A DNA stretch of 64,000 nt from Selaginella moellendorffii. Lineage: Eukaryota; Plantae; Lycopodiophyta. Numbering within the stretch: position 1 is the first letter of the stretch; each line of letters starts with the position of its first letter. Where the stretch lies: positions 1 through 64,000 of the forward strand of contig NW_003314323.1 in assembly GCF_000143415.4 (NCBI RefSeq). The letters run 5' to 3'. The notes under the pieces are model-generated. The model had not been told where the DNA came from. It ran no database searches and worked only from the letters and a program-made list of their open reading frames with translations. Positions 1 through 64,000 of the stretch are shown here, in pieces. The position numbers and the translations under genes are program-made.

Positions 1-19
1 CAGGGCATCAGTATGCATT

Positions 20-1300
20 TTGGGTCAAAATTGCATGAGCCCACACGCTATAAAGTTTACCTGTACCAAAAATAGAAACAGCTTTATTTACTTGGGAATT
101 TAAGTGGTTGAGGCATTTTTAAACTTACAAACACATGCCCTACTTACATTCCTTTGGTTGCCTAAAATTCAAAAATATTATAAACCTTTCTTTTTGCATT
201 TTCAATGTTTTCAATTATGGTTTTTGATTTTCGTAGGACCAGCCTAGTAATCTATTTGCATCCCGTCATGTTTATAGCTAGCTTTCGTTCGTCCCCTTCG
301 CTAGCCTGAGATACATCTGCTCGGCATCTGCCTCTTACAGCATTTGCCCAGAAAGGGCATCTTTCTTCACGCAGCATTTGCCACATGTTTAGGGTTTAGG
401 GTTTAGCAATTCAGTAGCTTGATAAACATGCAAATACAGAACTTGATGCAAAATCCTTTGATATGTCACAATGCCCCTAGGACCATAAACACATTTCAAT
501 AGAGAGGGTCCTTTCATTTCATAACTCCTTACGTAGATCTTGGTGAAACCAGAGTTAGTGAAGTTAGTTTCTTGTGATCCCGCATCTGATTGTGATGTCC
601 CTTTGCAGTTTCGATGGAAAGGTCAATGCACACCAAACTGTAAAATCTTGGAGCAAAATAACGGTCGGATCTATGGCAAATGCCCCTGAAACATTGTAAG
701 GCTCGTGTGGTCTCATGTGGTGTCCGATCGAGATGCTTCTTTGCAGGGTCATCAAGAAAGACATTGTATACCATTCTGTAAAATCTAGTTGCGATCTAAC
801 GGTTGAATCTCCAGAAAACTCAAAAAAATCTCGCGCGTGTCAGAATATCCTAGGAATATACTCCTATGTGCCCCTGAAAATGACATGCGGCCCCACGCCA
901 TTCAAGAGATAATGCCAGATGACGCCGAGAATTTTTTGGTGCATTTTTTGGGTTCAAAATTGCATGAGCCCACACGCTATAAAGTTTATCTTTGCCAAAT
1001 AGAGAAAAGTTTATCTGTGTCATGTGAGGTAGTTACAGTCCTTTGTGCTTGGCATCTGCCTCTTGCAGCATTTGCACTGAAAGGGAATTTTTCTCCATTC
1101 AGCATTTGGCCCTGAAAATGGCATGCGCCCACACGCCATTCAAAGAATAACGCCACAGGACGCCTGGATTTTTGGGTTTAAAATGTTTAGGGTTTTTTAG
1201 GTTTTTTCAAAATATTTTGGGTCCAACGTTTTTTGGGTTTCTTTGGTTCAAAATTGCATGAGCCCACACGCTATAATATTGATTTGAGAGAAAAATAGAA
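20..1300 (+). repeat. Degenerate tandem/dispersed repeat units (~240 bp) each carrying the 22-bp dyad
   Basis: TCAAAATTGCATGAGCCCACACGCTATAA occurs near 25, 954 and 1248; CCCTGAAAATG-motif-TCAA near 872 and 1110; GGCATCTGCCTCTTRCAGCATTTGC near 323 and 1051. Confidence 0.85.
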
Positions 1301-1621
1301 ACAGATAGAATTTCTTTATTTAGCTGAACATCTGCCATTTTTGGAAATACAAGATGCTTTGGAATATCCAATCATGCATGGTATAAATATAGCGAGGGTA
1401 TTAAATGATATCCCAATCATGATCTTTCTTTTGGATTTCGCGTGCATGCAGTCCGAGGAATGATGACGTTGCGGATTTCTTTTGGATTTTGCGTGCTTGC
1501 ATGCGCGCGGCAATCCAGAAATTAATGGTGGCGCCCAAGTAAGAGGAATGATGACGCGGCGGGATTACCAACCGTTGTGACATTTCGCGCGTGTGAGGTT
1601 AGGTTTTGCATTTTGCTTTGT

Positions 1622-1780
1622 ACTCGCGCTCGCACACTCGCGCTCGCGCTCGCATCACACTTGCGCTCCCGCTCGCATCGCGCTCCCACTCGCGATCACG
1701 CTCACTTCTCTACAGGTTTCTCGTGTGCATCGGCGTCCACTCGCGCTTGCATCACACTCGCGCTCGCATCGCGCTCGTGT
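1622..1780. repeat. CpG-rich low-complexity (CTCGCG/CTCGCA)n tract
   Basis: Repeated ACTCGCGCTCGC units upstream of the large gene. Confidence 0.75.
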
Positions 1781-2245
1781 GCATCGGTGTCCACTTCAAG
1801 ACACACCCAGTTTGTAACTTCGCCGCCAACTCCGCCGCCCACTCCACCACCCACACGCAGCCCACTTGGCGTCCCGGGAGATTTCAGCACCACTCTCCAA
1901 CTGTAAGTGGCAGAGTAGCCTTGCTGCTACGATCCGCTGCACACACAGTGCACATTCGCCAACGAGTCCGGCCTCGATTGTCACGGCCTCCATTCGGCTT
2001 CAAATGGTAAGTCTTTTAGACCAAGTAGAAAATGGCATGAGGCCACATGCCATTCAGTAGCAACATTGGCATGCACCGATTGGGCTCTCGAGTGCAGTCC
2101 GGTTACAGATGGCGTGTAGCCTCACGCCATCTTAGGATGCAGCCTCAAGACATCTGATGCAGTGGTGAATGGCGTGTGGCCTCACGTTATTTCCAGCTGC
2201 TAGCTTTTCATCTGTCAGCTCTAATTGTTGTGCATTTTTGAACAG

Positions 2246-5200
2246 GCGAGGAATTGCATTCTTCTTCCAGCCACTGTCAATGTGGATGCAGAGAAGGGGG
2301 AGGAGCTCACCAGTTGGACTTTCGGGATGGAAGGCGAGGATCTGATGCTGTACAACACAGATGGTGGGAGAAAAGAATGCATGGGGATCCTCATCCAAGT
2401 GACAGACACTCCATGCAGTTCCATGCAAGAATATGGACTGGCACTTGTGGTAGAGACAGCGTCCGCCTTCAAGATCCACCTTGCACATCCTAGCGGCTTC
2501 CCGGAGGGGGGCAGCGGCTATGAGGAATTCCTAGAGGGAGCTAGGGAGAGGTTGTCCAGGAGGCCCACAATTTCAAAGACGCTGCGGGTCTATGAAGATC
2601 ACATGGAATCCACGGACCTCACCTACGGCGATGTTCAAAAACTATATTCCAACATTGAGCCGTTGAGAGTGCCTCCAGTTTGCGAAGCGAAGGGGAAGGG
2701 GGTCGATCTGGAAACTACCCCGAAGCAGAAAAGGGTGGTCAAGCTCAAGCCGACGTCCGACTCTGCTGCTCCAAAAAAGAAGCTACTCGGTGATGCCATT
2801 GCCTCGGGTTCGAACACTACACCCACCAAAAAGAAGAGCCGCAAAGAGCAGAAAGAGCAAGAAGAGGCAGCAAAAATCGTCGCAGATAATAGTACTTGTT
2901 ACTATTCCAACAAAGTATATACAATCGATGTGAGCCGTATCGAGATCCAAAGCAAATACAACCACAGGCTAGTATCTGATGAGTGGGTGGAGAAACTGAA
3001 GCAGAAGATGCTGGCAAGTCCAGTAACACCCGACATCGCAGACGTGATCCCCTACTACCGAACAATGAAGGGCGAGACGAGGTTTCCAGACTTGATCAAT
3101 AGGAAGGTGTTGGACGATCAGAACATCCGGTTCTATGCCGTCTCCGGGCAGCATTCTAGCTTGGCGATGCAACAGATAGTTGTGGATATTATGGTGGGCG
3201 AGGAGGTGAAGAAAGTCTTCAAGACAAGAGTTGTCCGCCTGATAAAAGGCAACTCGCCCCTCCGATCTATCATATACATCTCCCACGCGCAAAATGTCAA
3301 GCAAGAAACGTGCTACAAATCGGGTCTGCACGAGACATTGGCACGAACACGGAAGCTCTGGGTTCAACTGAAGAAGCCACAAAAACCAGGACAAGGACGT
3401 GCACTAGCAACTAGCGCCTGGCAGGTAAGCCTCGTTGCATGTGGCATAGCATGTGGCCTCACGCCATTTCCATTGCAGGAATTCTCGAGTCTTCTCTCGA
3501 AAACACTGGGGGTCAATGACACACTCAGCATCCATAACATTCTACTCGCGACAAAAGTTGTTTTTGACAAATGGGTAGATGTGCTGAGGAGGTACCATGA
3601 TGGGGAGTTGCTAAACTCAATGGGTGTGGAGGACGGCCGGAAGCCCAATGATTTGAAGCTCAACGCCTTGCGTTTCTCGCGGTCTCTAGACGACGACGAC
3701 CTTCTGACAGTGGCTAATGCTCTTCTACGTGGTGAGGTAGTCTTCAACAAGACCAAAATGACTCCCGGCCATATTGTGACATACGAGGACTTGTGCACGA
3801 CTCTGAGAGCTCGTGCGCTATTGAAGGATTGGATCTTCGAGCAAGTGGCCGTGGCGAGGGTGAGCATCGACACCACGCAAGAGATGATGGAAGAGCTGGA
3901 CTTGTCAAATGAAGACATCGACGAGTACGTGAAGGGGGCCCCCAAGTTCATCGATCTGCTGCGGGATGCCACGAAAAGTAAAGCTGAGAAGTTGGATCAG
4001 TATCCAAATTTCATTAAGAGGGATATCGACCGCCGGCTTCAGAAACAGCTCGACCCCGCAGCAGAGGCCTATCGAGAACCTTACCGGGTATACGTGAATT
4101 CGGATGAGGATCAAAGGTGGAGGAGCATCGTTTCCTGCGGAGATGAGCAGGTCAAGAACATCTTTTGTGTGATGGACTTCACAAACGAGGAGATCACTCA
4201 TGCAGACGAAGTCAGCTCCATCATTGACTTAATGGTGGGACTTGCGGAGGTGGAATCTTCAGTCCACTATATGATCTACGACTCCGAATCCTATCACAAG
4301 TTCTGGAAGGCCTTGAACGAGGTGAAGGCTCGGTTGAAAGGCAAGGAGATGCGGGAGATCCATGGGATAATGGCTAAGAAGAAGATACCGACGAATGTCC
4401 GCATCTTCATAGTCGCCCTTGTTATTGGTCCTGCAGCAGAGTGGGACTGGAGTGACTTCCCAGCTTCGTTCAACAAAGCCGATCGAATTGATCTGAGGGA
4501 GGTCAATTTACCCGTGCCTGAGGAACTGAAGACGGCTATGGAGCTTTCGAATCCAAAGAAAGCTCCAGGTGCAGCATGGGAAATGCTCAGCTGGGTCTTC
4601 AACGCAATAGCGGGTGACTCCAAGGGCAAATGCGTTGTCGAGTACAACTGCGGCGGACTATTCTTTCGAGCCGCACTACTCAAGGGTGTCCCGTGTGTTG
4701 CGGTGACAAACTCCATTGAAGAGGTGACTTCAATGGAGCATATAATTACAGTTGCCAAAGAAAAACAGTATCTTCTCTACGAACCTGGTGAGTACGCACT
4801 TTAAGTTTAAATGTTATCTCACAAGCTCTGTATGCAGGAGCGTGGCCACCCCCAGATGCTGAAACGGCGTTAACAGCTACTGATGTTAGGCCGAGGTCAC
4901 AACCTGCACAAGGTAAGGTCACGTGAGGCCTCACGCCATTTTGATTATAGATCGTTGTGAATATTCAGACACGAGGACTGAAAAGCGCACTGGTGGCGCG
5001 TCGAAGAAGGACAAACAGACAAGCAATAGGAAAAAAGGAGGTACAAATTATATTTGCAATGGCGTGTGGTCTCATGCCATTCCTTGCAGGAGACACTTCT
5101 TCAAAGGCAAAACAGGCAAGCACCAGCCAAGCTCAAACTGACAGTGGTCATAAAAAGCGAAAGCACGTTGGACAGTCGTCGGGATCAGAGGCGTTTGATT

Positions 5201-7609
5201 CGAAAAGGAAGAAGGGCAACGAAAAGATGATAGGTAATGCCTCGCGGTTATGGCGTGTGTGCTCATGCCATTCATTGCAGATCAAGGGCTGAGTGAAAGG
5301 AGCCAGTCACCACCTTCTGACTCAGATTCCTATGGCGGACTCCCCTTCCCCAATCTCAATGGAGAGGTACAATGGATGAGGGATGCTTTTCAAGTCAGGG
5401 CCACGTTTTTCTCATCTCGTCGTCTTCGAAGGGTGCAAGAACGTGCAGAAACCATGTTAAGACAGTCGGGTGAGGATACGGTCCTAGGTCACGCACTAAA
5501 ACAGGCTATGGATGTCTTGTATTTTGAGATGGAGACTCGGCCAGATGATTTTTCCAAGATGGTCCTGGAAAAACAAGCAATCCAGCCTGAGCAGCCTATG
5601 GAAGAAATGCAAGAGGGGGATGAGGAGCCAGAGAAAGATAATGAGCAGGAAGAGCAGAAGGACGAAGAGGAGGACAAAGAAGAGGAGGACGAAGAAGAGG
5701 AGGACGAAGAAGAGGAGGACGAAGAGGACTTGGATGGTCCTCACAATGGTGACGATCACAATAACGACGATGACGATGATGACGATGATGGCCAGCCTGA
5801 GGTGGCCAAAGAGCAGCGGAGGAAGGTCATACAAGACAAACCATCAGGTAAATAATAGTACATCCATTCCTAACCTTTTACCATTTCTAACATTGTCCAT
5901 GTAGGTCGCAGAAGAAATGGTAAGTAGAGATTATTCAGTTGAATTAAGATACAAACTCTAGCCTTTAGTGTCGAGGAAGGATAGTGCCAAGCAAGGGTCG
6001 AAACGTATGTCCAATCCTTCAGAATCAGCAGTGCGCCCAAGTGATATCGGTCCTAGTTCCTCAATAGCAGTTGATGGTAAATACAGTATAGTCGATTCAA
6101 TGTGCTAATGAGTTTGTTTTTAGTTGCACGGGAGGATACCATCTCAATCGAAGGGAGATATTTGGACATGCATATGGATCCGCCAGTGGACTCTACTTGC
6201 CTGCAAGAGTCATCAGAGCTGGTGGAGGCTACTATCCATATCAACGCCAAGCAAGCTGACCACGCTCCACTTGATGCTGCCCATACCACTGAGTCAATCT
6301 TGTCCACGTATCCAACTGACGGTGACCAGGCGCCATTGGACCCGCATGAGGCCGCCCCAGCCGCCGAGCCGGTCGTATCCTCATTTCCAACGTGTGCCCA
6401 ATCGTCTGACTACGCGCCGTTGGAACCTCCCTACACCGCCCCTGCTGCCTGTTCGGTCATGTCCACTTTGCCAACGGAGGCACCAGCTGAAATGGCGTGT
6501 GATCACACGCCATCGGAACCACCCCATGCCACTGTTGAGCCAGTTGTACCAGAGTCTACAGCTGAAATGGCATGTGCCCACACGCCATCGGATGCGATTG
6601 ACCCCACATTGCAGAGGAGAGTATTTCCGCCCTTCACGTTTCCTCGACCAAAACCCTCTGAACGACCATCGGGAGCACCATTCGCTAATATTGTAGATGG
6701 TAAAATTGACTTGTACCATTTTTTATGCTAACGCATTTCATTTCAGAGTCACGGCGAAAGTACTGTATCGTTTTTGATCTGAACGGTGTCCTTTTCTCCC
6801 ATGAGCGTGGCTCGTCCTCGAATGTCACTGCACCCTCCAAAGCCTGCGGTCGCAAGTTGGTCAAAAGAGACAGATTCACATTAATCACACGGGAGAAACT
6901 GCGGGATCTAATAATGACCATGCGACACTTAAAACAGAGGGCCGGGTTCAATTTGCAATTGGGAGTTTGGACATCCATGATGCGCCACAATGCATTAACG
7001 TTGCTACAGATGATGCACGATCAGACGCGAGTAATATTACCATTTGACTTTCTCCTAACGCAGGAGGATTGCTTGACTATGGTCCATGTGAGGGGTAGCA
7101 AGCCCATCTTCGTCAAGGCAGAGGCTGTAGTGATGAACTGGACTGCTAGGTCAAGTGAAATCCTCATCATCGATGACTCGCCGATTAAAACTGCAGCGAA
7201 CACGCACACATATGCAGTGCACCCCATCTCTTGCAGTATGGAAACTAGGGAGAAGAAACCGTATGTTCTGGGGGACCTTGCAAAACGGCTTGAAGCGATG
7301 GTGATAGAGAACCGGCCAGTCCAGGAGGTGGCTGCAGAAATCAACCAAATGGCAGATGGAACGGTATATCAGAAGCCATTTGATCGGACAGACACCAGTC
7401 ATCATTTATGGCATGTATATTGTCTAGCCAAGCACTATCCGCATCTCCATAATCTGCTCAACCGGATGGGTTCTTCGACCACTGAACATGAGCGTGGACG
7501 TATTAGAGAAGAGATGGCATTACTATTGGGTTTAAATCCTGATAGTGTGGAGAGTGATGAAATTCCAAGATTATTGTATAGGCGTTGGAGGCAAAAAATA
7601 ACAGTCTAA
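2246..7609 (+). CDS. Multi-exon protein: ParB/Srx-like domain + degenerate N6/N4 DNA MTase-like domain + acidic tract + FCP1/HAD-like domain; 5' exons unresolved
   Basis: GT-AG introns at 3425-3478, 4788-4837, 4913-4950, 5041-5089, 5234-5280, 5848-5904, 5920-5968, 6077-6123 and 6700-6746 join the separate ORFs into one open frame of ~1,640 codons. Motifs: FYAVSGQHSSLAM; GKCVVEYNCGGLFFRAALLKG; CIVFDLNGVL...IIDDSPIK. Confidence 0.72.
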
Positions 7610-8040
7610 GATGGCATGTATTTATTTAAAAATGTAACTTATTATGGCATGGGGTTCCATGCCATTGTATTAATATTAAAAGACAATTCTTTGAGAGGAT
7701 TTGCATTATACTAGAAGTGTTACAGCATGTTATTGGAAGTCTACGAAGTTGTTTTATTAATAAGGGGAAAGTAAAGATTGAATGGGGACTTGGGCTCCAC
7801 CTAGACTCGGAGCAACTGAGCCAATATTAAAAGGATGGAAAGAAATTGGACGACGATGACAAGGAGAAGAGAGAGGTGAAGCAGTGAGAAGTGATTGAGT
7901 AGACATTTCCTTGTTTAAAATAAAATGGCATGTGCCTCAATGCAGTTGAATTTTGTTATATTTATATACTATATAAAGGTTTGGAAACCTTATTTTACAA
8001 GTGGGATAATGACAATTCCCACTTTAACGAAATAGAGCTT

Positions 8041-11000
8041 GGATCCTTTAGCCTACGACACCTCAAGGAGTTGGTTCCTTACAACTCCACCACCCATAGA
8101 AGAAGTTCGATGCCCACATCAAACGTCTCTTTTATCCTACGACTTGTTGACCATGTCTTCGGGGGCATCCCCCCACTTAGTGGTGTGCCTAAGTTAGCCT
8201 CCTTGGCCAAGAGCCCATGACAACGAAATATAGATGTCCCTATATCCCTCACCTCACCACGCCCTAGTATGGGGTCGGGACTTGAACCCAACCTTGCTTT
8301 ACTAGGGGGTTGGGACTTGAACCCAACCTCCGTAGAATATGTCTACGGATTCGACATCCCCGCAGGGAGTCAGGCATAGTTCCCTACACCTAATCGACCT
8401 AGCTAACCCATGCTAATTAGCTTACCTTTAGCGCGCCTTTGGGTCCCAACATGTGTCATTGCTCAACTTCACAAATTGATACTTTCATTGAACTTTGCAT
8501 AAGTACATAGAGTTATGCCTTGCAGAAATTCCTCCACTAGATCTCGCACGTTTGCTAGGTTCTCCTCCAATTCCCATGTTGCTTCGCAGTGTGGAAATCC
8601 TTTCCACTTCACATGGAACTCTCTCACTTTGCATCATTTTCACTTATTCTTGCATGCATTGAGGATGGCCTCCACTTCGTATTCTTCTTCCTCTTGGATA
8701 ACCTCAAGTAAAGGTCTTATTTGGTCCTTACGAAACGGGTCCTCAAAGTACGGCTTAAATAAGTTCACATGGAACACTGGGTGCATTTTCCCCATCTCTC
8801 AAGGAAGTCAGAGACGGTAAGCCACTTTACTAATTCGTGCCTCAATCTCGTAAAGCCCCACGAACCTGCTTAAGAAACTCAAGATCAATTCATTTATAAG
8901 AATATATGCATTTTTACCTTTGGGTCAACTTCCAGCTAATCCCACTTGGTAGCCTGAGGTTCTTAGTGTTCAACCACACCTTCTCCCTAGCTTGGAACTC
9001 TACATCCCGGCGCTTCTAGTTCGTGTACTTAGTTTGCCTTTGTTGAGCCCGTTCTAAGGAATCCCTCACTAGATTCCAAATGTTGAGCCTTTCCACCGTG
9101 AATGCCTCCACTACGGGTAACTCTCCATGATATTCGGCCATGCCAAGTTCCATAGGACCTTCAATAGCTTGCCCATTGATCACTTCCCATGGATTCACCC
9201 CGATACTCGAATGTGGTGAGTTGTTATAACACATTTTCGCAAGTCCCAAATGACTTACTCAATCGTTCTGGTCTCCCGAGACATAGCATCGCAAATAATC
9301 CTCCAGCTGCCTATTCACCCTTTCTATTTGTCCGTCTGTCAAGAAGTGTTAGTGCCATCAAACTTGACTTAATACCCAATACCTGTCTGTGGGTGATAGG
9401 CTGTGCTGAATTTCAACTTGGTGCGATACTGTTCCAGGAGAGTTCTCCAGAACCTACTGATGAAGATCTTATCTCGATCCGAGATAATCTCTTTCGGCCT
9501 TCCCCGCACTTGAACCACTTGTTCGAAGAACAGCTTTGCCACACCTTCCGCATTCACTTTCGTTGTAGTGGGTATGAAATGTGCCATCTTCGAAAATCAG
9601 TCCACCACCACGAATATCGCATCAAACCCCTCACTTGGGGGGAGTCCCGTGATGAAGTTCATCGTGAGACATTTCCACAGATGATCTGGAATTGGGATGC
9701 TTTGTAACAAGCCCCCACTAGCCTTAGTCATGACTTTGACCTGCTGACATGTTGGACATGTCTTTTACATAGTCTTGGACGTCTTTAGCCATATCTGGCC
9801 AGTGATATTTCCTCTTAAGTAAGCCCATCGTCTTGGGCACTCTGCTGTGTCCCGCAAGAGGTCCATCATGACACTTTTCTAAGGCTACCTTCCTTAGTTC
9901 CCCTTTTGGAACATACACCCTCGTTTGCTTGTAATAAATGAGTCTGTTGTGTTCCATATAGTCTGTTTTCTCTTCCGTTGGTAGCTCACCTCTTTGGTGA
10001 GCTTCCCGTGCCTCTAGATTCCTCAGCAACACTTTTTGTGCTAGACCATCATTCTCATATGCTGTCCGCACATCATCCCAAAAGGTTGTTGTCGTGCTGG
10101 ATATTACTAACTTCAAGCTCGCTTTTTGACTTAGCGCATCTACCACGATGTTGCTCTTCCCAGGCTTGTACAAAATCTCGCAATCAAACTCAGCCAACGC
10201 ATTGGCCCACCGACCCTGTTTCCCTCTCAGGTCAGGTTGTGACAACTGTTTTGTTGCCATATTGTCCGTGTAAACCTTGAAGTGTCTCCCAAGGTAGTGT
10301 CGCCACTCCTTGAGCGCCTTGACCACCGCAAACAATTCCTTCTTGTGGGTAGGCCACTTTCGTTGAGCCTTGTCCAACTTCTTCAAGAAGAACACTACTG
10401 GATGGTTGTCTTGCTTCAAAACTGCACCCAACGCAAAGTCTGAAGCATCCGTTTCTACCTCAAAGTCTTTACCAAAGTCTGGTAACGCTAACACGAGAGC
10501 CTTCCTCAACTTCCTTTTGAGGTGGACAAATGCCGCATCACATTCTGCTATCCATACCATCTTCCCTTTTCCCATTTGGTCCGTTAAGGGTAGGGCTACT
10601 CTCGAATAGTGTCTAATAAACTTTCGGTAGTAGTTGCATAGCCCCAAGAATGCTCTTAACTCGTGTACATTTGATAGTCACTCCCAATTCTGGATTGCTT
10701 GGACCTTCTTAGGGTCCACCTTGAGCCTATTCTTGCCCACCACATGCCCGAGAAACTTTACCTCTTGTTAAGCAAAGTCACATTTGCTCTCTTTAGCATA
10801 CAGCTGGTGTTCCCTTAGTTTCTCAAACACCTTTGTCAAGTGTTTGGCATGCTCCTCTAGCGTTTTGCTATAGATCAAGATGTCGTCAATATAGACGACC
10901 ACAAAGTGATCCAAATAAGGTACAAAGATGTGGTTCATCAACACTGAAAATGTTGCTGGCACATTGCATAGCCTGAAGGGCATCACCAGAAACTCAAAGC

Positions 11001-14000
11001 TCCCATACCTTGTTTGACAGGTTGTCTTCTCGACATCTTCCTTTGCTACCCTGATTTGGTAGTATCCTGACCTTAGGTCAATCCTTAAAAAGTATTTTGC
11101 CTTTCCCAACCTATCGAACAGGTCCTCAATCCTTGGAAGGGTACTTGTTCTTCTTTGTATACTTGTTAAGCAATCGTTAGTCTATGCATATGTGCATAGA
11201 TCCATCTTTCTTTTTCACAAATAACACCGACACCCTATATAGCAACTTGTCAACCTAACATACCCTTTGTCCACCAACTCCTCTAGTTGGCGCTTGAACT
11301 TCTTGAGTTCCTTTTCGTTCAAACAATAGGGGGGAAAAACCACCGCCTCAGCACCCTTGACCAGCTCAATCTTATGTTCTATCGGTCGTGTGGGGGGCAA
11401 CCCCGCTGGTAGCTCCTCCGGCATGGTATCTTGGAATTGATCCAACACCCACTGGATCACTAAAGGTACTTCTTCTGTTCCCATTTTTTTGTCACTCTTC
11501 ACCGAGAGTAAGCACAAAAATGCTACCTTGGTTCCTTTAGTGAGTTGTCCTCTCGTGGACACCAGGTTTAAGCATGAATCTTTGGCCTTGCATTGCCCTA
11601 CCTTTAGATCTTGGGCCTCCACCCTGGATCTTCTTCCTTGGGCATTCGCTAGTACCACAAGGTTCCTACCTTGTCCATACAGGGCTACCACGAACTGATT
11701 AAACCAATCCATCCCGAAGATCACATTAAATCCCGCCATGTCCAACACGGTGAAATCCATGTCTACTTTTCAAATCCTTACTTCGACTTTCGCTTGTTAA
11801 AATACCTCATCGGTGCTTTGGCTACCTTGAACAAACTCTATAGTCCTTGGTTCGCCTAGCCGCTGCACCATTAGTCTAGTTTACCAAACTATGTCTACAG
11901 CCACAAAATTATCCGAAGCACCTGTGTCAATAAGGATCTTAACAAAACTACCTCCGAGCTTCCCTCGAAGGGCTAGTAGATGTCGCGAACGACTCTATAC
12001 CAAAGTTGCTCGTGTAATGAGTAACTTTGAGCTAGAGACTGGATCACATACCTCATTTTGGATTTCATTTGACTTAATGGCCATATTGGCTCTGGCCTTC
12101 TTCGGGTAGGGACATTCCTTCGAAAAGTGTCTCGCTTCTCCACAATTGTAGCACACGTGCTGCTAACCGACTTGACCTTCTTATCTGTGGCTTTGTCTCT
12201 TTTTTCTTGACTCCCCCACGTACTTGCTTGTTGGCCACCAGATTTGCCTTTCCGGAACCCCGAAGACTCATTCTTAGAAAAACCCTTTTTGAATTTCCCT
12301 TTGCTATATGTTCCCCTTGGTTTGGCCCCTTTGCTAAATGTGGACCTCAACCCCGTCGTGTTCCCCTTTCGCAGGTTATCATTGAAATGCACCTTGATGG
12401 CCGCATCCAACACTTCTTTGTAGTTGGTCGGGTTTCAACACATCACCTCACTGAGAGCCCAAGTTTGCAAGCCTGATATGAAGGCATGGAACGCATCCAT
12501 ATCCCCCATATCCGTGACAAGTATCCTTTTTGCTATAAACCCATTCACAGACTCCTGAATGGTTCTGGTTTGCTTCAGCCTACTCAGCTCATCTCTTAGA
12601 TGCAGAGTAGCATTTGGAGGAATGTAAGTCGCACGGATCCTCGCCTTCATCATTTCCCAAGTGGCCACCGGTCCTTTGTTGGCCTCTATCATTCTCCACC
12701 AAGACTTGGCATTATTTGCTAAGTATGGTTTTGCACATGGGACCTTCTCTGAGCTCGGTAACTGCAACGCTCGGAAGTAGTCCTCCATATCATAAAACCA
12801 ATCCTCCACCACCTTATAGTCGTTCACTCCCTTGAAGACTGGTGGGGGCTTTGGTTTATACTTGGGAAATGCCTGAGGGACTGATTCCACTTCGGTCTGT
12901 TCGACTTTGTTTGGTTTTGCCTCAGTCCCTGTCGAATGATCCGCACCTTCTGCGCTACCAACATCTGCAGTCTTTTGCCTTTTCTTTTGCTTCTCGTCAC
13001 ACTTTAGGTTGCGTATGAGAGTCTCTAGCAGGGCATTGGTCTGTGCCAATTGTCCTTCTAGAATGTCCAATCGCGCCTTGGACGACCGAACCTCACCACC
13101 AAAATCCTGTTTGGAAATTTCCTCACTGAAGTCCTCCTCATGCAAGGATTCCTCATCCATAGCCTCTTGTTCAACCGGAGGCTCCAGCTCTGGAAGAGGT
13201 TCTGTCTCCGCCTTGGTTCGTTTCCGCCCTGCCTTCGCCATCTCCCAGCAATCCGCCTCTATCCTTCGCTAGAACTGAGGAAAAGGCTCTAATACCAAAT
13301 TGTAAGCCACAAATTTTTCATTTCCAATTTGCCAACTTACCTTGTCTATCCGTCCAACACTGCCTTGGCTTTTGCTAAGTTCCCTCGCCAAGGTTCCCGC
13401 CTACAGTACCAGCTCCTACTTGGTCCTACTTGGTTTCAGCTACTTACTGCACGAGCAACAGAGTGTTAGCCATCCATCCACAGATTCCTAAATCTCTCCC
13501 AATCCCCCTCCCTGGTTTAGACTGGACTTACAGTTCGGCTACACTCCCCGCAGGCACAAGCAGCCAAGCACACCAAGCCTCCAGGTTCTTAACATCCCTT
13601 TGTACCACAAGACTTGATCATGAGACCCTCTAAATCCCAAGTCTTGGGTGCAACACTTGCTTTGGGATGCCAGGGCGAAACACTGTGGCATAATGGCCCA
13701 GTATGGGTACCTCTACCCCCCCTCTTCCATCCTGAAAGGAAAGCCCAAGCCCCTAAGAAGGGCAAAGACCAATGAGTTGCAAGGTACTCAAATGGGGCAC
13801 CACTCCATATGAGCCAGGAGCACCGCAGTCGGTTTCCCTTTTGGGAGTGGGAGCTGCTCTTGAGCACTTCCTAGGGTGGCCCCTTTGGCACCACCCAAGT
13901 CCATGCTCACTCCCACCCAAGGCCTTTTGGCCCTAGTCTCAACCTCAAGTCAGTTTGGAAGCACCACTATAGAGTTCCTTCAAAATTGGTTCTTGAACCT

Positions 14001-14459
14001 TACTATCCCTACTATACTTTTGGAACCCCCTGTAGCCCCCCCCCTAGGAGCGCAAGCTTTGGCTTGACCTATATTAGTACTCGGACTCAGTCTCGGACTC
14101 GATCTTAGACTCAATCTAGGACCCGACTTCGGATTCGGTCTTGGACTCGATCTTAGACTCGATCTCGGACCTGATCTCGGACTCGACTTTGGACTCAATC
14201 TCAAACTCGGTCTCGGACCCGATCTCAGATCTCGGTCTCGGACCCGATCTCAGATCTCGGACTCTGTCTCAAACTTGGTCTCGAACTCGGTCTCCGAGTC
14301 GGCCTCGGACTCAATTCCGGACTCTATCATGAACTCAGTCTCAAAGTCAGTCTTGGACTCGATCTCAGACTCAGTCCCATCCGATGAACTCTTTGTCATT
14401 TCGGTCATGCTTTTGGGGATCCTTTACCTTACGACACCTCGGGGAGTTGGTTCCTTACA
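8041..14459 (-). mobile_element. Decayed Ty3/gypsy chromovirus LTR retrotransposon
   Basis: 5' LTR 13301-14459 (TGTAAG...CTTACA). iMet-type PBS 13286-13297. gag 12435-13241, zinc knuckle, protease IDTGAS, RT YIDD (10768-11109), RNase H/INT (9724-10647). Chromodomain YEVEAIL..VKWKGF..EATWE at ~8520-8690. PPT at 8084-8097. 3' LTR truncated to 8041-8083. Many stops and frameshifts. Confidence 0.93.
14079..14372. repeat. ~12-bp minisatellite (CTCGGACTCGAT-like) inside the LTR
   Basis: More than 20 degenerate tandem units. Confidence 0.85.
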
Positions 14460-14460
14460 G

Positions 14461-15705
14461 AGAGCTTCCAAATCAGGGAAAGGAAAAGTGTCCCTCTATA
14501 AAGCTACACTCTCCGACCTCACTAGATCTCTTGAGCAATCATCAAAAGCTTTGGCTGCACAGGAAGCAAGGTTTGCTGGTACAAGTCCAAACTTAAACAA
14601 GCTTCGAGAGCGGGTTGGTAGAAGGAAAACACCAGCAATAGGGTCTAAGATGGTGGGGGAAGTTGTTATTGGAACTCTTATGGAATCAAGTTATGAACCA
14701 CTTGGGGGCATGAGGACAATGCGTTTGAAGCATCGACAGACATTTGATGGGCCCAACATCACTCCTTCTAGCTTTCACTGTCCAGAGTTTGACTACCATT
14801 CTGTTCCACAACACCGGAGAAAAACTAAAGAACATGGAGTGGAGGAGGTGCCAATTGTTACACAAGTAAATCCAGTGCTAAAGGTTGAGAAGATTATTAC
14901 TCGTGAGCCAATTTTTCATATCAACTGGGCAATTTGAAGAGTCAATACCAAAAGTAATGCATGTTGCTTTGGAATGATTAGGAGTCGAGGCCAGTGTCTT
15001 GCATTTGTGTGCTCAGGTTCAAGTTCTTCAGCAGTACCATGTTTTTGGGGCTGTTGAGATCTAGGGGTAAAGGGCTATCAGTCAAGTTGGATTTACTGTT
15101 GTGGGACTGATGTTACTCATACAAACCGGATCCACAACTCAATTATCTCAAAGCCAAATTCTGTGCTAGAGGAGTGGCCAGTTGAGCGAAGCTACAATCT
15201 TTTGAAAGAAGAGATTGAAAGTTTAGAGAGAGCTGGTTTCAAATTGAAGACTTCCTCAAATGTTCTTATTGATACTGTTATGCCACCAATGTCAACAATA
15301 GACCAGCATACATGACTAGCTAGAAATGGGAAGGCTGTACAATATATATCTTCCATTTCAAAAGGTGCACAAGAGAAGATCAAACTAGCAAAGGCGTTGA
15401 AATGCATAATCACAAAGATAAATTACATCAGTGTTGTGGCTAAGGAATTTGTTGTTGTGACTAAGTCGTCAAAGGGTACGAGCTACACTATCAGAATCTA
15501 TGAAAATCCATCCTATACCTATCCAAATTTTACACAAAGGGAGAATAGAGGAAAGGTATATTTAACCTGCAAGCACATTTATTACATTTTTATGCAAGAA
15601 CTAAACCAAGATCTTAAGGTTGACTATCATATCCATCAAGCAAACTTTGCAATTGCAAAGTTTGAGATAGTGTTCGGATCTATATTTATATTTGTATTTT
15701 ATTGA
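14461..15705 (+). pseudogene. Degenerate SWIM zinc-finger gene remnant, probably transposon-associated
   Basis: GTSYTIRIYENPS...FTQRENRGKVYLTCKHIYYIF resembles a SWIM finger with the first cysteines lost; upstream frame interrupted by stops. Confidence 0.45.
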
Positions 15706-15799
15706 TCAAATTTACTTGGAAATATAGATTAAATCAAATTTTGAAAAATGAAAAAATGTTAGTTTGGGACAAACCAATGTTTTCCTCTAATTTTATAGG

Positions 15800-16546
15800 A
15801 ATTTCAGTTCAAGATTGTGTTGAAGCCTGGACGAAGTCATAAAATGCTTGATCATCTTTCAAGGTTGCTAGCTTCTACTATGGATGGAATTACTGGAGTG
15901 GATGATGAGCTTCCAGATGCTCAACTTTTTCAAGTAGTTAGCGAGGAGGAAGTGGATGTAGAGGTTTTCCAAGTTGAAGCAATACCTGAGTGGTACCATG
16001 AGGTGGCACAATTCTTGTTAAGTGGCAAGTATCCTTTAGATTTTTCTAGTAAAGAGAATAAGCAGTTACTTCTTCAATCTCAGTGCTTCACTTTGATTGT
16101 TAGGCAACTATACCATATGGGAAATGATGAAGTGTTGCAGCAATGTGTGTTAGCTCATAAGGTACCTGAGGTTATTTTTGCATATCATGACTCACCTTTT
16201 GGAAGACATTTTTGTGAGGAAGTTACAATGGAGTTGGTAAAAAGGACAGAATATTAGTGGCCGACTATGCACCAGGATATTTCAAAGTATATGAGAGGTT
16301 GTGATCCATGTTAAAAGACTAAGAAACCATCAAGAAGAGATATAATGCCATTGCAGCCACTTTTGCTAGTATTGCCATTTGAGAAAAGGGGAATTGATTT
16401 TATCAGGCCTTTTCCAGCAAGCAAGCATACTCATTGCAAGTATGTGCTAATTTATACTGACTATGTGACCAAGTGGGCCAAAGTAAAAGCATTGAAGGAA
16501 GATATAGGCAGAAAAGTTGTTGAGTTTTTGTACAAGCAAGTTATTA
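15800..16546 (+). mobile_element. Ty3/gypsy pol fragment (RNase H end-integrase)
   Basis: KPGRSHKMLDHLSRL, YHDSPFGRHF, PFEKRGIDFIRPFP, DYVTKWAK with stops. Confidence 0.8.
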
Positions 16547-17183
16547 TCTGAAGAAGTGCATGCAAGGTCTAACAGTGAAGGTGTTTTGAACATATAATGC
16601 ATCATATACTTTGAAGACATATGTGACTTTTACTTTGTCAAGGCCAAAATGATCTGACAAATTACTTGTTACAGTTGAAGGAGACGCTTGGTGCAACTCT
16701 TAACAAGAAAACTGCAGAATACTCCTGAGCAAATAAGGAGGTAAGATAACATTCTGTTTGGTTAGCACTTTGTTGACAGGTCGCACTTCCATGTAACGGA
16801 CAGTATCCAAGGGCCATAGTGCTCAGATGGAAAGATTGGAGTCAAAGATTGCAGAGTTAAAGGTCCGTTTTTCTTTATGGTTTGTTTGAGGCTGACGCTT
16901 TGCTATTGGCAGACACTGTGTGAGAAACTTGCAACAGACTTGGGGAAAGTTTAAAAGGGCAAACCTCCAGCTAAAAGGCCTCCAGTAAGTAGATGATTTT
17001 TACGTTTCTACTTTTATGATACTGACTATTCATGTAAATTCCAGGTTGGAAAAGAAGTTGGTTCAAAGCGAAGATGACCTTGGATCTGTCCTCCGTCAAA
17101 GAAGATCTCAAAACCGTGGCGCTGGGAACGTCAAAGATCAACTAACTACATGGATCCTCAAATAACGGTTGCTCATTGAGAAG
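16547..17183 (+). pseudogene. TOP1: DNA topoisomerase IB 3' gene fragment with introns (copy a)
   Basis: [36 protein letters not shown](Y); stop and frameshift present. Confidence 0.85.
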
Positions 17184-17464
17184 GTAACCAGGCACTTCGT
17201 ACTTTCATTTCTTTTATTTCTCTTACTGAGGCATGCTGTGGCAGTGGCACAAGCAGCTTTTCCAGTGACTTGACCATGGTATACCATGCTCAACTCAGGA
17301 GATTTGGATCATAGGTTTTTAATTAGTCATTGCTGGCCAAATTCGCGTCGGAGAGAAAAACTTGGAAGAAGGTGACTCCCCCCTGTCAATATAACGTCAA
17401 CACTTGCGAGACTCTATCTCAGTCTTGATGATCATGGTCTCACTGTGAGAACTGGAGGGTAACG

Positions 17465-19384
17465 TCACAGACGAGTGGAGCTGAAGTAGGATCCAGGTAG
17501 TTGCAAGCTGAAGCTTCTGGAGCTACCATCACTTGAAGGTGGTGGCAAGTCAAGAACGTCTATGTTACCTTCGAGCATATCCAGGACGTTTCTCATAGAG
17601 GGCCGGATTTCTGCCTCGAGTTGGATGCACCACAGTCCGATTTTCACGTACCTCTCAGCATCCTTGAGCTCCAAGCCACTGCTAGTGCTGGCGAGATCAT
17701 TGTCCAGGAGCTTGTCGTCAATAAGCTCGACGATGTTGCCACTGTGAAACATGCTCAGCGCGGTTTCGCCTAGGAAGCGCGGTTGTGAGGAGGAAGAGGA
17801 GGAAGAGGAGGATGGAGGATGGAACTGGATGGTGCGCTTGGAGCTGACGAGCTCGAGCAGCACAATTCCAAAGCTGTAAACGTCGGTCTTGTCCGTGACT
17901 TTGGTGTGGAGCCACTCAGGTGCCATGTATCCGGGAGTTCCTCGCATGACAGTCACCACTTGGCTCTTTCCCCGCTCGGCAAGCTTGCTCAGGCCAAAGT
18001 CGGAGATTCTGGCTCGTAAGTTCTCGTCCAGGAGGATGTTTTGAGGTTTGATATCCAGGTGAAGAACTTGCTCCCGGCATCCTTCATGGAGGTATGTGAG
18101 TCCTCGAGCAACATCTATCGCGATTGAGTGCCTCTGATTCCAGTTTAACAGCAGATTTGCTGATCCGCCACCTTTGTCATCATCGTTCTTGGTGAAGATC
18201 CACTTGTCCAGTGATCCATTGGGCATGAACTCGTAGACAAGCAATGCAGCTGGTCCCTGGATGCAAAATCCCCGGAGCTTTACCAGGTTGAAGTGGTGAA
18301 TGCTGCCAATGGACATTACCTCGGCCTTGAACTGCGAGTGTCCTTTCGACGAGCCTTGGATCTCTACGTCCATCTTCTTCACAGCAACGAGGCTCCCATC
18401 CGCAAGCTCTCCTTTGAAGACGGATCCAAATCCTCCAGCTCCAAGCGTGAGCTCGGGATCAAAGTTTCTAGTTGCCATCTTCAAGTCGTGATAGCTAAAC
18501 TGGTGCGGAAGTATCTCATCGAGCCTCATTCCTTCGATGAGCGCTTGCTTTTCCATGCGCCTCCTCCGAGATCTTCTCCACTTCCTGGTTGCTACAAAGA
18601 TTACGACGCTAAGTACCACCCCGGCCACAGCGCTTGCTACCCCAGCGATCACTCCCTCATAATTCTTTTTGCTTCGAATGGACTGTGGAAGATTACTATC
18701 AATGACATTCCAGGTGATATTTCTCAAGATTCCAATGCCTGGATCATACCCAAGCTGCCTCCACACTTGCTCGTTCGCAGCCACAGCGTTTGGAGCACAG
18801 GGCTCCGTGAACGAATGATCCCTGAGACACCCGGCTGGGGAGTAGCATTCAGCCACCATTCTAGCGACCGCAGTCCGTCCGTTTGGAGCTAAAACTTGGA
18901 TGTTTTTCGAGCACAAGCTTCGGTCTTGGGTATACCATCCAGTGGCGAGCGCTGCCATGGGTTCCATATTCCATTGCGAGGATGTGCACGGCCTGAGAGA
19001 CCCCGGATTTGAGAGGTTGAAGCTTGTGACATAGAGGACGGCATTGTTGGTCCCTTGTAAATTTGCAGAGCAGATGAAAGTCCTGTAAGCCAGGCCTGGG
19101 ACGCAGCAATTCGGGCAGTCTGGAGCGATGGTGGCATTGAAATTGACTATGGAGGTGGGCTTGCAAGTTTCGGAATCGCTGAGATATGGCTCGGATTGAT
19201 TGCTCGATAGGTAGCAGGATGAATTGCGGAGTGAACGGTTGCCGCTGAGCATGGGCTCCGGGAAACAAAGAGATCCATTCGGGCAGTCGCTTAACGAAGA
19301 ACATACCTGTTGTTGGGCTTGCGAGTGGAAGCTCCTGGTGCTACATAGCACGATCATGAAGCACATGAGAATCGACACCTCCAT
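17465..19384 (-). CDS. Kiwellin-ectodomain receptor-like kinase A (non-RD), intronless, 639 aa
   Basis: Signal peptide; kiwellin/DPBB motifs MAALATGWY...CSKNIQV...NGRTAVA...EC...GC...EPC.PN...VWRQLG; TM segment; kinase GAGGFG, VAVKK, HLDIKPQN, DFG, GTPGYMAPE. Confidence 0.92.
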   Translation of the reverse strand: MEVSILMCFMIVLCSTRSFHSQAQQQVCSSLSDCPNGSLCFPEPMLSGNRSLRNSSCYLSSNQSEPYLSDSETCKPTSIVNFNATIAPDCPNCCVPGLAYRTFICSANLQGTNNAVLYVTSFNLSNPGSLRPCTSSQWNMEPMAALATGWYTQDRSLCSKNIQVLAPNGRTAVARMVAECYSPAGCLRDHSFTEPCAPNAVAANEQVWRQLGYDPGIGILRNITWNVIDSNLPQSIRSKKNYEGVIAGVASAVAGVVLSVVIFVATRKWRRSRRRRMEKQALIEGMRLDEILPHQFSYHDLKMATRNFDPELTLGAGGFGSVFKGELADGSLVAVKKMDVEIQGSSKGHSQFKAEVMSIGSIHHFNLVKLRGFCIQGPAALLVYEFMPNGSLDKWIFTKNDDDKGGGSANLLLNWNQRHSIAIDVARGLTYLHEGCREQVLHLDIKPQNILLDENLRARISDFGLSKLAERGKSQVVTVMRGTPGYMAPEWLHTKVTDKTDVYSFGIVLLELVSSKRTIQFHPPSSSSSSSSSQPRFLGETALSMFHSGNIVELIDDKLLDNDLASTSSGLELKDAERYVKIGLWCIQLEAEIRPSMRNVLDMLEGNIDVLDLPPPSSDGSSRSFSLQLPGSYFSSTRL

Positions 19385-19606
19385 AGTTCAGTAAATACCA
19401 CTCTTCTTGGGCATCATGGAAGTGTCTCTTCGGCCCACAAATTGAAAGTTTGGCAGCTGGCTGCAGGTCAGTGTCAAGGTTTTTCTGCCCTGGCAGGACA
19501 CTAGCAGGCCTGCCTGGGTCTAGCTCCACTTGAGACGGCAAAAGACTTCAGACTTTTTCTAGAGCTTTTAAACCAGTTTACCCGCGACACGTTTGCAATT
19601 CCAGCC
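19385..19606. promoter_or_regulatory. 222-bp divergent intergenic region (putative bidirectional promoter)
   Basis: Separates the two RLK start codons; homologous copies at ~22623-22924 and ~43426-43736. Confidence 0.65.
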
Positions 19607-21403
19607 ATGGATCATCGCAGCAGCACTTTCTTCGCGCTCGCGATGATCTCACTCGTCAGCGCCACCGCGCAGCATTTCTCCTCCTCTTGCGGCACGAGAT
19701 GCGACTCTAGGCGCGATTGTTCTGGCGGCCTCGTTTGCAATCCTGTTAGCAAGACCTGCGATGGCGATCCAGGAGCTAGCACCCTTTCCTGCCCAATTCC
19801 CGGCTGCGAGCCCGCCCAGAGCTTCATCTACTCGAATGCCACCGCCCACGATCCCGAGTACTGCGTCGACAACAACACCTACCAGTTCTTCAATTGCTCG
19901 CCTAAAGAGCAGTCTCTCAACTTCGCGGCTCTCTACTACACCGAGCTGGAGGGAATCCCCACGGCATGCAATCGGTCCACGCCTTACAAGAACTCGGAGC
20001 TCCTGGCAAACATGGCCACCGGATGGTTTGCCAGTGGATCCTCGTGCTTCAAAGAGATTGTGATCACGGCAGAGAATGGGATGAGCGTCACGGCGACGGT
20101 GGTGGACATTTGTGCATCAACGATCGGGTGTAGCCCATTGACTGGATACTACGAGCCGTGCACGCCCAGATCGCTGGGAGGGACGAGAGGTGTGTGGGAA
20201 GCGCTGGGGCAGACGTATTTTGATAATGTGTTGCAAGTCACTTGGAAGTGGAAGGGCGAGGATTCGAAAAAACGCACTCTTTTCATTGCACTGGTTTCTA
20301 GTGGAGCGCTCGTTGCCTTGGCGCTCTTAGGCATTTTGTGGTGGAAGGTCGTGAGACGGTCCAATGCCGCCAAGAACAAGCTCCATCTGGGGGATCTCAC
20401 GGATGCCCCGCGGCAAATCAGGTACCAAGAGTTGTATCGAGCGACCAAGGGATTCCAGAGCAAGGTGGGAGAGGGAGGGTTTGGGACTGTGTTCAAGGGG
20501 ACGCTGCCCAGCGGAGAGATTGTGGCGGTCAAGAGGATTGGCGGTGGATCGCGGCAGGGGGACAAGCAATTTAAAGCGGAGGTGATGTCGATTGGCAGCA
20601 TCCATCACCTCAATCTCGTCAAGCTGGTTGGATTTTGCCTGCATTCTCGCCACAACTTACTCATCTACGAGTTCCTCGCCAATGGCTCGCTGGATAGATG
20701 GATTTTTGCCAAGGACAAGTATCTGCCCTGGGCAACCAGGCTTTCCATCGCGCTCGACGTCGCTCGAGGGCTTGCGTATCTCCACGATGGATGCCGCGAG
20801 AAGGTACTCCATCTAGACATCAAGCCCCAGAACATCCTCCTGGACGAGAAGATGAATGCCAAAATCGCCGACTTTGGATTCTCCAAGCTCATTGACAAGG
20901 ACAAAACTCATGTCGTGACAGTCATGCGGGGTACGGTGGGATACATGGCTCCCGAGTGGCTCCACTCTCGTGTGACGGACAAGACGGACGTCTATAGCTT
21001 TGGGATCGTCCTCCTGGAGCTCGTCTGCTGCATGAAGGCCGTGGAGTATCCCTCGGACTCACAGATGGACGTTGGGTTCCTCGCCCAGACTGCTTTCAAC
21101 AAGCTCGACAGTGGAAACGCCATGGACTTGGTGGACGATCGGCTGGTCAAAGCCGAGGACGGTGGTGGTTTATCCTTGAGTGGCTTCGAGAACATCATCC
21201 GGATCGGGCTATGGTGTGCACAGGAGGATCCTTTGCAGCGACCAACGATGTCTGTGGTGGTGAAGATGCTCGAGGGTGCCATGGATGTGTTGGCGTTCCC
21301 TCAGCTGGAGAGACCCGCTGCACAGGATTCATCGCTCCTGGTGAGCAGCAGCGAGAGCTCGGGATTGCAAATCTCCATCTCGGTCTCGGACTTGGCTCGC
21401 TAA
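19607..21403 (+). CDS. Kissper-Kiwellin-ectodomain receptor-like kinase B (non-RD), intronless, 598 aa
   Basis: Signal peptide; kissper-like CGTRCDSRRDCSGGLVC...CDGDP; kiwellin ANMATGWF..C...NGMSVTATVVDIC...GC...YEPC...VWEALG; TM segment; kinase with HLDIKPQN. Confidence 0.92.
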   Translation: MDHRSSTFFALAMISLVSATAQHFSSSCGTRCDSRRDCSGGLVCNPVSKTCDGDPGASTLSCPIPGCEPAQSFIYSNATAHDPEYCVDNNTYQFFNCSPKEQSLNFAALYYTELEGIPTACNRSTPYKNSELLANMATGWFASGSSCFKEIVITAENGMSVTATVVDICASTIGCSPLTGYYEPCTPRSLGGTRGVWEALGQTYFDNVLQVTWKWKGEDSKKRTLFIALVSSGALVALALLGILWWKVVRRSNAAKNKLHLGDLTDAPRQIRYQELYRATKGFQSKVGEGGFGTVFKGTLPSGEIVAVKRIGGGSRQGDKQFKAEVMSIGSIHHLNLVKLVGFCLHSRHNLLIYEFLANGSLDRWIFAKDKYLPWATRLSIALDVARGLAYLHDGCREKVLHLDIKPQNILLDEKMNAKIADFGFSKLIDKDKTHVVTVMRGTVGYMAPEWLHSRVTDKTDVYSFGIVLLELVCCMKAVEYPSDSQMDVGFLAQTAFNKLDSGNAMDLVDDRLVKAEDGGGLSLSGFENIIRIGLWCAQEDPLQRPTMSVVVKMLEGAMDVLAFPQLERPAAQDSSLLVSSSESSGLQISISVSDLAR

Positions 21404-21776
21404 GTAGCTTATTAACTTATTAAGCAGGTCAATCGAACGGCAATTTACATATATTTTTAGAATCCTCGATGAGAAACCAAAAGGTCTTGAGGTGGACGAT
21501 ATTCATTCAGTAGTTTATAAGCAGTTTCGATGATCTGTTTTGCTGAACTCCTCCAGATCGCCACACGGCTGCCAAACCTCACAGGAAGAATTGTAATTGT
21601 CTAAAAATCACCAACCTGCTGCTTCTCTTTCTTTTTTGCGAAAGACCAATGCTGATTTCAGAATCAGAACAATGAATTTTAATTATAGAATTCCTGCTGC
21701 TAAGAGATAAAAATAGGTGAGCTGTTTATTAGTCTCAATAGCAAACCAAATCTTATGATATGCAAGCATTTCCAAT

Positions 21777-22394
21777 CTAGCTGCCATAGTCTTGGATCTG
21801 GCAGTTCGGATCAATATTGGCATCCCATGATTCAGCATCCTGTAGCTCATGCTCAATATTATGGTAGTTACTCTCAGATCCCACGTAGAAGTCCATGTTG
21901 CATTCATTGTTCTTCTCCTTGTCTTTCTTGCAGGCATCATCCACCCGAACACATCCATTGTGTTGCCTGCCGTTGGGAAGCGCTAAGCCTTGGAGCAGAT
22001 CTATCTTGAGATGTGATCCAAAGGGATACTTCCCTTCATCTGGAACAGCAATAGACACGTAAAGCTGCAAGTCGTTCTCTCGACTGCCCTTGGGACCATC
22101 AGTCACGAAGTAGCAGGTGCAATCGTTGTCTTGACAATTCACGTAGCGCCCGTCCTTCAACCTTCCAGCACCCTCAACGTGGATTTTTGAACTGAAACCG
22201 CCACAGACGGAAGCTATCGCGTTGCCATCGCAATCCTTGATTTCTGTGTTTGAGGCCTCGTTGCCGCATAGAACACTCTCCTCTACAGTCCAGTAGTACG
22301 TGAAACTCTCTCTGGCTGCCTCCACTGAGAATCCCAGAGCCATGCAATCGAAAAAGAGCACAAGAGAAGCGGAAGATCGATGATTTTTAGCCAT
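21777..22394 (-). CDS. Secreted 3D-domain/MltA-like (DPBB) protein, intronless, 205 aa
   Basis: Signal peptide MAKNHRSSASLVLFF; FTYYW, EGAGRLKDGRYVN, YVSIAV..YPFGS.L.I..L.G..LPNGRQHNGCVRVDD, MDFYVG; TATAAAA at 22450-22456 (minus strand). Confidence 0.75.
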   Translation of the reverse strand: MAKNHRSSASLVLFFDCMALGFSVEAARESFTYYWTVEESVLCGNEASNTEIKDCDGNAIASVCGGFSSKIHVEGAGRLKDGRYVNCQDNDCTCYFVTDGPKGSRENDLQLYVSIAVPDEGKYPFGSHLKIDLLQGLALPNGRQHNGCVRVDDACKKDKEKNNECNMDFYVGSESNYHNIEHELQDAESWDANIDPNCQIQDYGS

Positions 22395-25071
22395 GAATGA
22401 ATGCAGCGCTGCTGGCTGTATAATTCTTGCATGACCTCGGAGCACTGGCTTTTATAGGAGCCAGGCATCGCCGTGCCGTGTGGTGTGTGTATACCGCGTC
22501 TGTTGTGGGACCACCGTGCAATCGTCGTCTTCACCCTCGATGTGGCCTCGTTGGTGCTCTCTGGATACGTGAAACTCTCCCCACTGAGAATCCTCGAAGA
22601 AAGTGCTGCTGCAATGATCCATGGCTGGAATTGCAAACCTCTCGCAGGTAAACTGGTTTAAAAGCTCTAGAAAGTCTTTTGCGGTCTCACGTGGAGCTAG
22701 ACTTGTCAGGCTTTTGACTAGTTCAAGCATTGCGAGGGTCCGTGGGAGGAATTGCTCTTTTAGTCTGCCGGCCCAGAAGAACCTTGACACTGAAAGATAC
22801 CTGCAGCCAGCTGCCAAACTTTAAGACTGTGGGCCGAAGAGACACTAATGAGATTTACATGATGTCCGAGTCTCTGATTTTCTATGGTTTCCAGGTGCCC
22901 AAGAACAGTGGTATTTCCTAAACTATGGAGGTGTCGATTCTCATGTGCTTCATGATCGAGCTATGTAGCACCAGGAGCTTCCACTCGCAAGCCCAACAAC
23001 AGGTATGTTCTTCGTCAAGCGACTGCCCGAATGGATCTCTTTGTTTCCCGGAGCCCATGCTCAGTAGCAACCGTTCACTCCGCAATATATCCTGCTACCT
23101 ATCGAGTAATCAATCCGAGCCATATCTCAGCGATTCAAGCTTGCAAGCCCATCTCCATAGTCAATTTCAATGCCACCATCACTCCAGACTGCCCGAATTG
23201 CTGCGTCGCAGGCTTGGCTTACAGGACTTTCACCTGCTCTCCAAATTTACAAGGGACCAACAATGCCGTCCTCTATGTCACAAGCTTCAACCTCTCAAAT
23301 CCGGGGTCTCTCAGGCCGTGCACGTCCTCGCAATGGAATATGGAACCCATGGCAGCGCTGGCCACTGGATGGTATAGCCAAGAAGCTTGTGCTCGAAAAA
23401 CATCCAAGTTTTAGCTCCAAACGGACTGACTGCGGTCGCTAGAATGGTGGCTGAATGCTACTCCCCAGGCACGTGTCTCAGGGATCATTCGTTCATGGAG
23501 CCTTGTGCTCCAAATACTATGTGAAACGAACAAGAGAGCAAATGCCCACCCTTAAGGCGTTACAGGCCATGGAATATTCTTAGATTATTTTTGTGGTTCC
23601 TATCATTTTCCCAACCCAGCCATGTACAGCAGCCTTAAGAAGTTAAATGAGCCTCACATAAAGGGAGTCCAAGGCAATACAGCCATGAAGAAAAGATGTG
23701 CAAATAGCAATACTAATGTTATAATAAATGGTCATGAAAGAAAGAAAGAAATACAGCTTTCTCACATGACAATACGTTCATGGAAACAAGAGAATGAGAA
23801 TAGAATAAATGGCTCTAATCATATAACAATACAGTTATAGAACTCAATTCTCCCCTTCCTCAGGAATGTCATCCAAGTCATAACTAAAACTCGGAAACAT
23901 TCTCTTCATGTCATTTTCAGTTTCCCATGTAGCTTCATCCATGGAATAACCATTCCACTGAATTAACAATTCCCTCCAATCTTTGAGCAAGAATATTGGC
24001 CAGACCAACCTTCTCTACATCAATCTCTGGAACTTGGATGATGGACAGATCCACGACATCACTAGAGTGCAAACATGCTTTAAGCTTGCTTACATGGAAT
24101 GTTGGATGAATTTTCGAATTAACTGGCAAGTCCAAAGTGTATGTAAGATCCCCCACACGCTGTAAAATTGTTCAAAGCTCACAATACCATAGAGACAATT
24201 TAGCACTACCACCTCCTTTCAGAGACTGTTGTGCATCTAATAGCTTAAGGAAAACCTTGTCACCAACTTTGTACTCTTAATGACGATGATGCTTATTAGC
24301 CAATCTTTTGTCTCACTCTTGAGCTTGTCTTGTGTTCAATTTTGCTAACTCAAGCTTGTTCTGCATATCCTCCAGAAAATCACAAACATAAGGTACCCAA
24401 ACCAAAGCCAAATTCAAACTCACAAAAGACCTAGGCTCATAACCATATATTGCCATAAAGGGAGACATGCTAATAATTGATTAATGAGTGCTATTGTGAG
24501 CAAACTAAAGCAAATACTTCTCCCATACTCCCTATCGAGTCAAGTTTCCCACAAAAGACTTTAACATATCTCTTAATAGCTGATTCATGCGCTCTATCTA
24601 CCCATTAGATTGTGGATACTCACCACTACTCATGCTGAGCTTAGTCTTTAGCTTCTCAAAGACCGTTTGCCAAAACTTGGATGTGAACTTAGGATCCTAA
24701 TCACTCACAATGTCACCCGACAAACTATAGAGACTGAATAACTAGTTTACAAACAACTAAGCAACTTTAGAAGCTTTTATTGTTGTCTTCATATGGAAGA
24801 AGTGAGCCATCTTCGTCAAATGATCCACAACAACCCAAATAGCATCATTTCCTCGAAAGGTTTTAAGCAAACCAATGATAAAGTCCATTGAGATGATATC
24901 CTATTTATTCTCAAGTACATGTAAAGGATGATAAAGGCCAGTGAGCTTCTGAAGATCAACTTTGACTGCTTGGCAAGTTAAACAACCATGTATGTACTTC
25001 TCAACATCTGACTTCATCCCAGGCTAAAAGAAATGCCTCTTCACCAACATATATGTTCTCAATACCCCCGA

Positions 25072-25404
25072 NNNNNNNNNNNNNNNNNNNNNNNNNNNNN
25101 NNNNNNNNNNNNNNNNNNNNNNNNNNNNNNNNNNNNNNNNNNNNNNNNNNNNNNNNNNNNNNNNNNNNNNNNNNNNNNNNNNNNNNNNNNNNNNNNNNNN
25201 NNNNNNNNNNNNNNNNNNNNNNNNNNNNNNNNNNNNNNNNNNNNNNNNNNNNNNNNNNNNNNNNNNNNNNNNNNNNNNNNNNNNNNNNNNNNNNNNNNNN
25301 NNNNNNNNNNNNNNNNNNNNNNNNNNNNNNNNNNNNNNNNNNNNNNNNNNNNNNNNNNNNNNNNNNNNNNNNNNNNNNNNNNNNNNNNNNNNNNNNNNNN
25401 NNNN
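25072..25404. other. Assembly gap (333 N)
   Basis: Run of N. Confidence 1.
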
Positions 25405-25927
25405 CACTTGGCACATCATGACACTCAACCAAAATCTGTTTGATAAGTTTGTCAACACGAAGAACTACTACACATACCTTTCTTCACCAGGATTCCATCT
25501 CATATTTTGAATGATAGAAACTTGTCACCCTTCAAATTTGTAGAGGCATCCCTCAACAAAACCTTCGCGTAAACATCAGTGACAAAGGAGTCAAAGTCAG
25601 CAAACTCTTTAAGCTCATCCAAGAGATCTCTGGATAGCTTCACAAAGGAGATAGAATTTACTATCCTAGATAATGCATCAGCCACCTTATTGTCACCTCC
25701 ATACTTGTACCAGATCTTAATAGACATTTCCTTGCCAACGAGCAAGGCAGCCTCAAAGATCCACATCTGGAGAGACTGATGATCTGAATCTACATGGAAG
25801 TCCGATCCATATAGATAATATTGTTATTCTCAAGTAGGTCAATTCCATTGTGTAGCATCAAACTTGTGGCTCATGAATGCGAGAGAATGCTTAACTTAAA
25901 GCAATATGGCCCAAAGCACTATCACCA

Positions 25928-27057
25928 TGTTGCAAATGTACTTGTCAGCTAGTCCTTACGGACACTCTTTCCTTACTGTCACGATGGCAGGAGATCGGTA
26001 TTGCTGGACCCTTTATTAGTCCCTCTTGTGCTATTGGAGTTAACTGGGCATTTCGAATGTACTTAGACCGGACAAGCATAAGGACGGAATTCCTACGTGT
26101 TATTAGGTAAGCATACTTAGCCCAATAAGAAGTTCCCGTCTCATTTTGTCTTGCACTTGCTAGTGACAAGAACCCTCGCGTATTGAGACTAGTCCCTCAA
26201 TGTCGCTAGATGATACTTTACCGTGTCTGCCAAACACCCTCGCTATCATGCCCTTTGTGTTAGTCTCATTTCGGTCTGAAATGTTATTTATAGAAAGTGT
26301 CTAGGATTTTCTCATTTAGCATATCTATGGAATGTAGAGATTGGCTTGAACACAATGGTATTTGTCTTGTGTCCAAATTCGCAATCTAACGCTATTTCAT
26401 ATTTAGTAAGTTTCAAGCTTGTCCCAGAGACTAACTCTTGATACTAAGGGAGGCTTGGGTGAAAGCCCAAAGCATGTGTTCTTCAGGGGGGGGGGGGGGG
26501 GGGCTATGGGGGGTTCCAAATGTATAGTAGGGATAGTGGGTAGGTCGGTCATAGCTGACTAACCTAAGGTATAGTTTAGCTCCCGCTTGTGTGTCTGTCC
26601 TTGTTTTACGTCCGGTTTAGGTTTAAGCCCAAGTTCCATTCCATGCTAGCTGGTGGAGTACCCATATCTTCACGTTAGACTATCGGTATGCTGAAATAAC
26701 ACTAGACTCCGTTTGGCTCCATTTTGCATGCTGGTCATAACATTGGGATGTTGGTTACTCTAGGACTGTTCCAAGTTGCTTTGAGCTCCTGTCCCTTCGC
26801 TCCTTGGGCTCTATGCTCAGGAGTTGCTCCATGGACCAATTCCATCACTCCTTGGCTCCATGCTAAGGAGTTTGGCATCGTTCCTTCATTCGGTGGCCCA
26901 AGGCCCTAAACCTCAAGTTCCACACCACTGTCCCATGGACACATGGCATGACACGTGGCATATAACATGTGGCACAAGGAGGGTTTAGGTTTCGCTTCGT
27001 GGTGTTATCCTATAGTAAATCACCATAGGATAAAGGGTCAAAATCACATGCGCTACA
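25928..27057. mobile_element. Probable solo-LTR-like insert replacing the RT/protease of the host element
   Basis: TG...CA bounded non-coding block between RNase H and gag remnants; shares a ~45-bp motif with the LTR at 14003-14045. No TSD. Confidence 0.45.
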
Positions 27058-29354
27058 ACCCACATCATTGCCTATAATTTCCACCACAATCACCTTATCA
27101 TTCATTGACCCTTTCAGAATAATCCTTGCTCTTATATCCAGCCTTGTGGCAACGAAAAAAATTGCCCTCCACCTTGTCCTTCTCTCGCTAGTCCAAACAA
27201 AATTTCTTAGCTTCACTGCCATCTTCATGCTTTGAGCCACAATGGAACAATGGCTGTTTCTTTCCCAAATATGAAGCTTTTGCGAGCTGGTCATCATATT
27301 GACTACCCCATAAACCATCTGGTTGACTAAAGTTGACCAAATTGACTGACAGTTCAGGCAAAAAGATCTAAGCCTTAGTGATAGCATTAGTCAATGTTGC
27401 TAGAAAATCCTTCTTAACCTTCTGTTGCACATCCACAAAGCTCAATCCTTTGATGAAATATTGCACCTTTAGCAACTCATTATAGGTGCCCGTGAGACTA
27501 AGACAAAGATCACAAAACTTGCATGCATACGCATCCAAAGACAAAGTCCCTTGTTAGATCTCTAACAGCTGGTTTATGAGATCAACCTCTTTAAACTTCT
27601 TGACAAATGAAGCATGGAAAGCTTTCGTCAAATCAGTCCAAGAAGTCGACTTCGGATTAACTTTGATGTAGTTCTTCCACCACAAAGAAGCATGGCTCAT
27701 AAGCTTTGTCACAAAAAAATCTATCTTCACTTTATCCTCACAAGGATTGTAAGACTAACAACTTTCCCACAATTCTAACCAAGAATCAACTTCTTGACTA
27801 TCACAAACATCAGGTGATGATTTCCATTCTACAATACCATAATCTTTGGCATACTTAACATACCAATGGTAATCACGGACATGAGGTTGATTCAACCTTG
27901 AGGGTTCATGTGAAGCAAAAAATCCTTAATGAGATTGACAGAATCTTTAACTTCCTTTATGTTACTCTGAACCTTAGAAATCTAATATCCTTGCCGCTCA
28001 ATGACATCATCAAAAGTTTCTTCCGCATTGTCATGGCCATCATCACTAATACCATACTTCTCATCAAGATCAATATCTTGCTCACTCATCATCCCCAAAA
28101 GAACATACTACTCCAATACCAATGAAATGAACAAAGAGCGAACCTTAGGCCAACCTCCCAACCCTTAAAGCATTATCCCACAGGCCATAGAATATTCTTA
28201 AAATATTTCCATGGTTTGTGTCACTATGGCTGCGAATAAACAAGTGTGGAGGCAGCTTGGGTATGATCCAGGCATTGGAATCTTGAGAAATATCACCTGG
28301 AATGTCATTGATAGTAATCTTCCACAGTCCATTCGAAGCAAAAAGAATTATCAGGGAGTGATCGCTGGGGTAGCAAGCACTGTGGCTGGGGTGGTGCTTA
28401 GTGTTGTAATCTTCGTAGCAACCAGGAAGTGGAGAAGATCTCGGAGGAGGTGCATGGAAAAGCAAGTGCTCATCGAAGGAATGAGGCTCGACGAGATACT
28501 TCCACACCAGTTTAGCTATCACAACTTGAAGATGGCTCCTGAGCTCACGCTTGGAGCTGGAGGATTTGGATCCGTCTTCAAAGGAGAGCTTGCGGATGGG
28601 AGCCTCGTTGCTGTGAAGAAGATGGACGTAGAGATCCAAGGCTCGTCAAAAGGACACTCGCAGTTCAAGGCCGAGGTAATGTCCATTGGCAGCATTCACC
28701 ACTTCAACCTCGTAAAGCTCCGGGGATTCTGCATCCAGGGACCAGCTGCATTGCTTGTCTACGAGTTCATGCCCAATGGATCACTGGACAAGTGGATCTT
28801 CACCAAGAACGATGATGACAAAGGTGGCGGATCAGCAAATCTGCTGTTAAACTGGAATCAGAGACACTCAATCGCAATAGATGTTGCTCGAGGACTCACA
28901 TACCTCCATGAAGGATGCCGGGAGCAAGTTCTTCACCTGGATATCAAACCTCAAAACATCCTCCTGGACGAGAACTTACGGGCCAGAATCTCCGACTTTG
29001 GCCTGAGCAAGGTTGCCGAGTGGGGAAAGAGCCAAGTGGTGACTGTCATGCGAGGAACTCCCAGATACATGGCACCCAAGTGGCTCCACACCAAAGTCAC
29101 GGACAAGACCGACGTTTACAGCTTTGGAATCGTGCTGCTCGAGCTCGTCAGCTCCAGGCGCACCATCCAGTTCCATCCTCCATCCTCCTCTTCCTCCTCA
29201 TCCTCCTCACAACCGTGCTTCCTGGGCGAAACCGCGCTGAGCATGTTTCACAGTGGCAACGTCGTCAAGCTTATTGACGACAAGCTCCTGGACAATGATC
29301 TCGCCAACACTAGCAGTGGCTTGGAGCTCAAGGATGCCGAGAGGTACGTGGATA

Positions 29355-29822
29355 CTGTCTGTTGATGATTACATGGAATCGGGATCTGTCAGCAAAGTGC
29401 TAACCAAACAGAATTTTCTCTTACCTCCTTATTTGCTCAGGAGTATTCTGCAGTTTTCTTGTTAAGAGTCGCACCAAGCGTCTCCTTCAACTGTAACAAG
29501 TAAATCGTTAGATCATTTTGGCTTTGACAAAGTAAAAGTCACCTACATCTTCAAAGTATATGATGCATTATACGTTCAAAACACCTTCACTGTTAGACCT
29601 TTGCATGTACTTCTTCAGATGGGCATTAAGATTAGAAGTATCTAACTTATCAAAGAGGTCAACCCCTTCCTTTTTCCCTGTGTAACAAATAGCTCATCTC
29701 AATGAGGAAAACACAAGTCACAACATACCTTTCTTAAAATTGTGTACAGCATCATATACCTCTTTGTTTACAAGCACGGTGTTTTGGTACCTTGTGGAGT
29801 CTTTACCTAGAAAATCAAACTG
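29355..29822 (-). pseudogene. TOP1: TOP1 fragment (copy b)
   Basis: Inverted homolog of 35444-35900 (FDFLGKDS, DLFDKLDTSNLNAHLK). Confidence 0.8.
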
Positions 29823-29859
29823 CAAATATGTGAACCATAGATCATAAAACAATAGTGAT

Positions 29860-32460
29860 GTTAAAGAAGTTCTTAAAGCTTTTTGTAAACTCTTATGAGG
29901 ACCTGTGGCATAATCATGTCATATAGCATCATTCAACTTTTTATAGTTAATCCACACTCTCCATTTCCCTCCCTTCTTTAGTGTTACTACAACAAGTGAC
30001 AACTAATTTGAATTTTCCACTTCAAATATGAAGTCAGCTTTGATAAACTTCATTATCTCAGCAAACTACTCCTACATGGTGGCAATTACCACTTCTTCCT
30101 AAATCCTGACTGTCAAGATTGTAACTTTGAGTGTCAAGGTTATAATGCTGAGTATCAAAAAAATGCAAATGCATGGTTAATCAGCTGTGTTTCATTCTCC
30201 CATGACTGAATAGAACTTCTTCTCAAGACTCCTATTACTCCATCATGTTAATTGGCTTTATTGGTGCTTGATTTCCTGTGAGTTTGACCTTGAACTTGTT
30301 GAGTTGTTGGTGGAATTTCTCATCATCATCAATTTCCTTATCGTGCTCGTTCTCATTGTCCATTATTGTAGGCTTCTTTGCCTTGAGAGTGCAGATCTTG
30401 CTACGGAGCTCCACATTTTCTTTAGTGAGCTGGTCATTAATATATTGTGTCTCCACACACACTGTCCCCTAGAAGGACATACCTTGAACACTCCTTTTGA
30501 GCTGCTGGATATCACTCTAGATCTTGTTGAGCTTTGCGTCCAGGGGCTGGAAGACAACAGTGTTGATCATAGTCTACACTCCAGAAAAATGCTGTGATGT
30601 CATTTGGGCTCATAAATGCACTAGCAACATTTCAATGACTTATGAATAAGATCTTTGAGCCATACCTTGGCAAGTTTATTAGAGTGTAGCTTGACGACTT
30701 TTACATATATAGCAATTGAGCAACTCATTTGGAAAAGGTACAATAACATTTGAAAGACTAAATGAATCAAAAGATTGCCTAAATCTGGATAAATGTTAAA
30801 TTGCAAGCACAAAAGATACCTTAATTAGTCATATAGTCTCAAAGAAAGGAATTGAACCAAGCTAAAATAAGATATAAAATTTGGTGGAGATGTCTGCTCC
30901 AAGGAATGTGAAAGAGGTACAATGGTTTGTAGTTACTATCAAAGGTTTATTGAAAGATTTCCTAAAATAACTATGTTAGTTGACAACTTTAAGGACTTGA
31001 GCTAAGTTATCCACTTTTGGAGAAGCAAGTTAAAAGTATCATATATGAGGTGGAGAAATTCAAACACTACTTGTGGGGAAGGTATTTTGTGTTCTTCACA
31101 AATAATGCTACATTAAGGTACATTACAAACAAACTAACATTTGTTAAGAACTTTTCCAGATGGATGACAACTTTCGCAAAGTATGACTTTAAGTTTCAAT
31201 ATGAGAAAAACACTCAAGCAAGATTGGTTAGAGCTTTGGATTATAAAATACTTCTGGAGCAAGAAGAGATCAATTTATGCCAAGAAGAAGATTATGAAGT
31301 CTTAACAATGAGTGTTAACATGGAAGAATATTGGAAAATTTACAATTTTTTGAGAATAGGGAGTTTTCTAGAAGGTTATAAAGGCATTGAGAAGTGGAAA
31401 ATTATATGTAAATTAAAACCATTCACATTAATAGGTGATTAACTAATAGCATGCTTTGGAGAGCATTTAGACAAAATGAACAAAAAGAGATCATAAAGGT
31501 GTCATGAAGGATATTGTGGTGGACACTTCTCCCATAATTATACAATCAAGAAGATTGTGAATGTAGGATATTTTTGGCAAACATTATTCCAAGACGTGAA
31601 GGAATGGTGCAAGTTATATCACATTTGTTAGGCCATCGAAAGAAGAATCCTTCAATTAGGAAGTCTTCATTCAATTTTGCCAATAGGAGTTTTTGAGAAA
31701 TGGGGGATAGATTTTATAGAACTAATTCCAATGGCATTAAGTCAGAAAAGATTTATTTTGGTGGCAACAAACTACCTTACTAAGTGGGTTGAAGCAATAG
31801 TAACTAAAAGCAAAGGTGCCACCACACCTGAATACAATTTTTGTATTCACATTTTATTCGTAAAGACCATCTTTATAAATGTTATTCAGAAGCTGATGAC
31901 GTGACTTTTGTGGTGGCTCTCAAGGTGTGTGGTAGCCTAGGAGCTCTGGCAGCCGGGAAGAATGTCAAGGCCGAGATCTGCAACACTGGAGTGGAGAGCC
32001 ATCCGGTAAAAAGCTAAATTTATTATTACCTAAAGAGATTTATATAATTTCATATCAAGGAAGCTGTGGTAAACTTTCTTGTCCAAAATATATGCACAAG
32101 GTTTGGTTACCTGTTAGAGATTGTCACTAACTAGGGCCCACACTTCTACAATGAGGTGGTTAAAACACTAATGAGGAAGCTGTCAATAAAACATTGGTAG
32201 TCAACATCATACTATCCATAAATTAATAGTGGTGGAGAGAACAAATGGTGTATTATGCAAAATTTTAGTAAAGTTGACCATCGAGAAGAAGAAAGATTGG
32301 GATAAATGACTGTTAACAGCATTATGGGTTTACAAAACTATATATAAAGTAACAATCAACTTCACTTTTTTCTAGGTAATTTATAGGACAAAAGTTATAT
32401 TTCCAATTGAGTTGGAGATCCCAACTTTACAACTCTAAAGCATGTACTAAATGACAATGA
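29860..32460 (+). mobile_element. Decayed Athila/Tat-like Ty3/gypsy pol fragments, locally rearranged
   Basis: EKFKHYLWGRYF, CHEGYCGGHF, FEKWGIDF, NYLTKWVEA; inverted homolog at 33789-35400. Confidence 0.8.
31813..32053 (+). pseudogene. ~240-bp foreign insert containing a PLS-class PPR motif fragment
   Basis: EADDVTFVVALKVCGSLGALAAGKNVKAEICNTGVE at ~31890-31998; absent from the inverted integrase copy near 33950. Confidence 0.65.
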
Positions 32461-32486
32461 AAACTTGTAATTAAAGCCTATTTAAC

Positions 32487-33788
32487 TTGTTTGCCACGCA
32501 TACAAAAGCAAAAGGAGTATGGGTTATAGTGGATCGGTTGATAAAGTATGTGTGGTTGTTAGCTCTTCGAAAGATTGTCACTACCCTAGATTTGGCTATA
32601 GTTTACTTGGAGAAGGTTTTTCCTGATTTTGGTTTGCTAGAGTACATCATTAGTGATCAAGATTCTAAATTAACAAGTGGATTTTGGAAGAAATTTGCGA
32701 AGGCTATACAAGTGACTTTGAAAGTCTCAAATGAATATCATTCTCAGACAGATGGGCAAACTGAGTGTGTGAATCAAGTGGTGGAGGATATACTACATTC
32801 TAGCGTTAATCAAAGGCAAGGACAATGGAATCTATATCTTCCATTAGTGCAATTTGTTTATAATAATAACCAACACAATGGAACCAAGCTAAGTCCTTAC
32901 TTTGCCATGTTTGGAAGGCATCCCCAAACAGTGGTGGAGTTGGGATTGCATTTGAGTAAGGACATCCAAGATAATTCTAAGGTGATTGATCTAGCCATAG
33001 AACTTGATGAGATTCTGGTGGTGTGCAAACGGAATTTGCAAACAGCTTAGGATAGAGCGAAGAAGTTTGCTAATAAGCATTGTTAATTTCGGGAATATGA
33101 GGTGGGTGATCTCATTTTTGTGAGAGTGATCTTTTCGTCAAGTGAGTGGCAGAACACCTTGGTGCCTTTACAGACAAGGAAGAGTGACAAACTTTTCCAT
33201 TGATATGTTGATTCATATGAAGTGCTGGAACGCATTGGTAAAGTGGTTTATCGGGTGTAGTTGCCAGCTGGGGAGAAAATTCATCTAGTATTTTATGTTA
33301 GCCAATTGAAAGGTGTATGATCTCGAAGTGATAAGCCTAATGCCTCCTTAATGTATACGGTTGTGGAAGGTGGACCAAGAGCTTGAACAGGGTTCCCCAA
33401 AAAGGGTGATCACCGATACAACTCGTCCTTGGGACAAGGACTTTGTTGGGGGGGAAGAATTGTTAAGCGCCATCTTTGACCACATGGTCAACGTTGGTTA
33501 GCTGTGGAAGATGGACTAGGAGCTTGGGACAAGGACTTTGTTAGGGAGGAAGAATTGTTAGGTGTCAGTTTTGACCACATAGTCAATATTGGTCAAAGGG
33601 AGGCTCAAGGGTATATTAAAGCCTGTTAGGGTAAGGAACTTAACCTACTCTAGGGCTCATAGTAGAGCAGTGGCACAGTGGAGCTTTTGAGGTAGCTCGG
33701 GGGTGGTTAGGTGGTGAGGAACCTCAAGAGGTAATATAGCATAGTCTAAAGTGACTAAATCTTTGTTTTTTTGCGCCGGATCATAACA
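32487..33788 (+). mobile_element. 3' half (integrase, PPT, 233-bp LTR) of the same family as 38088-42973
   Basis: Homologous to ~41775-42973; LTR 33556-33788; an extra PPT and LTR start at 33448-33500. Confidence 0.9.
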
Positions 33789-35400
33789 AGTATGATGTTG
33801 ATTGCTAGTGTTTTATTGATAGCTTCCTCATTAGTGTTTTAACCACCTTATTATAGAAGTGTGAGCCTTAGTTAGTGACAATCTTTAACAAGCAACCAAA
33901 CTTTATGCATATATTTTGGACAAGAAAGTTTACTAGAACTTCCTTAGTGTTGTTTTTAGTTATTATTGCTTCAACCAACTTAGTAAGGTAGTTTATTGCC
34001 ACCAAGATAAATCTTTTCTGACTTGATGCCACTAGAACTGGTCCTACAAAATCTATCCCTTTCTCAAATGGTTCTATTGGCAAAATTGGATAAAGACTTC
34101 ATGGTCAAAAGATTCTTCTTCCAATGGCCTAATAGATGTGACATAACTTGCACCATTCCTTCACGTCTTGGAATAATGTTTGCCAAAAATATCCTATATT
34201 CACAATCTTTTTGATTGTATAATTAAAGGAGAAGTGTCCACCACAATATCCTTCATGACACTACTTCATGATCTTTTTTCATTCGTTTTGTCCAAATGTT
34301 CTCCAAAGCACGCTATCTAGTTCAATTCAATAAAGTTTATCGCCTATTAGTGTGAATGGTTTTAACTTATGTATAATTTTTCACTCTTTACAACCTTCTA
34401 GAAAACTCCCTACTCCCAAAAATTGTAAATTTCCTAATATTCTTCCATGTCAACATTCATTGTTAAGACTTCATAATCTTCTTCCTGGCATAAATTGATC
34501 TCGTTTTACTCCAGAGGTATTTTATAATCCAAAGCTCCAACCAATCTTGCTTAAGTGTTTTTCTCATGTTGAAACTCAAAATCATACTTTGCTAAATTTG
34601 TCATCCATCTGGAAAATTTTCTAACAAATGTTGGCTTGTTTGGAATGTACTTTAATGCAGCATTATCTGTCAGGAACACAAAATACCTCCCCCACAAGTA
34701 GTGTTTGAATTTCTCCACCACATATATAATACTTCTAGCTTGCTTCTCCAAAAGTGGATAATTTAGCTCAAGTCTTTGAAGTTGTCAACTAGCATAGTAG
34801 AGGGGAAATATATATCCTCTACTCCCCTTTTGGAATAGAATTGTTGTGATAAAATATTTGCTAATGTTTATATTCATGTAAAAAGTCTCATCCCAACATA
34901 GTGCCACCAAAATCAGGGTTAAGCTTAGCAGCTGCTTCAAGTTTTCAAATGACATCACTCTATATGTAAAAGTTCCTTAAGGAGTGGTGAATGTTGTTTT
35001 TAGCTGATCCTCCTCCTTCATTTGAACTTGAAAATATCCAGAGTATCCATCACAAAAAGTGTACCACTCATCCCATGCTACTTCATTAAGGATCTTGTCC
35101 ATGAATGGAATGGGATAATAATCATGTTGTGTAACATCATTTAACTTTATAATTGATGCACACTCTCCATTTCCCTCCCTTCTTTAGTGTTACTACAACA
35201 AGTGACACCTAATTTGAATTCTCCACTTCAAATATAAAGTCATCTTTGATCAACTTCATTAGCTCAGCATAAGCCATATCAAACCTACATAGCTTTTGAA
35301 CCATTGTCTTTGCTCCTTGCTTGATTGGAATCTCATGTTCCACTATATCCAATTGCCACAAGTCCTCATAAGAGTTTACAAAAAGCTTTGGAAAACTTCT
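33789..35400 (-). mobile_element. Inverted copy of the Athila/Tat-like pol fragment
   Basis: ORFs 33868-34083 and 34551-34751 mirror 31677-31904 and 31017-31442. Confidence 0.8.
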
Positions 35401-35443
35401 TTAACATCACTGTTGTTTTGTGATCTATGGGTTATAAATTTAC

Positions 35444-36308
35444 AGTTTGATTTTCTAGGTAAAGACTCCACCAGGTATCAAAACTCTGTGGTTGTAAACG
35501 AAGAGGTATATTATGCTATATACAATTTTAAGAAAGGTATGTTGTGACTTGTGTTCTCCTCATTGAGATGAGCTGTTTGTTACATAGGGAAAAAGGAAGG
35601 GGTTGACCTCTTTGATAAGTTAGATACTTCTAATCTTAATGCCCATCTGAAGAAGTACATTCAAGGTCTAACAGTGAAGGTGTTTTGAACATATAATGCA
35701 TCATATACTTTGGAGATGCAGGTGACTTTTACTTTGTCAAGGCCAAAATGATCTGATGATTTACTTGTTACAATTGAAGGAGACACTTGGTACAACTCTT
35801 AACAAGAAAACTGCAGAATACTCCCGAGAAAATAAGGGGGTAAGAGAACATTCTGTTTGGTTAGCACTTTGCTGACAGAATGTCATCAACAGACAGTATC
35901 CAAGGGCCATAGTGCTCAGATGGACAGATTGGAGGCAAAGATTGCAGAGTTAAAGGTCCATTTTTCTTTATGGTTTGTTTGAGGCTGACGCTTTGCTATT
36001 GGCAGACACTGAACTTTCAACAGACTTGGGGAAAGTTAAAAAGGGCAAACCTCCAGTCCACACCACGGCTAAAAGGCCTCCAACCGCAGAACAGTAAGTG
36101 GATGATTTTTATGTTTCTACTTTTATGATCCTGACTATTCATGTAAATTCCAGGTTGGAAAGGAAGTTGGCTCAAACTGAAGATGACCTTGGATCTGTCC
36201 GTCAAAGAAGATCTCAAAACTGTGGCGCTGGGAACGTCAAAGATTAACTACATGGATCCTCCAATAACAGTCGCTTGGTGCAAGCAACATGAAATCCCCG
36301 TTGAGAAG
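35444..36308 (+). pseudogene. TOP1: TOP1 3' gene fragment with introns (copy c, longest)
   Basis: [60 protein letters not shown] (catalytic Tyr motif). Confidence 0.9.
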
Positions 36309-36647
36309 GTAACCAGGCACTTTGTACTTTCATGTCTTTTATTTCTCTTACTGAGGCAGGAGATTTGGATCACAGGTTTTTAATAAGTCATTGCTGGCCA
36401 AATTAGCGTGGACAATGAAAGTAGAACCCAACTTCAGATTTTGTGAGGCTGATGGTGGTGCGGAAGAAGACCCTTGATTCTTTGAAATATATATTGTCTC
36501 CGGTATGCTTCCTCGTTCCCACTGGCTAGAAGTAGAGAGAAAAACTTGGAAGAAGGTGACTCCCCTCTGTCAATATAACGTCAACACTTGCGAGACTCTA
36601 TCTCAGTCTTGATATCATGGTCTCACTGTGAGAACTAGAGGATAACA

Positions 36648-39600
36648 TCACGGACGAGTGGAGCTGAAGTAGGATCCAGGTAGTTGCAAGCTGAAGCTTC
36701 TGGAGTTACCATCACTTGAAGGTGGTGGCATCAAGAACGTCGATGTTACCTTCGAGCATATCCAGGACGTTTCTCATAGAGGGGCGGATTGCTGCCTCGA
36801 GTTGGATGCACCACAGTCCGATTTTCACGTACCTCTTGGCATCCTTGAGCTCCAAGCCACTGCTAGTGCTGGCGAGATCATTGTCCAGGAGCTTGTTGTC
36901 AATAAGCTCGATGACGTTGCCACTGTGAAACATGCTCAGCGCAGTTTCACCCAGGAAGCGCGGTTGTGAGGAGGATGAGGAGGAAGAGGAGGATGGAGGA
37001 TGGAACTGGATGGTGCGCTTGGAGCTGACGAGCTCGAGCAGCACGATTCCAAAGCTGTAAACGTGACTTTGGTGTGGAGCCACTCGGGTGCCATGTATCC
37101 GGGAGTTCCTCGCATGACAGTCACCACTTGGCTCTTTCCCCACTCGGCGAGCTTGCTCAGGCCAAAGTCGGAGATTCTGGCTCGTAAGTTCTCGTCCAGG
37201 AGGATGTTTTGAGGTTTGATATCCAGGTGAAGAACTTGCTTCCGGCATCCTTCATGGAGGTATGTGAGTCCTCGAGCAACATCTATCGCGATTGAGTGTC
37301 TCTGGTTCCAGTTTAACAGCAGATTTGCTGATCCGCCACCTTTGTCATCATCGTTCTTGGTGAAGATCCACTTGTCCAGTGATCCATTGGGCATGAACTC
37401 GTAGACAAGCAATGCAGCTGGTCCCTGGATGCAGAATCCCCGGAGCTTTACGAGGTTGAAGTGGTGAATGCTGCCAATGGACATTACCTCGGCCTTGAAC
37501 TGCGAGTGCCCTTTTGACGAGCCTTGGATCTTTACGTCCATCTTCTTGACAGCAACGAGGCTCCCATCCGCAAGCTCTCCTTTGAAGACGGATCCAAATC
37601 CTCCAGCTCCAAGCGTGAGCTCGGGATCAAAGTTTCTAGTTGCCATCTTCAAGTCGTGATAGCTAAACTGGTGTGGAAGTATCTCATCGAGCCTCATTCC
37701 TTCGATGAGCGCTTGCTTTTCCATGCGCCTCCTCCGAGATCTTCTCCACTTCCTGGTTGCTACGAAGATTACGACGCTAAGCACCACCCTGGCCACAGTG
37801 CTTGCTACCCCAGCGATCACTCCCTCATAATTCTTTTTGCTTCGAATGGACAAGATTACTATGTCTCATTCCAGGTGATATTTCTCAAGCTGGATCATAC
37901 CCAAGCTTCCTCCACACTTGCTCGTTCGCAGCCACAGCGTTTGGAGCACAGGGCTCCGTGAACGAATGATCGCTGAGACACCCGTTTGGGGAGTAGCATT
38001 CAGCCACCATTCTAGCGACCACAGTCCGTCTGTTTGGAGCTAAAACTTGGATGTTTTTCAAGCACAAGCTTCGGTCTTGGCTATACCTGTTAGGCGCCAG
38101 CTTTGACTACGTGGTCAACGTCGGTCAAAGGGAGGCTCAAGCGTATATTAAGGCATGTTAGGGTAAGGGACTTAACCTACCCTAGGGCTCACAGTGGAGC
38201 GGCGGTGCAGTGGAGCTTTTGAGGTAGCTCGGGGGTGGTTGGGTGGTGAGGAACCTCAAGAGGTGGCGTAGCATAGTCTAGGGCAACTAGATCTTTGTCT
38301 TTTTGCGCCGGATCATAACATTGGTATCAGAGCATTGGTTGCGATGGCCGACCAAGCTGAACGCTGCAATCCTATTGTCGATGGTGGTGCCGACGAAGCT
38401 GTGGAGATTTGGACCATTCAAGATGTGGTTCATGAGCTGCGAGCCCTTAATAAAAATTAGCAAGAGATGCAAGACAAGATGCATGGCATGATGGATACCA
38501 TGCGTGGGCGTGTTGAGGCACTCGAGGCTGGACGGGGTAGCGCTCCAAGTAAGCCTTCTTTGGTAGATCGACTCAAGATTCCAACCTTTTCCGGTGATGG
38601 TGGTGTGGACGAGTGTCTCGCTTGGCTAGCTAATGTGAAGAAGTTCTTGGCTGCTAGAGGAACTCCAGATGCAGAGGCTTTAGTGGCTATTCCGATGGTT
38701 TTGCGTGATGCGGATCTTCGATGGTGGAATTGGCTTGAGGAGTCCCGTGTTGCGGATAAGAAACCACCAGTGTCTACCATGGATGAGTTTGAGGCTGCTT
38801 TCCGTTTACGTTTTGCCCCTCATTACGACGTGGAGAATGCTCGTACGGAACTTTGACATTTCCAGCAAGGGAAAATGACGCTCGGGGACTATATTGAGAA
38901 GCTTACTCACTTGATTAGTCGTGTTCCAACGAAGGATCCAGATCAAAACAAGTCCTACTTCATTGATGGCCTACATAGTGAGAGCATGCGGCAACCCTTG
39001 CGTCATTCTCAGCCTACAAAGAGTTTGGAGGAGCTCTTTGATGCGGCTCGTCGACTTGACAATGACAAGCACAAGTCTCGCAAGCGTTCGCGGAGTCCTT
39101 CTATCGAGAATCGTCGTGATGATCGCCGTGGACACAAGGATGGGAACAAGCATCACAAGTTGAAGTCGGTGGTGACTACTTCAGATGCAAAGGGGTCCAA
39201 GAAGCAGAAGTTCTTTATGAAGAATTATAGACAGGGTTGTCATCATTGCGGCGAACTTGGACACTACAAGGCTGATTGTCCGCAGTTGAAGAACAAGCAG
39301 CAGGACAAGAAGAATGGCCAATCTTCTTCTCACGGTAAGTCCGATACTAAAAAGTTGCAAACTTTGCAGCGTGAGGATGAGGAGAACGACCATTCCGGTC
39401 GGAGGAAGAGACTTTCGATCGTTGCTCGTCAGCTCAACTGTGTGTGGAACAAGATGGAGCTCGAGGATACGCGTGAATCAGCTTTAATGCTGGAGGGCGT
39501 GTTCCGTGGCGATCCAGTGCGGAGTTTACTGGATAGTGGGAGCGATGACAACTTTGTTTCGGCAAAGTTTGTTGCGGAGCATGGCCTGGTCACACGTGGA

Positions 39601-42600
39601 GTTCTTCCATACACAGTGGAACGTGCAGCCACCTCTACTCAACATTTCGATGCTTGTGTCGAGGGGCTGGAAGTGTTGGTTGGCAAAACCACACTTGTGG
39701 AGACTTTTTATCTCGCGGATATCCATCATGTGGACCTCATTCTTGGGATGCCATGGTTGGTGAAGGTGGATCCAGAGATAAAGTGGAGCATTAAGCGTAT
39801 CTCGCTGGAGTATGGTGGCGTTAAAGATGTGTGGTTTGGCGAGGGCGTTCAACCACCAATTGTTATGCTCTCTGCTACATCTTTGAAGCGGGCTTGTCGT
39901 AATGGAAAAGCACTTTCAAGTTACTTGCTGTTTGTTCGTGACTTGGGGGACCAAGGCACGTGTGTGGGAGAAGCAGCAGTACGGGATGTACTTGATGAGT
40001 TTTCTGATGTTTTTCCATCTGAACTTCCTCATGGATTGCCTCCATTACGAGGTGTGGAGCATGGGATTACATTGGAGCCAGGGATGCGGCCAATTTACCG
40101 GCGTCCATTTCGGTTAAGTTATGCGGAGGAGCAATAAGTTCAACGACAAGTCAAGGAGTTACTTGAGTTTGGATTTATTCAGCCAAGTAAATCTCCATTT
40201 GGTGCTCCGGTCTTGCTTGTGAAGAAGAAAGATGGTTCAATGTGGATGTGTATTGACTACCGTGCTTTAAACAAGAAGACAGTGAAGGACAAGATGCCGA
40301 TGCCACGTGTGGATGATATCCTGGACAAGCTTGGTGAAGCACGAGTGTTTACCAAGATTGATCTGAGGAGTGGATATCATCAGATTGCAATGGATGATGC
40401 ATCTATCTCCAAGACGGCATTCAACACAAGCTTCGGACATTTTGAGTTTACCGTTATGCCGTTTGGTTTGACGAATGCACCGGCCACATTTACTCGGTTG
40501 ATGACGGAGGTATTTGGGCATTATCTTCATGAGTTTGTGGAGATTTTCTTGGACGATATTCTTGTTTTTAGCAAGAATATGGAGGAGCATAGGGTGCATT
40601 TGCGCAAGGTTCTTTTGTTACTTCGAGATAGCAAACTTTATGCGAAGAAGAGCAAATGTGAATTTGCAAAGTCAGAGGTGGAATATCTAGGCCATATTGT
40701 GACATCTAAGGGTGTCAAGACGGATCCAAGGAAGGTGGCTGTGGTGGAAAACTGGCCTACACCGACTACAGTGGCCGAGTTGCGCAGTTTTCTTGGTATG
40801 GCTAGTTACTACCAACATTTCCAGCATAAGTTTGCAGAGGTGGCTATTCTTTTGATGCGGTTGTTACGCAAGAATGTGCCATTCGAGTGGAAGACGCCAC
40901 AAGAGGAGAGTTTTGTGGCGCTGAAACGATTGTTGAGTGAGGCTCCAGTGCTTCGCATTGCTGATCCATCGAAACCTTACGAGGTGACTTGCGATGCGAG
41001 TGGTTATGCACTGGGAGGAGTTCTCATGCAAGAGGGACAGCCTATTGCATATGAGAGTCGAACTTTGAATTCCGCGGAGCAATGCTATTCCACATATGAG
41101 CAAGAGTTACTCTCTATTGTTCATGCTTTGCGGACGTGGCGGCACTATCTTTATGGTGCAGTGTTCATGGTGTTGACAGATCACAAACCACTTGTGTATC
41201 TTTTCACACAGAAGGAGTTGAACACTAGGCAAGCTCGTTGGATGGTCAAACTCATGGAGTTTGGGGAGTTTCCTATTGAGCATCGTCCGGGAAAATCAAA
41301 TGTGGTGGCAGATGCTTTATCTTGTGTTCATCATGTGACGATGTTACGAACACGATTTTGTCATCATTTGAGTAAGGTGGTCAGCAAGTTTGGGCAGTTG
41401 GTTGAGCATGCTCAGGCTCAGGATGCTGAGGTGGCCTCTATGCCAGCCCAAATGGAAGCCCCTTTCTCATTGGTGGATGGGATTCTCTACTACAATGGCC
41501 GTGTATATTTGCCACGGGTGGATGCATTAATTACTCAAGTTTTATTCCACTATCATGATCGTCCAGAGGCCGGTCATTTTGGGGGGAAGAAGACGTATGA
41601 GTTGATTAAGCGCAACTTTTATTGGAGGAATATGAAGGCTGATATCCTCAAGTATTGTAAATCATGCGAGCTTTGTTAGCAGGTTAAGGTGCCACGGGAG
41701 AAGCCGGGGGGACTTTTGCAACCTTTACCTATTCCTCAGAGCCGTTGGTGTAGTATCTCTATGGACTTCATCACTTGTTTGCCACGAACACAAAGGCAAA
41801 AGGAGCAAGTATGGGTCATAGTAGATCGGTTGACGAAGTATGTGCGGTTGTTGGCTCTTCGGAAGATTGTCACTGCCTCAGACTTGGCTGCAGTTTACTT
41901 GGAGAAGGTTTTTCTTGATTTTGGTTTGCCAGAGGACATCATTAGTGATCGAGATTCAAAGTTCACCTGGAAAAGCTTTGCAAAGGCTATGCAAGTGACT
42001 TTGAAACTCTCGAGTGGAGATCATCCTCAGACGGATGGGCAAACTGAGCGTGTGAATCAGGTGGTGGAGGATATGCTACGTTGTAGCATTGGTCAAAGGC
42101 AAGGACAGTGGGATCTATATCTTCCGTTGGTGCAATTTGCTTACAACATTAACCAACACAGTGGAACCAAGCTAAGTCCTTACTTTGCCATGTTTGGAAG
42201 GCATCCTCGAACAGCGGTGGAGTTGGGATTGCATTTGAGTAAGGACGTTCAAGATAAGCTTGATTCCGAGGCAACTGATCTGGCCACAGAACTTGATGAG
42301 ATTCTGGTGGTGTGCAAACGGAATTTGCAAGCAGCTCAGGATAGAGCGGAGAAGTTTGCCAATGAGCATCGCCAATTCCAGGAATATAAGGTGGGTGATC
42401 TCGTTTTTGTGCGAGTGATCTTTCCGTCAAGTGAGCGGTGGAACACCTTGGTGCATTTACGGACAGGGAAGAGTGATAAACTCTCCCATCGATATGCTGG
42501 TCCATATGAAGTGCTGGAGCGCATTGGTAAAGCGGCTTATCGGGTGCGGCTACCAGTTGGGGTGAAAATTCATCCGGTATTTTATGTCAGCTAGTTGAAA

Positions 42601-43425
42601 GGTGTACTATCTCGGAGTGATGGGCCCAATGCCTCCTTGATGTATACGGCTGTGGAAGATGGACTAGGAGCTTGAGCAGGATTCCCCAGAAAGGGTGATC
42701 ACCAGTACAACTCGTCCTTGGGACAAGGACTTTGTTGGGTTGTTAGGCTCCAGCTTTGACTACGTGGTCAACGTCGGTCAAAGGGAGGCTCAAGGGTATA
42801 TTAAGGCATGTTAGGGTAAGGGACTTAACCTACCCTAGGGCTCACAGTGGAGCGGCGGCGCAGTGGAGCTTTTGAGGTAGCTCGGGGGTGGTTAGGTGGT
42901 GAGGAACCTCAAGAGGTGGCGTAGCATAGTCTAGGGCAACTAGATCTTTGTCTTTTTGCACTGGATCATAACAATACCATCCAGTGGCCAGCGCTGCCAT
43001 GGGTTCCATATTCCATTCCGAGTACGTACACGGCCTGAGAGACCTCGGATTTGAGAGGTTGAAGCTTGTGACATAGAGGACGGCATTGTTGGTCCCTTGT
43101 AAATTTGGAGAGCAGGTGAAAGTCCTGTAAGCCAAGCCTGGGATGCAGCAATTCGGGAAGTCTGGAGCGATGGTGGCATTGAAATTAACGCTGGAGATGG
43201 GCTTGCAAGCTTCGGAATCGCTGAGATATGGCTCGGATTGATTGCTCGATAGGTAGCAGGATGAATTGCGGAGTGAACGGTTGCCGCTGAGCATGGGCTC
43301 CGGGAAACAAAGAGATCCATTCGGGCAGTCGCTTAACGAAGAACATACCTGTTGTTGGGCTTGCGAGTGGAGCTCCTGGTGCTACATAGCACGATCATGA
43401 AGCACATGAGAATCGACACCTCCAT
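36648..43425 (-). pseudogene. RLK-A copy 3: split by an LTR element and frameshifted
   Basis: 36648-38087 and 42974-43425 are colinear with RLK-A, with small frameshifting deletions. Confidence 0.92.
38088..42973 (+). mobile_element. Full-length Ty3/gypsy LTR retrotransposon, no chromodomain seen
   Basis: 233-bp LTRs 38088-38320 and 42741-42973 (6 mismatches by eye); TSD ATACC; PBS TGGTATCAGAGC; gag CHHCGELGHYKADC, protease LLDSGS, RT FLDD, RNase H, INT with GPY; single frame broken by 4 stops; PPT partly deleted. Confidence 0.97.
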
Positions 43426-43950
43426 AGTTTGGTAAATACCACTGTTCTTGGGCACCTGGAAACCATAGAAAATCAGAGACTCTGACATCATGTAAATCTC
43501 ATTAGTGTCTCTTCGGCCCACAGACTTAAAGTTTGGCAGCTGGCTGCAGGTATCTTTCAGTGTCAAGGTTTTTCTGGGCTGGCAGAATAAAAGAGCAATT
43601 CCTCCAACGGACCCTCGCAATGCTTTAACGAGTCAAAAGCCTGCCAAGTCTAGCTCCACATGAGACCGCAAAAGACTTCAGACTTTTTCTAGAGCTTTCA
43701 AACCAGTTTACCCGCGAGAGGTTTGCAATTCCAGCCATGGATCATCGCAGCAGCACTTTCTTCGTGGATTCTCAGTGGAGACAGCCAGAGAGAGTTTCAC
43801 GTATCCAGAGGAACGAGGCGAAGACGATGGGTGGTCCCACAACAGACGCGGTATACACACACCACATGGCACGGCGATGCATGGCTCCTATAAAAGCTAG
43901 TGCTCCGAGGTCATGCAATAATTATATAGCCAGCAGCGCTGCATTCATTC

Positions 43951-44527
43951 ATGGCTAAAAATCATCGATCTTCCGCTTCTCTTGTGCTCTTTTTCGCTTG
44001 CATGGCTCTGGGATTCTCAGTGGAGGCAGCCAGAGAGAGTTTCACGTACTACTGGACTGTAGAGGAGAGTGTTCTATGCGGCAACGAGGCCTCAAACACA
44101 GAAATCAAGGAATGCAATGGTAACGCGATAGCTTCCGTCTGTGGCAGTTTCAGTTCAGAAATCCACGTCGAGGGTGCTGGAAGGTTGAAGGACGGGCGCT
44201 ACGTGAATTGTGAAGACAACGATTGCACCTGCTACTTCGTGACTCAAGGGCAGTTGAGAGAACGACTTGCAGCTTTACGTGTCTATCGCTCTTCCAGATG
44301 CACATCTCAAGATAGATCTGCTCCAAGGCTTAGCGCTTCCCAACGGCAGGCAACACAATGGATGTGTTCGGGTGGATGATGCCTGCACGAAAGACAATGA
44401 ATGCAACATGGACTTCTACGTGGGATCTGAGAGTAACTACCATAATATTGAGCATGAGCTACAGGATGCTGAATCATGGGATGCCAATATTGATCCGAAC
44501 TGCCAGATCCAAGACTATGGCAGCTAG
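43951..44527 (+). pseudogene. Second 3D-domain gene copy, frameshifted
   Basis: Near-identical to 21777-22394 with deletions near 44245 and 44300; TATAAAA at 43889. Confidence 0.88.
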
Positions 44528-44742
44528 ATTGGAAATGCTTGCATATTATAAGATTTGGTTTGCTATTGAGACTAATAAACAGCTCATCTATTTTTATCTC
44601 TTAGCAGCAGGTCGATTTAAATGTATTGTTCTGATTCTGAAATCAGCATTGGTCTTTCGCGAAAAAGAAAGAGAAGCGGCAGATTGGTGATTTCTAGCCA
44701 TGAATTGAATGCACTGTACAATTCTTCCAGCATTCGTCATTT

Positions 44743-44805
44743 CCACTTTTAGGGTTGGCATCGCCATGCCGTGTATAGCAAATCATCTGCCAACCCTAAA
44801 AGTGG
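44743..44805. repeat. Perfect 18-bp inverted repeat CCACTTTTAGGGTTGGCA
   Basis: Arms at 44743-44760 and 44788-44805. Confidence 0.9.
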
Positions 44806-44847
44806 TTTCATTCTTTTTCTCTGTGTCATCTCAATGAGGACACAACA

Positions 44848-44940
44848 TACCTTTCTTGAAATAGTCTATAGCATCATATACCTCTTTGTTTACAACTACA
44901 GAGTCTTGATACCCAGTGGAGTCTTTACCCAGAAAATCAA
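44848..44940 (-). pseudogene. TOP1: TOP1 single-exon fragment (copy d)
   Basis: FDFLGKDSTGYQDSVVVNKEVYDAIDYFKK. Confidence 0.75.
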
Positions 44941-44989
44941 ATTGTAAATATGTGAACCATACATAGATCACAAAACAATGATGATGTTG

Positions 44990-47350
44990 AAGAAGTTCCC
45001 AAAGCTTTTCATAAACTCCTATGAGAAGGTGCGGCAAGTGGATAGATTCCAATCAAACAAGGACCAAAGCCAGTGGCTCAAAAGCTATACAAGTTAGTTT
45101 GATATTGTCTCTAAATTAATGAAGTTAATAAAAGCTGACTTCATTTTTGAAGTGGAGAATTCAGATTGGGTGTCACCTGTTATAATAGCACTAAAGAAGG
45201 GAGGGAAATGGAAAGTATATATCAACTATAAAAAGTTGAATGATGTTAAATGATGTGATCATCATATCATTTCATTCATGGACAAGATCCTTGATAAAGT
45301 AGCATGGCATGAGTGGTACACTTTTTGTGATGGATACTCAAGATATTTTCAAGTTTGAATTTAGGCTCACAAATGCACCAACAATATTTCAATGACTCAT
45401 GAACAAGATCTTTGAACTCTAGCTTGGCAAGTTCATTAGTATACCTTGACGACTTTTGCATATACAGAAACTAAGTAACTCATTTGGAAAAGGAACAAAT
45501 AGCATTTGAAAGGCTAGATGAATCAAAAGCTTGCCTAAATCTGGAGAAATGTCAAATTGCAAGCACAAAAGATATATTGATTGGTCATATAGTCTTGAAG
45601 GAAGGAATTAAACCAAGCCAAGATAAGATACAAAAGTTGGTGGAGATGCCTACTAAAAAAGGTATGACAGTTTGTAGGACTGGCAAGTTATTATCAATGG
45701 TTTGTTGAGGGATTTGCTGAAATAACATTTCTTTTAAACAAGCTTTTACAAAAAGGAGAAAGCTTTAGTTGGATAATAGAGTGTCAAGAAGCATTTGAAA
45801 ACTTGAAGCAGGTGCTAAGCCCCGATTTTGGTAGCACCACATTGGGATGAGACTTTCTATGTGAACATATTCTATCACAGCAATTCTATTCCAAAAGGGG
45901 AGTAGAGGATATTGGCTAACAACTTCAAGGACTTGAGTTAGGTATTCACTTTTGGAGAAGCAAACTGCAAATATCATATATACGGTAGAGAAATTCAAAT
46001 GCTACTTGTGGGGAAGGCATTTTATGTTCCTCATAGATAATACTATATTAAGGTATATTGCAAATAAGCTAACACTTGTTGAGAGGCTTTCCAGATAGAT
46101 GACAACTTTAGTAGAGTATGATTTTGAGTTTTAACATGAGAAAAACACTCGAGTAGGATTGATTAGAGCTTTGGATTATAAAATACCTCTAAAGAAAAAA
46201 GAGATCAATCTATGCCAGAAAAAAGATCATGAAGTCTTAACAATGAGTGTTGATATGGAAAAATATTAGGATATTTACAACTTTTTGGGAATAGGTAGTT
46301 TTCTAGAAGGTTGTAAAGGCATTGAGAAGCAAAAAATTATATGTAAGTTAAATGATCAACTTTATAAAATTGGACAAGACAGTGTGCTTTAAAGAGAAGT
46401 TGGACAAAATGAATGAAAAGGGATCATGAAACAATGTCATGAAGGATATTATGGTGGACAGTTCTCCCATATTTATACAGCCAAGAAGATTGTGAATGTA
46501 AGATATTTTTGGCCAACATTATTCCAGGACATGAAGGAATGGTGCAAGTTATATTACATCTATTAGGCCTTTAGAAGAAAAATCCTTCAACTAAGAAGTC
46601 TCCATCTAATTTTGCCGACAAGACCATTTGAGAAATGGGGGATAAATTTTGTAGGACTAGTTCCAGTGGCATCAAGTTAGACCAAGGCTCACACTTCTGC
46701 AATGAGATGGTTAAAACACTAATAAGGAAGCTATTAATAAAACATTGATAGTCAACATCATACTATCCATAAGCTAACGGGTTGGCAGAGAGAACAAATG
46801 GTGTATTATGTAACATTCTAAGAAAACTAACTGCCAAGAAGAATAAAGATTGGGACAAATGGCTATCAATAGCATTATGGGCTTATAAAACCATACATAA
46901 GCTAACAATAAACTTCACTATTTTCTAGCTAGTTTATGGGATAAAAGCTATACTTCCAATTAATTTGGAGATCCCAACTCTATGATTAACACTAAAGCAT
47001 GAACTAGATGACAATGAGGACTTGTAATTAAAGCTTATTTAACTTGAGGGGATGAGAATCAATGTCAAGTTTTTCAACATATAGAAGCAATTTAATAGCA
47101 AAGAAAGCACAGATTTAATAAAAAAAATTATAAAGGCTTTTCAGGTTGGCAATTTTGTTATGAAGTATGATAGCAGGATTAACAAAAAAGTTTCTTTTGT
47201 GATGGTATGGCCCATATTAAATTGTTGAGGTTAACAATAATGGATCATACTTGCTAGCAGATCTTGATGGAGAATAACATGACACCCAAGTAAATGGATA
47301 TACACTAAAAATGTTCTATGTTCATCTAAAAGACAACATTACCATTGGGT
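44990..47350 (+). mobile_element. Third and most complete decayed copy of the Athila/Tat-like pol
   Basis: RT, RNase H and INT remnants homologous to 30620-32460; followed by ~2.5 kb of AT-rich sequence. Confidence 0.78.
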
Positions 47351-49896
47351 TATAAACAACCCACATAGCTTACAACCATATGGCTTGTTTAGGTGGGATT
47401 ATGTGATAGGAAAATTTTTTAACTAAAAATGCCATATACAAAGTATATATATGCAAAACCATCCCTTTATACCTCTACCTTACTATTCTATCACCACCTT
47501 TTCTCTATGAATTAATATTTGAAGTCAAAATAAAAAACAAGTCAAACCAAATCCTTTTACGACTACTCTCTCCTTTTTATATTTTATATTTGTCATATTA
47601 CCCATCCACCTTACTCTATCACAAACCTTATCTTCCACCACCTTTATAAAATGATGTGTTATATAACTTCTACATTTAAGCATACCCTCCAACTTTACAA
47701 AGATTTCTGCCACCATTTAAAAATAGTTTTTTGTGTAACCTATGCATTAAAAATGGTCATCTAAATCTACCACCTTTAATACACCAATATTTTATGATAT
47801 CAACAACAAAACATAAAATATAATCTAAGGACTATATAAAGAAGAGCCCCTAATGACACCAAAGCATTAGAGCATAGAGTGTGAAGTGATTCTAGTCTAA
47901 GTTTTCTCTTCTAGTTTTGTAATGTTCTTTTTTTGAGTCCTACTTAAAAAATATAAAAATTAGGACTTAGTAGAAATCCCTCTCCTCTATTTTTCTCTCA
48001 ATGCACAAAGCATACAAAGATGATGTGTTACTAGCCACTAATTTCAGACACAACAACCTCATGATGGCATGGAGAGAGGTTGAAGAATCAATGTGATTTT
48101 TATCAACTCTTTCACCAAAGATCTACTTTTGATCATGTCATTGTTCTGTAAATTTCCCCAAAGAAGAATATGATAAGGAATTCTACAAGTGGATGATGCC
48201 TGGTGATCATGTGGAAAGTACTAATGGATCCTAAAGAGCACTTAGTGGAGTATGAAACATAAATCATAGAGGAAATCATCTAAGGTTTTGCTATAGAGAA
48301 ATTGCAATGTATGTGATCATAGGATGAGATTTAAAAATACTATCATTGTGGATTCTTGGAATCTTTGGGGATAAATAAAGATAAAATAACCACAAAGGGC
48401 TCTTTCATTAAACAATTGGCGTTTTTTTAGTTAGCTTAAGAGGAGAGAGATAAAATATGGTACATATGGTATCAAAGCAAATGGCACAAGTTCAATCACT
48501 ATCATATCTATTTGACATTACTACATTAGTGTCAAATATTCCATTTGGAGTCACTATACTCATCCTCACTCCATAATTTATATTATTTATCCTCGCTTCA
48601 CTATTGTATTTCAATCCACCATCAAGGCTAGACTCATATATATCCTCTCTACTTTCTCTAAAGAAAAAATAAAGTTTGAAGTGTTAAAACAAAAAGGAGA
48701 AATTGAGAAAAATTAAGAAAGAAACATTGTGGAAAAAGAAAAAAATGAATAAAAAAGCATCAAAAAATGAGCTGTCAAGCTAGAAATGGGAAAATAAAAA
48801 ATTCTTAAATCAATAAAAAAAACCTTTTTATAAGCTCTGAAATTTAAACTTTAAACCTAAGGACACTTAACCCCATTAATCGATTGAAAAAAGGGGAAGG
48901 GTTGCATTTTTATTCATGGGCTCTTTCTTTGTATACTTGAATCCTTTATAAATTGTCTTTTGAGTATTCTTTTTGGTTACTAAACCTTTAAAAGAAGTGC
49001 ACTTTTTTTCATAGGCTTTTTCTCTATATTTGAACCTTTTATAGATTGTTTTTTGAGTTAATTTCTTTGGTTACTTACACTTCTATTATAAAAGATTATT
49101 TAAGTAGAAATGTTGGATAACAAAGGATATTTTGTTATAAAATACATTAGCAAAAATGAGAAAAAAAGGACTTATACACTCAACATTTGAGACAAGAAAA
49201 TTAAAGGAAAATTCCACACTTCAAAGGAACAAAAGAACTCTTTAGCAATAACAATAAAATAAAAATTATTAGTGACATATACAATCTTTGGGAAAACTCA
49301 CTTAACTCAAAACTTTGATAAAAGTGACTTAACACCTAAAACAATGGAATACTCAAAACTTATATAATCAACTTATTAAGATAAGAAAATCTTATAGATA
49401 AAGAAAAAACAAAAGGAATATGAAAAGGTGGCTCAATTTAAGAAATAAAAATGGTTAAGAAGTCAAAAAGAAAATACTCAATAACAAATTGAAAGGTTGA
49501 CACTTGGAAAATTTTCTAACTCATCTCTAACTATCTTTATAATAATCATGCCATTCATCACAATCCAAAATCCATTCAAGCTTATACATATTTTTTTCTT
49601 ATAAACTTGATCTTTAAATATTCTCCAAGAACTAGATTGCATTATCCATAGTTCTCTAATCAATATGTCAATATGACAATCATATTCCACACCAACAGGA
49701 GATATTTTCCTTGATATTCTTTGTTATAAGATCTATAAGTATATGTATATATACTCTAACTAGGTAATACCCTAATTATAGTACTATAGCATATAGACCC
49801 TTTATTTAGCATTGAATATGGTACATGCATTCTTGTATATAAATAAGACCTCAATTAATATAACTATTCATATATTTCAAGCACTCACATTGGTCC

Positions 49897-50597
49897 TATT
49901 GCCTCCTATTAAACACCATCCTGTTTCAGTCTCTCTCCACCTAGCTGGCAATGATGTGGCAGATTACATGGCACTTCTCTCTTTCCACTGCACTTGCACC
50001 TGTCCGTCCGAAGACTATGGTCTTTCTCACTTCTTTGACGGCCTGCAGTTTGGAAGCATTTTTTCCATTGTTTGTTTTTCACAGAGAAAGAAAAGAACTT
50101 GAACAGCGAGACAATGGCATAGCTATCTCCACCACATTTGATTCCTCTCCATGACAACAAAGCTCCATTGGTCATCGACCTACAAAGTTCTCGTGGATCC
50201 CCAAGAGCGTGCTTGAAAGCTCGCAAGGCATGCCATTTGAAAAATAAAACTAAGGATGATCCAAGAGGAGAAGACTATGTAGCATTTACTAGCTCCAGGC
50301 TGTGCAAAGATGAAGAGCATGCCCATATTCCAATCCAGAGGAGCAAAGCAAAAGGAGAAATACACACTAGTTACAATTGGACACAAAGGAAAAAAACCCT
50401 CTTCTCTCCCTTCTCTGTCCCATGAAAAAGACTTTGGTTAAAGTGATTGGAAGTAATGTTGTGTGGCAGCACGAGAGAGAGAGAGAGAGAGAGAGTCAGA
50501 CAGGAGTGGAAAAAGAGAAGTGCCATGTAATCTGCCACATCATTGCCAGCTAGGTGGAGAGAGACTGAAACAGGATGGTGTTTAATGGGAGGCAGTG
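49897..50597. mobile_element. Non-autonomous foldback/TIR element, possibly CACTG-ended
   Basis: 90-bp TIRs at 49900-49989 and 50505-50594 with 2 mismatches; right end reads CAGTG; internal (GA)n at 50473-50495. Confidence 0.85.
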
Positions 50598-50985
50598 CTA
50601 TTTATCTCTAGCAAACTTTTTAGTACTTTTTTATTTAGTATTCAAATTATACTTTTGTTTTTATTCCTTTATCCATGCCATACCATGATCAATTAAGCAA
50701 TATATCATTTATGGCTTCTAATATTGTTTTGTTGGGTCAAGCTTTTGGGTGATATTATTAATGTTGCCCCATCCTTGTTGTGTTGCCATCACTAGCTTCC
50801 ATAGAAAGTAATTACATAGTGTCTCTTATATCTGTTAAAAAAGGTTAAAGAGAGGATATTATTTATATAAAATTAAAAAGAAAGTATTAGAGTTTCATTT
50901 TGAACTTCATTTATAGAGATCTTTACCTATCAATTGATAAACTAACATAATAAACTAATTTTAAATAAAATAATTGAATTTATAG

Positions 50986-53900
50986 TGTGAGGGCCAAGTG
51001 TACGGTTACGATGCCGTATACTAATATTAGCGTAGTGGGATTTTGGTAGCCGTCAGATTGGTATCAATCTGGACCACTCGCTCATGTATATAAGCTAGGG
51101 TTTTTGGGCTAATTGATATGCACATTTCTGTATTCCTATTCCATATTCCATGCACTCACATTGGTGGAGGTGAGGGGCACCTTTGATTGTCCCTGGGGAG
51201 TGCTTGAATTTGGGATTTCAGTTTAGATCTAGCTTTTGCATCATCTAAATCTAGCTTTTTCCATTTCCTTTCTTTTGTTCTTTCTTTTCAGGATTTTGGT
51301 TTAGATCTAGCTTTTTGCATTGTCTAGATCTATTTCCAGCTTTTTGTCATTTCTCTTCTTTTGCTCTTTCTTTTTTGTTCATCTTCATGGCCGATCCACA
51401 ATTTCCTCCTTTGACTCTAGAGCAGCAGTTGGTTCAATTGCTTGATGCTATGCGCTTGCAATTGAACAACCAAACTCAATTGATGGCGGCATTCACGGCA
51501 CGTGGTCCAACTCCTCCTGCTCTTGGTGCCAATCCTCGCGTTCGGCCGGAGTTCTTTCGTGGGAATCCTGGGGATGATGTGTACCATTGGTTCGATCACT
51601 TCACGGTGATTGCCACATATCATTCTTGGGATGATGCTCGACGTTTGCGTGAGTTTCCCACGTGTCTCCAAGGGACGGTGTTGCAGTGGTACAATGGATT
51701 GAGTGCGGCCACTCGTGGGGATTGGAGTGTTCTTCCGGATGTCTTCAAACGCGCCTTCGGACATGCCGACGATTGTGACGATGCCTTCCAACAATTGCAT
51801 CGTCTTCGCCAAGGGCCATCTGAGTCGATGATGCAATTTGGCGTTCGTTTCCGAAGTCTTTTGCTTCGTGCGGAGCCTAATATGTCGGAGCGGATCAAGC
51901 TAGGAATGTTGTGGCCAACACTTCGTCAAGATCTTGTTGGCCTTGTGCATGCACTTGCTCCTGCCACCCTTGACGATGCTCTTCGCTTGGCACAACGTTA
52001 TGAGACGTCATCTCTTCCACTTCTCGTTGCACGTCCTTCAGCTCCACTTCCTATGAGTGATGGTCCTGTTCCAATGGAGGTTGATGTTGCTGCTACTCGA
52101 GTCCACGGACAAAGGCGCGGACGTGGTCGTGGCCGTGATGTTCATTGCTGGGCGTGTGATGAAGTTGGTCATACTTATCGGCATTGTCGACGCTTTCCGG
52201 ATTGGTGACCTCCATTTCCTGGATGGAGACCTTGGTATCAGCAACGTCTTGTTGGTGCTGCTGCGGTGGAAGGTTTGGACACCGAGGTGCATCCGGGAAA
52301 CGAGGAGTCGCGCGAGTAACGGAGGGACCTTGCGCGAATAAGTTAGTGACCCCTCCATCTTTCTTTCGAGAGTATCATCAAGGGGTTCACTCGGCACCGG
52401 TTCATCCAGTGTTTACTTTCCAAGCTCATTTTTATAACAAGAGGTCTCCTATTCTTCTCTCCGTGTTGGTTGATACAGGTTCGAGTTTATCTTCTATTGC
52501 TCGACCTGTTGCCACACGTTATTGTCTACACTTGCGTCGTGCGGCAGATCCAGTTTTCATTCTTTATGGCAACGGCCATACACATGCATGTGCATGAGAT
52601 GAGGTGGACCTAGTTGTGCGTGTGGGCGATCTCGAGCTTGAGTTGCAGTCGTTGCGGGTGGTGCCGAGTCAAGCTTTTGACCTCATTCTTGGTATGGATT
52701 GGTTGCAGCGCAATCATGCCAAATGTGACTTTGAGGCTTCTCCCCCTTGTCTCATACTTCCTTATGTTTCATCCATTCCTCTCACTTCCGTACTTCTTCG
52801 TCCCTCTATTTCTACCTCTGTTTCTATTACTTTTGTTTCCCCACTATTTCCTCCTATGTTTCCATCTTGTTCTGCTCTTCCCTTTTCCGATCCCTCCGAA
52901 GATCTTTGTGTTGCAGCTGTTGATCGGCTCATGAAGGAGTATTCTGATCTCTTTGAATTTGACCTGTCTTCTGGGGCCAAGATTGCCACACATCATCCGA
53001 TTCTAACCGAGGATGCTCGTCCAATCAAGGTTCCTGTTCGTCGTCGGTCACCCAAGGAGATCAAGATTTTACGTGCAAACGTCAAGGAGATGTTGGAGAA
53101 GGGTGTTATTCGGAAGTCACGGAGTCCTTGGGCATGTGAACCTCATCTTGTGACGAAGCCTGATGGAAGTATTCGTTTCTACATCAACTATCGTCCGTTA
53201 AATGAAGTGACAATCCCGGATGTGTACCCTCTTCCTCACACGGCTGATCTCTTGGATCGTCTAGGGTGAAGTCGTTGGTTCACCAAGCTCGATCTTGCTT
53301 CTGGGTACTGGCAAGTACCGATGGCCGAAGAAGATATTCCTAAGACTGCTTTTCATACACCATTTGGTTTGTACGAGTTCTTGGTGATGCCGTTTGGTTT
53401 GAACAATGCTCCAGCAACTTTCCAGCGGATGATGGACGAGGTTCTTTGTGATATGCCAGAGGTGACTGCTGACTTCATTGATGATGTCTTGATTCAATCG
53501 GAGGGCAGAGGTGAACTACTCCACGACAGAGAAGGAGTGTTTAGCGGCAGTTTGGGGTTTTGAGAAACTTCATGCATATCTACATGGTTCTCGGACGTTA
53601 CTTGAAGGTGACCATGCTGCCGTTATTTCGTTATTGAAGTGGAAGAACCTGGTTGGTCGTACTGCTCGGTAGGCTTTAAAACTTTAGATATATGATTTTG
53701 ATGTTGTTCATCGCCCAGGGAGTTCTATGGTTGATACTGATGCCCTTTCTCGAGCTCCTCTTCCTTCTCCACTTTCTTCTCATGTTTCTGATGAGCCTGT
53801 TGTTCCAGCATCTATGGATTCTCTAGACGAGGATTCAGTGTCGTCGGCGGTTACTATACTTGATGTTCAGTGTCTACAAGGCGTAGAGCAAGATCTACTT

Positions 53901-55465
53901 TCTCTTGATGAGGTTCACGAGGCTCAAAAGATTGAGCCGTGGATTCGAAGGCTTCGAGATGCATTTGAGGATCCTGCATCACTTGCTAATGACTTGCCTT
54001 TCCGGCATTTACATTCTCAATATCGCCTTGAGGATAGCCTTCTTTATTTTGTGGGGACGGATCCTGATGATCATTTACGACTGGTGGTGCCTTCTATCTT
54101 TATTCCACGGTTTCTCCATGCCTACCATGATTCTCCTGTTCTAGGTGGCCATATGGGACATCGTCGTGTGACCGAGAAGCTGCACAGGTATTTTTATTGG
54201 CCAGAGATGCGATGTGATGTTATCCGGTATGTGCGTAGCTGCGTTTGGTGCCAAGCTCATAATACTCCCCCTTGTGCTGCGGAAGGACGGTTGGAGTCAA
54301 TTGCAGTTCCCCGTTCGTTTGAGTTGGTGGCGTTTGATCTTATGGGACCTTTTCCACGATCGACTGTTGGCAATAAGTATGTTATTATTGCTTCTGACTA
54401 CTTGACTTGTTGGGTGGAAGTTGGTGCTCTTGCTAGCGCCTCTGCAACTGTTGTTGGATACTTTCTCCTCAATCGAGTGGTGTTCCAATATTCTTGTCTA
54501 GAGCGGATTCTTTCGGATAATGGTCCTGCATTTATGGCTGAGGTATTTCATGTTTTGACGTCTCGATTGGGGATACGCCACACTTTACGAGTGCTTATCA
54601 TCCACAATCAGACGGTCTGGTGGAATGGCTCGTTCGGACATTCAAAGGGATGATTGCGAAGTATGTGAACTTTCAGCATTCGGATTGGGATGATTATTTG
54701 CCGTCTCTTCGGTATGCCTATGTCACAGGGGTGCAGAGTTCTGTTGGTGCTTCACCATATAAACTTCTATATGGTCATGATCCAATATTACCAATGGAGC
54801 TGGGTTTACCTTCGCAATTGCCACGAGCTCTTGATGCTAGGTCATGGGATCAATATTTGACGAGCATTCTTCCACTTGTCCAAGCAGAGTTTACCGAACA
54901 CTTAGGCCGCGTACAAGTGAAACCACAATAGCGCTACAACTCCCATCATCGTCCACCTGCAGAGTATAAAGTGGATGATTTGGTGTTAGTTCGTTTTCCC
55001 CATCTTACGGTACGTGGTTTATCTAAGGGGCTCCTTGCACAGTGGAAAGGACCATATCAGGTGTTGCGGCAAGTTGGACCGCAAGTTTATAAGGTTCGGC
55101 ATGACGTTCAGCAGGCTGATCCTTCGGAGATTGTGCATGTGCAACGGTTGAAACGATTCATACAAAGGGATCAGGAGTAGTTAATGCAGTCTACAAATCT
55201 GCCAATGCCTCCTCCTGACGTTCCTCCAGATCCCGGCCCATCTACAAGAGAACCCTGATAGCCTTCCATTATTCCGAGAGGAGGGGATGATGTGAGGGCC
55301 AAGTGTACGGTTACGATGCCGTATACTAATATTAGCGTAGTGGGATTTTGGTAGCCGTCGGATTGGTTTCAATCCGGACCACTCGCTCCTGTATATAAGC
55401 TAGGGTTTTTGGGCTAATTGATATGCACATTTCTGTATTCCTGTTCCATATTCCATGCACTCACA
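50986..55465 (+). mobile_element. Ty3/gypsy non-chromovirus LTR element with internal RT deletion
   Basis: 175-bp LTRs 50986-51160 and 55291-55465 (5 mismatches); 4-bp TSD ATAG; PBS TGGTGGAGGTGAGGGG; PPT 55276-55290; gag CWACDEVGHTYRHC; protease VDTGSS; RT FIDD jumps directly to RNase H NYSTTEKECLA; INT with GPY. Confidence 0.95.
52295..52356 (+). promoter_or_regulatory. -1 ribosomal frameshift signal (G GGA AAC + H-type pseudoknot)
   Basis: Heptamer is in gag frame and pol is in the -1 frame; stem 1 52308-52316/52329-52337; stem 2 GGAGGG 52321-52326 / CCCTCC 52351-52356. Confidence 0.8.
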
Positions 55466-57774
55466 ATAGGTTTTAAAATATTATTATATATTTCATTTAT
55501 ATTTTAATTAAAACTATTAAACTAATAATCCTCATGGCCTTATGAAATTCACCACCAGCTAGCTTTCTATAGCCACTGACTGCTTTAGCAGCAGCAACAT
55601 AGTTAGCTGTTGTGATAAAAAATGTCAACCATAAAATGTCAAACTTGGAAGAAGATAAAAACACTACTTAATATACCTCCTCCTTAAAACCTTTGCATTT
55701 TGTTTGTAACTAGCAAAAGAAATGTCAAGTGAATTTAAAAACAAAATTATGGGTGTAAAGATAAATCAGATTTGATAGAATATATTAGGATTATATCTAA
55801 ACTCTTGAAAAATATTAAATATTTAAATGTTAAGCAACAAATTATTATCTATTTTGTATATGCATTAGAAATTCTTGTAGTTAATTACACTATCTAATAC
55901 ATATGATGAAGTATCTCCTTCAAGCCAAATTCCCATGTCATAATGCACTACAAAATCATTTGATAGAGTTCCAAAATCAATCCAATCAATATACCATCCA
56001 GCATGAGACCCCGTATTATCATGTGATATTATCATTCTACATATTTTATCATATTCTGAAAAATATTACCTTGAACGTCAAACACATCTGTATTACAATG
56101 TTCAAAATCATCATAATTTTTATGGTCTAAATTCCGGTAAGTTAAAGTGACTCCAGATAATAAAGTAAATATAATGTCCACATTTGCATCAGTACCCTCT
56201 AACCACACACATCCAGTTTTTATTACAATTTTATATTTACACTAAACAAAAATATTAAGCTTAAAAAAATTATAATAAAATTTATTTACCTGTTGTCCTA
56301 TAGTAAACTCTACATAAAGAGTAAGATAAACAATCAATAAAGCAATGAGTTTCATTATCAAACTTTAAGCTATTTTAGCTTTTGTTCTCTGTAACTTATA
56401 AATAACACTTTAAAAAAACTATACATTGTTTTGACCACCGTAAAAAGTTTTATAAGAATTAACTAGCTAATTTTTTTTATCACTACACAATAAGATAAAA
56501 CTTATATAAACTTATCTAAATACTATTAACCATAAACCATTTGTCCACATATACGACAACATGGTGAATCCAGCATGATAAACCTCTTCAAACAACTTGG
56601 AGTTGGGACTTGTCCGTGTCTACATGAAGCTCAATGCCTGGCCAAGAACACCACCTTTCTCGACCTTAGTATGGGCAAGCTCTGTCGTTGAAAAATGACC
56701 CAATCTACTTATGTGCAACTCACTCCTGATCCTGAGAGCCGGTGCCCGAGCCTCGGTGCCAGTGCCCAAAGCTCGGGAGATGTGTCGGAGCTCCGGGCGC
56801 CTGAGTGTCTTGCTTGAGTCGCTGATCAATACAAATAAAAAATTTAGAAAATTTTCTAGCAAAAAATTTGAATTATCTTGAAAAGGTTGACAAAAGTTCA
56901 GTTACAAACTGTAGATACCGTTTTAAATTTGTCAAGTAGAAAATCTCGTGATGTTCACAAGATTGTTGCAAATTAACCATACCAACACTGGAAGTTAAGG
57001 GTGATCTCATGCTTCTGTCGCTACTAGGGTGTTAAGCACGTCTGGTTTAGCTCAATACTGAAGCATCTCTGGCACTGCTGTGGTGAATTAGTGATTTTTA
57101 AAGTACACTACTATGTTGAAGAAAACTCGAGAGTTCGAATGCGGTTGGTTTTCGTCATTTTGTATGTGCAGTTTGGAAGGTTTGTGTGTGGCACACCAAG
57201 GAGGTAGGCGAGTTTCTCATATCTCCCAACCAGGAAGCCGTGCGAGACCCCTTTGCGGTCGTCTACAGAGGAAGCACAGGATGGAATGCGGATCCATCAG
57301 CTGCTGGAGGAGTTTATCCCGCATCTAGCACAACTTCCATGTCGACAGCGTTGGAACCACGTCCTTCAGGCCTAAAGGCAAACGATGCTGGAATCCTCTA
57401 AGCACCTTCGAGAAAGGTTGGCCACCTTCGTCCCACTCTTCTTCAAAACCGACAGGGGTAGCTGCTACAGCTTCTGAATGCAACCGGCACAGATGTTCAA
57501 GCAGCACGTCCTTCGCAAGCTTGCCGAAAGGAAAGCTCGTGTTGAAAGGTGGAGAAGTGACTCGTCTTTTTGGTTCTCCTCCAGAAGAGGCCAATTTCGT
57601 TTGTTATGACGGCCCAGCAAGCGATCGCATTCGACAACACGTCCAAAAGATTCCCATGTAGATTTCACTCTCTTGCAAGCAAAGAAATGAGACAAGCGTA
57701 AGTTTCTCCATTGCCTGCCGTCTGTAACCTTAAAGCCTCTCCTGCCTCTTCTGGGAAGTTTGACCAGATAACTC

Positions 57775-58597
57775 TCAGCCCGTGGATTGATGATCATCGA
57801 TGTCCTGGTTTTCTCGCAGCTCCATGAGCTCGTCCCTGTCGACAAACCTGTGGAGGACTTCGTCCGAAGGGACGATGCACTTGTCGGAGCGTCCAAACCA
57901 GCGGTAGCGATGTTTGGCGACGTAGTCATAGGCGGCGTCTCGGAGTGGAGCTGGGATCACGAGGAAGGAACTGAGTGCTGAGTATGGAAATGGAAGGTAG
58001 GACGCGACTCTCAATGCCGCTGCAAGCAACGCAAGGGGCTGATCAATCGAACGAAAAGAAAAGTTTTGTAGCTGTAAACTTGCCTGAGGATCCGGAAGAG
58101 CAAACACCCGGCCCTTCCACAAAGATGAACCTCCGGAGGACGTCCTCGCGTCCAACTCCGCAAGCGATGAGATATGGCTCCGCGGCCTTGGATTGCACGG
58201 AGCAAAAGCTGATGCATTCGTCTTTGTCCTTGTCAATCACCCATTTCACTCCTGGGACGATCGAGGAAGCAAAACAAAAAATCTTAGAAGAGAGAGTTAC
58301 GCGAAATTAGTTTTTTTTTTTACCGGCATTGCAGAGATGGCAGACCCCGTCATAGATGATCACGCGAGGAATCAAGAGAAAAGGGGCGACGGGAGTAAAT
58401 TTCACATTCGTTAAGGCCTGCCGCGGCTCGGATGGTGCTGTGAAAGGTATTGTCGAAAGGTACCTTCTCGATTCTTTAGCTGCAAAAACGCGATCAAGGC
58501 GACGCGAGTGCCTACATTCTAGAAATCATGGATCGATCACACCTTGCGATGCGATTGGCGAGGCCAGGCTCCCGAAGCACGCCAAGACGCGCTGCAT
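57775..58597 (-). CDS. DCC-family (DUF393) thiol-disulfide oxidoreductase-like protein, multi-exon
   Basis: VIIYDGVCHLCNAG (DxxCxxC); IPAPLRDAAYDYVAKHRYRWFG; transit-peptide-like first exon 58543-58597. Confidence 0.88.
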
Positions 58598-58671
58598 TCT
58601 TCTTCCAAATCATTCATGCGCAAGAGCCCTAGCCCTAGACACAGGGGGTTTAACAAATATTTCTAGGGCAA

Positions 58672-59297
58672 ATGGCAGAGAGCGTGGAGCAAAGGCGCGA
58701 GCGGCTGCGTGCGCTGCGCGAGGCTGTGGAGCTCGGCGGCGCTGGGGATGAGGATGCGCCTGGAGTGGAAGCCGCCGATGGCGATGGCGAGCAAGAGGTC
58801 GATGCGAATGGCAAAGAAAATTTACAAGAGGAGAAAGCGTAAGTCTCGATCGCAGGGGTTATTGTGTGTTTATTCTTTACGTTTTCTCGTGCTTGTAGAG
58901 ATCTTCCCCCTATAAGGTTTCGGAATTATTTGCCGCGCGACGAGGAGCTCCAAAAGCTGAAAAGAGAACCTCCTGTTCTTCCCAAATTCGAGGATCCCGT
59001 TGCCGTGCCTACTGATACAAGCAATGCAGAGGTATGGAAGAATTTTTTTTCTTTCTCTAGGCTGCAACTCTTTCTTTTATTCAGGATCCCATGCTTAGCA
59101 TCGCTCCAAAGAAGGCCAACTGGGACTTGCGTAGAGACGCTACGAAGAAGCTGGAGAAACTGGAGAAACGAACAACGCGTGCTATAATCGAACTCATGGG
59201 TAAGTCATTCTAAGCTTCTTCGTTCTTGAAACTTATCTTGCTTTGAGCAGCCGGAGAGAAAGAAAACCGGAAGAAACTAGGCTATGAACAAGACTAA
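58672..59297 (+). CDS. CWF18: Cwf18/CCDC12 splicing factor, 4 exons
   Basis: RRERLRALR, IRFRNYLPRDEEL, IAPKKANWDLRRD..KKLEKLEKRT; canonical introns; stop TAA 59295-59297. Confidence 0.9.
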
Positions 59298-59406
59298 GCT
59301 TCTCTTCGCTTTTTTGTTCTCCTAGAAGGAACTGTATTTGTACAACTCTGAAGGCTAATCTCTTTTTTACTTCGACTACAAAATTGAATCACTGGGACTA
59401 GTTTTC

Positions 59407-60741
59407 TCATCTTTTCTTGGAGCTGAGGTACAAGCATACTCCGACTGCTGTCAACGAGGCCGACGCCGCCAAAATCGGTAACCCGTAATCTGCTAATGCA
59501 AGCTCTCTCTTTCTCAACTTTCTTCTTGCAGCCTCAAGCTCCGTTCGAAGCCGCGAAGTGCTAGCGTCGCTCTGCTCCAAGGTGTCCGTCAGCTCGACTA
59601 TTCTCTCCCTCATTCGGGTAACTTCCTCTTTTGCATGCTTTGATGCCTCCGCAGACGTGGTACTAAGCCTTCTCACTTGAACTTCCAGGGCCTTTTTGTT
59701 ATCTCCGACTGCAAAGAGCTGGGTCTCGAGCTTTGATATCTGGAGCTGTTTCTGCTTGAGCGCTTCGACCACCCTGCACACGGAGTTCCTCAGGGTGGCG
59801 TAATCCTTTTCAAGCGTAGTGCCACTTTTTTGAGCCTGACTTATCTGCCCGACAAAGAGAGGAAGTGCCGTGGCCGCGAACTCTGGATCACCACTGTTAT
59901 CACCAGCGTCATCGGCTGCCATGGTTCTCACGTCCTTGTTGAGCTTGGAGAGCATTTCAGCGAGCTGGAGCTCCTGAGTTTCCAGCTCCTGGCACTGCTT
60001 CTGAGTCGAGGCCAGGGCGGTCTCAAGCTTTCTATTGTGCTCCTTGACGACGTCGCCTTCTTCTCGCAACACGTCCAGCATGCTGGTGGCGTTTATGATC
60101 TCCTGCTTTGCTGCTGCCACGGCCTCCGTTAACCTTTGCAGCTCTTCCTCGACGATCTCCTTGGTGAACTCGGGATGGAAGTGCTCGTCCCCGGTAGCAT
60201 GAACCTCGCTGGAAGTAAGTTGCTCTAACTCTCTGCTCAGGCCATCGATCTTACTAATCACATCCGCCATTGCATTTTCAGCGTCCTCGGCTCTCTGCAA
60301 AACACTCGACAAGTCCCGGTTATTCCGATCCTTCTCGACATGAAGCTGCTGCTTGAGCTGGTCCTGGACCTCAGAAGCCTTGATGCTCACTACCTGAAAG
60401 CGCCCACCGAGCTGCTGGATCTCCCGCTCCAGCGCCTCGTTCTTCAAGTCCATGGTATGCAACTCGTCCTCGAGCTCGTCAATCTTGACAACGTAGTAGT
60501 GCCTCTCGGCGTGCAGCATGGACATCTCCTTCATCAGCGACTCGTTGAGCTGCGAGAGATTCGACGCCTCATGGGTGGCGGTGAGCTTTGTAGTGTTCTT
60601 TTGCACAGATTTCCTTGGCGGGCTCTGATGGTTTTTCTTGCTGTCTAGCGCAGGAGAGCGCGGCGAGGACGACATATCTGACGAGATGTATCCTTCGTCG
60701 ACATAGAAACTTCCCTGTTGGCGAACCATTGTGTCAGTCAT
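59407..60741 (-). CDS. Long coiled-coil protein with C-terminal TM anchor (PMD-like architecture)
   Basis: Intronless ORF with heptad pattern; ends LPILAASASLTAVGVCLYLSSKKR. Confidence 0.75.
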   Translation of the reverse strand: MTDTMVRQQGSFYVDEGYISSDMSSSPRSPALDSKKNHQSPPRKSVQKNTTKLTATHEASNLSQLNESLMKEMSMLHAERHYYVVKIDELEDELHTMDLKNEALEREIQQLGGRFQVVSIKASEVQDQLKQQLHVEKDRNNRDLSSVLQRAEDAENAMADVISKIDGLSRELEQLTSSEVHATGDEHFHPEFTKEIVEEELQRLTEAVAAAKQEIINATSMLDVLREEGDVVKEHNRKLETALASTQKQCQELETQELQLAEMLSKLNKDVRTMAADDAGDNSGDPEFAATALPLFVGQISQAQKSGTTLEKDYATLRNSVCRVVEALKQKQLQISKLETQLFAVGDNKKALEVQVRRLSTTSAEASKHAKEEVTRMRERIVELTDTLEQSDASTSRLRTELEAARRKLRKRELALADYGLPILAASASLTAVGVCLYLSSKKR

Positions 60742-61101
60742 CTTGGTAAGATCTCTCACTCTCTCTCTCTCGCTTCCCCTTTTTTTTCTACGACTTCCAG
60801 GCAGCGAGATTGACGCAGTGACTCTGTGTTTCCTACAGGCTATCATCGAGAGTTCTTACCACCGAGATGAGTGCTTTGCGAGAGAGACAAGCCTCCGAGC
60901 AAAGCGAAGAGCCGGATCGAATGGAGGAATCCTTGGAGAGGCTGAGAGAACTAAAGGGGAAGAGGGGATTGATCGAGGAGACGAGGCAGCCACAGTCCGA
61001 GCAAGGCGAAGAAAGCGATAGAAGAAATGGAGTCTTTTTGGAAGAGAACTCGCGGGGTGCCATGCCATGCCCACCCGTTCATGCCTCCAAAAAATTGAAT
61101 T

Positions 61102-61196
61102 CCACGTCATTACCGCGTGGGGTTGACGTGGAGATGACGCTACTGGCCACGTCGGCATGACTAGATGCTAAAAAAGGGAAAGATTCTATTATAAAT
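61102..61196. promoter_or_regulatory. Clustered ACGT/bZIP elements and TATA box in a divergent promoter
   Basis: CCACGTCA 61102, TGACGTGG 61124, GCCACGTC 61146, TATAAAT ~61190. Confidence 0.55.
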
Positions 61197-61373
61197 TCGC
61201 AGCTAGGGCAAGCGATCTGGATGGACGAAATTCTGGATCTGGAGCAGCGATCGCCGACCGCAAGGAGCCACAGCGTAAGGCTTTGCTCCTCTGGGATTCC
61301 CGCAGCTCGGATCTACGCGGCTCGGCGGAGGAGCTGATCGTTCGATCCATCCAGGGTTTCGATCGGCGCAGCG

Positions 61374-62863
61374 ATGGCGTCGCGGCAAGTAGCGGCCAAG
61401 TTCCGGGAGCTCCAGTCGCAGCCCGGGAACAAGACGTGCGTGGATTGCTCGCAGAAGAATCCACAGTGGGCGTCGGTGTCTTACGGCGTCTTCATGTGTC
61501 TCGAGTGCTCGGGCAAGCACAGGGGGCTGGGCGTCCACATCAGCTTCGTGAGATCCGTGTCCATGGATTCCTGGTCCGAGATCCAGCTCCGGAAGATGGA
61601 GGCCGGGGGCAACGACGCGCTCAATCGCTTCCTGGCCGAGTATGGCATCCCCAAGGAGACCGAGATTGTGGCCAAGTATAACAGCCGGGCCGCGGAGGTC
61701 TACAGGGAGAAAATCCAGGCGCTGGCAGAGGGGAGATCGTGGAATGCTCCGCCAGTGGTGAAGGAAACTCTCAAGAGCTCTTCTTCCACGAATGGAGCTT
61801 CCAAGGGATGGGACGAGTGGGACGATGGTGGTCGAGATGGTATGAGGAGAAACCAGAGCGCGGAGTCTTTCTCTGGCAAGGCTCCCGGTGGACCTCCTCG
61901 GTCGCGCTCCTCGGATGGATTGTATAGCCAGGAGCAGCTCTCGGCGTCGGCGGCTGGGAAAGACGCGTTTTTTGCGAGGAGGCAAGCCGAGAATGCTTCT
62001 CGGCCCGAGGGATTGCCTCCTGCGCAGGGAGGGAAGTATGTGGGATTTGGATCCGGTGGAAATCGTCCGCCACCTCCACCGCCTGCGAATGACGTGCTCA
62101 AGGACACCATGTCTATTGTTTCTCAGGTAAAAAATGTTTGCTGTTATCTCGGCTAAGCTCGTGGATTTCCAGGGATTTAGCAAGTTATCAGTCGTAGCGT
62201 CTTCGGCAGCTCAGTCGGCTGCGGTGGCGGCGTCTACGGTCACCAAAGATCTTTCCAGTAAGGTATGTTGTGTTTGGAGATTTGTCTCTCTCACTCTCTC
62301 TCTTATACAATCGATGTGTTTTGATTTTTTTGTAGGTGAAAGATGGAGGATACGACCAGAAAATGAACGAGACTGTTTCGGTGGTGAGTGCGAAGACCAC
62401 CGAGATTGGGCATAAAACGTGGGGCCTGATGAAGGGAGTCATGGCTATGGCTTCCAAGACAGTGGAGAACTACACAAAAGAGGAGGCTGTTCGGCTGTAC
62501 AACGTTGACGATCCTCACGCGAACAAAGGCTACCAGAAGTTTAGCTCCTCGAGAAGCAACTGGGACGATTGGGACAACGAGAAAGCTGCCGCGAACAACG
62601 GTAATCCGGACGGGAACAAGAGCAGCGCTAAGAACAGCAATAGTAGCAAAGGGTGGGACGACTGGGATGATGATAACAATCGCAGGCACCAGGAGCAGGC
62701 TAGCAAAGCAAATGGCTCGCAAAACTCTACCTTTCAATCGGTGGATCTTCACGAGTCGTGGACCGGCTGGGACGTCGACAAGGATGACGACGATGCGGTT
62801 TCGAGCAGGAGCAAGAACTCTGGGAAGTGGAACGATTTGGATTGGGACAGTGGATTCAAGTGA
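61374..62863 (+). CDS. ArfGAP1-type ARF GTPase-activating protein (AGD6/7-like)
   Basis: CVDC...[35 protein letters not shown]; exons 61374-62126, 62173-62262 and 62336-62863. Confidence 0.93.
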
Positions 62864-63005
62864 CACACGACACGAATTCTTCGCGAATAAAACTCTTCGA
62901 GAGAAAACGAAGATCACCGAGGTGAAAAGAAGAATTTTTATGTACTCTGGATTGATTGCCGCGAAAGAAAATCTATGGCTACTATGTTACACGAAAGCTG
63001 GTTTT

Positions 63006-64000
63006 TCAGTGTGAGACCACTGAGCTCTCGCTCGCTCCAGGTTGTGATAGTTTGAGCCGTCTTTTGGGTGAGACAGTCGCGTTGTTACACGTAACTTCGC
63101 TCGTTTCTTCCGTGTGATCTTCCTCGTGATCCAGTGGCCTTTTCGTCTTTGGCACTGCGAGGCGTGGATTCGCCGCCGCCTCGGCAACGACTTCGTCGCG
63201 TTTGGAAGAACAAGTGGCCTCTGGTTCTCCCTTGTCCTCGCTTTGAATGCTCTTGGTTTGTGTGTGTTTGAGCTTGAGCTCGCCGTCGTGCATTAGCTGG
63301 AGGCGAGCTTCGATCTGGAGCTGGAGCTGGCGTTGGATCTGTGAGGAAAACACACGCAAGCATGTGAAATCCATCCAGGGAAAAAAAAAGGAAGAGCAAT
63401 AAAAACCTCTATGGTTTCGTGAAGTCGCCGCTGGACTTCCATTTGCAGTCGGAGGTTTTCCGTCACCCTGCGATACCAGAAGTTGTGATTCTCCAAGAAA
63501 ACTGAGCGAGCGAGAGAAAAGAAAAACGAGAGTGGAAGATCACTTACGCTGTGGTTTCGGCCAACTTGTTCAATGTGAGCTTCTTCTTCTCGGGCTTGGG
63601 AGCTGTGACACCAAAGAGATGATATAAAACACGGAATGGGGAATGGAAACAAGCTCACCTCCTTCGGGGTCCTCAGGGATTTGCTTGTTAAGTCGATACT
63701 TCTGTAGGTAAGAACACAACGCTTAATCGTCACACTCTATGCTGCATTGCTACTTTCACCTGGAGATGGCTCTTGACGTGGTAAATGGTGATCTCCGGCA
63801 CCGCCATGACGCTAAGAACCGACTTTGGGGTAGCAGCTGCAAGAGCGATCGATCGATCAAATCCAAAAAAAAACGAGCAAGAACATCCAAAAACTTGCTT
63901 ACTTTCGGGGCCGCCGAGGAGAGCCACAGCCTCCACGAATCGCTGGTGAAGCTCCGGCGTCCACCGCAAGCGCTGCTTGAGATTCGGAGAGATTCCACTC
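63006..64000 (-). CDS. PHR1-like MYB-CC (GARP) transcription factor; 5' end may lie beyond the window
   Basis: KQRLRWTPELHQRFVEAV..LGG, ATPKSVL, IYHVKSHLQKYR, LQMEVQRRLHETIE.QRQLQLQIEA. Confidence 0.92.

Follow-up and report, generated by a model that had tools for sequence, protein, structure and literature searches.

A ParB-like accessory gene and a dispersed 22-base dyad in a young mobile element of Selaginella moellendorffii, a possible self-marking system

The first 8,040 positions of the 64,000-nucleotide stretch of Selaginella moellendorffii DNA analysed here (the window) belong to a young repeat present in roughly 10^3 copies, of which they form the right part; they hold both an array of 22-base dyads and an accessory gene whose predicted product contains a ParB-type fold. 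By analogy with known anti-silencers, this accessory protein may bind the dyads of its own element as a dimer and thus shield the element from host silencing, a reading that we favour tentatively and hold with some reserve.

A scan of the whole window at no more than three mismatches found 15 dyads, all within positions 30–7665 and none in the remaining 56 kb, against a mean of 0.02 matches and a largest count of 1 in 100 shuffles of the sequence; an earlier note, which had counted about 15 copies confined to the element, is borne out. Five dyads (2032, 5059, 5250, 6492, and 6567) match the consensus exactly. The array had been drawn as far as 7946, an end set by a site at 7925–7946 that carries five mismatches and amounts to one good half-site. 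A profile built from the 15 dyads gives 25–36 bits for its own copies, a range that is circular for these, together with 11.9 bits for the site at 7925 and 5.8 bits for the best place outside the element. According to the predicted gene model, five dyads lie upstream, seven in predicted introns, two in coding sequence (read as EMACDHTP and EMACAHTP), and one downstream, which is the distribution previously described and makes 13 of the 15 non-coding. The motif scan places the upstream dyads (30, 880, 959, 1118, and 1253; positions 30–1274) in block-duplicated units, and contigs of run X1 that step back from 1150 to 926–931 suggest an extra upstream unit in other copies. Three dyads (2032, 2109, and 2169; 2032–2190) sit in predicted intron 1 (2007–2245), one (3446–3467) within a 54-nt in-frame intron (3425–3478) where the relatives are gapped, and three (4918, 5059, and 5250; 4918–5271) each in its own predicted intron of 47–56 nt. 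The two coding dyads (6492–6588) form part of a 75-nt duplication within a low-complexity linker, and the downstream dyad at 7644 is accompanied by the decayed copy at 7925 (7644–7946). Thus, seven of the nine intragenic dyads fall inside predicted introns, which occupy 485 of 5,585 positions, an enrichment that is inflated because three copies share one intron and the splice donors were picked with the motif known. Flanks of 20 nt reach at least 50% identity in 5 of 120 copy pairs, with a median of 32%, and these five pairs belong to three block-duplicated groups (30/959/1253, 880/1118, and 6492/6567); therefore, the dyads represent 11 independent contexts rather than 15, and with that correction the flanks are indeed mostly unrelated.

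The variation among the dyads fits a protein-binding site and not a hairpin, as the spacing is fixed, the arms do not covary, and the CG step changes only to CA (10:0). Half-sites stand head-to-head 13 times at one gap and once each at other gaps, and the prevailing gap is found 0 times in the other 56 kb. The motif had been described as 10-bp arms around a 2-bp spacer; its fixed spacing stands, whereas the perfect complementarity of the arms does not, position 9 being complementary in 4 of 16 copies and position 6 in 7 of 16. The covariation score of the arms is 0.103 versus 0.120 in shuffled data, with 416 of 500 shuffles equally high, for 13 of the 15 dyads (two were omitted as identical to copy 30). 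Among the 22 half-sites of the 11 independent copies, the CG step appears as CG 12 times, as CA 10 times, and as TG never (p 0.002), the background counts for this dinucleotide test being CA 582 and TG 540. A hairpin acting in RNA or single-stranded DNA, for instance in splicing, or a motif left behind neutrally by short duplications would agree with the three dyads whose 3' end lies 9–11 nt ahead of the acceptor of a predicted intron, with the birth of three dyad groups by block duplication, and with the deepest X1 deletion joints, two of which, out of three, remove a dyad or dyad part. However, apart from the missing covariation, the pair 9–14 is unpaired in 9 of 13 dyads, the loop would have two bases, 5 of the 10 predicted introns contain no dyad, and the 11 unrelated contexts share the same spacing and invariant bases, which leaves this explanation quite improbable.

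Dimeric plant transcription factors, such as those of the NAC family, read spaced palindromes with a CGT core, and the dyads could have been gathered as sites of a host factor that drives expression of the element. Several of them hold GCCCAC-like words, which resemble TCP sites. Nevertheless, such a host factor appears improbable: the dyad is absent from 56 kb that include host genes, half-sites of 10 bp are long for these factors, the spacing exceeds by one base that of NAC sites, and a fitting fold is encoded by the element itself.

The repeat that contains the array (1–8040, delimited by read depth and contigs) probably represents a DNA transposon from a land plant outside the seed plants. 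Its depth in run X1 is flat, from 6.4e5 to 1.05e6 over 1–8100, versus 270–1,224 over 15786–21500, and X4 contigs differ from the window copy at 16 of 2,910, 8 of 1,393, and 5 of 1,699 letters. The left end of the element and its transposase lie beyond the window. The right terminus (8021–8040, forward strand) ends in GAGCTT at 8040, as located by contig ends and junctions: one X14 contig stops exactly there, X1 contigs link 8040 to 12031, 12874, and 8906, one X6 contig continues past it into other DNA, and the first base beyond is G, G, T, A, or T, with no fixed base. Two subterminal DNA hairpins (7976–7991 and 7999–8024) are predicted in a fold of 7960–8040 with DNA parameters (−10.1 kcal/mol, a single fold without shuffle control), and both this right-end structure and the host range would fit a Replitron, an element type defined by an HUH Rep gene and short direct terminal repeats. 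The element is inserted in the LTR of a gypsy-type retrotransposon (8041–14460, reverse strand), which is context outside the element and presents gag, RT, RNase H, and integrase domains together with LTR ends, a primer site, and a purine tract. Its 3' LTR is cut by the element after 43 bp, and 39 of the 43 bases at 8041–8083 match the other LTR. Read depths of the two are alike in all four runs compared; yet the accessory gene is ruled out as an extra frame of the adjoining gypsy, since the end at 8040 is joined to several places in the gypsy, whose LTR it interrupts. A Helitron, which would end in CTRR and insert between A and T, is ruled against by the GAGCTT end and by the bases after it (G, G, T, A, and T). 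Similarly, LTR retrotransposons end in TG...CA, and the end GCTT at 8040, its joining to many gypsy positions, and a gene with introns led to rejection of that class. An Rfam scan gave three sub-threshold matches, taken as chance. Compared with X1 reads over 1–9000, the window copy has A/T for G/C at 94 of 146 differing places, an excess that, with the frame intact, is as expected of methylated DNA.

The accessory gene (2004–7609, forward strand) is predicted to comprise 11 exons and 1,636 stop-free codons. In this splice prediction the donors were chosen by eye, and of 7,680 ways of combining the acceptors 64 contain no stop; the chain adopted has nine introns of 47–57 nt besides intron 1, of 239 nt. 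The start codon is likely the ATG at 2004, upstream of this long intron, instead of position 2246 as formerly proposed. Run X20, guessed to be RNA, reads through two predicted introns unspliced and so has no bearing on the expression of the gene.

The protein model (pTM 0.56), which was built from 15 sequences, while a single-sequence fold gives pLDDT 32, places a helical domain behind a ParB N-domain, then a fold of the beta-class methyltransferases whose catalytic motif is degenerate, and, past an acidic linker, a NIF phosphatase domain. The ParB/Srx-fold domain (2903–3310, forward strand, predicted structure) aligns in VIA-align with Caulobacter ParB 7bm8 over 98 residues (Z 10.7, rmsd 2.4 A), and the best 11 VIA matches are to ParB, Noc, PadC, pNOB8 ParB, and KorB. 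Foldseek agrees with a ParB-type fold at E-values against the PDB of 0.007 or weaker, and Atlas clusters score 0.96 for DUF3723 (nearest named clusters, 0.95–0.96) and 0.92 for ParB_N. The following helical region (3317–3844, forward strand), interrupted by the intron 3425–3478, aligns, as a candidate HTH domain, with the DNA-binding region of ParB, Noc, and KorB, covering 198 of 208 residues with KorB 8qa9 (Z 8.9, rmsd 5.8) and 175 of 190 with ParB 6t1f (Z 9.2, rmsd 5.3), with an rmsd of 5–12 A across alignments through this region. The designation of the gene as ParB-like is thus supported by a predicted fold that reaches into the DNA-binding region. Neither the ParB nor the methyltransferase part was identified by sequence searches of PDB, NCBIfam, and PHROGs, and Pfam gave no match to VANC-type DUF1985/DUF287 (four frames scanned, E up to 1) or to DUF3723. 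Box II reads SGQHS, invariant in eight of eight aligned sequences, with DGQHT and SGLHS in two further relatives, and lacks the GxxR arginine that ParB needs for nucleotide binding; its absence makes clamp sliding doubtful.

A ParB fold with a DNA-binding region beside repeated palindromes would also be the layout of a genuine parS/ParB system, in which copies of the element outside the chromosomes are partitioned or tethered. Such a system is highly improbable in an integrated nuclear element whose gene has introns and in a protein without the box II arginine, in which enzyme-like domains follow where a short dimerisation domain would be expected, and no partner ParA ATPase gene was found among the frames of 1–8040, the visible part of the element. 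Chromosomal integration, the missing arginine, and the lack of a partner ATPase in these 8 kb make segregation unlikely. The self-marking proposal of the earlier note therefore survives in part, with a mobile element, a predicted ParB fold, and dyad variation like that of a protein site on its side; of the roles that it named (anti-silencing, segregation, or transposition), segregation drops out and anti-silencing, judged by analogy, is the likelier and fits best.

The methyltransferase-fold and NIF domains had been missed previously. The former (4073–4759, forward strand, predicted structure) aligns with CcrM 6pbd over 195 residues (Z 8.8, rmsd 4.7), and the Riccia relative P0057 matches PF01555 at E 6e-4, below the cut-off. 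Its motif order is that of the beta class, with an invariant D651 ahead of VVEYNCGG / VLDFFSGG, that is, the catalytic motif before the SAM motif. In active beta-class enzymes the catalytic motif is (D/N/S)PP(Y/F); here it is DFTN, and DLTH, DAAH, DSAN, DLRR, DATT, and DANS stand in six other aligned rows, so the modelled fold is probably non-catalytic. Beyond an acidic low-complexity tract (5590–5800, forward strand), Pfam detects a NIF (FCP1/SCP-like HAD) phosphatase domain (6761–7207, forward strand; PF03031, 25.9 bits against a cut-off of 21.8). HAD phosphatases carry two aspartates in DxDx(T/V); the first motif here, DLNGV, keeps the first and has Asn as the second, and the later DDSP is kept, which describes a putative phosphatase. 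NIF is fused to the same domains in the relatives P0033 and P0057.

The protein has relatives in liverworts (Riccia sorocarpa and Calypogeia fissa), in Selaginella, and, in multiple copies, in a fern. Of 16 matches from the full profile scan, P0003 and P0007 were set aside as repeat-driven, and word-indexed protein searches with the protein and alignment queries gave none. In the fern Adiantum nelumboides the same architecture is multicopy, with one cluster of 20 members and at least 15 on separate contigs. None of 66 candidate metagenome stretches and none of 11 viral contig stretches was confirmed as a related locus. Scans for the dyad returned 0 sites in viral contigs, 5 single sites in prokaryote genomes versus 8.7 expected, and 58 single sites in metagenomes, and none of these 63 metagenome and prokaryote loci has a second dyad or an element match. 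The co-occurrence of gene family and dyad array rests on one family.

One Adiantum gene model, P0034, has 348 additional N-terminal residues, presumably resembling pieces of a hAT-type transposase. This likeness bears on the distinctly unlikely case that the dyads are bound by another protein from the left part of the element, a transposase or TnpA-like regulator, with the ParB-like gene as a passenger or acting elsewhere. The left part lies outside the window and could encode another binder, and transposases and TnpA activate their own copies via clustered motifs (10.64898/2026.08.24.746577). On the other hand, TnpA motifs sit at termini, whereas these dyads run through the ParB-like gene, and the P0034 extension has no Pfam or PDB match and is found in a single model among the Adiantum proteins compared.

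The accessory protein is taken as the reader of the dyads because its gene is the only visible one with a fitting fold. In the mechanism that we propose, a two-fold dyad of fixed spacing would be read by a dimer, the ParB-like protein itself. Half-sites take CG or CA and never TG, which suggests that a C methylated on one strand, being T-like, would still be read, and silenced, methylated copies could thereby be found by the protein. Once bound, it might act on local chromatin or polymerase through the methyltransferase fold, the acidic linker, and the NIF domain, in a manner comparable to VANC on VANDAL and VirB against H-NS. New dyads would arise from short duplications and be retained where introns or the low-complexity linker tolerate them. 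That the effect would be activation rather than repression is assigned by analogy only. The same protein might instead bind the dyads as a self-repressor that damps its own gene or as a transposition cofactor that compacts the element so that its ends meet. This is unlikely. In its favour, 8 of the 15 dyads lie around the probable promoter and intron 1, the best full-length structural matches include KorB, which has a ParB fold and regulates plasmid genes, and a phage ParB has been found to activate a partner enzyme independently of the residues with which it binds nucleotide (PMC13229309). Against it, the CG/CA tolerance and the spread over introns match the precedent of anti-silencing, and the visible right terminus has no dyad cluster, its closest good copy lying 375 bp inward.

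Several known systems share parts of this organization, and the comparisons with Sola, Plavaka, VANDAL, and Starships follow the available portions of their source texts. The accessory gene of Sola1-1_Ec32 in Ectocarpus fuses a ParB-like domain to an N4C/N6A methyltransferase and is proposed to bind and modify its own element (PMC12477816). It resembles the present gene in joining a ParB-like domain to a methyltransferase fold in a transposon; compared by description, it differs in coming from a brown alga, in a methyltransferase predicted to be active, and in that the available text describes neither NIF nor a binding site. In red algae, Plavaka PAG3 (and PAG2) joins a ParB-like domain to a modifying one; its DNA transposon is present in many copies, and inverted repeats are the sites put forward for it (10.1101/2025.02.11.637652). 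A ParB-like domain with a nucleic-acid-modifying fold in a multicopy element and inverted repeats at the gene are thus common to both; however, the Plavaka text describes tandem repeat arrays beside the gene and a 2OG oxygenase, whereas here single dyads are dispersed over introns, coding linker, and flanks and the fold is a methyltransferase with NIF, and termini of the Plavaka type, as described there, are not evident. VANC of Arabidopsis VANDAL has been shown to bind its motifs, which lie in introns and elsewhere in non-coding DNA of the element, and to cause demethylation (PMC5735166). As in the present case, the accessory protein is encoded by the element and short non-coding motifs have multiplied by duplication, but those of VANC are non-palindromic and of 8–9 bases, as against a 22-base palindrome for which binding by the protein is proposed. 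VirB is a ParB-fold anti-silencer that acts against H-NS (PMC10653881). With ParB, Noc, KorB, and VirB the protein has in common the predicted N-domain, a predicted helical region after it, and a palindromic site, and it departs from them in the absent GxxR arginine, the appended enzyme-fold domains, a eukaryotic gene with introns, and the 22-base site. DUF3723 genes are conserved cargo of fungal Starships (10.1101/2021.12.13.472469) and provide the nearest named Atlas clusters, likewise as mobile-element cargo, although the hosts are fungi, Pfam gives no DUF3723 match here, and no alignment was obtained. Finally, a ParB-type HTH is fused to a different methyltransferase clade in chlorophytes and chytrids (PMC4738411), and ParB has no mention in 10.1101/2021.02.12.428880.

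The self-marking idea itself has already been published for transposons of algae: in their available portions, two algal genome papers of 2025 propose that a ParB-like accessory protein binds and modifies the transposon that encodes it (Sola and Plavaka; PMC12477816, 10.1101/2025.02.11.637652), and there it stands as a proposal without a test. What is new is that it now extends to land plants, that the domains are combined in this way, and that a defined, dispersed site opens the hypothesis to testing. A literature search did not find the domain set; Iyer 2011, cited as reference 50 in PMC12477816, or the supplements of the Bostrychia preprint may describe land-plant members. To our knowledge, proven transposon-encoded anti-silencers are few, namely VANC, TnpA, and the AtMu1 transposase. 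With a gene that is intact, an exactly defined 22-base site whose variation is informative, and some thousand copies that are nearly identical, the element puts the proposal within reach of a single binding assay and a single reporter. A bolder conjecture, unlikely as a whole, is that a family of land-plant transposons took up a ParB module from bacteria, which would be the eukaryotic equivalent of VirB; its dimer would load on dyads whether methylated or not, spread along the element, and bring with it a methyltransferase fold that is no longer active and a phosphatase of the polymerase-tail type, through which silencing would be reversed. The dyad would then differ between the liverwort, lycophyte, and fern lineages and co-evolve in each with the helices that bind DNA, and these proteins would be programmable anti-silencers unrelated to VANC or TnpA. 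If the anti-silencing reading is true, a bacterial partition fold would have been reused against plant silencing, and the system might provide a sequence-targeted epigenome tool.

Scanning the window for the 22-bp palindromic dyad (two 10-bp half-sites around a 2-bp spacer) at up to three mismatches returned 15 matches, all within 30–7665, against 0.02 expected from shuffled sequence. Five of these 15 copies carry the exact consensus, and a sixteenth, half decayed, lies at 7925. The array is real and well beyond chance, and its confinement to the element, claimed in an earlier note for about 15 dyads, is borne out by a profile built from the 15 copies, which scores at most 5.8 bits elsewhere in the window. 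The note had also described the flanks as unrelated in most copies; this holds for most copy pairs, only 5 of 120 reaching at least 50% flank identity, but not for three groups that originated by block duplication, leaving 11 independent contexts once these groups are allowed for. Introns hold seven of the nine intragenic dyads in the predicted gene model. Upstream (926–1150), contigs of the public sequencing run X1 jump back from 1150 to 926–931, which suggests that some copies carry an extra unit with two dyads. Moreover, two of the three deepest X1 deletion joints (4925–4986 and 5247–5305, with depths of 2,055 and 7,455, less than 1% of copies) remove an intronic dyad partly or wholly.

Half-sites stand head-to-head at a single gap 13 times in the element, an arrangement absent from the rest of the window, and half-site positions C5 and T7 are unchanged in 32 of 32 half-sites. 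The dyad could be a hairpin or a by-product, which is improbable: covariation between arms does not exceed the shuffled level (416 of 500 shuffles are equally high), and 9 of 13 copies have no base pairing at 9–14. Since the arms vary independently, each is constrained to the consensus and not to its partner arm. This pattern is as expected for the site of a two-fold protein, unlike a hairpin, and the dyad is very probably read by a dimer. A host factor binding these sites, which in this window keep to the element, is scarcely more probable than a hairpin. At half-site positions 5–6, CG occurs 12 times, CA 10 times and TG never (p 0.002). Decay of methylated CG should yield CA and TG equally, so one direction appears counter-selected; judging from these counts, T, and hence 5-methyl-C, may be tolerated on one strand of the half-site.

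Within the accessory gene (2004–7609, plus strand), 2225–4801 forms one open frame that reads through a 54-nt intron missing from the aligned relatives. The gene's predicted 11-exon chain, with splice donors chosen by eye, is open over 1,636 codons from the ATG at 2004 to the stop at 7609. Directly upstream, CG-rich short repeats of the CTCGCG type (1600–1800) are possibly its promoter. Also upstream of the start codon, a 38-base segment (1902–1939) recurs in a sequence of far higher abundance: X4 and X20 contigs match the segment and continue into other DNA on both sides, with flanks that resemble the 3' end of large-subunit rRNA. Rfam reported nothing for this segment, and further searches did not find its source.

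The structure model, built from 15 sequences (pLDDT 72, pTM 0.56), agrees with the ParB-like character claimed for the gene: its top 11 structural matches are ParB, Noc, PadC and KorB, and the best predicted ParB-type core match reaches Z 10.7 at 2.4 Å, with looser alignments across the DNA-binding region of such proteins. A ParB-type fold would also go with dyads serving partition, the least probable reading of all. Residues 392–632 of the model align with the beta-class methyltransferase CcrM (Z 8.8). Foldseek returned the same families with weak E-values. Atlas neighbours of the N-domain are DUF3723 and ParB_N; for the third domain the Atlas offers N6_N4_Mtase as a lead, at scores under 0.9 only. 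Compared with an active methyltransferase, the protein would have the predicted fold only, the catalytic motif being degenerate in all seven alignment rows. Nor is it a canonical CTP clamp: box II reads SGQHS, without the arginine that mutation showed to be required for nucleotide binding (10.1101/2025.10.10.680097). The NIF domain, with the motif DLNGV, scores above its cut-off.

Fourteen of the 16 full-profile-scan matches make up one protein family. Its named members, part of the 17 proteins looked up, come from Selaginella moellendorffii, Calypogeia fissa, Riccia sorocarpa and Adiantum nelumboides, with no seed plant among them. Together with the short introns and telomere-like words, these relatives suggest that the host is a non-seed land plant. 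The Adiantum gene is multicopy, with near-identical copies, and both it and the Riccia protein P0057 show the domain fusion of the present gene through to NIF. Residues 1–348 of the Adiantum gene model P0034 form a fused stretch resembling, by eye, pieces of a hAT-type transposase, a likeness without database support.

Coverage of the element (1–8040 here, its left end lying outside the window) is even and deep in public DNA runs. Its X1 depth of about 7.5e5, with low-copy window DNA at 270–1,224 and single junction contigs near 260, suggests a copy number on the order of 10^3; this number is at most 3,000, since summed contig depth inflates it. Runs of 3–4 million letters assembled the element as 2–3 kb contigs at depths of 86–102. 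Identity is at least 99% in 25,349 of its 45,668 X1 contigs, and the copies are young. The right end is at 8040, where one contig terminates, three join other positions of the neighbouring gypsy family and one enters other DNA; no base directly after 8040 is constant among the junctions compared. Here the insertion interrupts a gypsy 3' LTR. This right end fits neither LTR retrotransposon nor Helitron rules.

Elsewhere in the window, a separate lower-copy repeat (14461–15785; X1 depth about 5e4) shows a SWIM-like Cys/His pattern by eye and no Pfam match. Two intronless kiwellin-kinase fusion genes with Pfam KWL1 and kinase matches lie on opposite strands at 17468–21400; further partial copies were seen by eye, with similar frames near 28200–29400 and 36900–37900. 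A duplicated small frame (21780–22451, minus; 43930–44376, plus) contains cysteines and has a signal-like start, neither copy matching Pfam.

ParB-type transposon accessory systems are already known in kind, as a hypothesis. The Sola accessory gene combines ParB-like and N4C/N6A methyltransferase domains, with self-binding proposed and similar green and red algal proteins cited alongside (PMC12477816). Plavaka PAG3 joins ParB to an oxygenase and adjoins tandem inverted-repeat arrays (10.1101/2025.02.11.637652). DUF3723 genes travel as cargo of Starships (10.1101/2021.12.13.472469). VANC acts on VANDAL elements, where it binds short motifs located in introns and other non-coding sequence and removes methylation (PMC5735166). 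The ParB-family protein VirB, which binds to a palindromic site, acts against H-NS (PMC10653881). The proposed working of the present system would resemble that of the Sola and Plavaka genes and of VANC; the accessory protein is not a VANC family member. The dimer reading the dyad may well be this element's ParB-like protein, and binding would, by analogy, activate the element. That the protein binds its own element's dyads as a dimer and keeps it active is the leading reading, at somewhat short of an even chance. Binding of the dyads by the same protein as a repressor or transposition cofactor is rather unlikely, and binding by a different protein of the element, for instance a transposase or TnpA (10.64898/2026.08.24.746577), a little less likely again. 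Replitrons share the element's host range (PMC10288648), with no link to it in the text searched. The literature searched, of limited coverage, contains no land-plant description of such an accessory system; what is new here for ParB-type accessory systems is the occurrence in land plants, the scattered placement of the sites and the set of domains.

Follow-up and report, generated by a model that had tools for sequence, protein, structure and literature searches.

In the stretch of Selaginella moellendorffii DNA analysed here (contig NW_003314323.1, positions 1 to 64,000; 64,000 nucleotides, hereafter the window), a gene predicted to encode a protein with a ParB fold is surrounded and interrupted by copies of a 22-bp palindrome. 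One arm of this palindrome, reading CTCAY, is likely the branch point in three of the gene's introns, those starting at 3425, 5041 and 5234, and possibly in a fourth, at 4913. This suggests a probable mobile element that stores docking sites for its own protein within its introns. We propose tentatively that the palindrome could be the docking site of the gene's own ParB-fold protein, while its CTCAY arm would also be used as branch point in three, possibly four, introns of about 50 nt; judged from the sequence, this reading falls slightly short of a toss-up. In the titles and opening abstract lines of literature outside subscription papers, we found neither a description of the gene family nor palindromes used as branch points in a transposon gene.

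The gene and its predicted protein are composed as follows.

2004..7609, + strand: predicted gene, 11 exons, 1642 aa, with the domain order of the liverwort protein P0022
2004-2006, 2246-3424, 3479-4787 and 4838-4912, + strand: exons 1-4
4951 or 4969-5040, 5090-5233, 5281-5847 and 5905-5919, + strand: exons 5-8
5969-6076, 6124-6699 and 6747-7609, + strand: exons 9-11
2912..3310, + strand: ParB/Srx N-terminal domain; its nucleotide-binding loop has GQHS
4031..4786, + strand: degenerate N4/N6 methyltransferase-like region, aligning with a stretch of P0022 and P0018 whose PF01555 match is below the cut-off
6761..7207, + strand: FCP1/NIF-like HAD domain (PF03031, E 9e-6, above the cut-off)

Removal of ten GT-AG introns leaves a single open frame of 1642 aa, and keeping an intron leads to an early stop in 9 of the 10 cases, the exception being 3425. 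The AlphaFold model of the ParB N-domain has a pLDDT of 81. Its best Foldseek matches are Noc (E 6e-4) and ParB (E 9e-4), in entries whose titles describe the proteins as bound to their sites, and the VIA structure match gives Z 11.7 and an rmsd of 1.9 over 94 residues. The canonical arginine-rich CTP-binding motif of ParB is GxxRxxA; it is absent from the window protein, where GQHSxxA stands instead, and GQH and the Ala of this motif are invariant across 19 aligned sequences. The region behind the ParB domain is helical (pLDDT 60-79) and gave no helix-turn-helix match in a model that included 18 intron-coded residues. The methyltransferase-like region 4031..4786 has no Pfam match in the window protein itself. 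Its alignment contains no (D/S/N)PPY, the catalytic motif of N4/N6 DNA methyltransferases, and the region is probably without catalytic activity.

The family that unites a ParB fold, a degenerate methyltransferase and an FCP1-like domain occurs in liverworts, and Riccia contributes six records on contigs with five different lengths. A ParB-type gene family with this domain set has apparently been undescribed so far. For the window protein a word-indexed protein search returned nothing, a PDB sequence search gave chance matches only, and PHROGs gave nothing below E 0.05; ten window frames had no match in an exact look-up. No related DNA was found in metagenome contigs or viral contigs, and Rfam assigned no family to 1-8300, with one weak match at E 0.22. 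As a separate observation, 8 of 23 sequence rows contain the stretch or part of it, and four rows of 2-4 million letters contain 0.77 of the words, which would fit a high-copy repeat and is not counted as evidence here.

The palindrome, ATGGCRTGW-N4-WCAYGCCAT, is present in 16 copies within 30-7946 when up to 3 mismatches are allowed. At the same threshold the first 8000 positions thus hold 16 copies against 1 in the remaining 56 kb, and 100 shuffles gave a mean of 0.16 copies and a maximum of 2. Besides the four copies in short introns, they are arranged in these groups.

30..1274, no strand assigned: upstream copies 30, 880, 959, 1118 and 1253, sitting in duplicated units
2032..2190, no strand assigned: intron 1 copies 2032, 2109 and 2169
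6492..6588, no strand assigned: exonic copies 6492 and 6567, in a 75-bp coding duplication
7644..7946, no strand assigned: downstream copies 7644 and 7925

Fourteen of the 16 copies are non-coding. Within the gene 7 of 9 are intronic, in introns that make up 12% of its length (p=1e-5), and on the minus strand of 1-2000 no gene was seen that would render the upstream copies intronic as well.

The introns that matter for the branch-point question, and those that serve as an internal control, are the following.

2007..2245, + strand: intron 1, 239 nt, containing copies 2032, 2109 and 2169; branch candidate CTAAT (A 2224) outside the palindromes
3425..3478, + strand: intron of 54 nt with palindrome 3446-3467; predicted branch A 3461 (-18)
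4913..4968, + strand: intron with the half-decayed palindrome 4918-4939; acceptor 4950 or 4968
5041..5089, + strand: intron of 49 nt with palindrome 5059-5080; predicted branch A 5074 (-16)
5234..5280, + strand: intron of 47 nt with palindrome 5250-5271; predicted branch A 5265 (-16)
4788-4837, 5848-5904, 5920-5968, 6077-6123 and 6700-6746, + strand: palindrome-free short introns (internal control)

An earlier note on this DNA had singled out six copies, 2109, 2169 and those in introns 3425, 4913, 5041 and 5234, as having a + strand right arm that begins CTCAY. All six lie where it had placed them and read as it had said, and in the four short introns 11, 11, 9 and 9 nt remain between the palindrome and the intron end. 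The + strand arms of the remaining copies were correctly given as CACAY, CCCAC or TCCAT; copy 7925 reads TCAAT. In introns 3425, 5041 and 5234 CTCAY is the sole match to the branch consensus YTNAY between -45 and -10. It stands at -18, -16 and -16, and the candidates of the palindrome-free introns stand at -15 to -22 (the nearest ones in 4788, 5848, 5920, 6077 and 6700 at -17, -15, none, -16 and -16). Shuffled intron interiors have a YTNAY at -15 to -22 in 11-21% of cases. The chance of the observed palindrome placement is 0.0065 for four introns if a spread of at most 2 nt is required and 0.025 if all branch A must fall at -15 to -22; for the three secure introns the values are 0.036 and 0.057.

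The earlier note had counted four introns in which the palindrome provides the branch point, and the sequence supports this for 3425, 5041 and 5234, with 4913 left as a possible case. If acceptor 4950 is used (38 nt), the branch A would be 4933 (-18), inside the palindrome. Acceptor 4968 (56 nt) also keeps the frame and has a YTNAY of its own, TTGAT with A 4944 (-25), outside the palindrome; the other eight short introns measure 47-57 nt, close to this longer form. Copies 2109 and 2169 had been described as preceding candidate acceptors, which did not stand: intron 1 has 14 YAG acceptors, and 2245 is the single one that preserves the frame. Since this acceptor has its own CTAAT at -22, neither copy is the branch point of the productive splice, and their sense CTCAY shows that the variant can occur without branch duty. 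Four sequencing runs contained almost no reads on the gene and no spliced read for any intron. Three contigs of run X1, which is RNA only by guess, extend into or across introns without being spliced. In the RNA runs X9-X11, each covered to about 12%, hardly any reads fell on the gene. A diverged copy has a few sense reads, which are unspliced in intron 1 and carry changes inside copies 2109 and 2169.

It might be that the overlap is incidental: local duplication or gene conversion would have spread palindrome copies, an acceptor travelling with one of them, and a motif of 22 nt would almost inevitably touch the branch region of a 50-nt intron. CTCAY is an ordinary variant, found in 11 of the 32 half-sites, and the palindrome-free intron 4788 likewise contains CTCAC. 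The earlier claim that CTCAY is peculiar to the six copies is striking when the + strand is read (6/6 versus 0/10, p=1e-4) and weakens once the copies are oriented: 4 of the 10 others (30, 959, 1253 and 2032) carry it on the minus strand, and with duplicates merged the contrast is 6/6 versus 2/6 (p=0.03) or 4/4 versus 2/6 (p=0.07). The orientation rule was trained on non-intron copies and depends mainly on positions 9, 14 and the tail, and because the polarity rests mostly on these, the statement that the sense orientation occurs only in introns is partly circular. The two exonic copies have no CTCAY on either strand, and the other palindrome copies match YTNAY in just 4 of 20 readings. The last 31 nt of introns 5041 and 5234 are 90% identical, so that these introns may go back to one copying event and two independent cases of double use would remain. 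Intron 5920 lacks any YTNAY, hence the branch consensus is not obligatory here, and intron 4913 may end at 4968. Against an incidental overlap, however, the three secure introns offer no other branch candidate, 16-25 palindrome placements would have been open in each of them, and 3425 is not significantly like 5041 or 5234 outside the motif. We regard incidental overlap as unlikely.

A second alternative places the function in the RNA, where the palindrome would form a hairpin that masks the branch A, and a factor or condition that opens the stem would switch splicing and thereby the protein. Stems of 8-12 bp over the branch A are predicted in 5041 (z -2.5, 5/200 shuffles) and 5234 (z -1.7, 8/200). 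On the sense strand both introns show the G-U-compatible combination; retention of either would truncate the protein ahead of its acidic and HAD parts. However, the sense strand of 3425 pairs at 6 of 8 positions and has no folding advantage over shuffles (z +0.45), intron 4913 reaches z -1.2, and seven palindrome copies lie outside the gene. C5 and T7 of the half-site are unchanged in 32 of 32 half-sites, and its CG step has changed to CA 15 times and to TG 0 times (11 and 0 with duplicates merged). A change to TG would keep the RNA pairing and is nevertheless absent; thus the letters and not the pairs are conserved, with no compensating changes, and this favours a DNA-binding site over an RNA hairpin. 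The autoregulating hairpin of the earlier note, good in 5041 and 5234 and poor in 3425, is accordingly a weak idea, and we consider it improbable.

The earlier note had also raised the possibility that the motif generated these introns, an inserted unit with branch point, pyrimidine tail and AG having become an intron in the manner of introners. Consistent with this, a T-rich tail followed by AG comes after copies 880, 1118, 6492 and 6567 (minus strand) and 2169 (plus strand) in one orientation, and 3 of the 4 palindrome introns lie in a low-complexity linker for which relatives offer no comparison. The position of intron 3425, however, appears to be ancestral, being apparently common to relatives at 25-33% identity. 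Among relatives other than the named Riccia gene models, 11 of 13 have Val (a GTN codon) at the column where 3425 starts, followed by a stop or drift, the shared donor thus being read from Val in the relatives' proteins and not from their DNA. Compared against the Riccia models, the spliced form of 3425 scores above the unspliced one in 4 of 5 cases. Intron 3425 therefore looks older than the motif, which probably did not create it. Outside the motif the four palindrome introns show no significant likeness (5' parts best p=0.04, uncorrected, 36 pairs), the exon units flanking the linker introns show no significant similarity either (15 pairs, best p=0.03), and all eight linker introns are in phase 1 with or without the motif. 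The idea is contradicted for 3425 and unsupported for 4913, 5041 and 5234, and as a general explanation it is highly improbable.

We return to the reading of the palindrome as docking site and branch point in one. The gene would be the passenger of a mobile element, whose probable right end can be located.

7976..8035, no strand assigned: two short DNA hairpins and, behind them, the last 43-48 bp of an LTR; probable right end of the element

The sequence points to a probable mobile element. No transposase frame, such as a Mutator-like transposon of the VANDAL kind would carry, was seen in 1-8000, and the element runs past the left edge of the window; with neither transposase nor left end in the window, its mobility is something we infer. 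A dimer of the protein would bind the two 10-bp half-sites, and the bound protein may mark or protect its own element in the way VANC does on VANDAL. Exons presumably tolerate the palindrome badly, and on our proposal copies gather in non-coding DNA for this reason. A 22-bp site might survive in the 3' half of an intron only with the A variant at half-site position 9, and this A would bring CTCAY onto the sense strand at -16 to -18. Since the introns are very short and the site fits only with the A variant, double use would be a packing solution in pre-existing introns and not the origin of introns. Thus the earlier suggestion of binding sites hidden in tiny introns as splice signals gains sequence support in three introns and possibly a fourth, and the gene's own ParB-fold protein is a candidate binder. 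The earlier observation is largely real, and its interpretation is partly supported.

The same double use could also serve another reader, a transposase or second protein encoded left of the window or a host factor, which would bind the palindrome like the subterminal repeats of DNA transposons, while the ParB-fold protein would have some other role. Five copies sit in the upstream repeats and two near the right end, the element extends beyond the left edge, and the part behind the ParB domain gave no match to a DNA-binding domain. Yet 9 of the 16 copies lie inside the gene, and the ParB-fold family is known for palindromic sites, those of ParB and Noc among them. We hold a different reader to be rather unlikely. 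A bolder form of our own reading, doubtful but deserving mention, is that a mobile element of a land plant has taken a parS-ParB pair of its own from phages or bacteria. Its protein would load at the 22-bp palindromes and spread over the element, the sites would also be branch points, and their occupancy may tune the co-transcriptional splicing of the element's own gene. With several sites doubling as branch points, any erosion of the sites by the host, or any change of code by the element, would then break the message.

If the docking-site reading is true, a ParB-type protein with parS-like sites would be at work inside a eukaryotic genome, and self-recognition, the problem solved by VANC, would have a second and unrelated solution. 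It would also be a clear example of a single sequence serving as DNA site and as splicing signal. Since CTCAY and CACAY variants both exist among the copies, one base should separate the two functions, which makes the idea directly testable.

The system shares with bacterial ParB-parS and Noc-NBS the ParB N-terminal fold (Z 11.7) and repeated palindromic sites around the gene. It differs in its eukaryotic, intron-rich gene, in GQHS in place of the arginine-rich CTP motif, and in that no helix-turn-helix was matched and no ParA lies within the window, the left part of the element being outside. The order of ParB and then a methyltransferase-like domain recalls phage fusions of ParB with N4/N6 methyltransferases (Atlas leads 0.79; PF01555 in relatives). 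Eukaryotic methyltransferases fused to ParB-HTH are reported from chlorophytes, chytrids and haptophytes in the sections of PMC4738411 on which we draw, and the land-plant family is not among the groups named there. In contrast to those fusions, the methyltransferase-like domain of the window protein appears inactive, and an FCP1-like domain comes after it. Introners, introner-like elements and sister stwintrons resemble our case in that several introns have a common internal palindrome; in the part of PMC8469720 considered, whole introns are alike and a 10-nt palindrome is central, whereas here the motif alone is shared, it is present also outside introns, and one intron is apparently ancestral. 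In the anti-silencing VANC/VANDAL system of Arabidopsis, the short motif bound by VANC21 lies within its own element, in introns and in the intergenic and terminal non-coding stretches, as the relevant portion of PMC5735166 describes. Both systems combine an element-coded protein with a short element-specific motif that is concentrated in non-coding DNA, some of it in tandem repeats. In the same portion the VANC motifs are 8-9-nt and non-palindromic and VANC binding and demethylation are demonstrated, in contrast to a 22-bp palindrome and a system known here from its sequence. The ParB fold, the methyltransferase-like and HAD parts and the branch-point overlap further set the window system apart. 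By analogy, VANC/VANDAL would nevertheless be its closest working counterpart.

Translation from the ATG at 2004, with ten predicted GT-AG introns removed, gives a single open frame of 1642 amino acids that ends at the stop 7607-7609, and retention of nine of these ten introns, one at a time, leads to an early stop. The first large exon is predicted to adopt the fold of a ParB N-domain (pLDDT 81). Noc and ParB are the top Foldseek matches of this model, and a structural comparison with VIA gave a Z of 11.7 and an rmsd of 1.9 across 94 residues. The last exon encodes an FCP1/NIF-like HAD domain. A full HMMER search returned 18 relatives at 25-33% identity. The ten that were looked up include six Riccia records, namely five gene models of Riccia sorocarpa and the liverwort protein P0022, whose domain order (ParB-like, PF01555-like, NIF) is that of the window protein. 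Streptophyte clusters of 813 and 1673 amino acids were found in Atlas, at 0.97 and 0.93. In the low-complexity linker (4788-6746) each of the eight introns is in phase 1, and there is a micro-exon of 15 nt at 5905-5919.

The 22-bp palindrome was scanned for in the whole window as ATGGCRTG-N6-CAYGCCAT with up to three mismatches. Sixteen copies lie between 30 and 7946 compared to one in the remaining 56 kb, while 100 shuffles gave a mean expectation of 0.16. When scored with a weight matrix, the sixteenth copy is cleanly separated from everything that ranks lower. Within the gene, seven of nine copies are intronic, and introns make up 12% of its length (p=1e-5). Conservation extends into the half-site "spacer": among 32 half-sites, 15 have T and 11 have A at position 9, 29 have G at position 10, and C5 and T7 never change. 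The CG step at positions 5-6 has become CA 15 times and TG not once. We infer that this pattern points to a sequence recognised by a protein, because decay of methylated CpG predicts both changes and pairing in an RNA stem would survive a change to TG.

An earlier note had proposed that the palindrome doubles as the intron branch point, its right arm beginning with CTCAY, a match to the consensus YTNAY. On the opposite strand, CTCAY corresponds to a half-site whose position 9 is A. In the predicted introns starting at 3425, 4913 (with acceptor 4950), 5041 and 5234 this arm is the sole YTNAY between -45 and -10 from the intron end, and its branch A would lie at -18, -18, -16 and -16, respectively. 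Five of six palindrome-free introns have a YTNAY at -15 to -22, and one has none. The placement odds are 0.0065-0.025 for the four introns and 0.036-0.057 for 3425, 5041 and 5234 without 4913. For donor 4913, acceptor 4968 keeps the frame equally well, gives a more usual size of 56 nt and has its own branch candidate. The ten other copies allow 20 readings, of which only four contain YTNAY; this strengthens the case for the putative double use, but the same four show that CTCAY is a normal variant. With copies oriented, the CTCAY contrast has p=0.03-0.07. Judged from sequence, the arm likely serves as branch point in three introns, the acceptor of 4913 being ambiguous. The part of the proposal that placed copies 2109 and 2169 ahead of candidate acceptors was not confirmed: both are in intron 1, and among its 14 acceptors 2245 alone preserves the frame. 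On balance, what the note observed is confirmed in part.

The same note suggested that the motif generated these introns. For intron 3425 this is probably not the case, since its position seems common to distant relatives. We compared the donor position, at the level of protein sequence, in those 13 relatives whose names do not mark them as Riccia models. Eleven have Val at the column where the intron starts, followed by a stop or drift, and in ten of these an aromatic residue stands two positions ahead of the Val, just as it does in the window; of the other two, one ends earlier and one falls short of the site. Since Val codons begin with GT, the column would represent a phase-0 donor common to these relatives and the window. 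The Riccia models lack this Val and continue collinear with the spliced window protein; the spliced form scores higher in four (162/141, 165/144, 147/128, 134/117) and equally in P0010 (125/125). Introns 5041 and 5234 share 31 nt at 90% and may derive from one event, and beyond the motif no significant likeness was found among the four palindrome introns. Creation of introns by the motif appears unlikely. An RNA hairpin over the branch A, also proposed, is predicted in 5041 and 5234 (folding z -2.5 and -1.7), but not in 3425 (+0.45) and not clearly in 4913 (-1.2). Any palindrome folds in this way. Because the letters are conserved and seven copies lie outside the gene, an RNA role would be secondary at most.

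Four runs were mapped as an RNA check. X9-X11 have hundreds of reads only at 1901-1939, and in intron 1 a few unspliced sense reads from a diverged copy. Contigs of X1, which may be DNA, are unspliced wherever they meet introns. None of the four runs yielded a splice joint in the gene. The 39-nt stretch 1901-1939 lies some 65 nt ahead of the ATG. In each RNA run it collects 120-247 reads, almost all of which continue on both sides into other sequence, presumably the 3' portion of the cytosolic large-subunit rRNA. Near its start, at 1903, stands a perfect donor word, and the stretch is likely a captured rRNA fragment in the element's 5' region.

The six Riccia records come from contigs with five different lengths, and X1 contigs are 90-100% alike to the window; both would fit a dispersed family. 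No transposase was found within the window, and the left end of the element lies beyond it. On the right, near 8035, it runs into the terminal 43-48 bp of an LTR. Other features of the window are as follows:

1400-2003: upstream region, CpG-rich (observed/expected 1.3 vs 0.6-0.8 around) and containing CTCGCG repeats; here a deletion and an insertion distinguish a related contig
7976-8035: two short perfect DNA hairpins (stems of 6-7 and 8 bp) just before the LTR-remnant junction
8041-14459, minus strand: decayed Ty3-type retroelement with gag, RT-RNase H and integrase pieces, its left LTR reduced to 43-48 bp beside the ParB-type element
14950-17400: broken frames that by eye resemble a SWIM-finger protein, part of an integrase and the C-terminal part of topoisomerase I
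17465-21403: a divergent pair of receptor-kinase genes, each in a single frame and with Kiwellin (PF24300) as outer domain; the fusion is unusual and forms a local cluster with more broken copies near 22900, 28200, 36900 and 42800

The hairpins resemble the 3' hairpins of rolling-circle elements, though the end is not CTRR, and may define the element class. Besides Kiwellin-kinase genes and Ty3-type retroelements, the window contains an ArfGAP gene, one predicted intron of which measures 46 nt. This content suggests a land plant whose introns are very small, perhaps a lycophyte resembling Selaginella; Selaginella intron lengths cluster with those of fungi in an excerpt of PMC6157073.

Most likely the element's own ParB-fold protein is the binder of the palindrome. 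Copies would be crowded into non-coding DNA, and a palindrome in the 3' half of a 50-nt intron would persist only in the variant form that provides a branch point. The literature searched held no description of the ParB-type gene family or of such double use. ParB-linked methyltransferases are listed for algae and chytrids, and the ParB-type plant family is absent from that list, in the available portion of PMC4738411. Palindrome introns failed the tests for introners, and the whole-intron families with internal palindromes in passages of PMC8469720 are a different case. The likeness to ParB-parS is one of parts and not of membership, as the CTP motif is altered; no helix-turn-helix was matched behind the N-domain in a model that included the intron-coded residues. 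In layout the element is closest in kind to VANDAL, where VANC motifs are likewise crowded in non-coding DNA (excerpt of PMC5735166), but it is not a member.

Follow-up and report, generated by a model that had tools for sequence, protein, structure and literature searches.

A head-to-head pair of receptor kinases with kiwellin ectodomains in Selaginella moellendorffii

Kiwellins are free apoplastic proteins, two maize members of which neutralise a fungal effector. What, then, are two neighbouring genes of Selaginella moellendorffii, here RLK-A and RLK-B, that join a kiwellin domain to a transmembrane (TM) helix and a kinase? We asked whether they are functional receptors, where the fusion came from and whether their head-to-head arrangement has a meaning. 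The window, that is, the whole stretch analysed, comprises the first 64,000 nucleotides of contig NW_003314323.1.

Architecture, selection and probable expression of the two genes

Both genes are single-exon open reading frames (ORFs) of 639 and 598 aa, respectively, each uninterrupted from its ATG to its stop codon (table 1). An earlier note, made from the letters alone, had described them as intact, mutually divergent and 222 bp apart, and the ORFs, the strands and the spacer between the start codons were all confirmed. The two proteins are 41.7% identical (607 aa compared), and RLK-A is 94% identical in amino acids to the S. moellendorffii protein P0020. Each protein has a hydrophobic signal peptide and a single TM helix, the segment already reported for each; in RLK-A the helix is followed by an Arg/Lys stop-transfer stretch. 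From this order of parts, each protein is predicted to be a type-I membrane receptor kinase.

Table 1.— Positions of the two genes, their parts and the broken copies in the window.
Feature	Position	Strand	Remarks
RLK-A gene, A-type kiwellin receptor kinase	17465..19384	-	Intact ORF; KWL1 + Pkinase
RLK-A signal peptide, residues 1-24 (approximate)	19313..19384	-	Hydrophobic N-terminal stretch
RLK-A kissper-like Cys-rich segment (C28, C34, C40, C57)	19214..19303	-	Cys spacing
RLK-A kiwellin DPBB domain, residues 74-227	18704..19165	-	Pfam, profile, Foldseek
RLK-A Asp-site motifs	MVAEC 18845-18859; AVAAN 18773-18787	-	Within kiwellin domain
RLK-A TM helix, residues 244-266	18587..18655	-	Top-hydropathy 19-mer, 2.62
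RLK-A kinase domain, residues 301-609	17558..18484	-	HLD at 18053-18061
Divergent spacer, 222 bp	19385..19606	.	Candidate bidirectional promoter
RLK-B gene, B-type kiwellin receptor kinase	19607..21403	+	Intact ORF; KWL1 + Pkinase
RLK-B signal peptide, residues 1-21 (approximate)	19607..19669	+	Hydrophobic stretch
RLK-B kissper domain, residues 26-62	19682..19792	+	Six Cys; aligns to 4PMK/4X9U kissper part
RLK-B kiwellin DPBB domain, residues 67-215	19805..20251	+	Pfam, profile, fold match
RLK-B Asp-site motifs	VVDIC 20099-20113; SLGGT 20171-20185	+	Within kiwellin domain
RLK-B TM helix, residues 225-246	20279..20344	+	Hydropathy 2.52
RLK-B kinase domain, residues 276-560	20432..21286	+	HLD at 20810-20818
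Degenerate inverted unit copy: first ~28 nt of B, spacer, frameshifted N-terminal A-type part	22595..23521	+	84% to 18789-19634; also found by tblastn and as inverted repeats I8 and I9
Partial A-type copy, aa 201-580 (TM + kinase)	28224..29350	+	384-aa ORF at 28211-29365
Further A-type copy, 3' part, aa ~146-638, frameshifted	36535..38087	-	95% to 17351-18936; interrupted by LTR retrotransposon
5' part of LTR-disrupted A-type copy + spacer + first ~28 nt of B	42974..43764	-	84% to 18932-19634

The kiwellin DPBB ectodomain that had been claimed for both proteins was upheld by Pfam, by profile matches to solved structures and by fold. The Pfam model KWL1 (PF24300) scores 81.1 bits in RLK-A and 70.6 bits in RLK-B (cut-off 27), and the ectodomain profile matches maize KWL1 (6FPG), KWL1-b (6TI2) and kiwifruit kiwellin (4PMK) at E values of 1e-42 to 1e-47. 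The AF2 model of RLK-B has a pLDDT of 90.0 and resembles 6FPG/4PMK at TM-scores (target) of 0.84-0.90 and an rmsd of 1.6-2.8 A; that of RLK-A has a pLDDT of 68.6 and TM-scores of 0.61-0.68 to solved kiwellins. Modelling had been suggested earlier as a check on kiwellin identity, and both models retrieved solved kiwellins as their top Foldseek matches, followed by expansins, loosenin, cerato-platanin and GH45 enzymes. A word-indexed search with the RLK-B ectodomain returned only four close S. moellendorffii relatives, and the exhaustive profile search reached further. As for the kissper-like Cys segment described in each protein, that of RLK-B is a kissper domain: the alignment to 4PMK takes in chain residues 2-187 and matches the N-terminus of RLK-B to the kissper part one residue at a time, whereas in RLK-A phmmer gave no kissper alignment and only the Cys spacing is kissper-like.

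Two conserved Asp residues distinguish the fused domains from the free ones. In free kiwellins the first (VVDEC) is Asp in 91/99 and the second (IVDAS/IVDGS) in 69/99. The replacement of both in RLK-A (MVAEC, AVAAN) is as the earlier note had described it. The loss of the second is not, however, specific to RLK-A: RLK-B keeps the first (VVDIC) and lacks the second (SLGGT), and the second is Asp in none of the 12 kinase-fused domains examined, which span two independent fusion lineages. Loss of the first Asp among fused domains is confined to one A subclade and one B copy.

The kinase domains score 148 bits (RLK-A) and 158 bits (RLK-B) against Pfam Pkinase. The HLD (non-RD) motif that had been read in each was confirmed. 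Each kinase also retains a Gly loop, VAVK, DFG and APE, as well as the catalytic K, D and N, and both are apparently active. Both genes are under purifying selection: the dN/dS was 0.13-0.19 for the kinase and 0.33-0.47 for the kiwellin domain. This comparison, which the earlier note had proposed, shows an ectodomain that evolves about 2.5-3x faster than the kinase.

Contigs assembled from 4 sequencing runs (4 studies), whose status as RNA is a guess backed by the cover pattern and which cannot show co-regulation, cover RLK-B with 0-1 differences and contain A-type sequence at 97.7-99.2%, plus pieces identical to the reference. Cover is about zero in the spacer (almost none in 19403-19550) and beyond 22347. 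Most of the A-type contigs are not identical to the window copy, with 1-2% of sites differing. The broken A copies of the window and the copy at L003, one of the related loci described below, were rejected as the source of these variants, given that no single copy accounts for more than half of the variant bases. Since the variants match no compared copy, they may come from an allele, which is the probable source.

Kinase clade and origin of the fusion

In the kinase tree, RLK-A and RLK-B group with SD2-5 kinases from Selaginella, Marchantia and angiosperms in a clade that is set apart from the CRK and malectin outgroups at 100/99*; inside it, the Selaginella kiwellin-RLKs form a clade beside Selaginella and Marchantia G-lectin kinases. 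SD2-5/SD-2b G-type lectin receptor kinases are 46-54% identical to RLK-A and RLK-B in the kinase and share the HLD motif. They usually carry a B_lectin/S-locus/PAN ectodomain; in contrast, a Pfam scan of RLK-A and RLK-B detected KWL1 and none of B_lectin, S_locus or PAN. The automatic names given to such proteins in public databases ("G-type lectin S-receptor-like kinase SD2-5", "PERK10", "At5g20050") are misleading.

The link between non-RD kinases and pattern-recognition receptors (PRRs) is a statistical association. It had been invoked for this pair, and RLK-A and RLK-B are indeed non-RD. But HLD[IV]KPxN occurs in 28/28 kinases of the SD2-5/SD-2b ingroup, whatever the ectodomain, while HRD was present in the three outgroup kinases where the motif search matched. 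We therefore rejected the non-RD state as a special feature of RLK-A and RLK-B: inherited by the whole clade, it says nothing specific about them and little in favour of a PRR role.

Kiwellin-kinases were also found in eudicots, namely Cuscuta campestris P0281 and the cactus-like transcripts P0037, P0040, P0282 and P0283, the kiwellin part of the last four being 92% identical to a kiwellin of Carnegiea gigantea. Like RLK-A and RLK-B they combine KWL1, a TM helix and an HLD kinase and have lost the second Asp; unlike the Selaginella ones, their kinases nest in the angiosperm SD2-5 clade. The AU test rejected a single clade of eudicot and Selaginella kiwellin-RLKs, and with it a single ancient origin of all kiwellin-RLKs (p = 5e-67). 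Judged from sequence, the eudicot kiwellin-kinases arose independently, and the architecture is not unique to the Selaginella lineage.

The earlier note had allowed that this might be a widespread family already characterised. A second origin exists; in the literature searched (kiwellin, DPBB or RlpA with receptor kinases or Selaginella), no description of a fusion was found, nor did a search for "kinase" in the text and supplements of a kiwellin review give one. The ESM Atlas, queried with P0037, returned generic kinase clusters only and no kiwellin+kinase cluster of at least 50 members. We found no paper in the searchable literature that describes a kiwellin-ectodomain RLK.

The A/B unit and its possible role

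Three further loci, L002, L003 and L004, corroborate the view that the two genes are not neighbours by chance alone: A-type and B-type genes again lie head to head there, with spacers of 291, 290 and 240 bp, respectively. The tree recovers an A clade (100/99*) and a B clade (92/94), and the branching order of the loci is identical in both. About 60 bp of the window's spacer, those nearest B, are conserved in L002 and L003. A head-to-head unit with a spacer of 222-291 bp has been duplicated as a whole and now occupies four or more loci. With dS saturated in comparisons with the L004 pair, the arrangement is old. Block duplication alone would keep two adjoining genes together. At L003 an intact A stands next to a frameshifted B and at L002 an intact B2 next to an A fragment, so the pair is not obviously obligate. 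A complex prediction for A 74-227 and B 67-215 gave no answer (score 0.00, controls not run) and speaks neither for nor against binding.

We put a probability of about 0.7 on the reading that these are two functional, divergent single-exon genes, with a fusion that arose in the Selaginella lineage, a ligand-binding kiwellin domain, a shared promoter and probable cooperation. Within the Selaginella lineage, a kiwellin ectodomain has replaced the G-lectin ectodomain usual for the SD2-5/SD-2b clade, and an early inverted duplication gave rise to the A-type and the B-type before the unit was copied. The loss of the second Asp in every fused copy suggests that the only task of the kiwellin domain is to bind a ligand. 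Maize KWL1 binds Cmu1, a secreted chorismate mutase of Ustilago; on this model the domain would most likely recognise a secreted microbial protein, and binding would activate the kinase. A and B would share a bidirectional promoter and probably act together, either as a hetero-oligomer or as a sensor plus co-receptor.

Other readings were considered. The two genes might be independent receptors, their orientation a leftover of one inverted tandem duplication that was segmentally copied, with no meaningful co-regulation or complex. Block copying is visible, as a 4.2-kb stretch of the window aligns collinearly with L003 (90.6%) and the degenerate window copies keep the spacer together with 28 nt from the start of B; moreover, the intact singletons beside broken partners fit this reading, and the Cuscuta kiwellin-RLK gene is unpaired. 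Nevertheless, between L004 and the other loci the arrangement has survived to synonymous saturation with both ORFs intact and a 240-bp spacer, 3/4 full units keep both genes intact, and in both degenerate window units with B deleted A is broken too. Independence is a real possibility that we hold to be the less probable account. Far less credible is that either ORF, or both, is a pseudogene copy in decay within a cluster rich in transposons and yields no functional receptor. It is true that the window contains several broken A-type copies, one with an LTR retrotransposon inside it, and that the exact 639-aa RLK-A protein had no match in the protein collection searched; yet both full-length ORFs retain every catalytic motif, the kinase dN/dS is low, contig cover is confined to the ORFs and public databases (NCBI nr/EukProt) carry an annotated protein identical to RLK-B. 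We regard this as very improbable.

The nature of the ligand admits an alternative too. Among DPBB relatives, expansins and loosenins are binders of wall glycans, so the ligand could be something other than a protein. The ectodomain would then monitor wall integrity or damage through glycans of plant or microbial cell walls instead of sensing an effector. In line with this, the folds nearest to the models after kiwellins all belong to glycan-binding DPBB proteins, and the ancestral partners of the SD2-5 kinase clade are G-type lectin domains. However, the only solved kiwellin complexes are those with the fungal protein Cmu1 (6FPG, 6TI2). The lost second Asp, moreover, presumably corresponds to the Asp that expansins and GH45 enzymes have in their HFD motif and need for wall activity. 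Glycan sensing seems to us unlikely on balance. At the opposite end lies a bolder version of the effector reading: kiwellin would be a ligand-recognition module wired to an SD2-5 chassis on two independent occasions, once in lycophytes and once in eudicots, and the A/B unit an obligate two-component surface immune receptor for a secreted pathogen protein, a cell-surface analogue of NLR pairs that carry integrated decoys. This we offer as speculation with rather long odds.

Comparison with known systems

Maize KWL1 and KWL1-b and kiwifruit kiwellin belong to the same family as the ectodomains of RLK-A and RLK-B by sequence and fold, with a conserved Cys framework in common, and kiwifruit kiwellin shares the kissper domain with RLK-B. 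These kiwellins are free secreted proteins of ~190 aa, whereas here the kiwellin domain is joined in one chain with a TM helix and a kinase. A secreted pathogenesis-related fold as the ectodomain of an RLK is also known from the thaumatin/PR-5-like receptor kinases (PR5K, e.g., AtPR5K2, PMC6822995) and from chitinase-like RLKs. Their folds differ from that of kiwellin; members with thaumatin and GH18 ectodomains were found in the same HLD kinase clade. To our knowledge, PR5Ks do not occur as conserved head-to-head A/B pairs. That the kiwellin fold has apparently been tethered to a kinase twice independently, and to the same kinase clade each time, suggests that plants can convert an effector-binding protein into a cell-surface sensor.

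RGA4/RGA5 and RRS1/RPS4 are head-to-head sensor/helper NLR pairs. Like the A/B unit, they are divergent, with a short spacer, and consist of two anciently diverged types that are copied together. RLK-A and RLK-B are predicted cell-surface RLKs, whereas those pairs are NLRs, and in the A/B unit, unlike the compared NLR pairs, both partners carry the "integrated" kiwellin domain. Kiwellin-RLKs would thus move the integrated-decoy idea from NLRs to RLKs, and the A/B pair, from a vascular plant of an early-diverging lineage, offers a concrete example of an RLK that may have two components.

Architecture of the paired receptor genes

Two long open reading frames with divergent start codons lie 222 bp apart, and the other frames of this region hold no ORF of comparable length. 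Their products, RLK-A and RLK-B, are 41.7% identical across 607 residues. Both match the Pfam domains KWL1 (PF24300; 81.1 bits for RLK-A and 70.6 bits for RLK-B, with a cut-off of 27) and Pkinase (148 and 158 bits), and both kinases have the complete set of Gly loop, VAVK, HLD-IKPQN, DFG and APE motifs. Hydropathy revealed in each a hydrophobic N-terminus and one strongly hydrophobic helix (residues 244-266 in RLK-A and 225-246 in RLK-B) with basic residues after it, so the kiwellin domain is predicted to be extracellular and the kinase intracellular. ORFs, Pfam, hydropathy and motifs thus agree with the earlier note, which had described two intact, divergent genes each encoding a kiwellin domain, a TM segment and an HLD kinase; its observation was confirmed, and its interpretation was supported in part. 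The exact RLK-B sequence was found in NCBI nr and EukProt, and it is 79% identical to the database protein P0001. RLK-A is 94% identical to the S. moellendorffii protein P0020; its exact 639-aa product was not found in the protein collection searched, so the gene may be unannotated or modelled differently.

A profile built from nine fused ectodomains matched maize KWL1 (6FPG), KWL1-b (6TI2) and kiwifruit kiwellin (4PMK, 4X9U) at E values of 1e-42 to 1e-47, and beyond these kiwellin structures it gave no other meaningful match. The AF2 model of the RLK-B ectodomain (pLDDT 90.0, pTM 0.84; 50-sequence alignment) superposed on solved kiwellins with target-normalised TM scores of 0.84-0.90 and an rmsd of 1.6-2.8 Å, and expansins, loosenin and GH45 enzymes ranked far below them as neighbours. 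The RLK-A model was weaker (pLDDT 68.6; 9-sequence alignment), with solved kiwellins as its top structural matches too. Both ectodomains therefore model as kiwellin, as had been proposed. The kissper-like Cys segment claimed for each protein was borne out in RLK-B, whose Cys-rich segment at the N-terminus can be aligned to the kissper peptide of kiwifruit kiwellin position for position. In RLK-A an insertion is present and the likeness is one of Cys spacing; phmmer yielded no alignment of this segment to kissper.

Replacement of the conserved kiwellin Asp residues had been noted for RLK-A. The replacements themselves (MVAEC and AVAAN at the two motifs) are correct, but RLK-B, which keeps the first Asp (VVDIC), has also lost the second (SLGGT). 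Among 99 representatives of free-kiwellin length, D occupies the first position (VVDEC) in 91 and the second (IVDAS) in 69. Across 12 kinase-fused ectodomains (8 Selaginella, 4 eudicot), the first Asp is missing from a subclade of A-types (RLK-A and its paralogues) and from one copy of the B-type (RLK-B and its paralogues), and the second is D in none. Since these ectodomains represent two independent fusion lineages, a link between loss of the second Asp and kinase fusion is suggestive, not statistically strong.

Features of the window and of related loci
Feature	Location	Strand	Description
Retroelement ORFs	window 9724-13241 and 51315-54653		gag, RT-RNaseH, integrase
RLK-A	window 17465-19384	minus	639 aa ORF
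RLK-B	window 19607-21403	plus	598 aa ORF
222-aa ORF	window 21777-22445	minus	signal-peptide-like start
Degenerate unit, copy 1	window 22595-23521
Partial A-type copy	window 28224-29350		TM + kinase
Third LTR-like copy	window 33556-33788		87%
Degenerate unit, copy 2	window 36535-38087 + 42974-43764
Ty3/gypsy LTR retrotransposon	window 38088-42973		splits A-type gene of degenerate copy 2 at about codon 146-154
Ty3/gypsy LTRs	window 38088-38320 and 42741-42973		233 nt, 97% identical
Copies of 222-aa ORF	window 43900-44524; L003 6738-7376	plus; minus	copies 85% and 79% identical in aa sequence
L002 unit	scaffold GL377575		A-type 646 aa, intact; B-type 612 aa, intact; spacer 291 bp
L002 second unit	619-890; 1585-3351	minus; plus	A-type fragment; B-type 588 aa, intact; genes facing
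L003 unit	scaffold GL377594		A-type 635 aa, intact; B-type split, three frames; spacer 290 bp
L004 unit	scaffold GL377634		A-type 630 aa, intact; B-type 589 aa, intact; spacer 240 bp
Cuscuta campestris gene (L005)	OOIL02002078.1, L005 10001-12030		single kiwellin-kinase gene

Head-to-head units and their surroundings

An A-type and a B-type gene stand head to head at three further S. moellendorffii loci (L002, L003 and L004, all from assembly GCA_000143415.2). L003 is collinear with the window through A, spacer and B over 4.2 kb (90.6%), and the window, L002 and L003 have in common about 60 conserved bp on the B side of the spacer. In the maximum-likelihood tree, the A-type clade (n=4; 100/99) and the B-type clade (n=4; 92/94) have an identical order of loci, with L004 outermost, which indicates that A and B split first and that the unit was later copied as a block. 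Divergence of L004 from the remaining loci is saturated in dS, and L004 still has both ORFs and a short spacer. The recurrent unit and its mirrored tree support the view that the pairing goes beyond chance adjacency. Against an obligate pair, intact singletons occur beside broken partners, namely the A-type gene of L003 and the second B-type gene of L002, which faces an A-type fragment only, so that the A partner was lost from that unit; block duplication is also able to keep neighbours linked. Head-to-head pairing appears so far to be Selaginella-specific; the kiwellin-kinase gene of Cuscuta stands alone, with no partner inside 10 kb.

The intact pair is surrounded by a transposon-rich cluster. 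The degenerate unit occurs twice in the window, in copies about 96% identical; each has kept the spacer but only the opening 28 nt of B, the remainder of which is deleted, and its A-type gene is broken. The inserted Ty3/gypsy element carries gag-protease, RT-RNaseH and integrase ORFs, and further retroelement ORFs lie on either side of the cluster, which places the receptor genes within transposon-rich DNA. A 222-aa ORF accompanies the kiwellin-RLK unit: beside RLK-B it is part of the adjoining inverted degenerate unit and has no Pfam match at E <= 0.1, and its L003 copy follows B downstream, in the same orientation.

Kinase clade and origins of the fusion

The kinases of RLK-A and RLK-B fall within the SD2-5/SD-2b clade. 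HLD was present in 28 of 28 ingroup kinases, whatever the ectodomain (G-lectin, thaumatin, GH18, LRR, SPARK or kiwellin), and HRD in the three CRK/malectin outgroup kinases where the motif search matched. The non-RD state had been taken as a sign of pattern-recognition receptors; HLD is indeed found in both proteins, but, being clade-wide, it was inherited and is weak evidence for such a role. Judged from these sequences, the clade resembles a promiscuous chassis that takes on swapped ectodomains. Other HLD kinases carry thaumatin (P0341, P0364) and GH18 (P0329), two other pathogenesis-related folds, as well as LRR (P0293, P0302, P0303) and SPARK (P0352).

When 1.84 billion representatives were searched exhaustively with a profile, 539 kiwellin-domain proteins were recovered, and among the best 150 of these, kinase fusions came only from Selaginella and a eudicot group that includes C. 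campestris P0281 (586 aa). The fusion is thus rare, and it is not confined to Selaginella. Kinases of the Selaginella kiwellin-RLKs group in a single clade next to the G-lectin kinases of Selaginella and Marchantia, and the eudicot ones are nested inside the angiosperm SD2-5 clade. A single clade of all kiwellin-RLKs was rejected (AU test, p = 5e-67); therefore, the kiwellin ectodomain was joined to the SD2-5 kinase clade at least twice. The nearest relatives of the gene in Cuscuta, a parasitic plant, are transcripts of the eudicot group. Their kiwellin part shares 92% identity with a kiwellin of the cactus Carnegiea gigantea; shared eudicot ancestry and host-to-parasite gene transfer are two candidate readings of this likeness.

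Two further proteins were also found. A putative two-domain kiwellin-like protein of the zygnematophyte alga Closterium sp. NIES-65 (P0127, 280 aa) matched the ectodomain profile at E 1.6e-67; according to the kiwellin family review, bryophytes and lycophytes hold the oldest members. A 1106-aa protein recorded for the chytrid Siphonaria sp. JEL0065 (P0242) combines KWL1, CAP/PR-1 and alginate-lyase domains; it is flagged UNVERIFIED_CONTAM and may be an artefact of assembly or contamination.

Constraint, contig cover and candidate function

Pairwise Nei-Gojobori comparison of close paralogues gave kinase dN/dS values of 0.13-0.19 and kiwellin-domain values of 0.33-0.47, in A-types and B-types alike. 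By this measure both genes are constrained, with the ectodomain relaxed about 2.5-3-fold relative to the kinase, and no domain-wide positive selection was seen in either domain. Four runs, each from a different study and guessed to be RNA (24-37 Mb of contigs each), supplied contigs that were mapped to 17000-22700, their cover carrying no strand, level or co-regulation signal. The contigs span RLK-B (19616-21557) with 0-1 differences and, for three runs out of four, the adjacent 222-aa ORF; A-type sequence is covered at 97.7-99.2% identity, together with some pieces identical to the reference. Cover dropped to about zero between 19403 and 19550 within the spacer and past 22347, a pattern that fits transcripts rather than genomic DNA. 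The variant A-type contigs matched none of the A-type copies compared, so their source is probably an allele.

The sequences show a conserved, constrained pair with receptor architecture and intact catalytic residues. The kiwellin domain would serve as a binding module whose ligand, by analogy with KWL1 and Cmu1, would most likely be a secreted microbial protein, and ligand binding would activate the kinase. RLK-A and RLK-B would be co-expressed via the shared spacer, a candidate bidirectional promoter, and act together. A serious alternative to a protein ligand is a wall glycan, in view of the DPBB structural neighbours of the kiwellin ectodomain. The pair is of interest for the evolution of plant immunity.

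Larger proteins that contain a kiwellin domain number 61 in the kiwellin family review, and the word kinase was not found in the review itself or in those supplements that were searched. A full-text search of openly accessible literature retrieved no account of a kinase-fused kiwellin. The closest functional analogues are PR5K (PMC6822995) and the chitinase-like RLKs, in which a pathogenesis-related fold likewise serves as the ectodomain of a receptor kinase.
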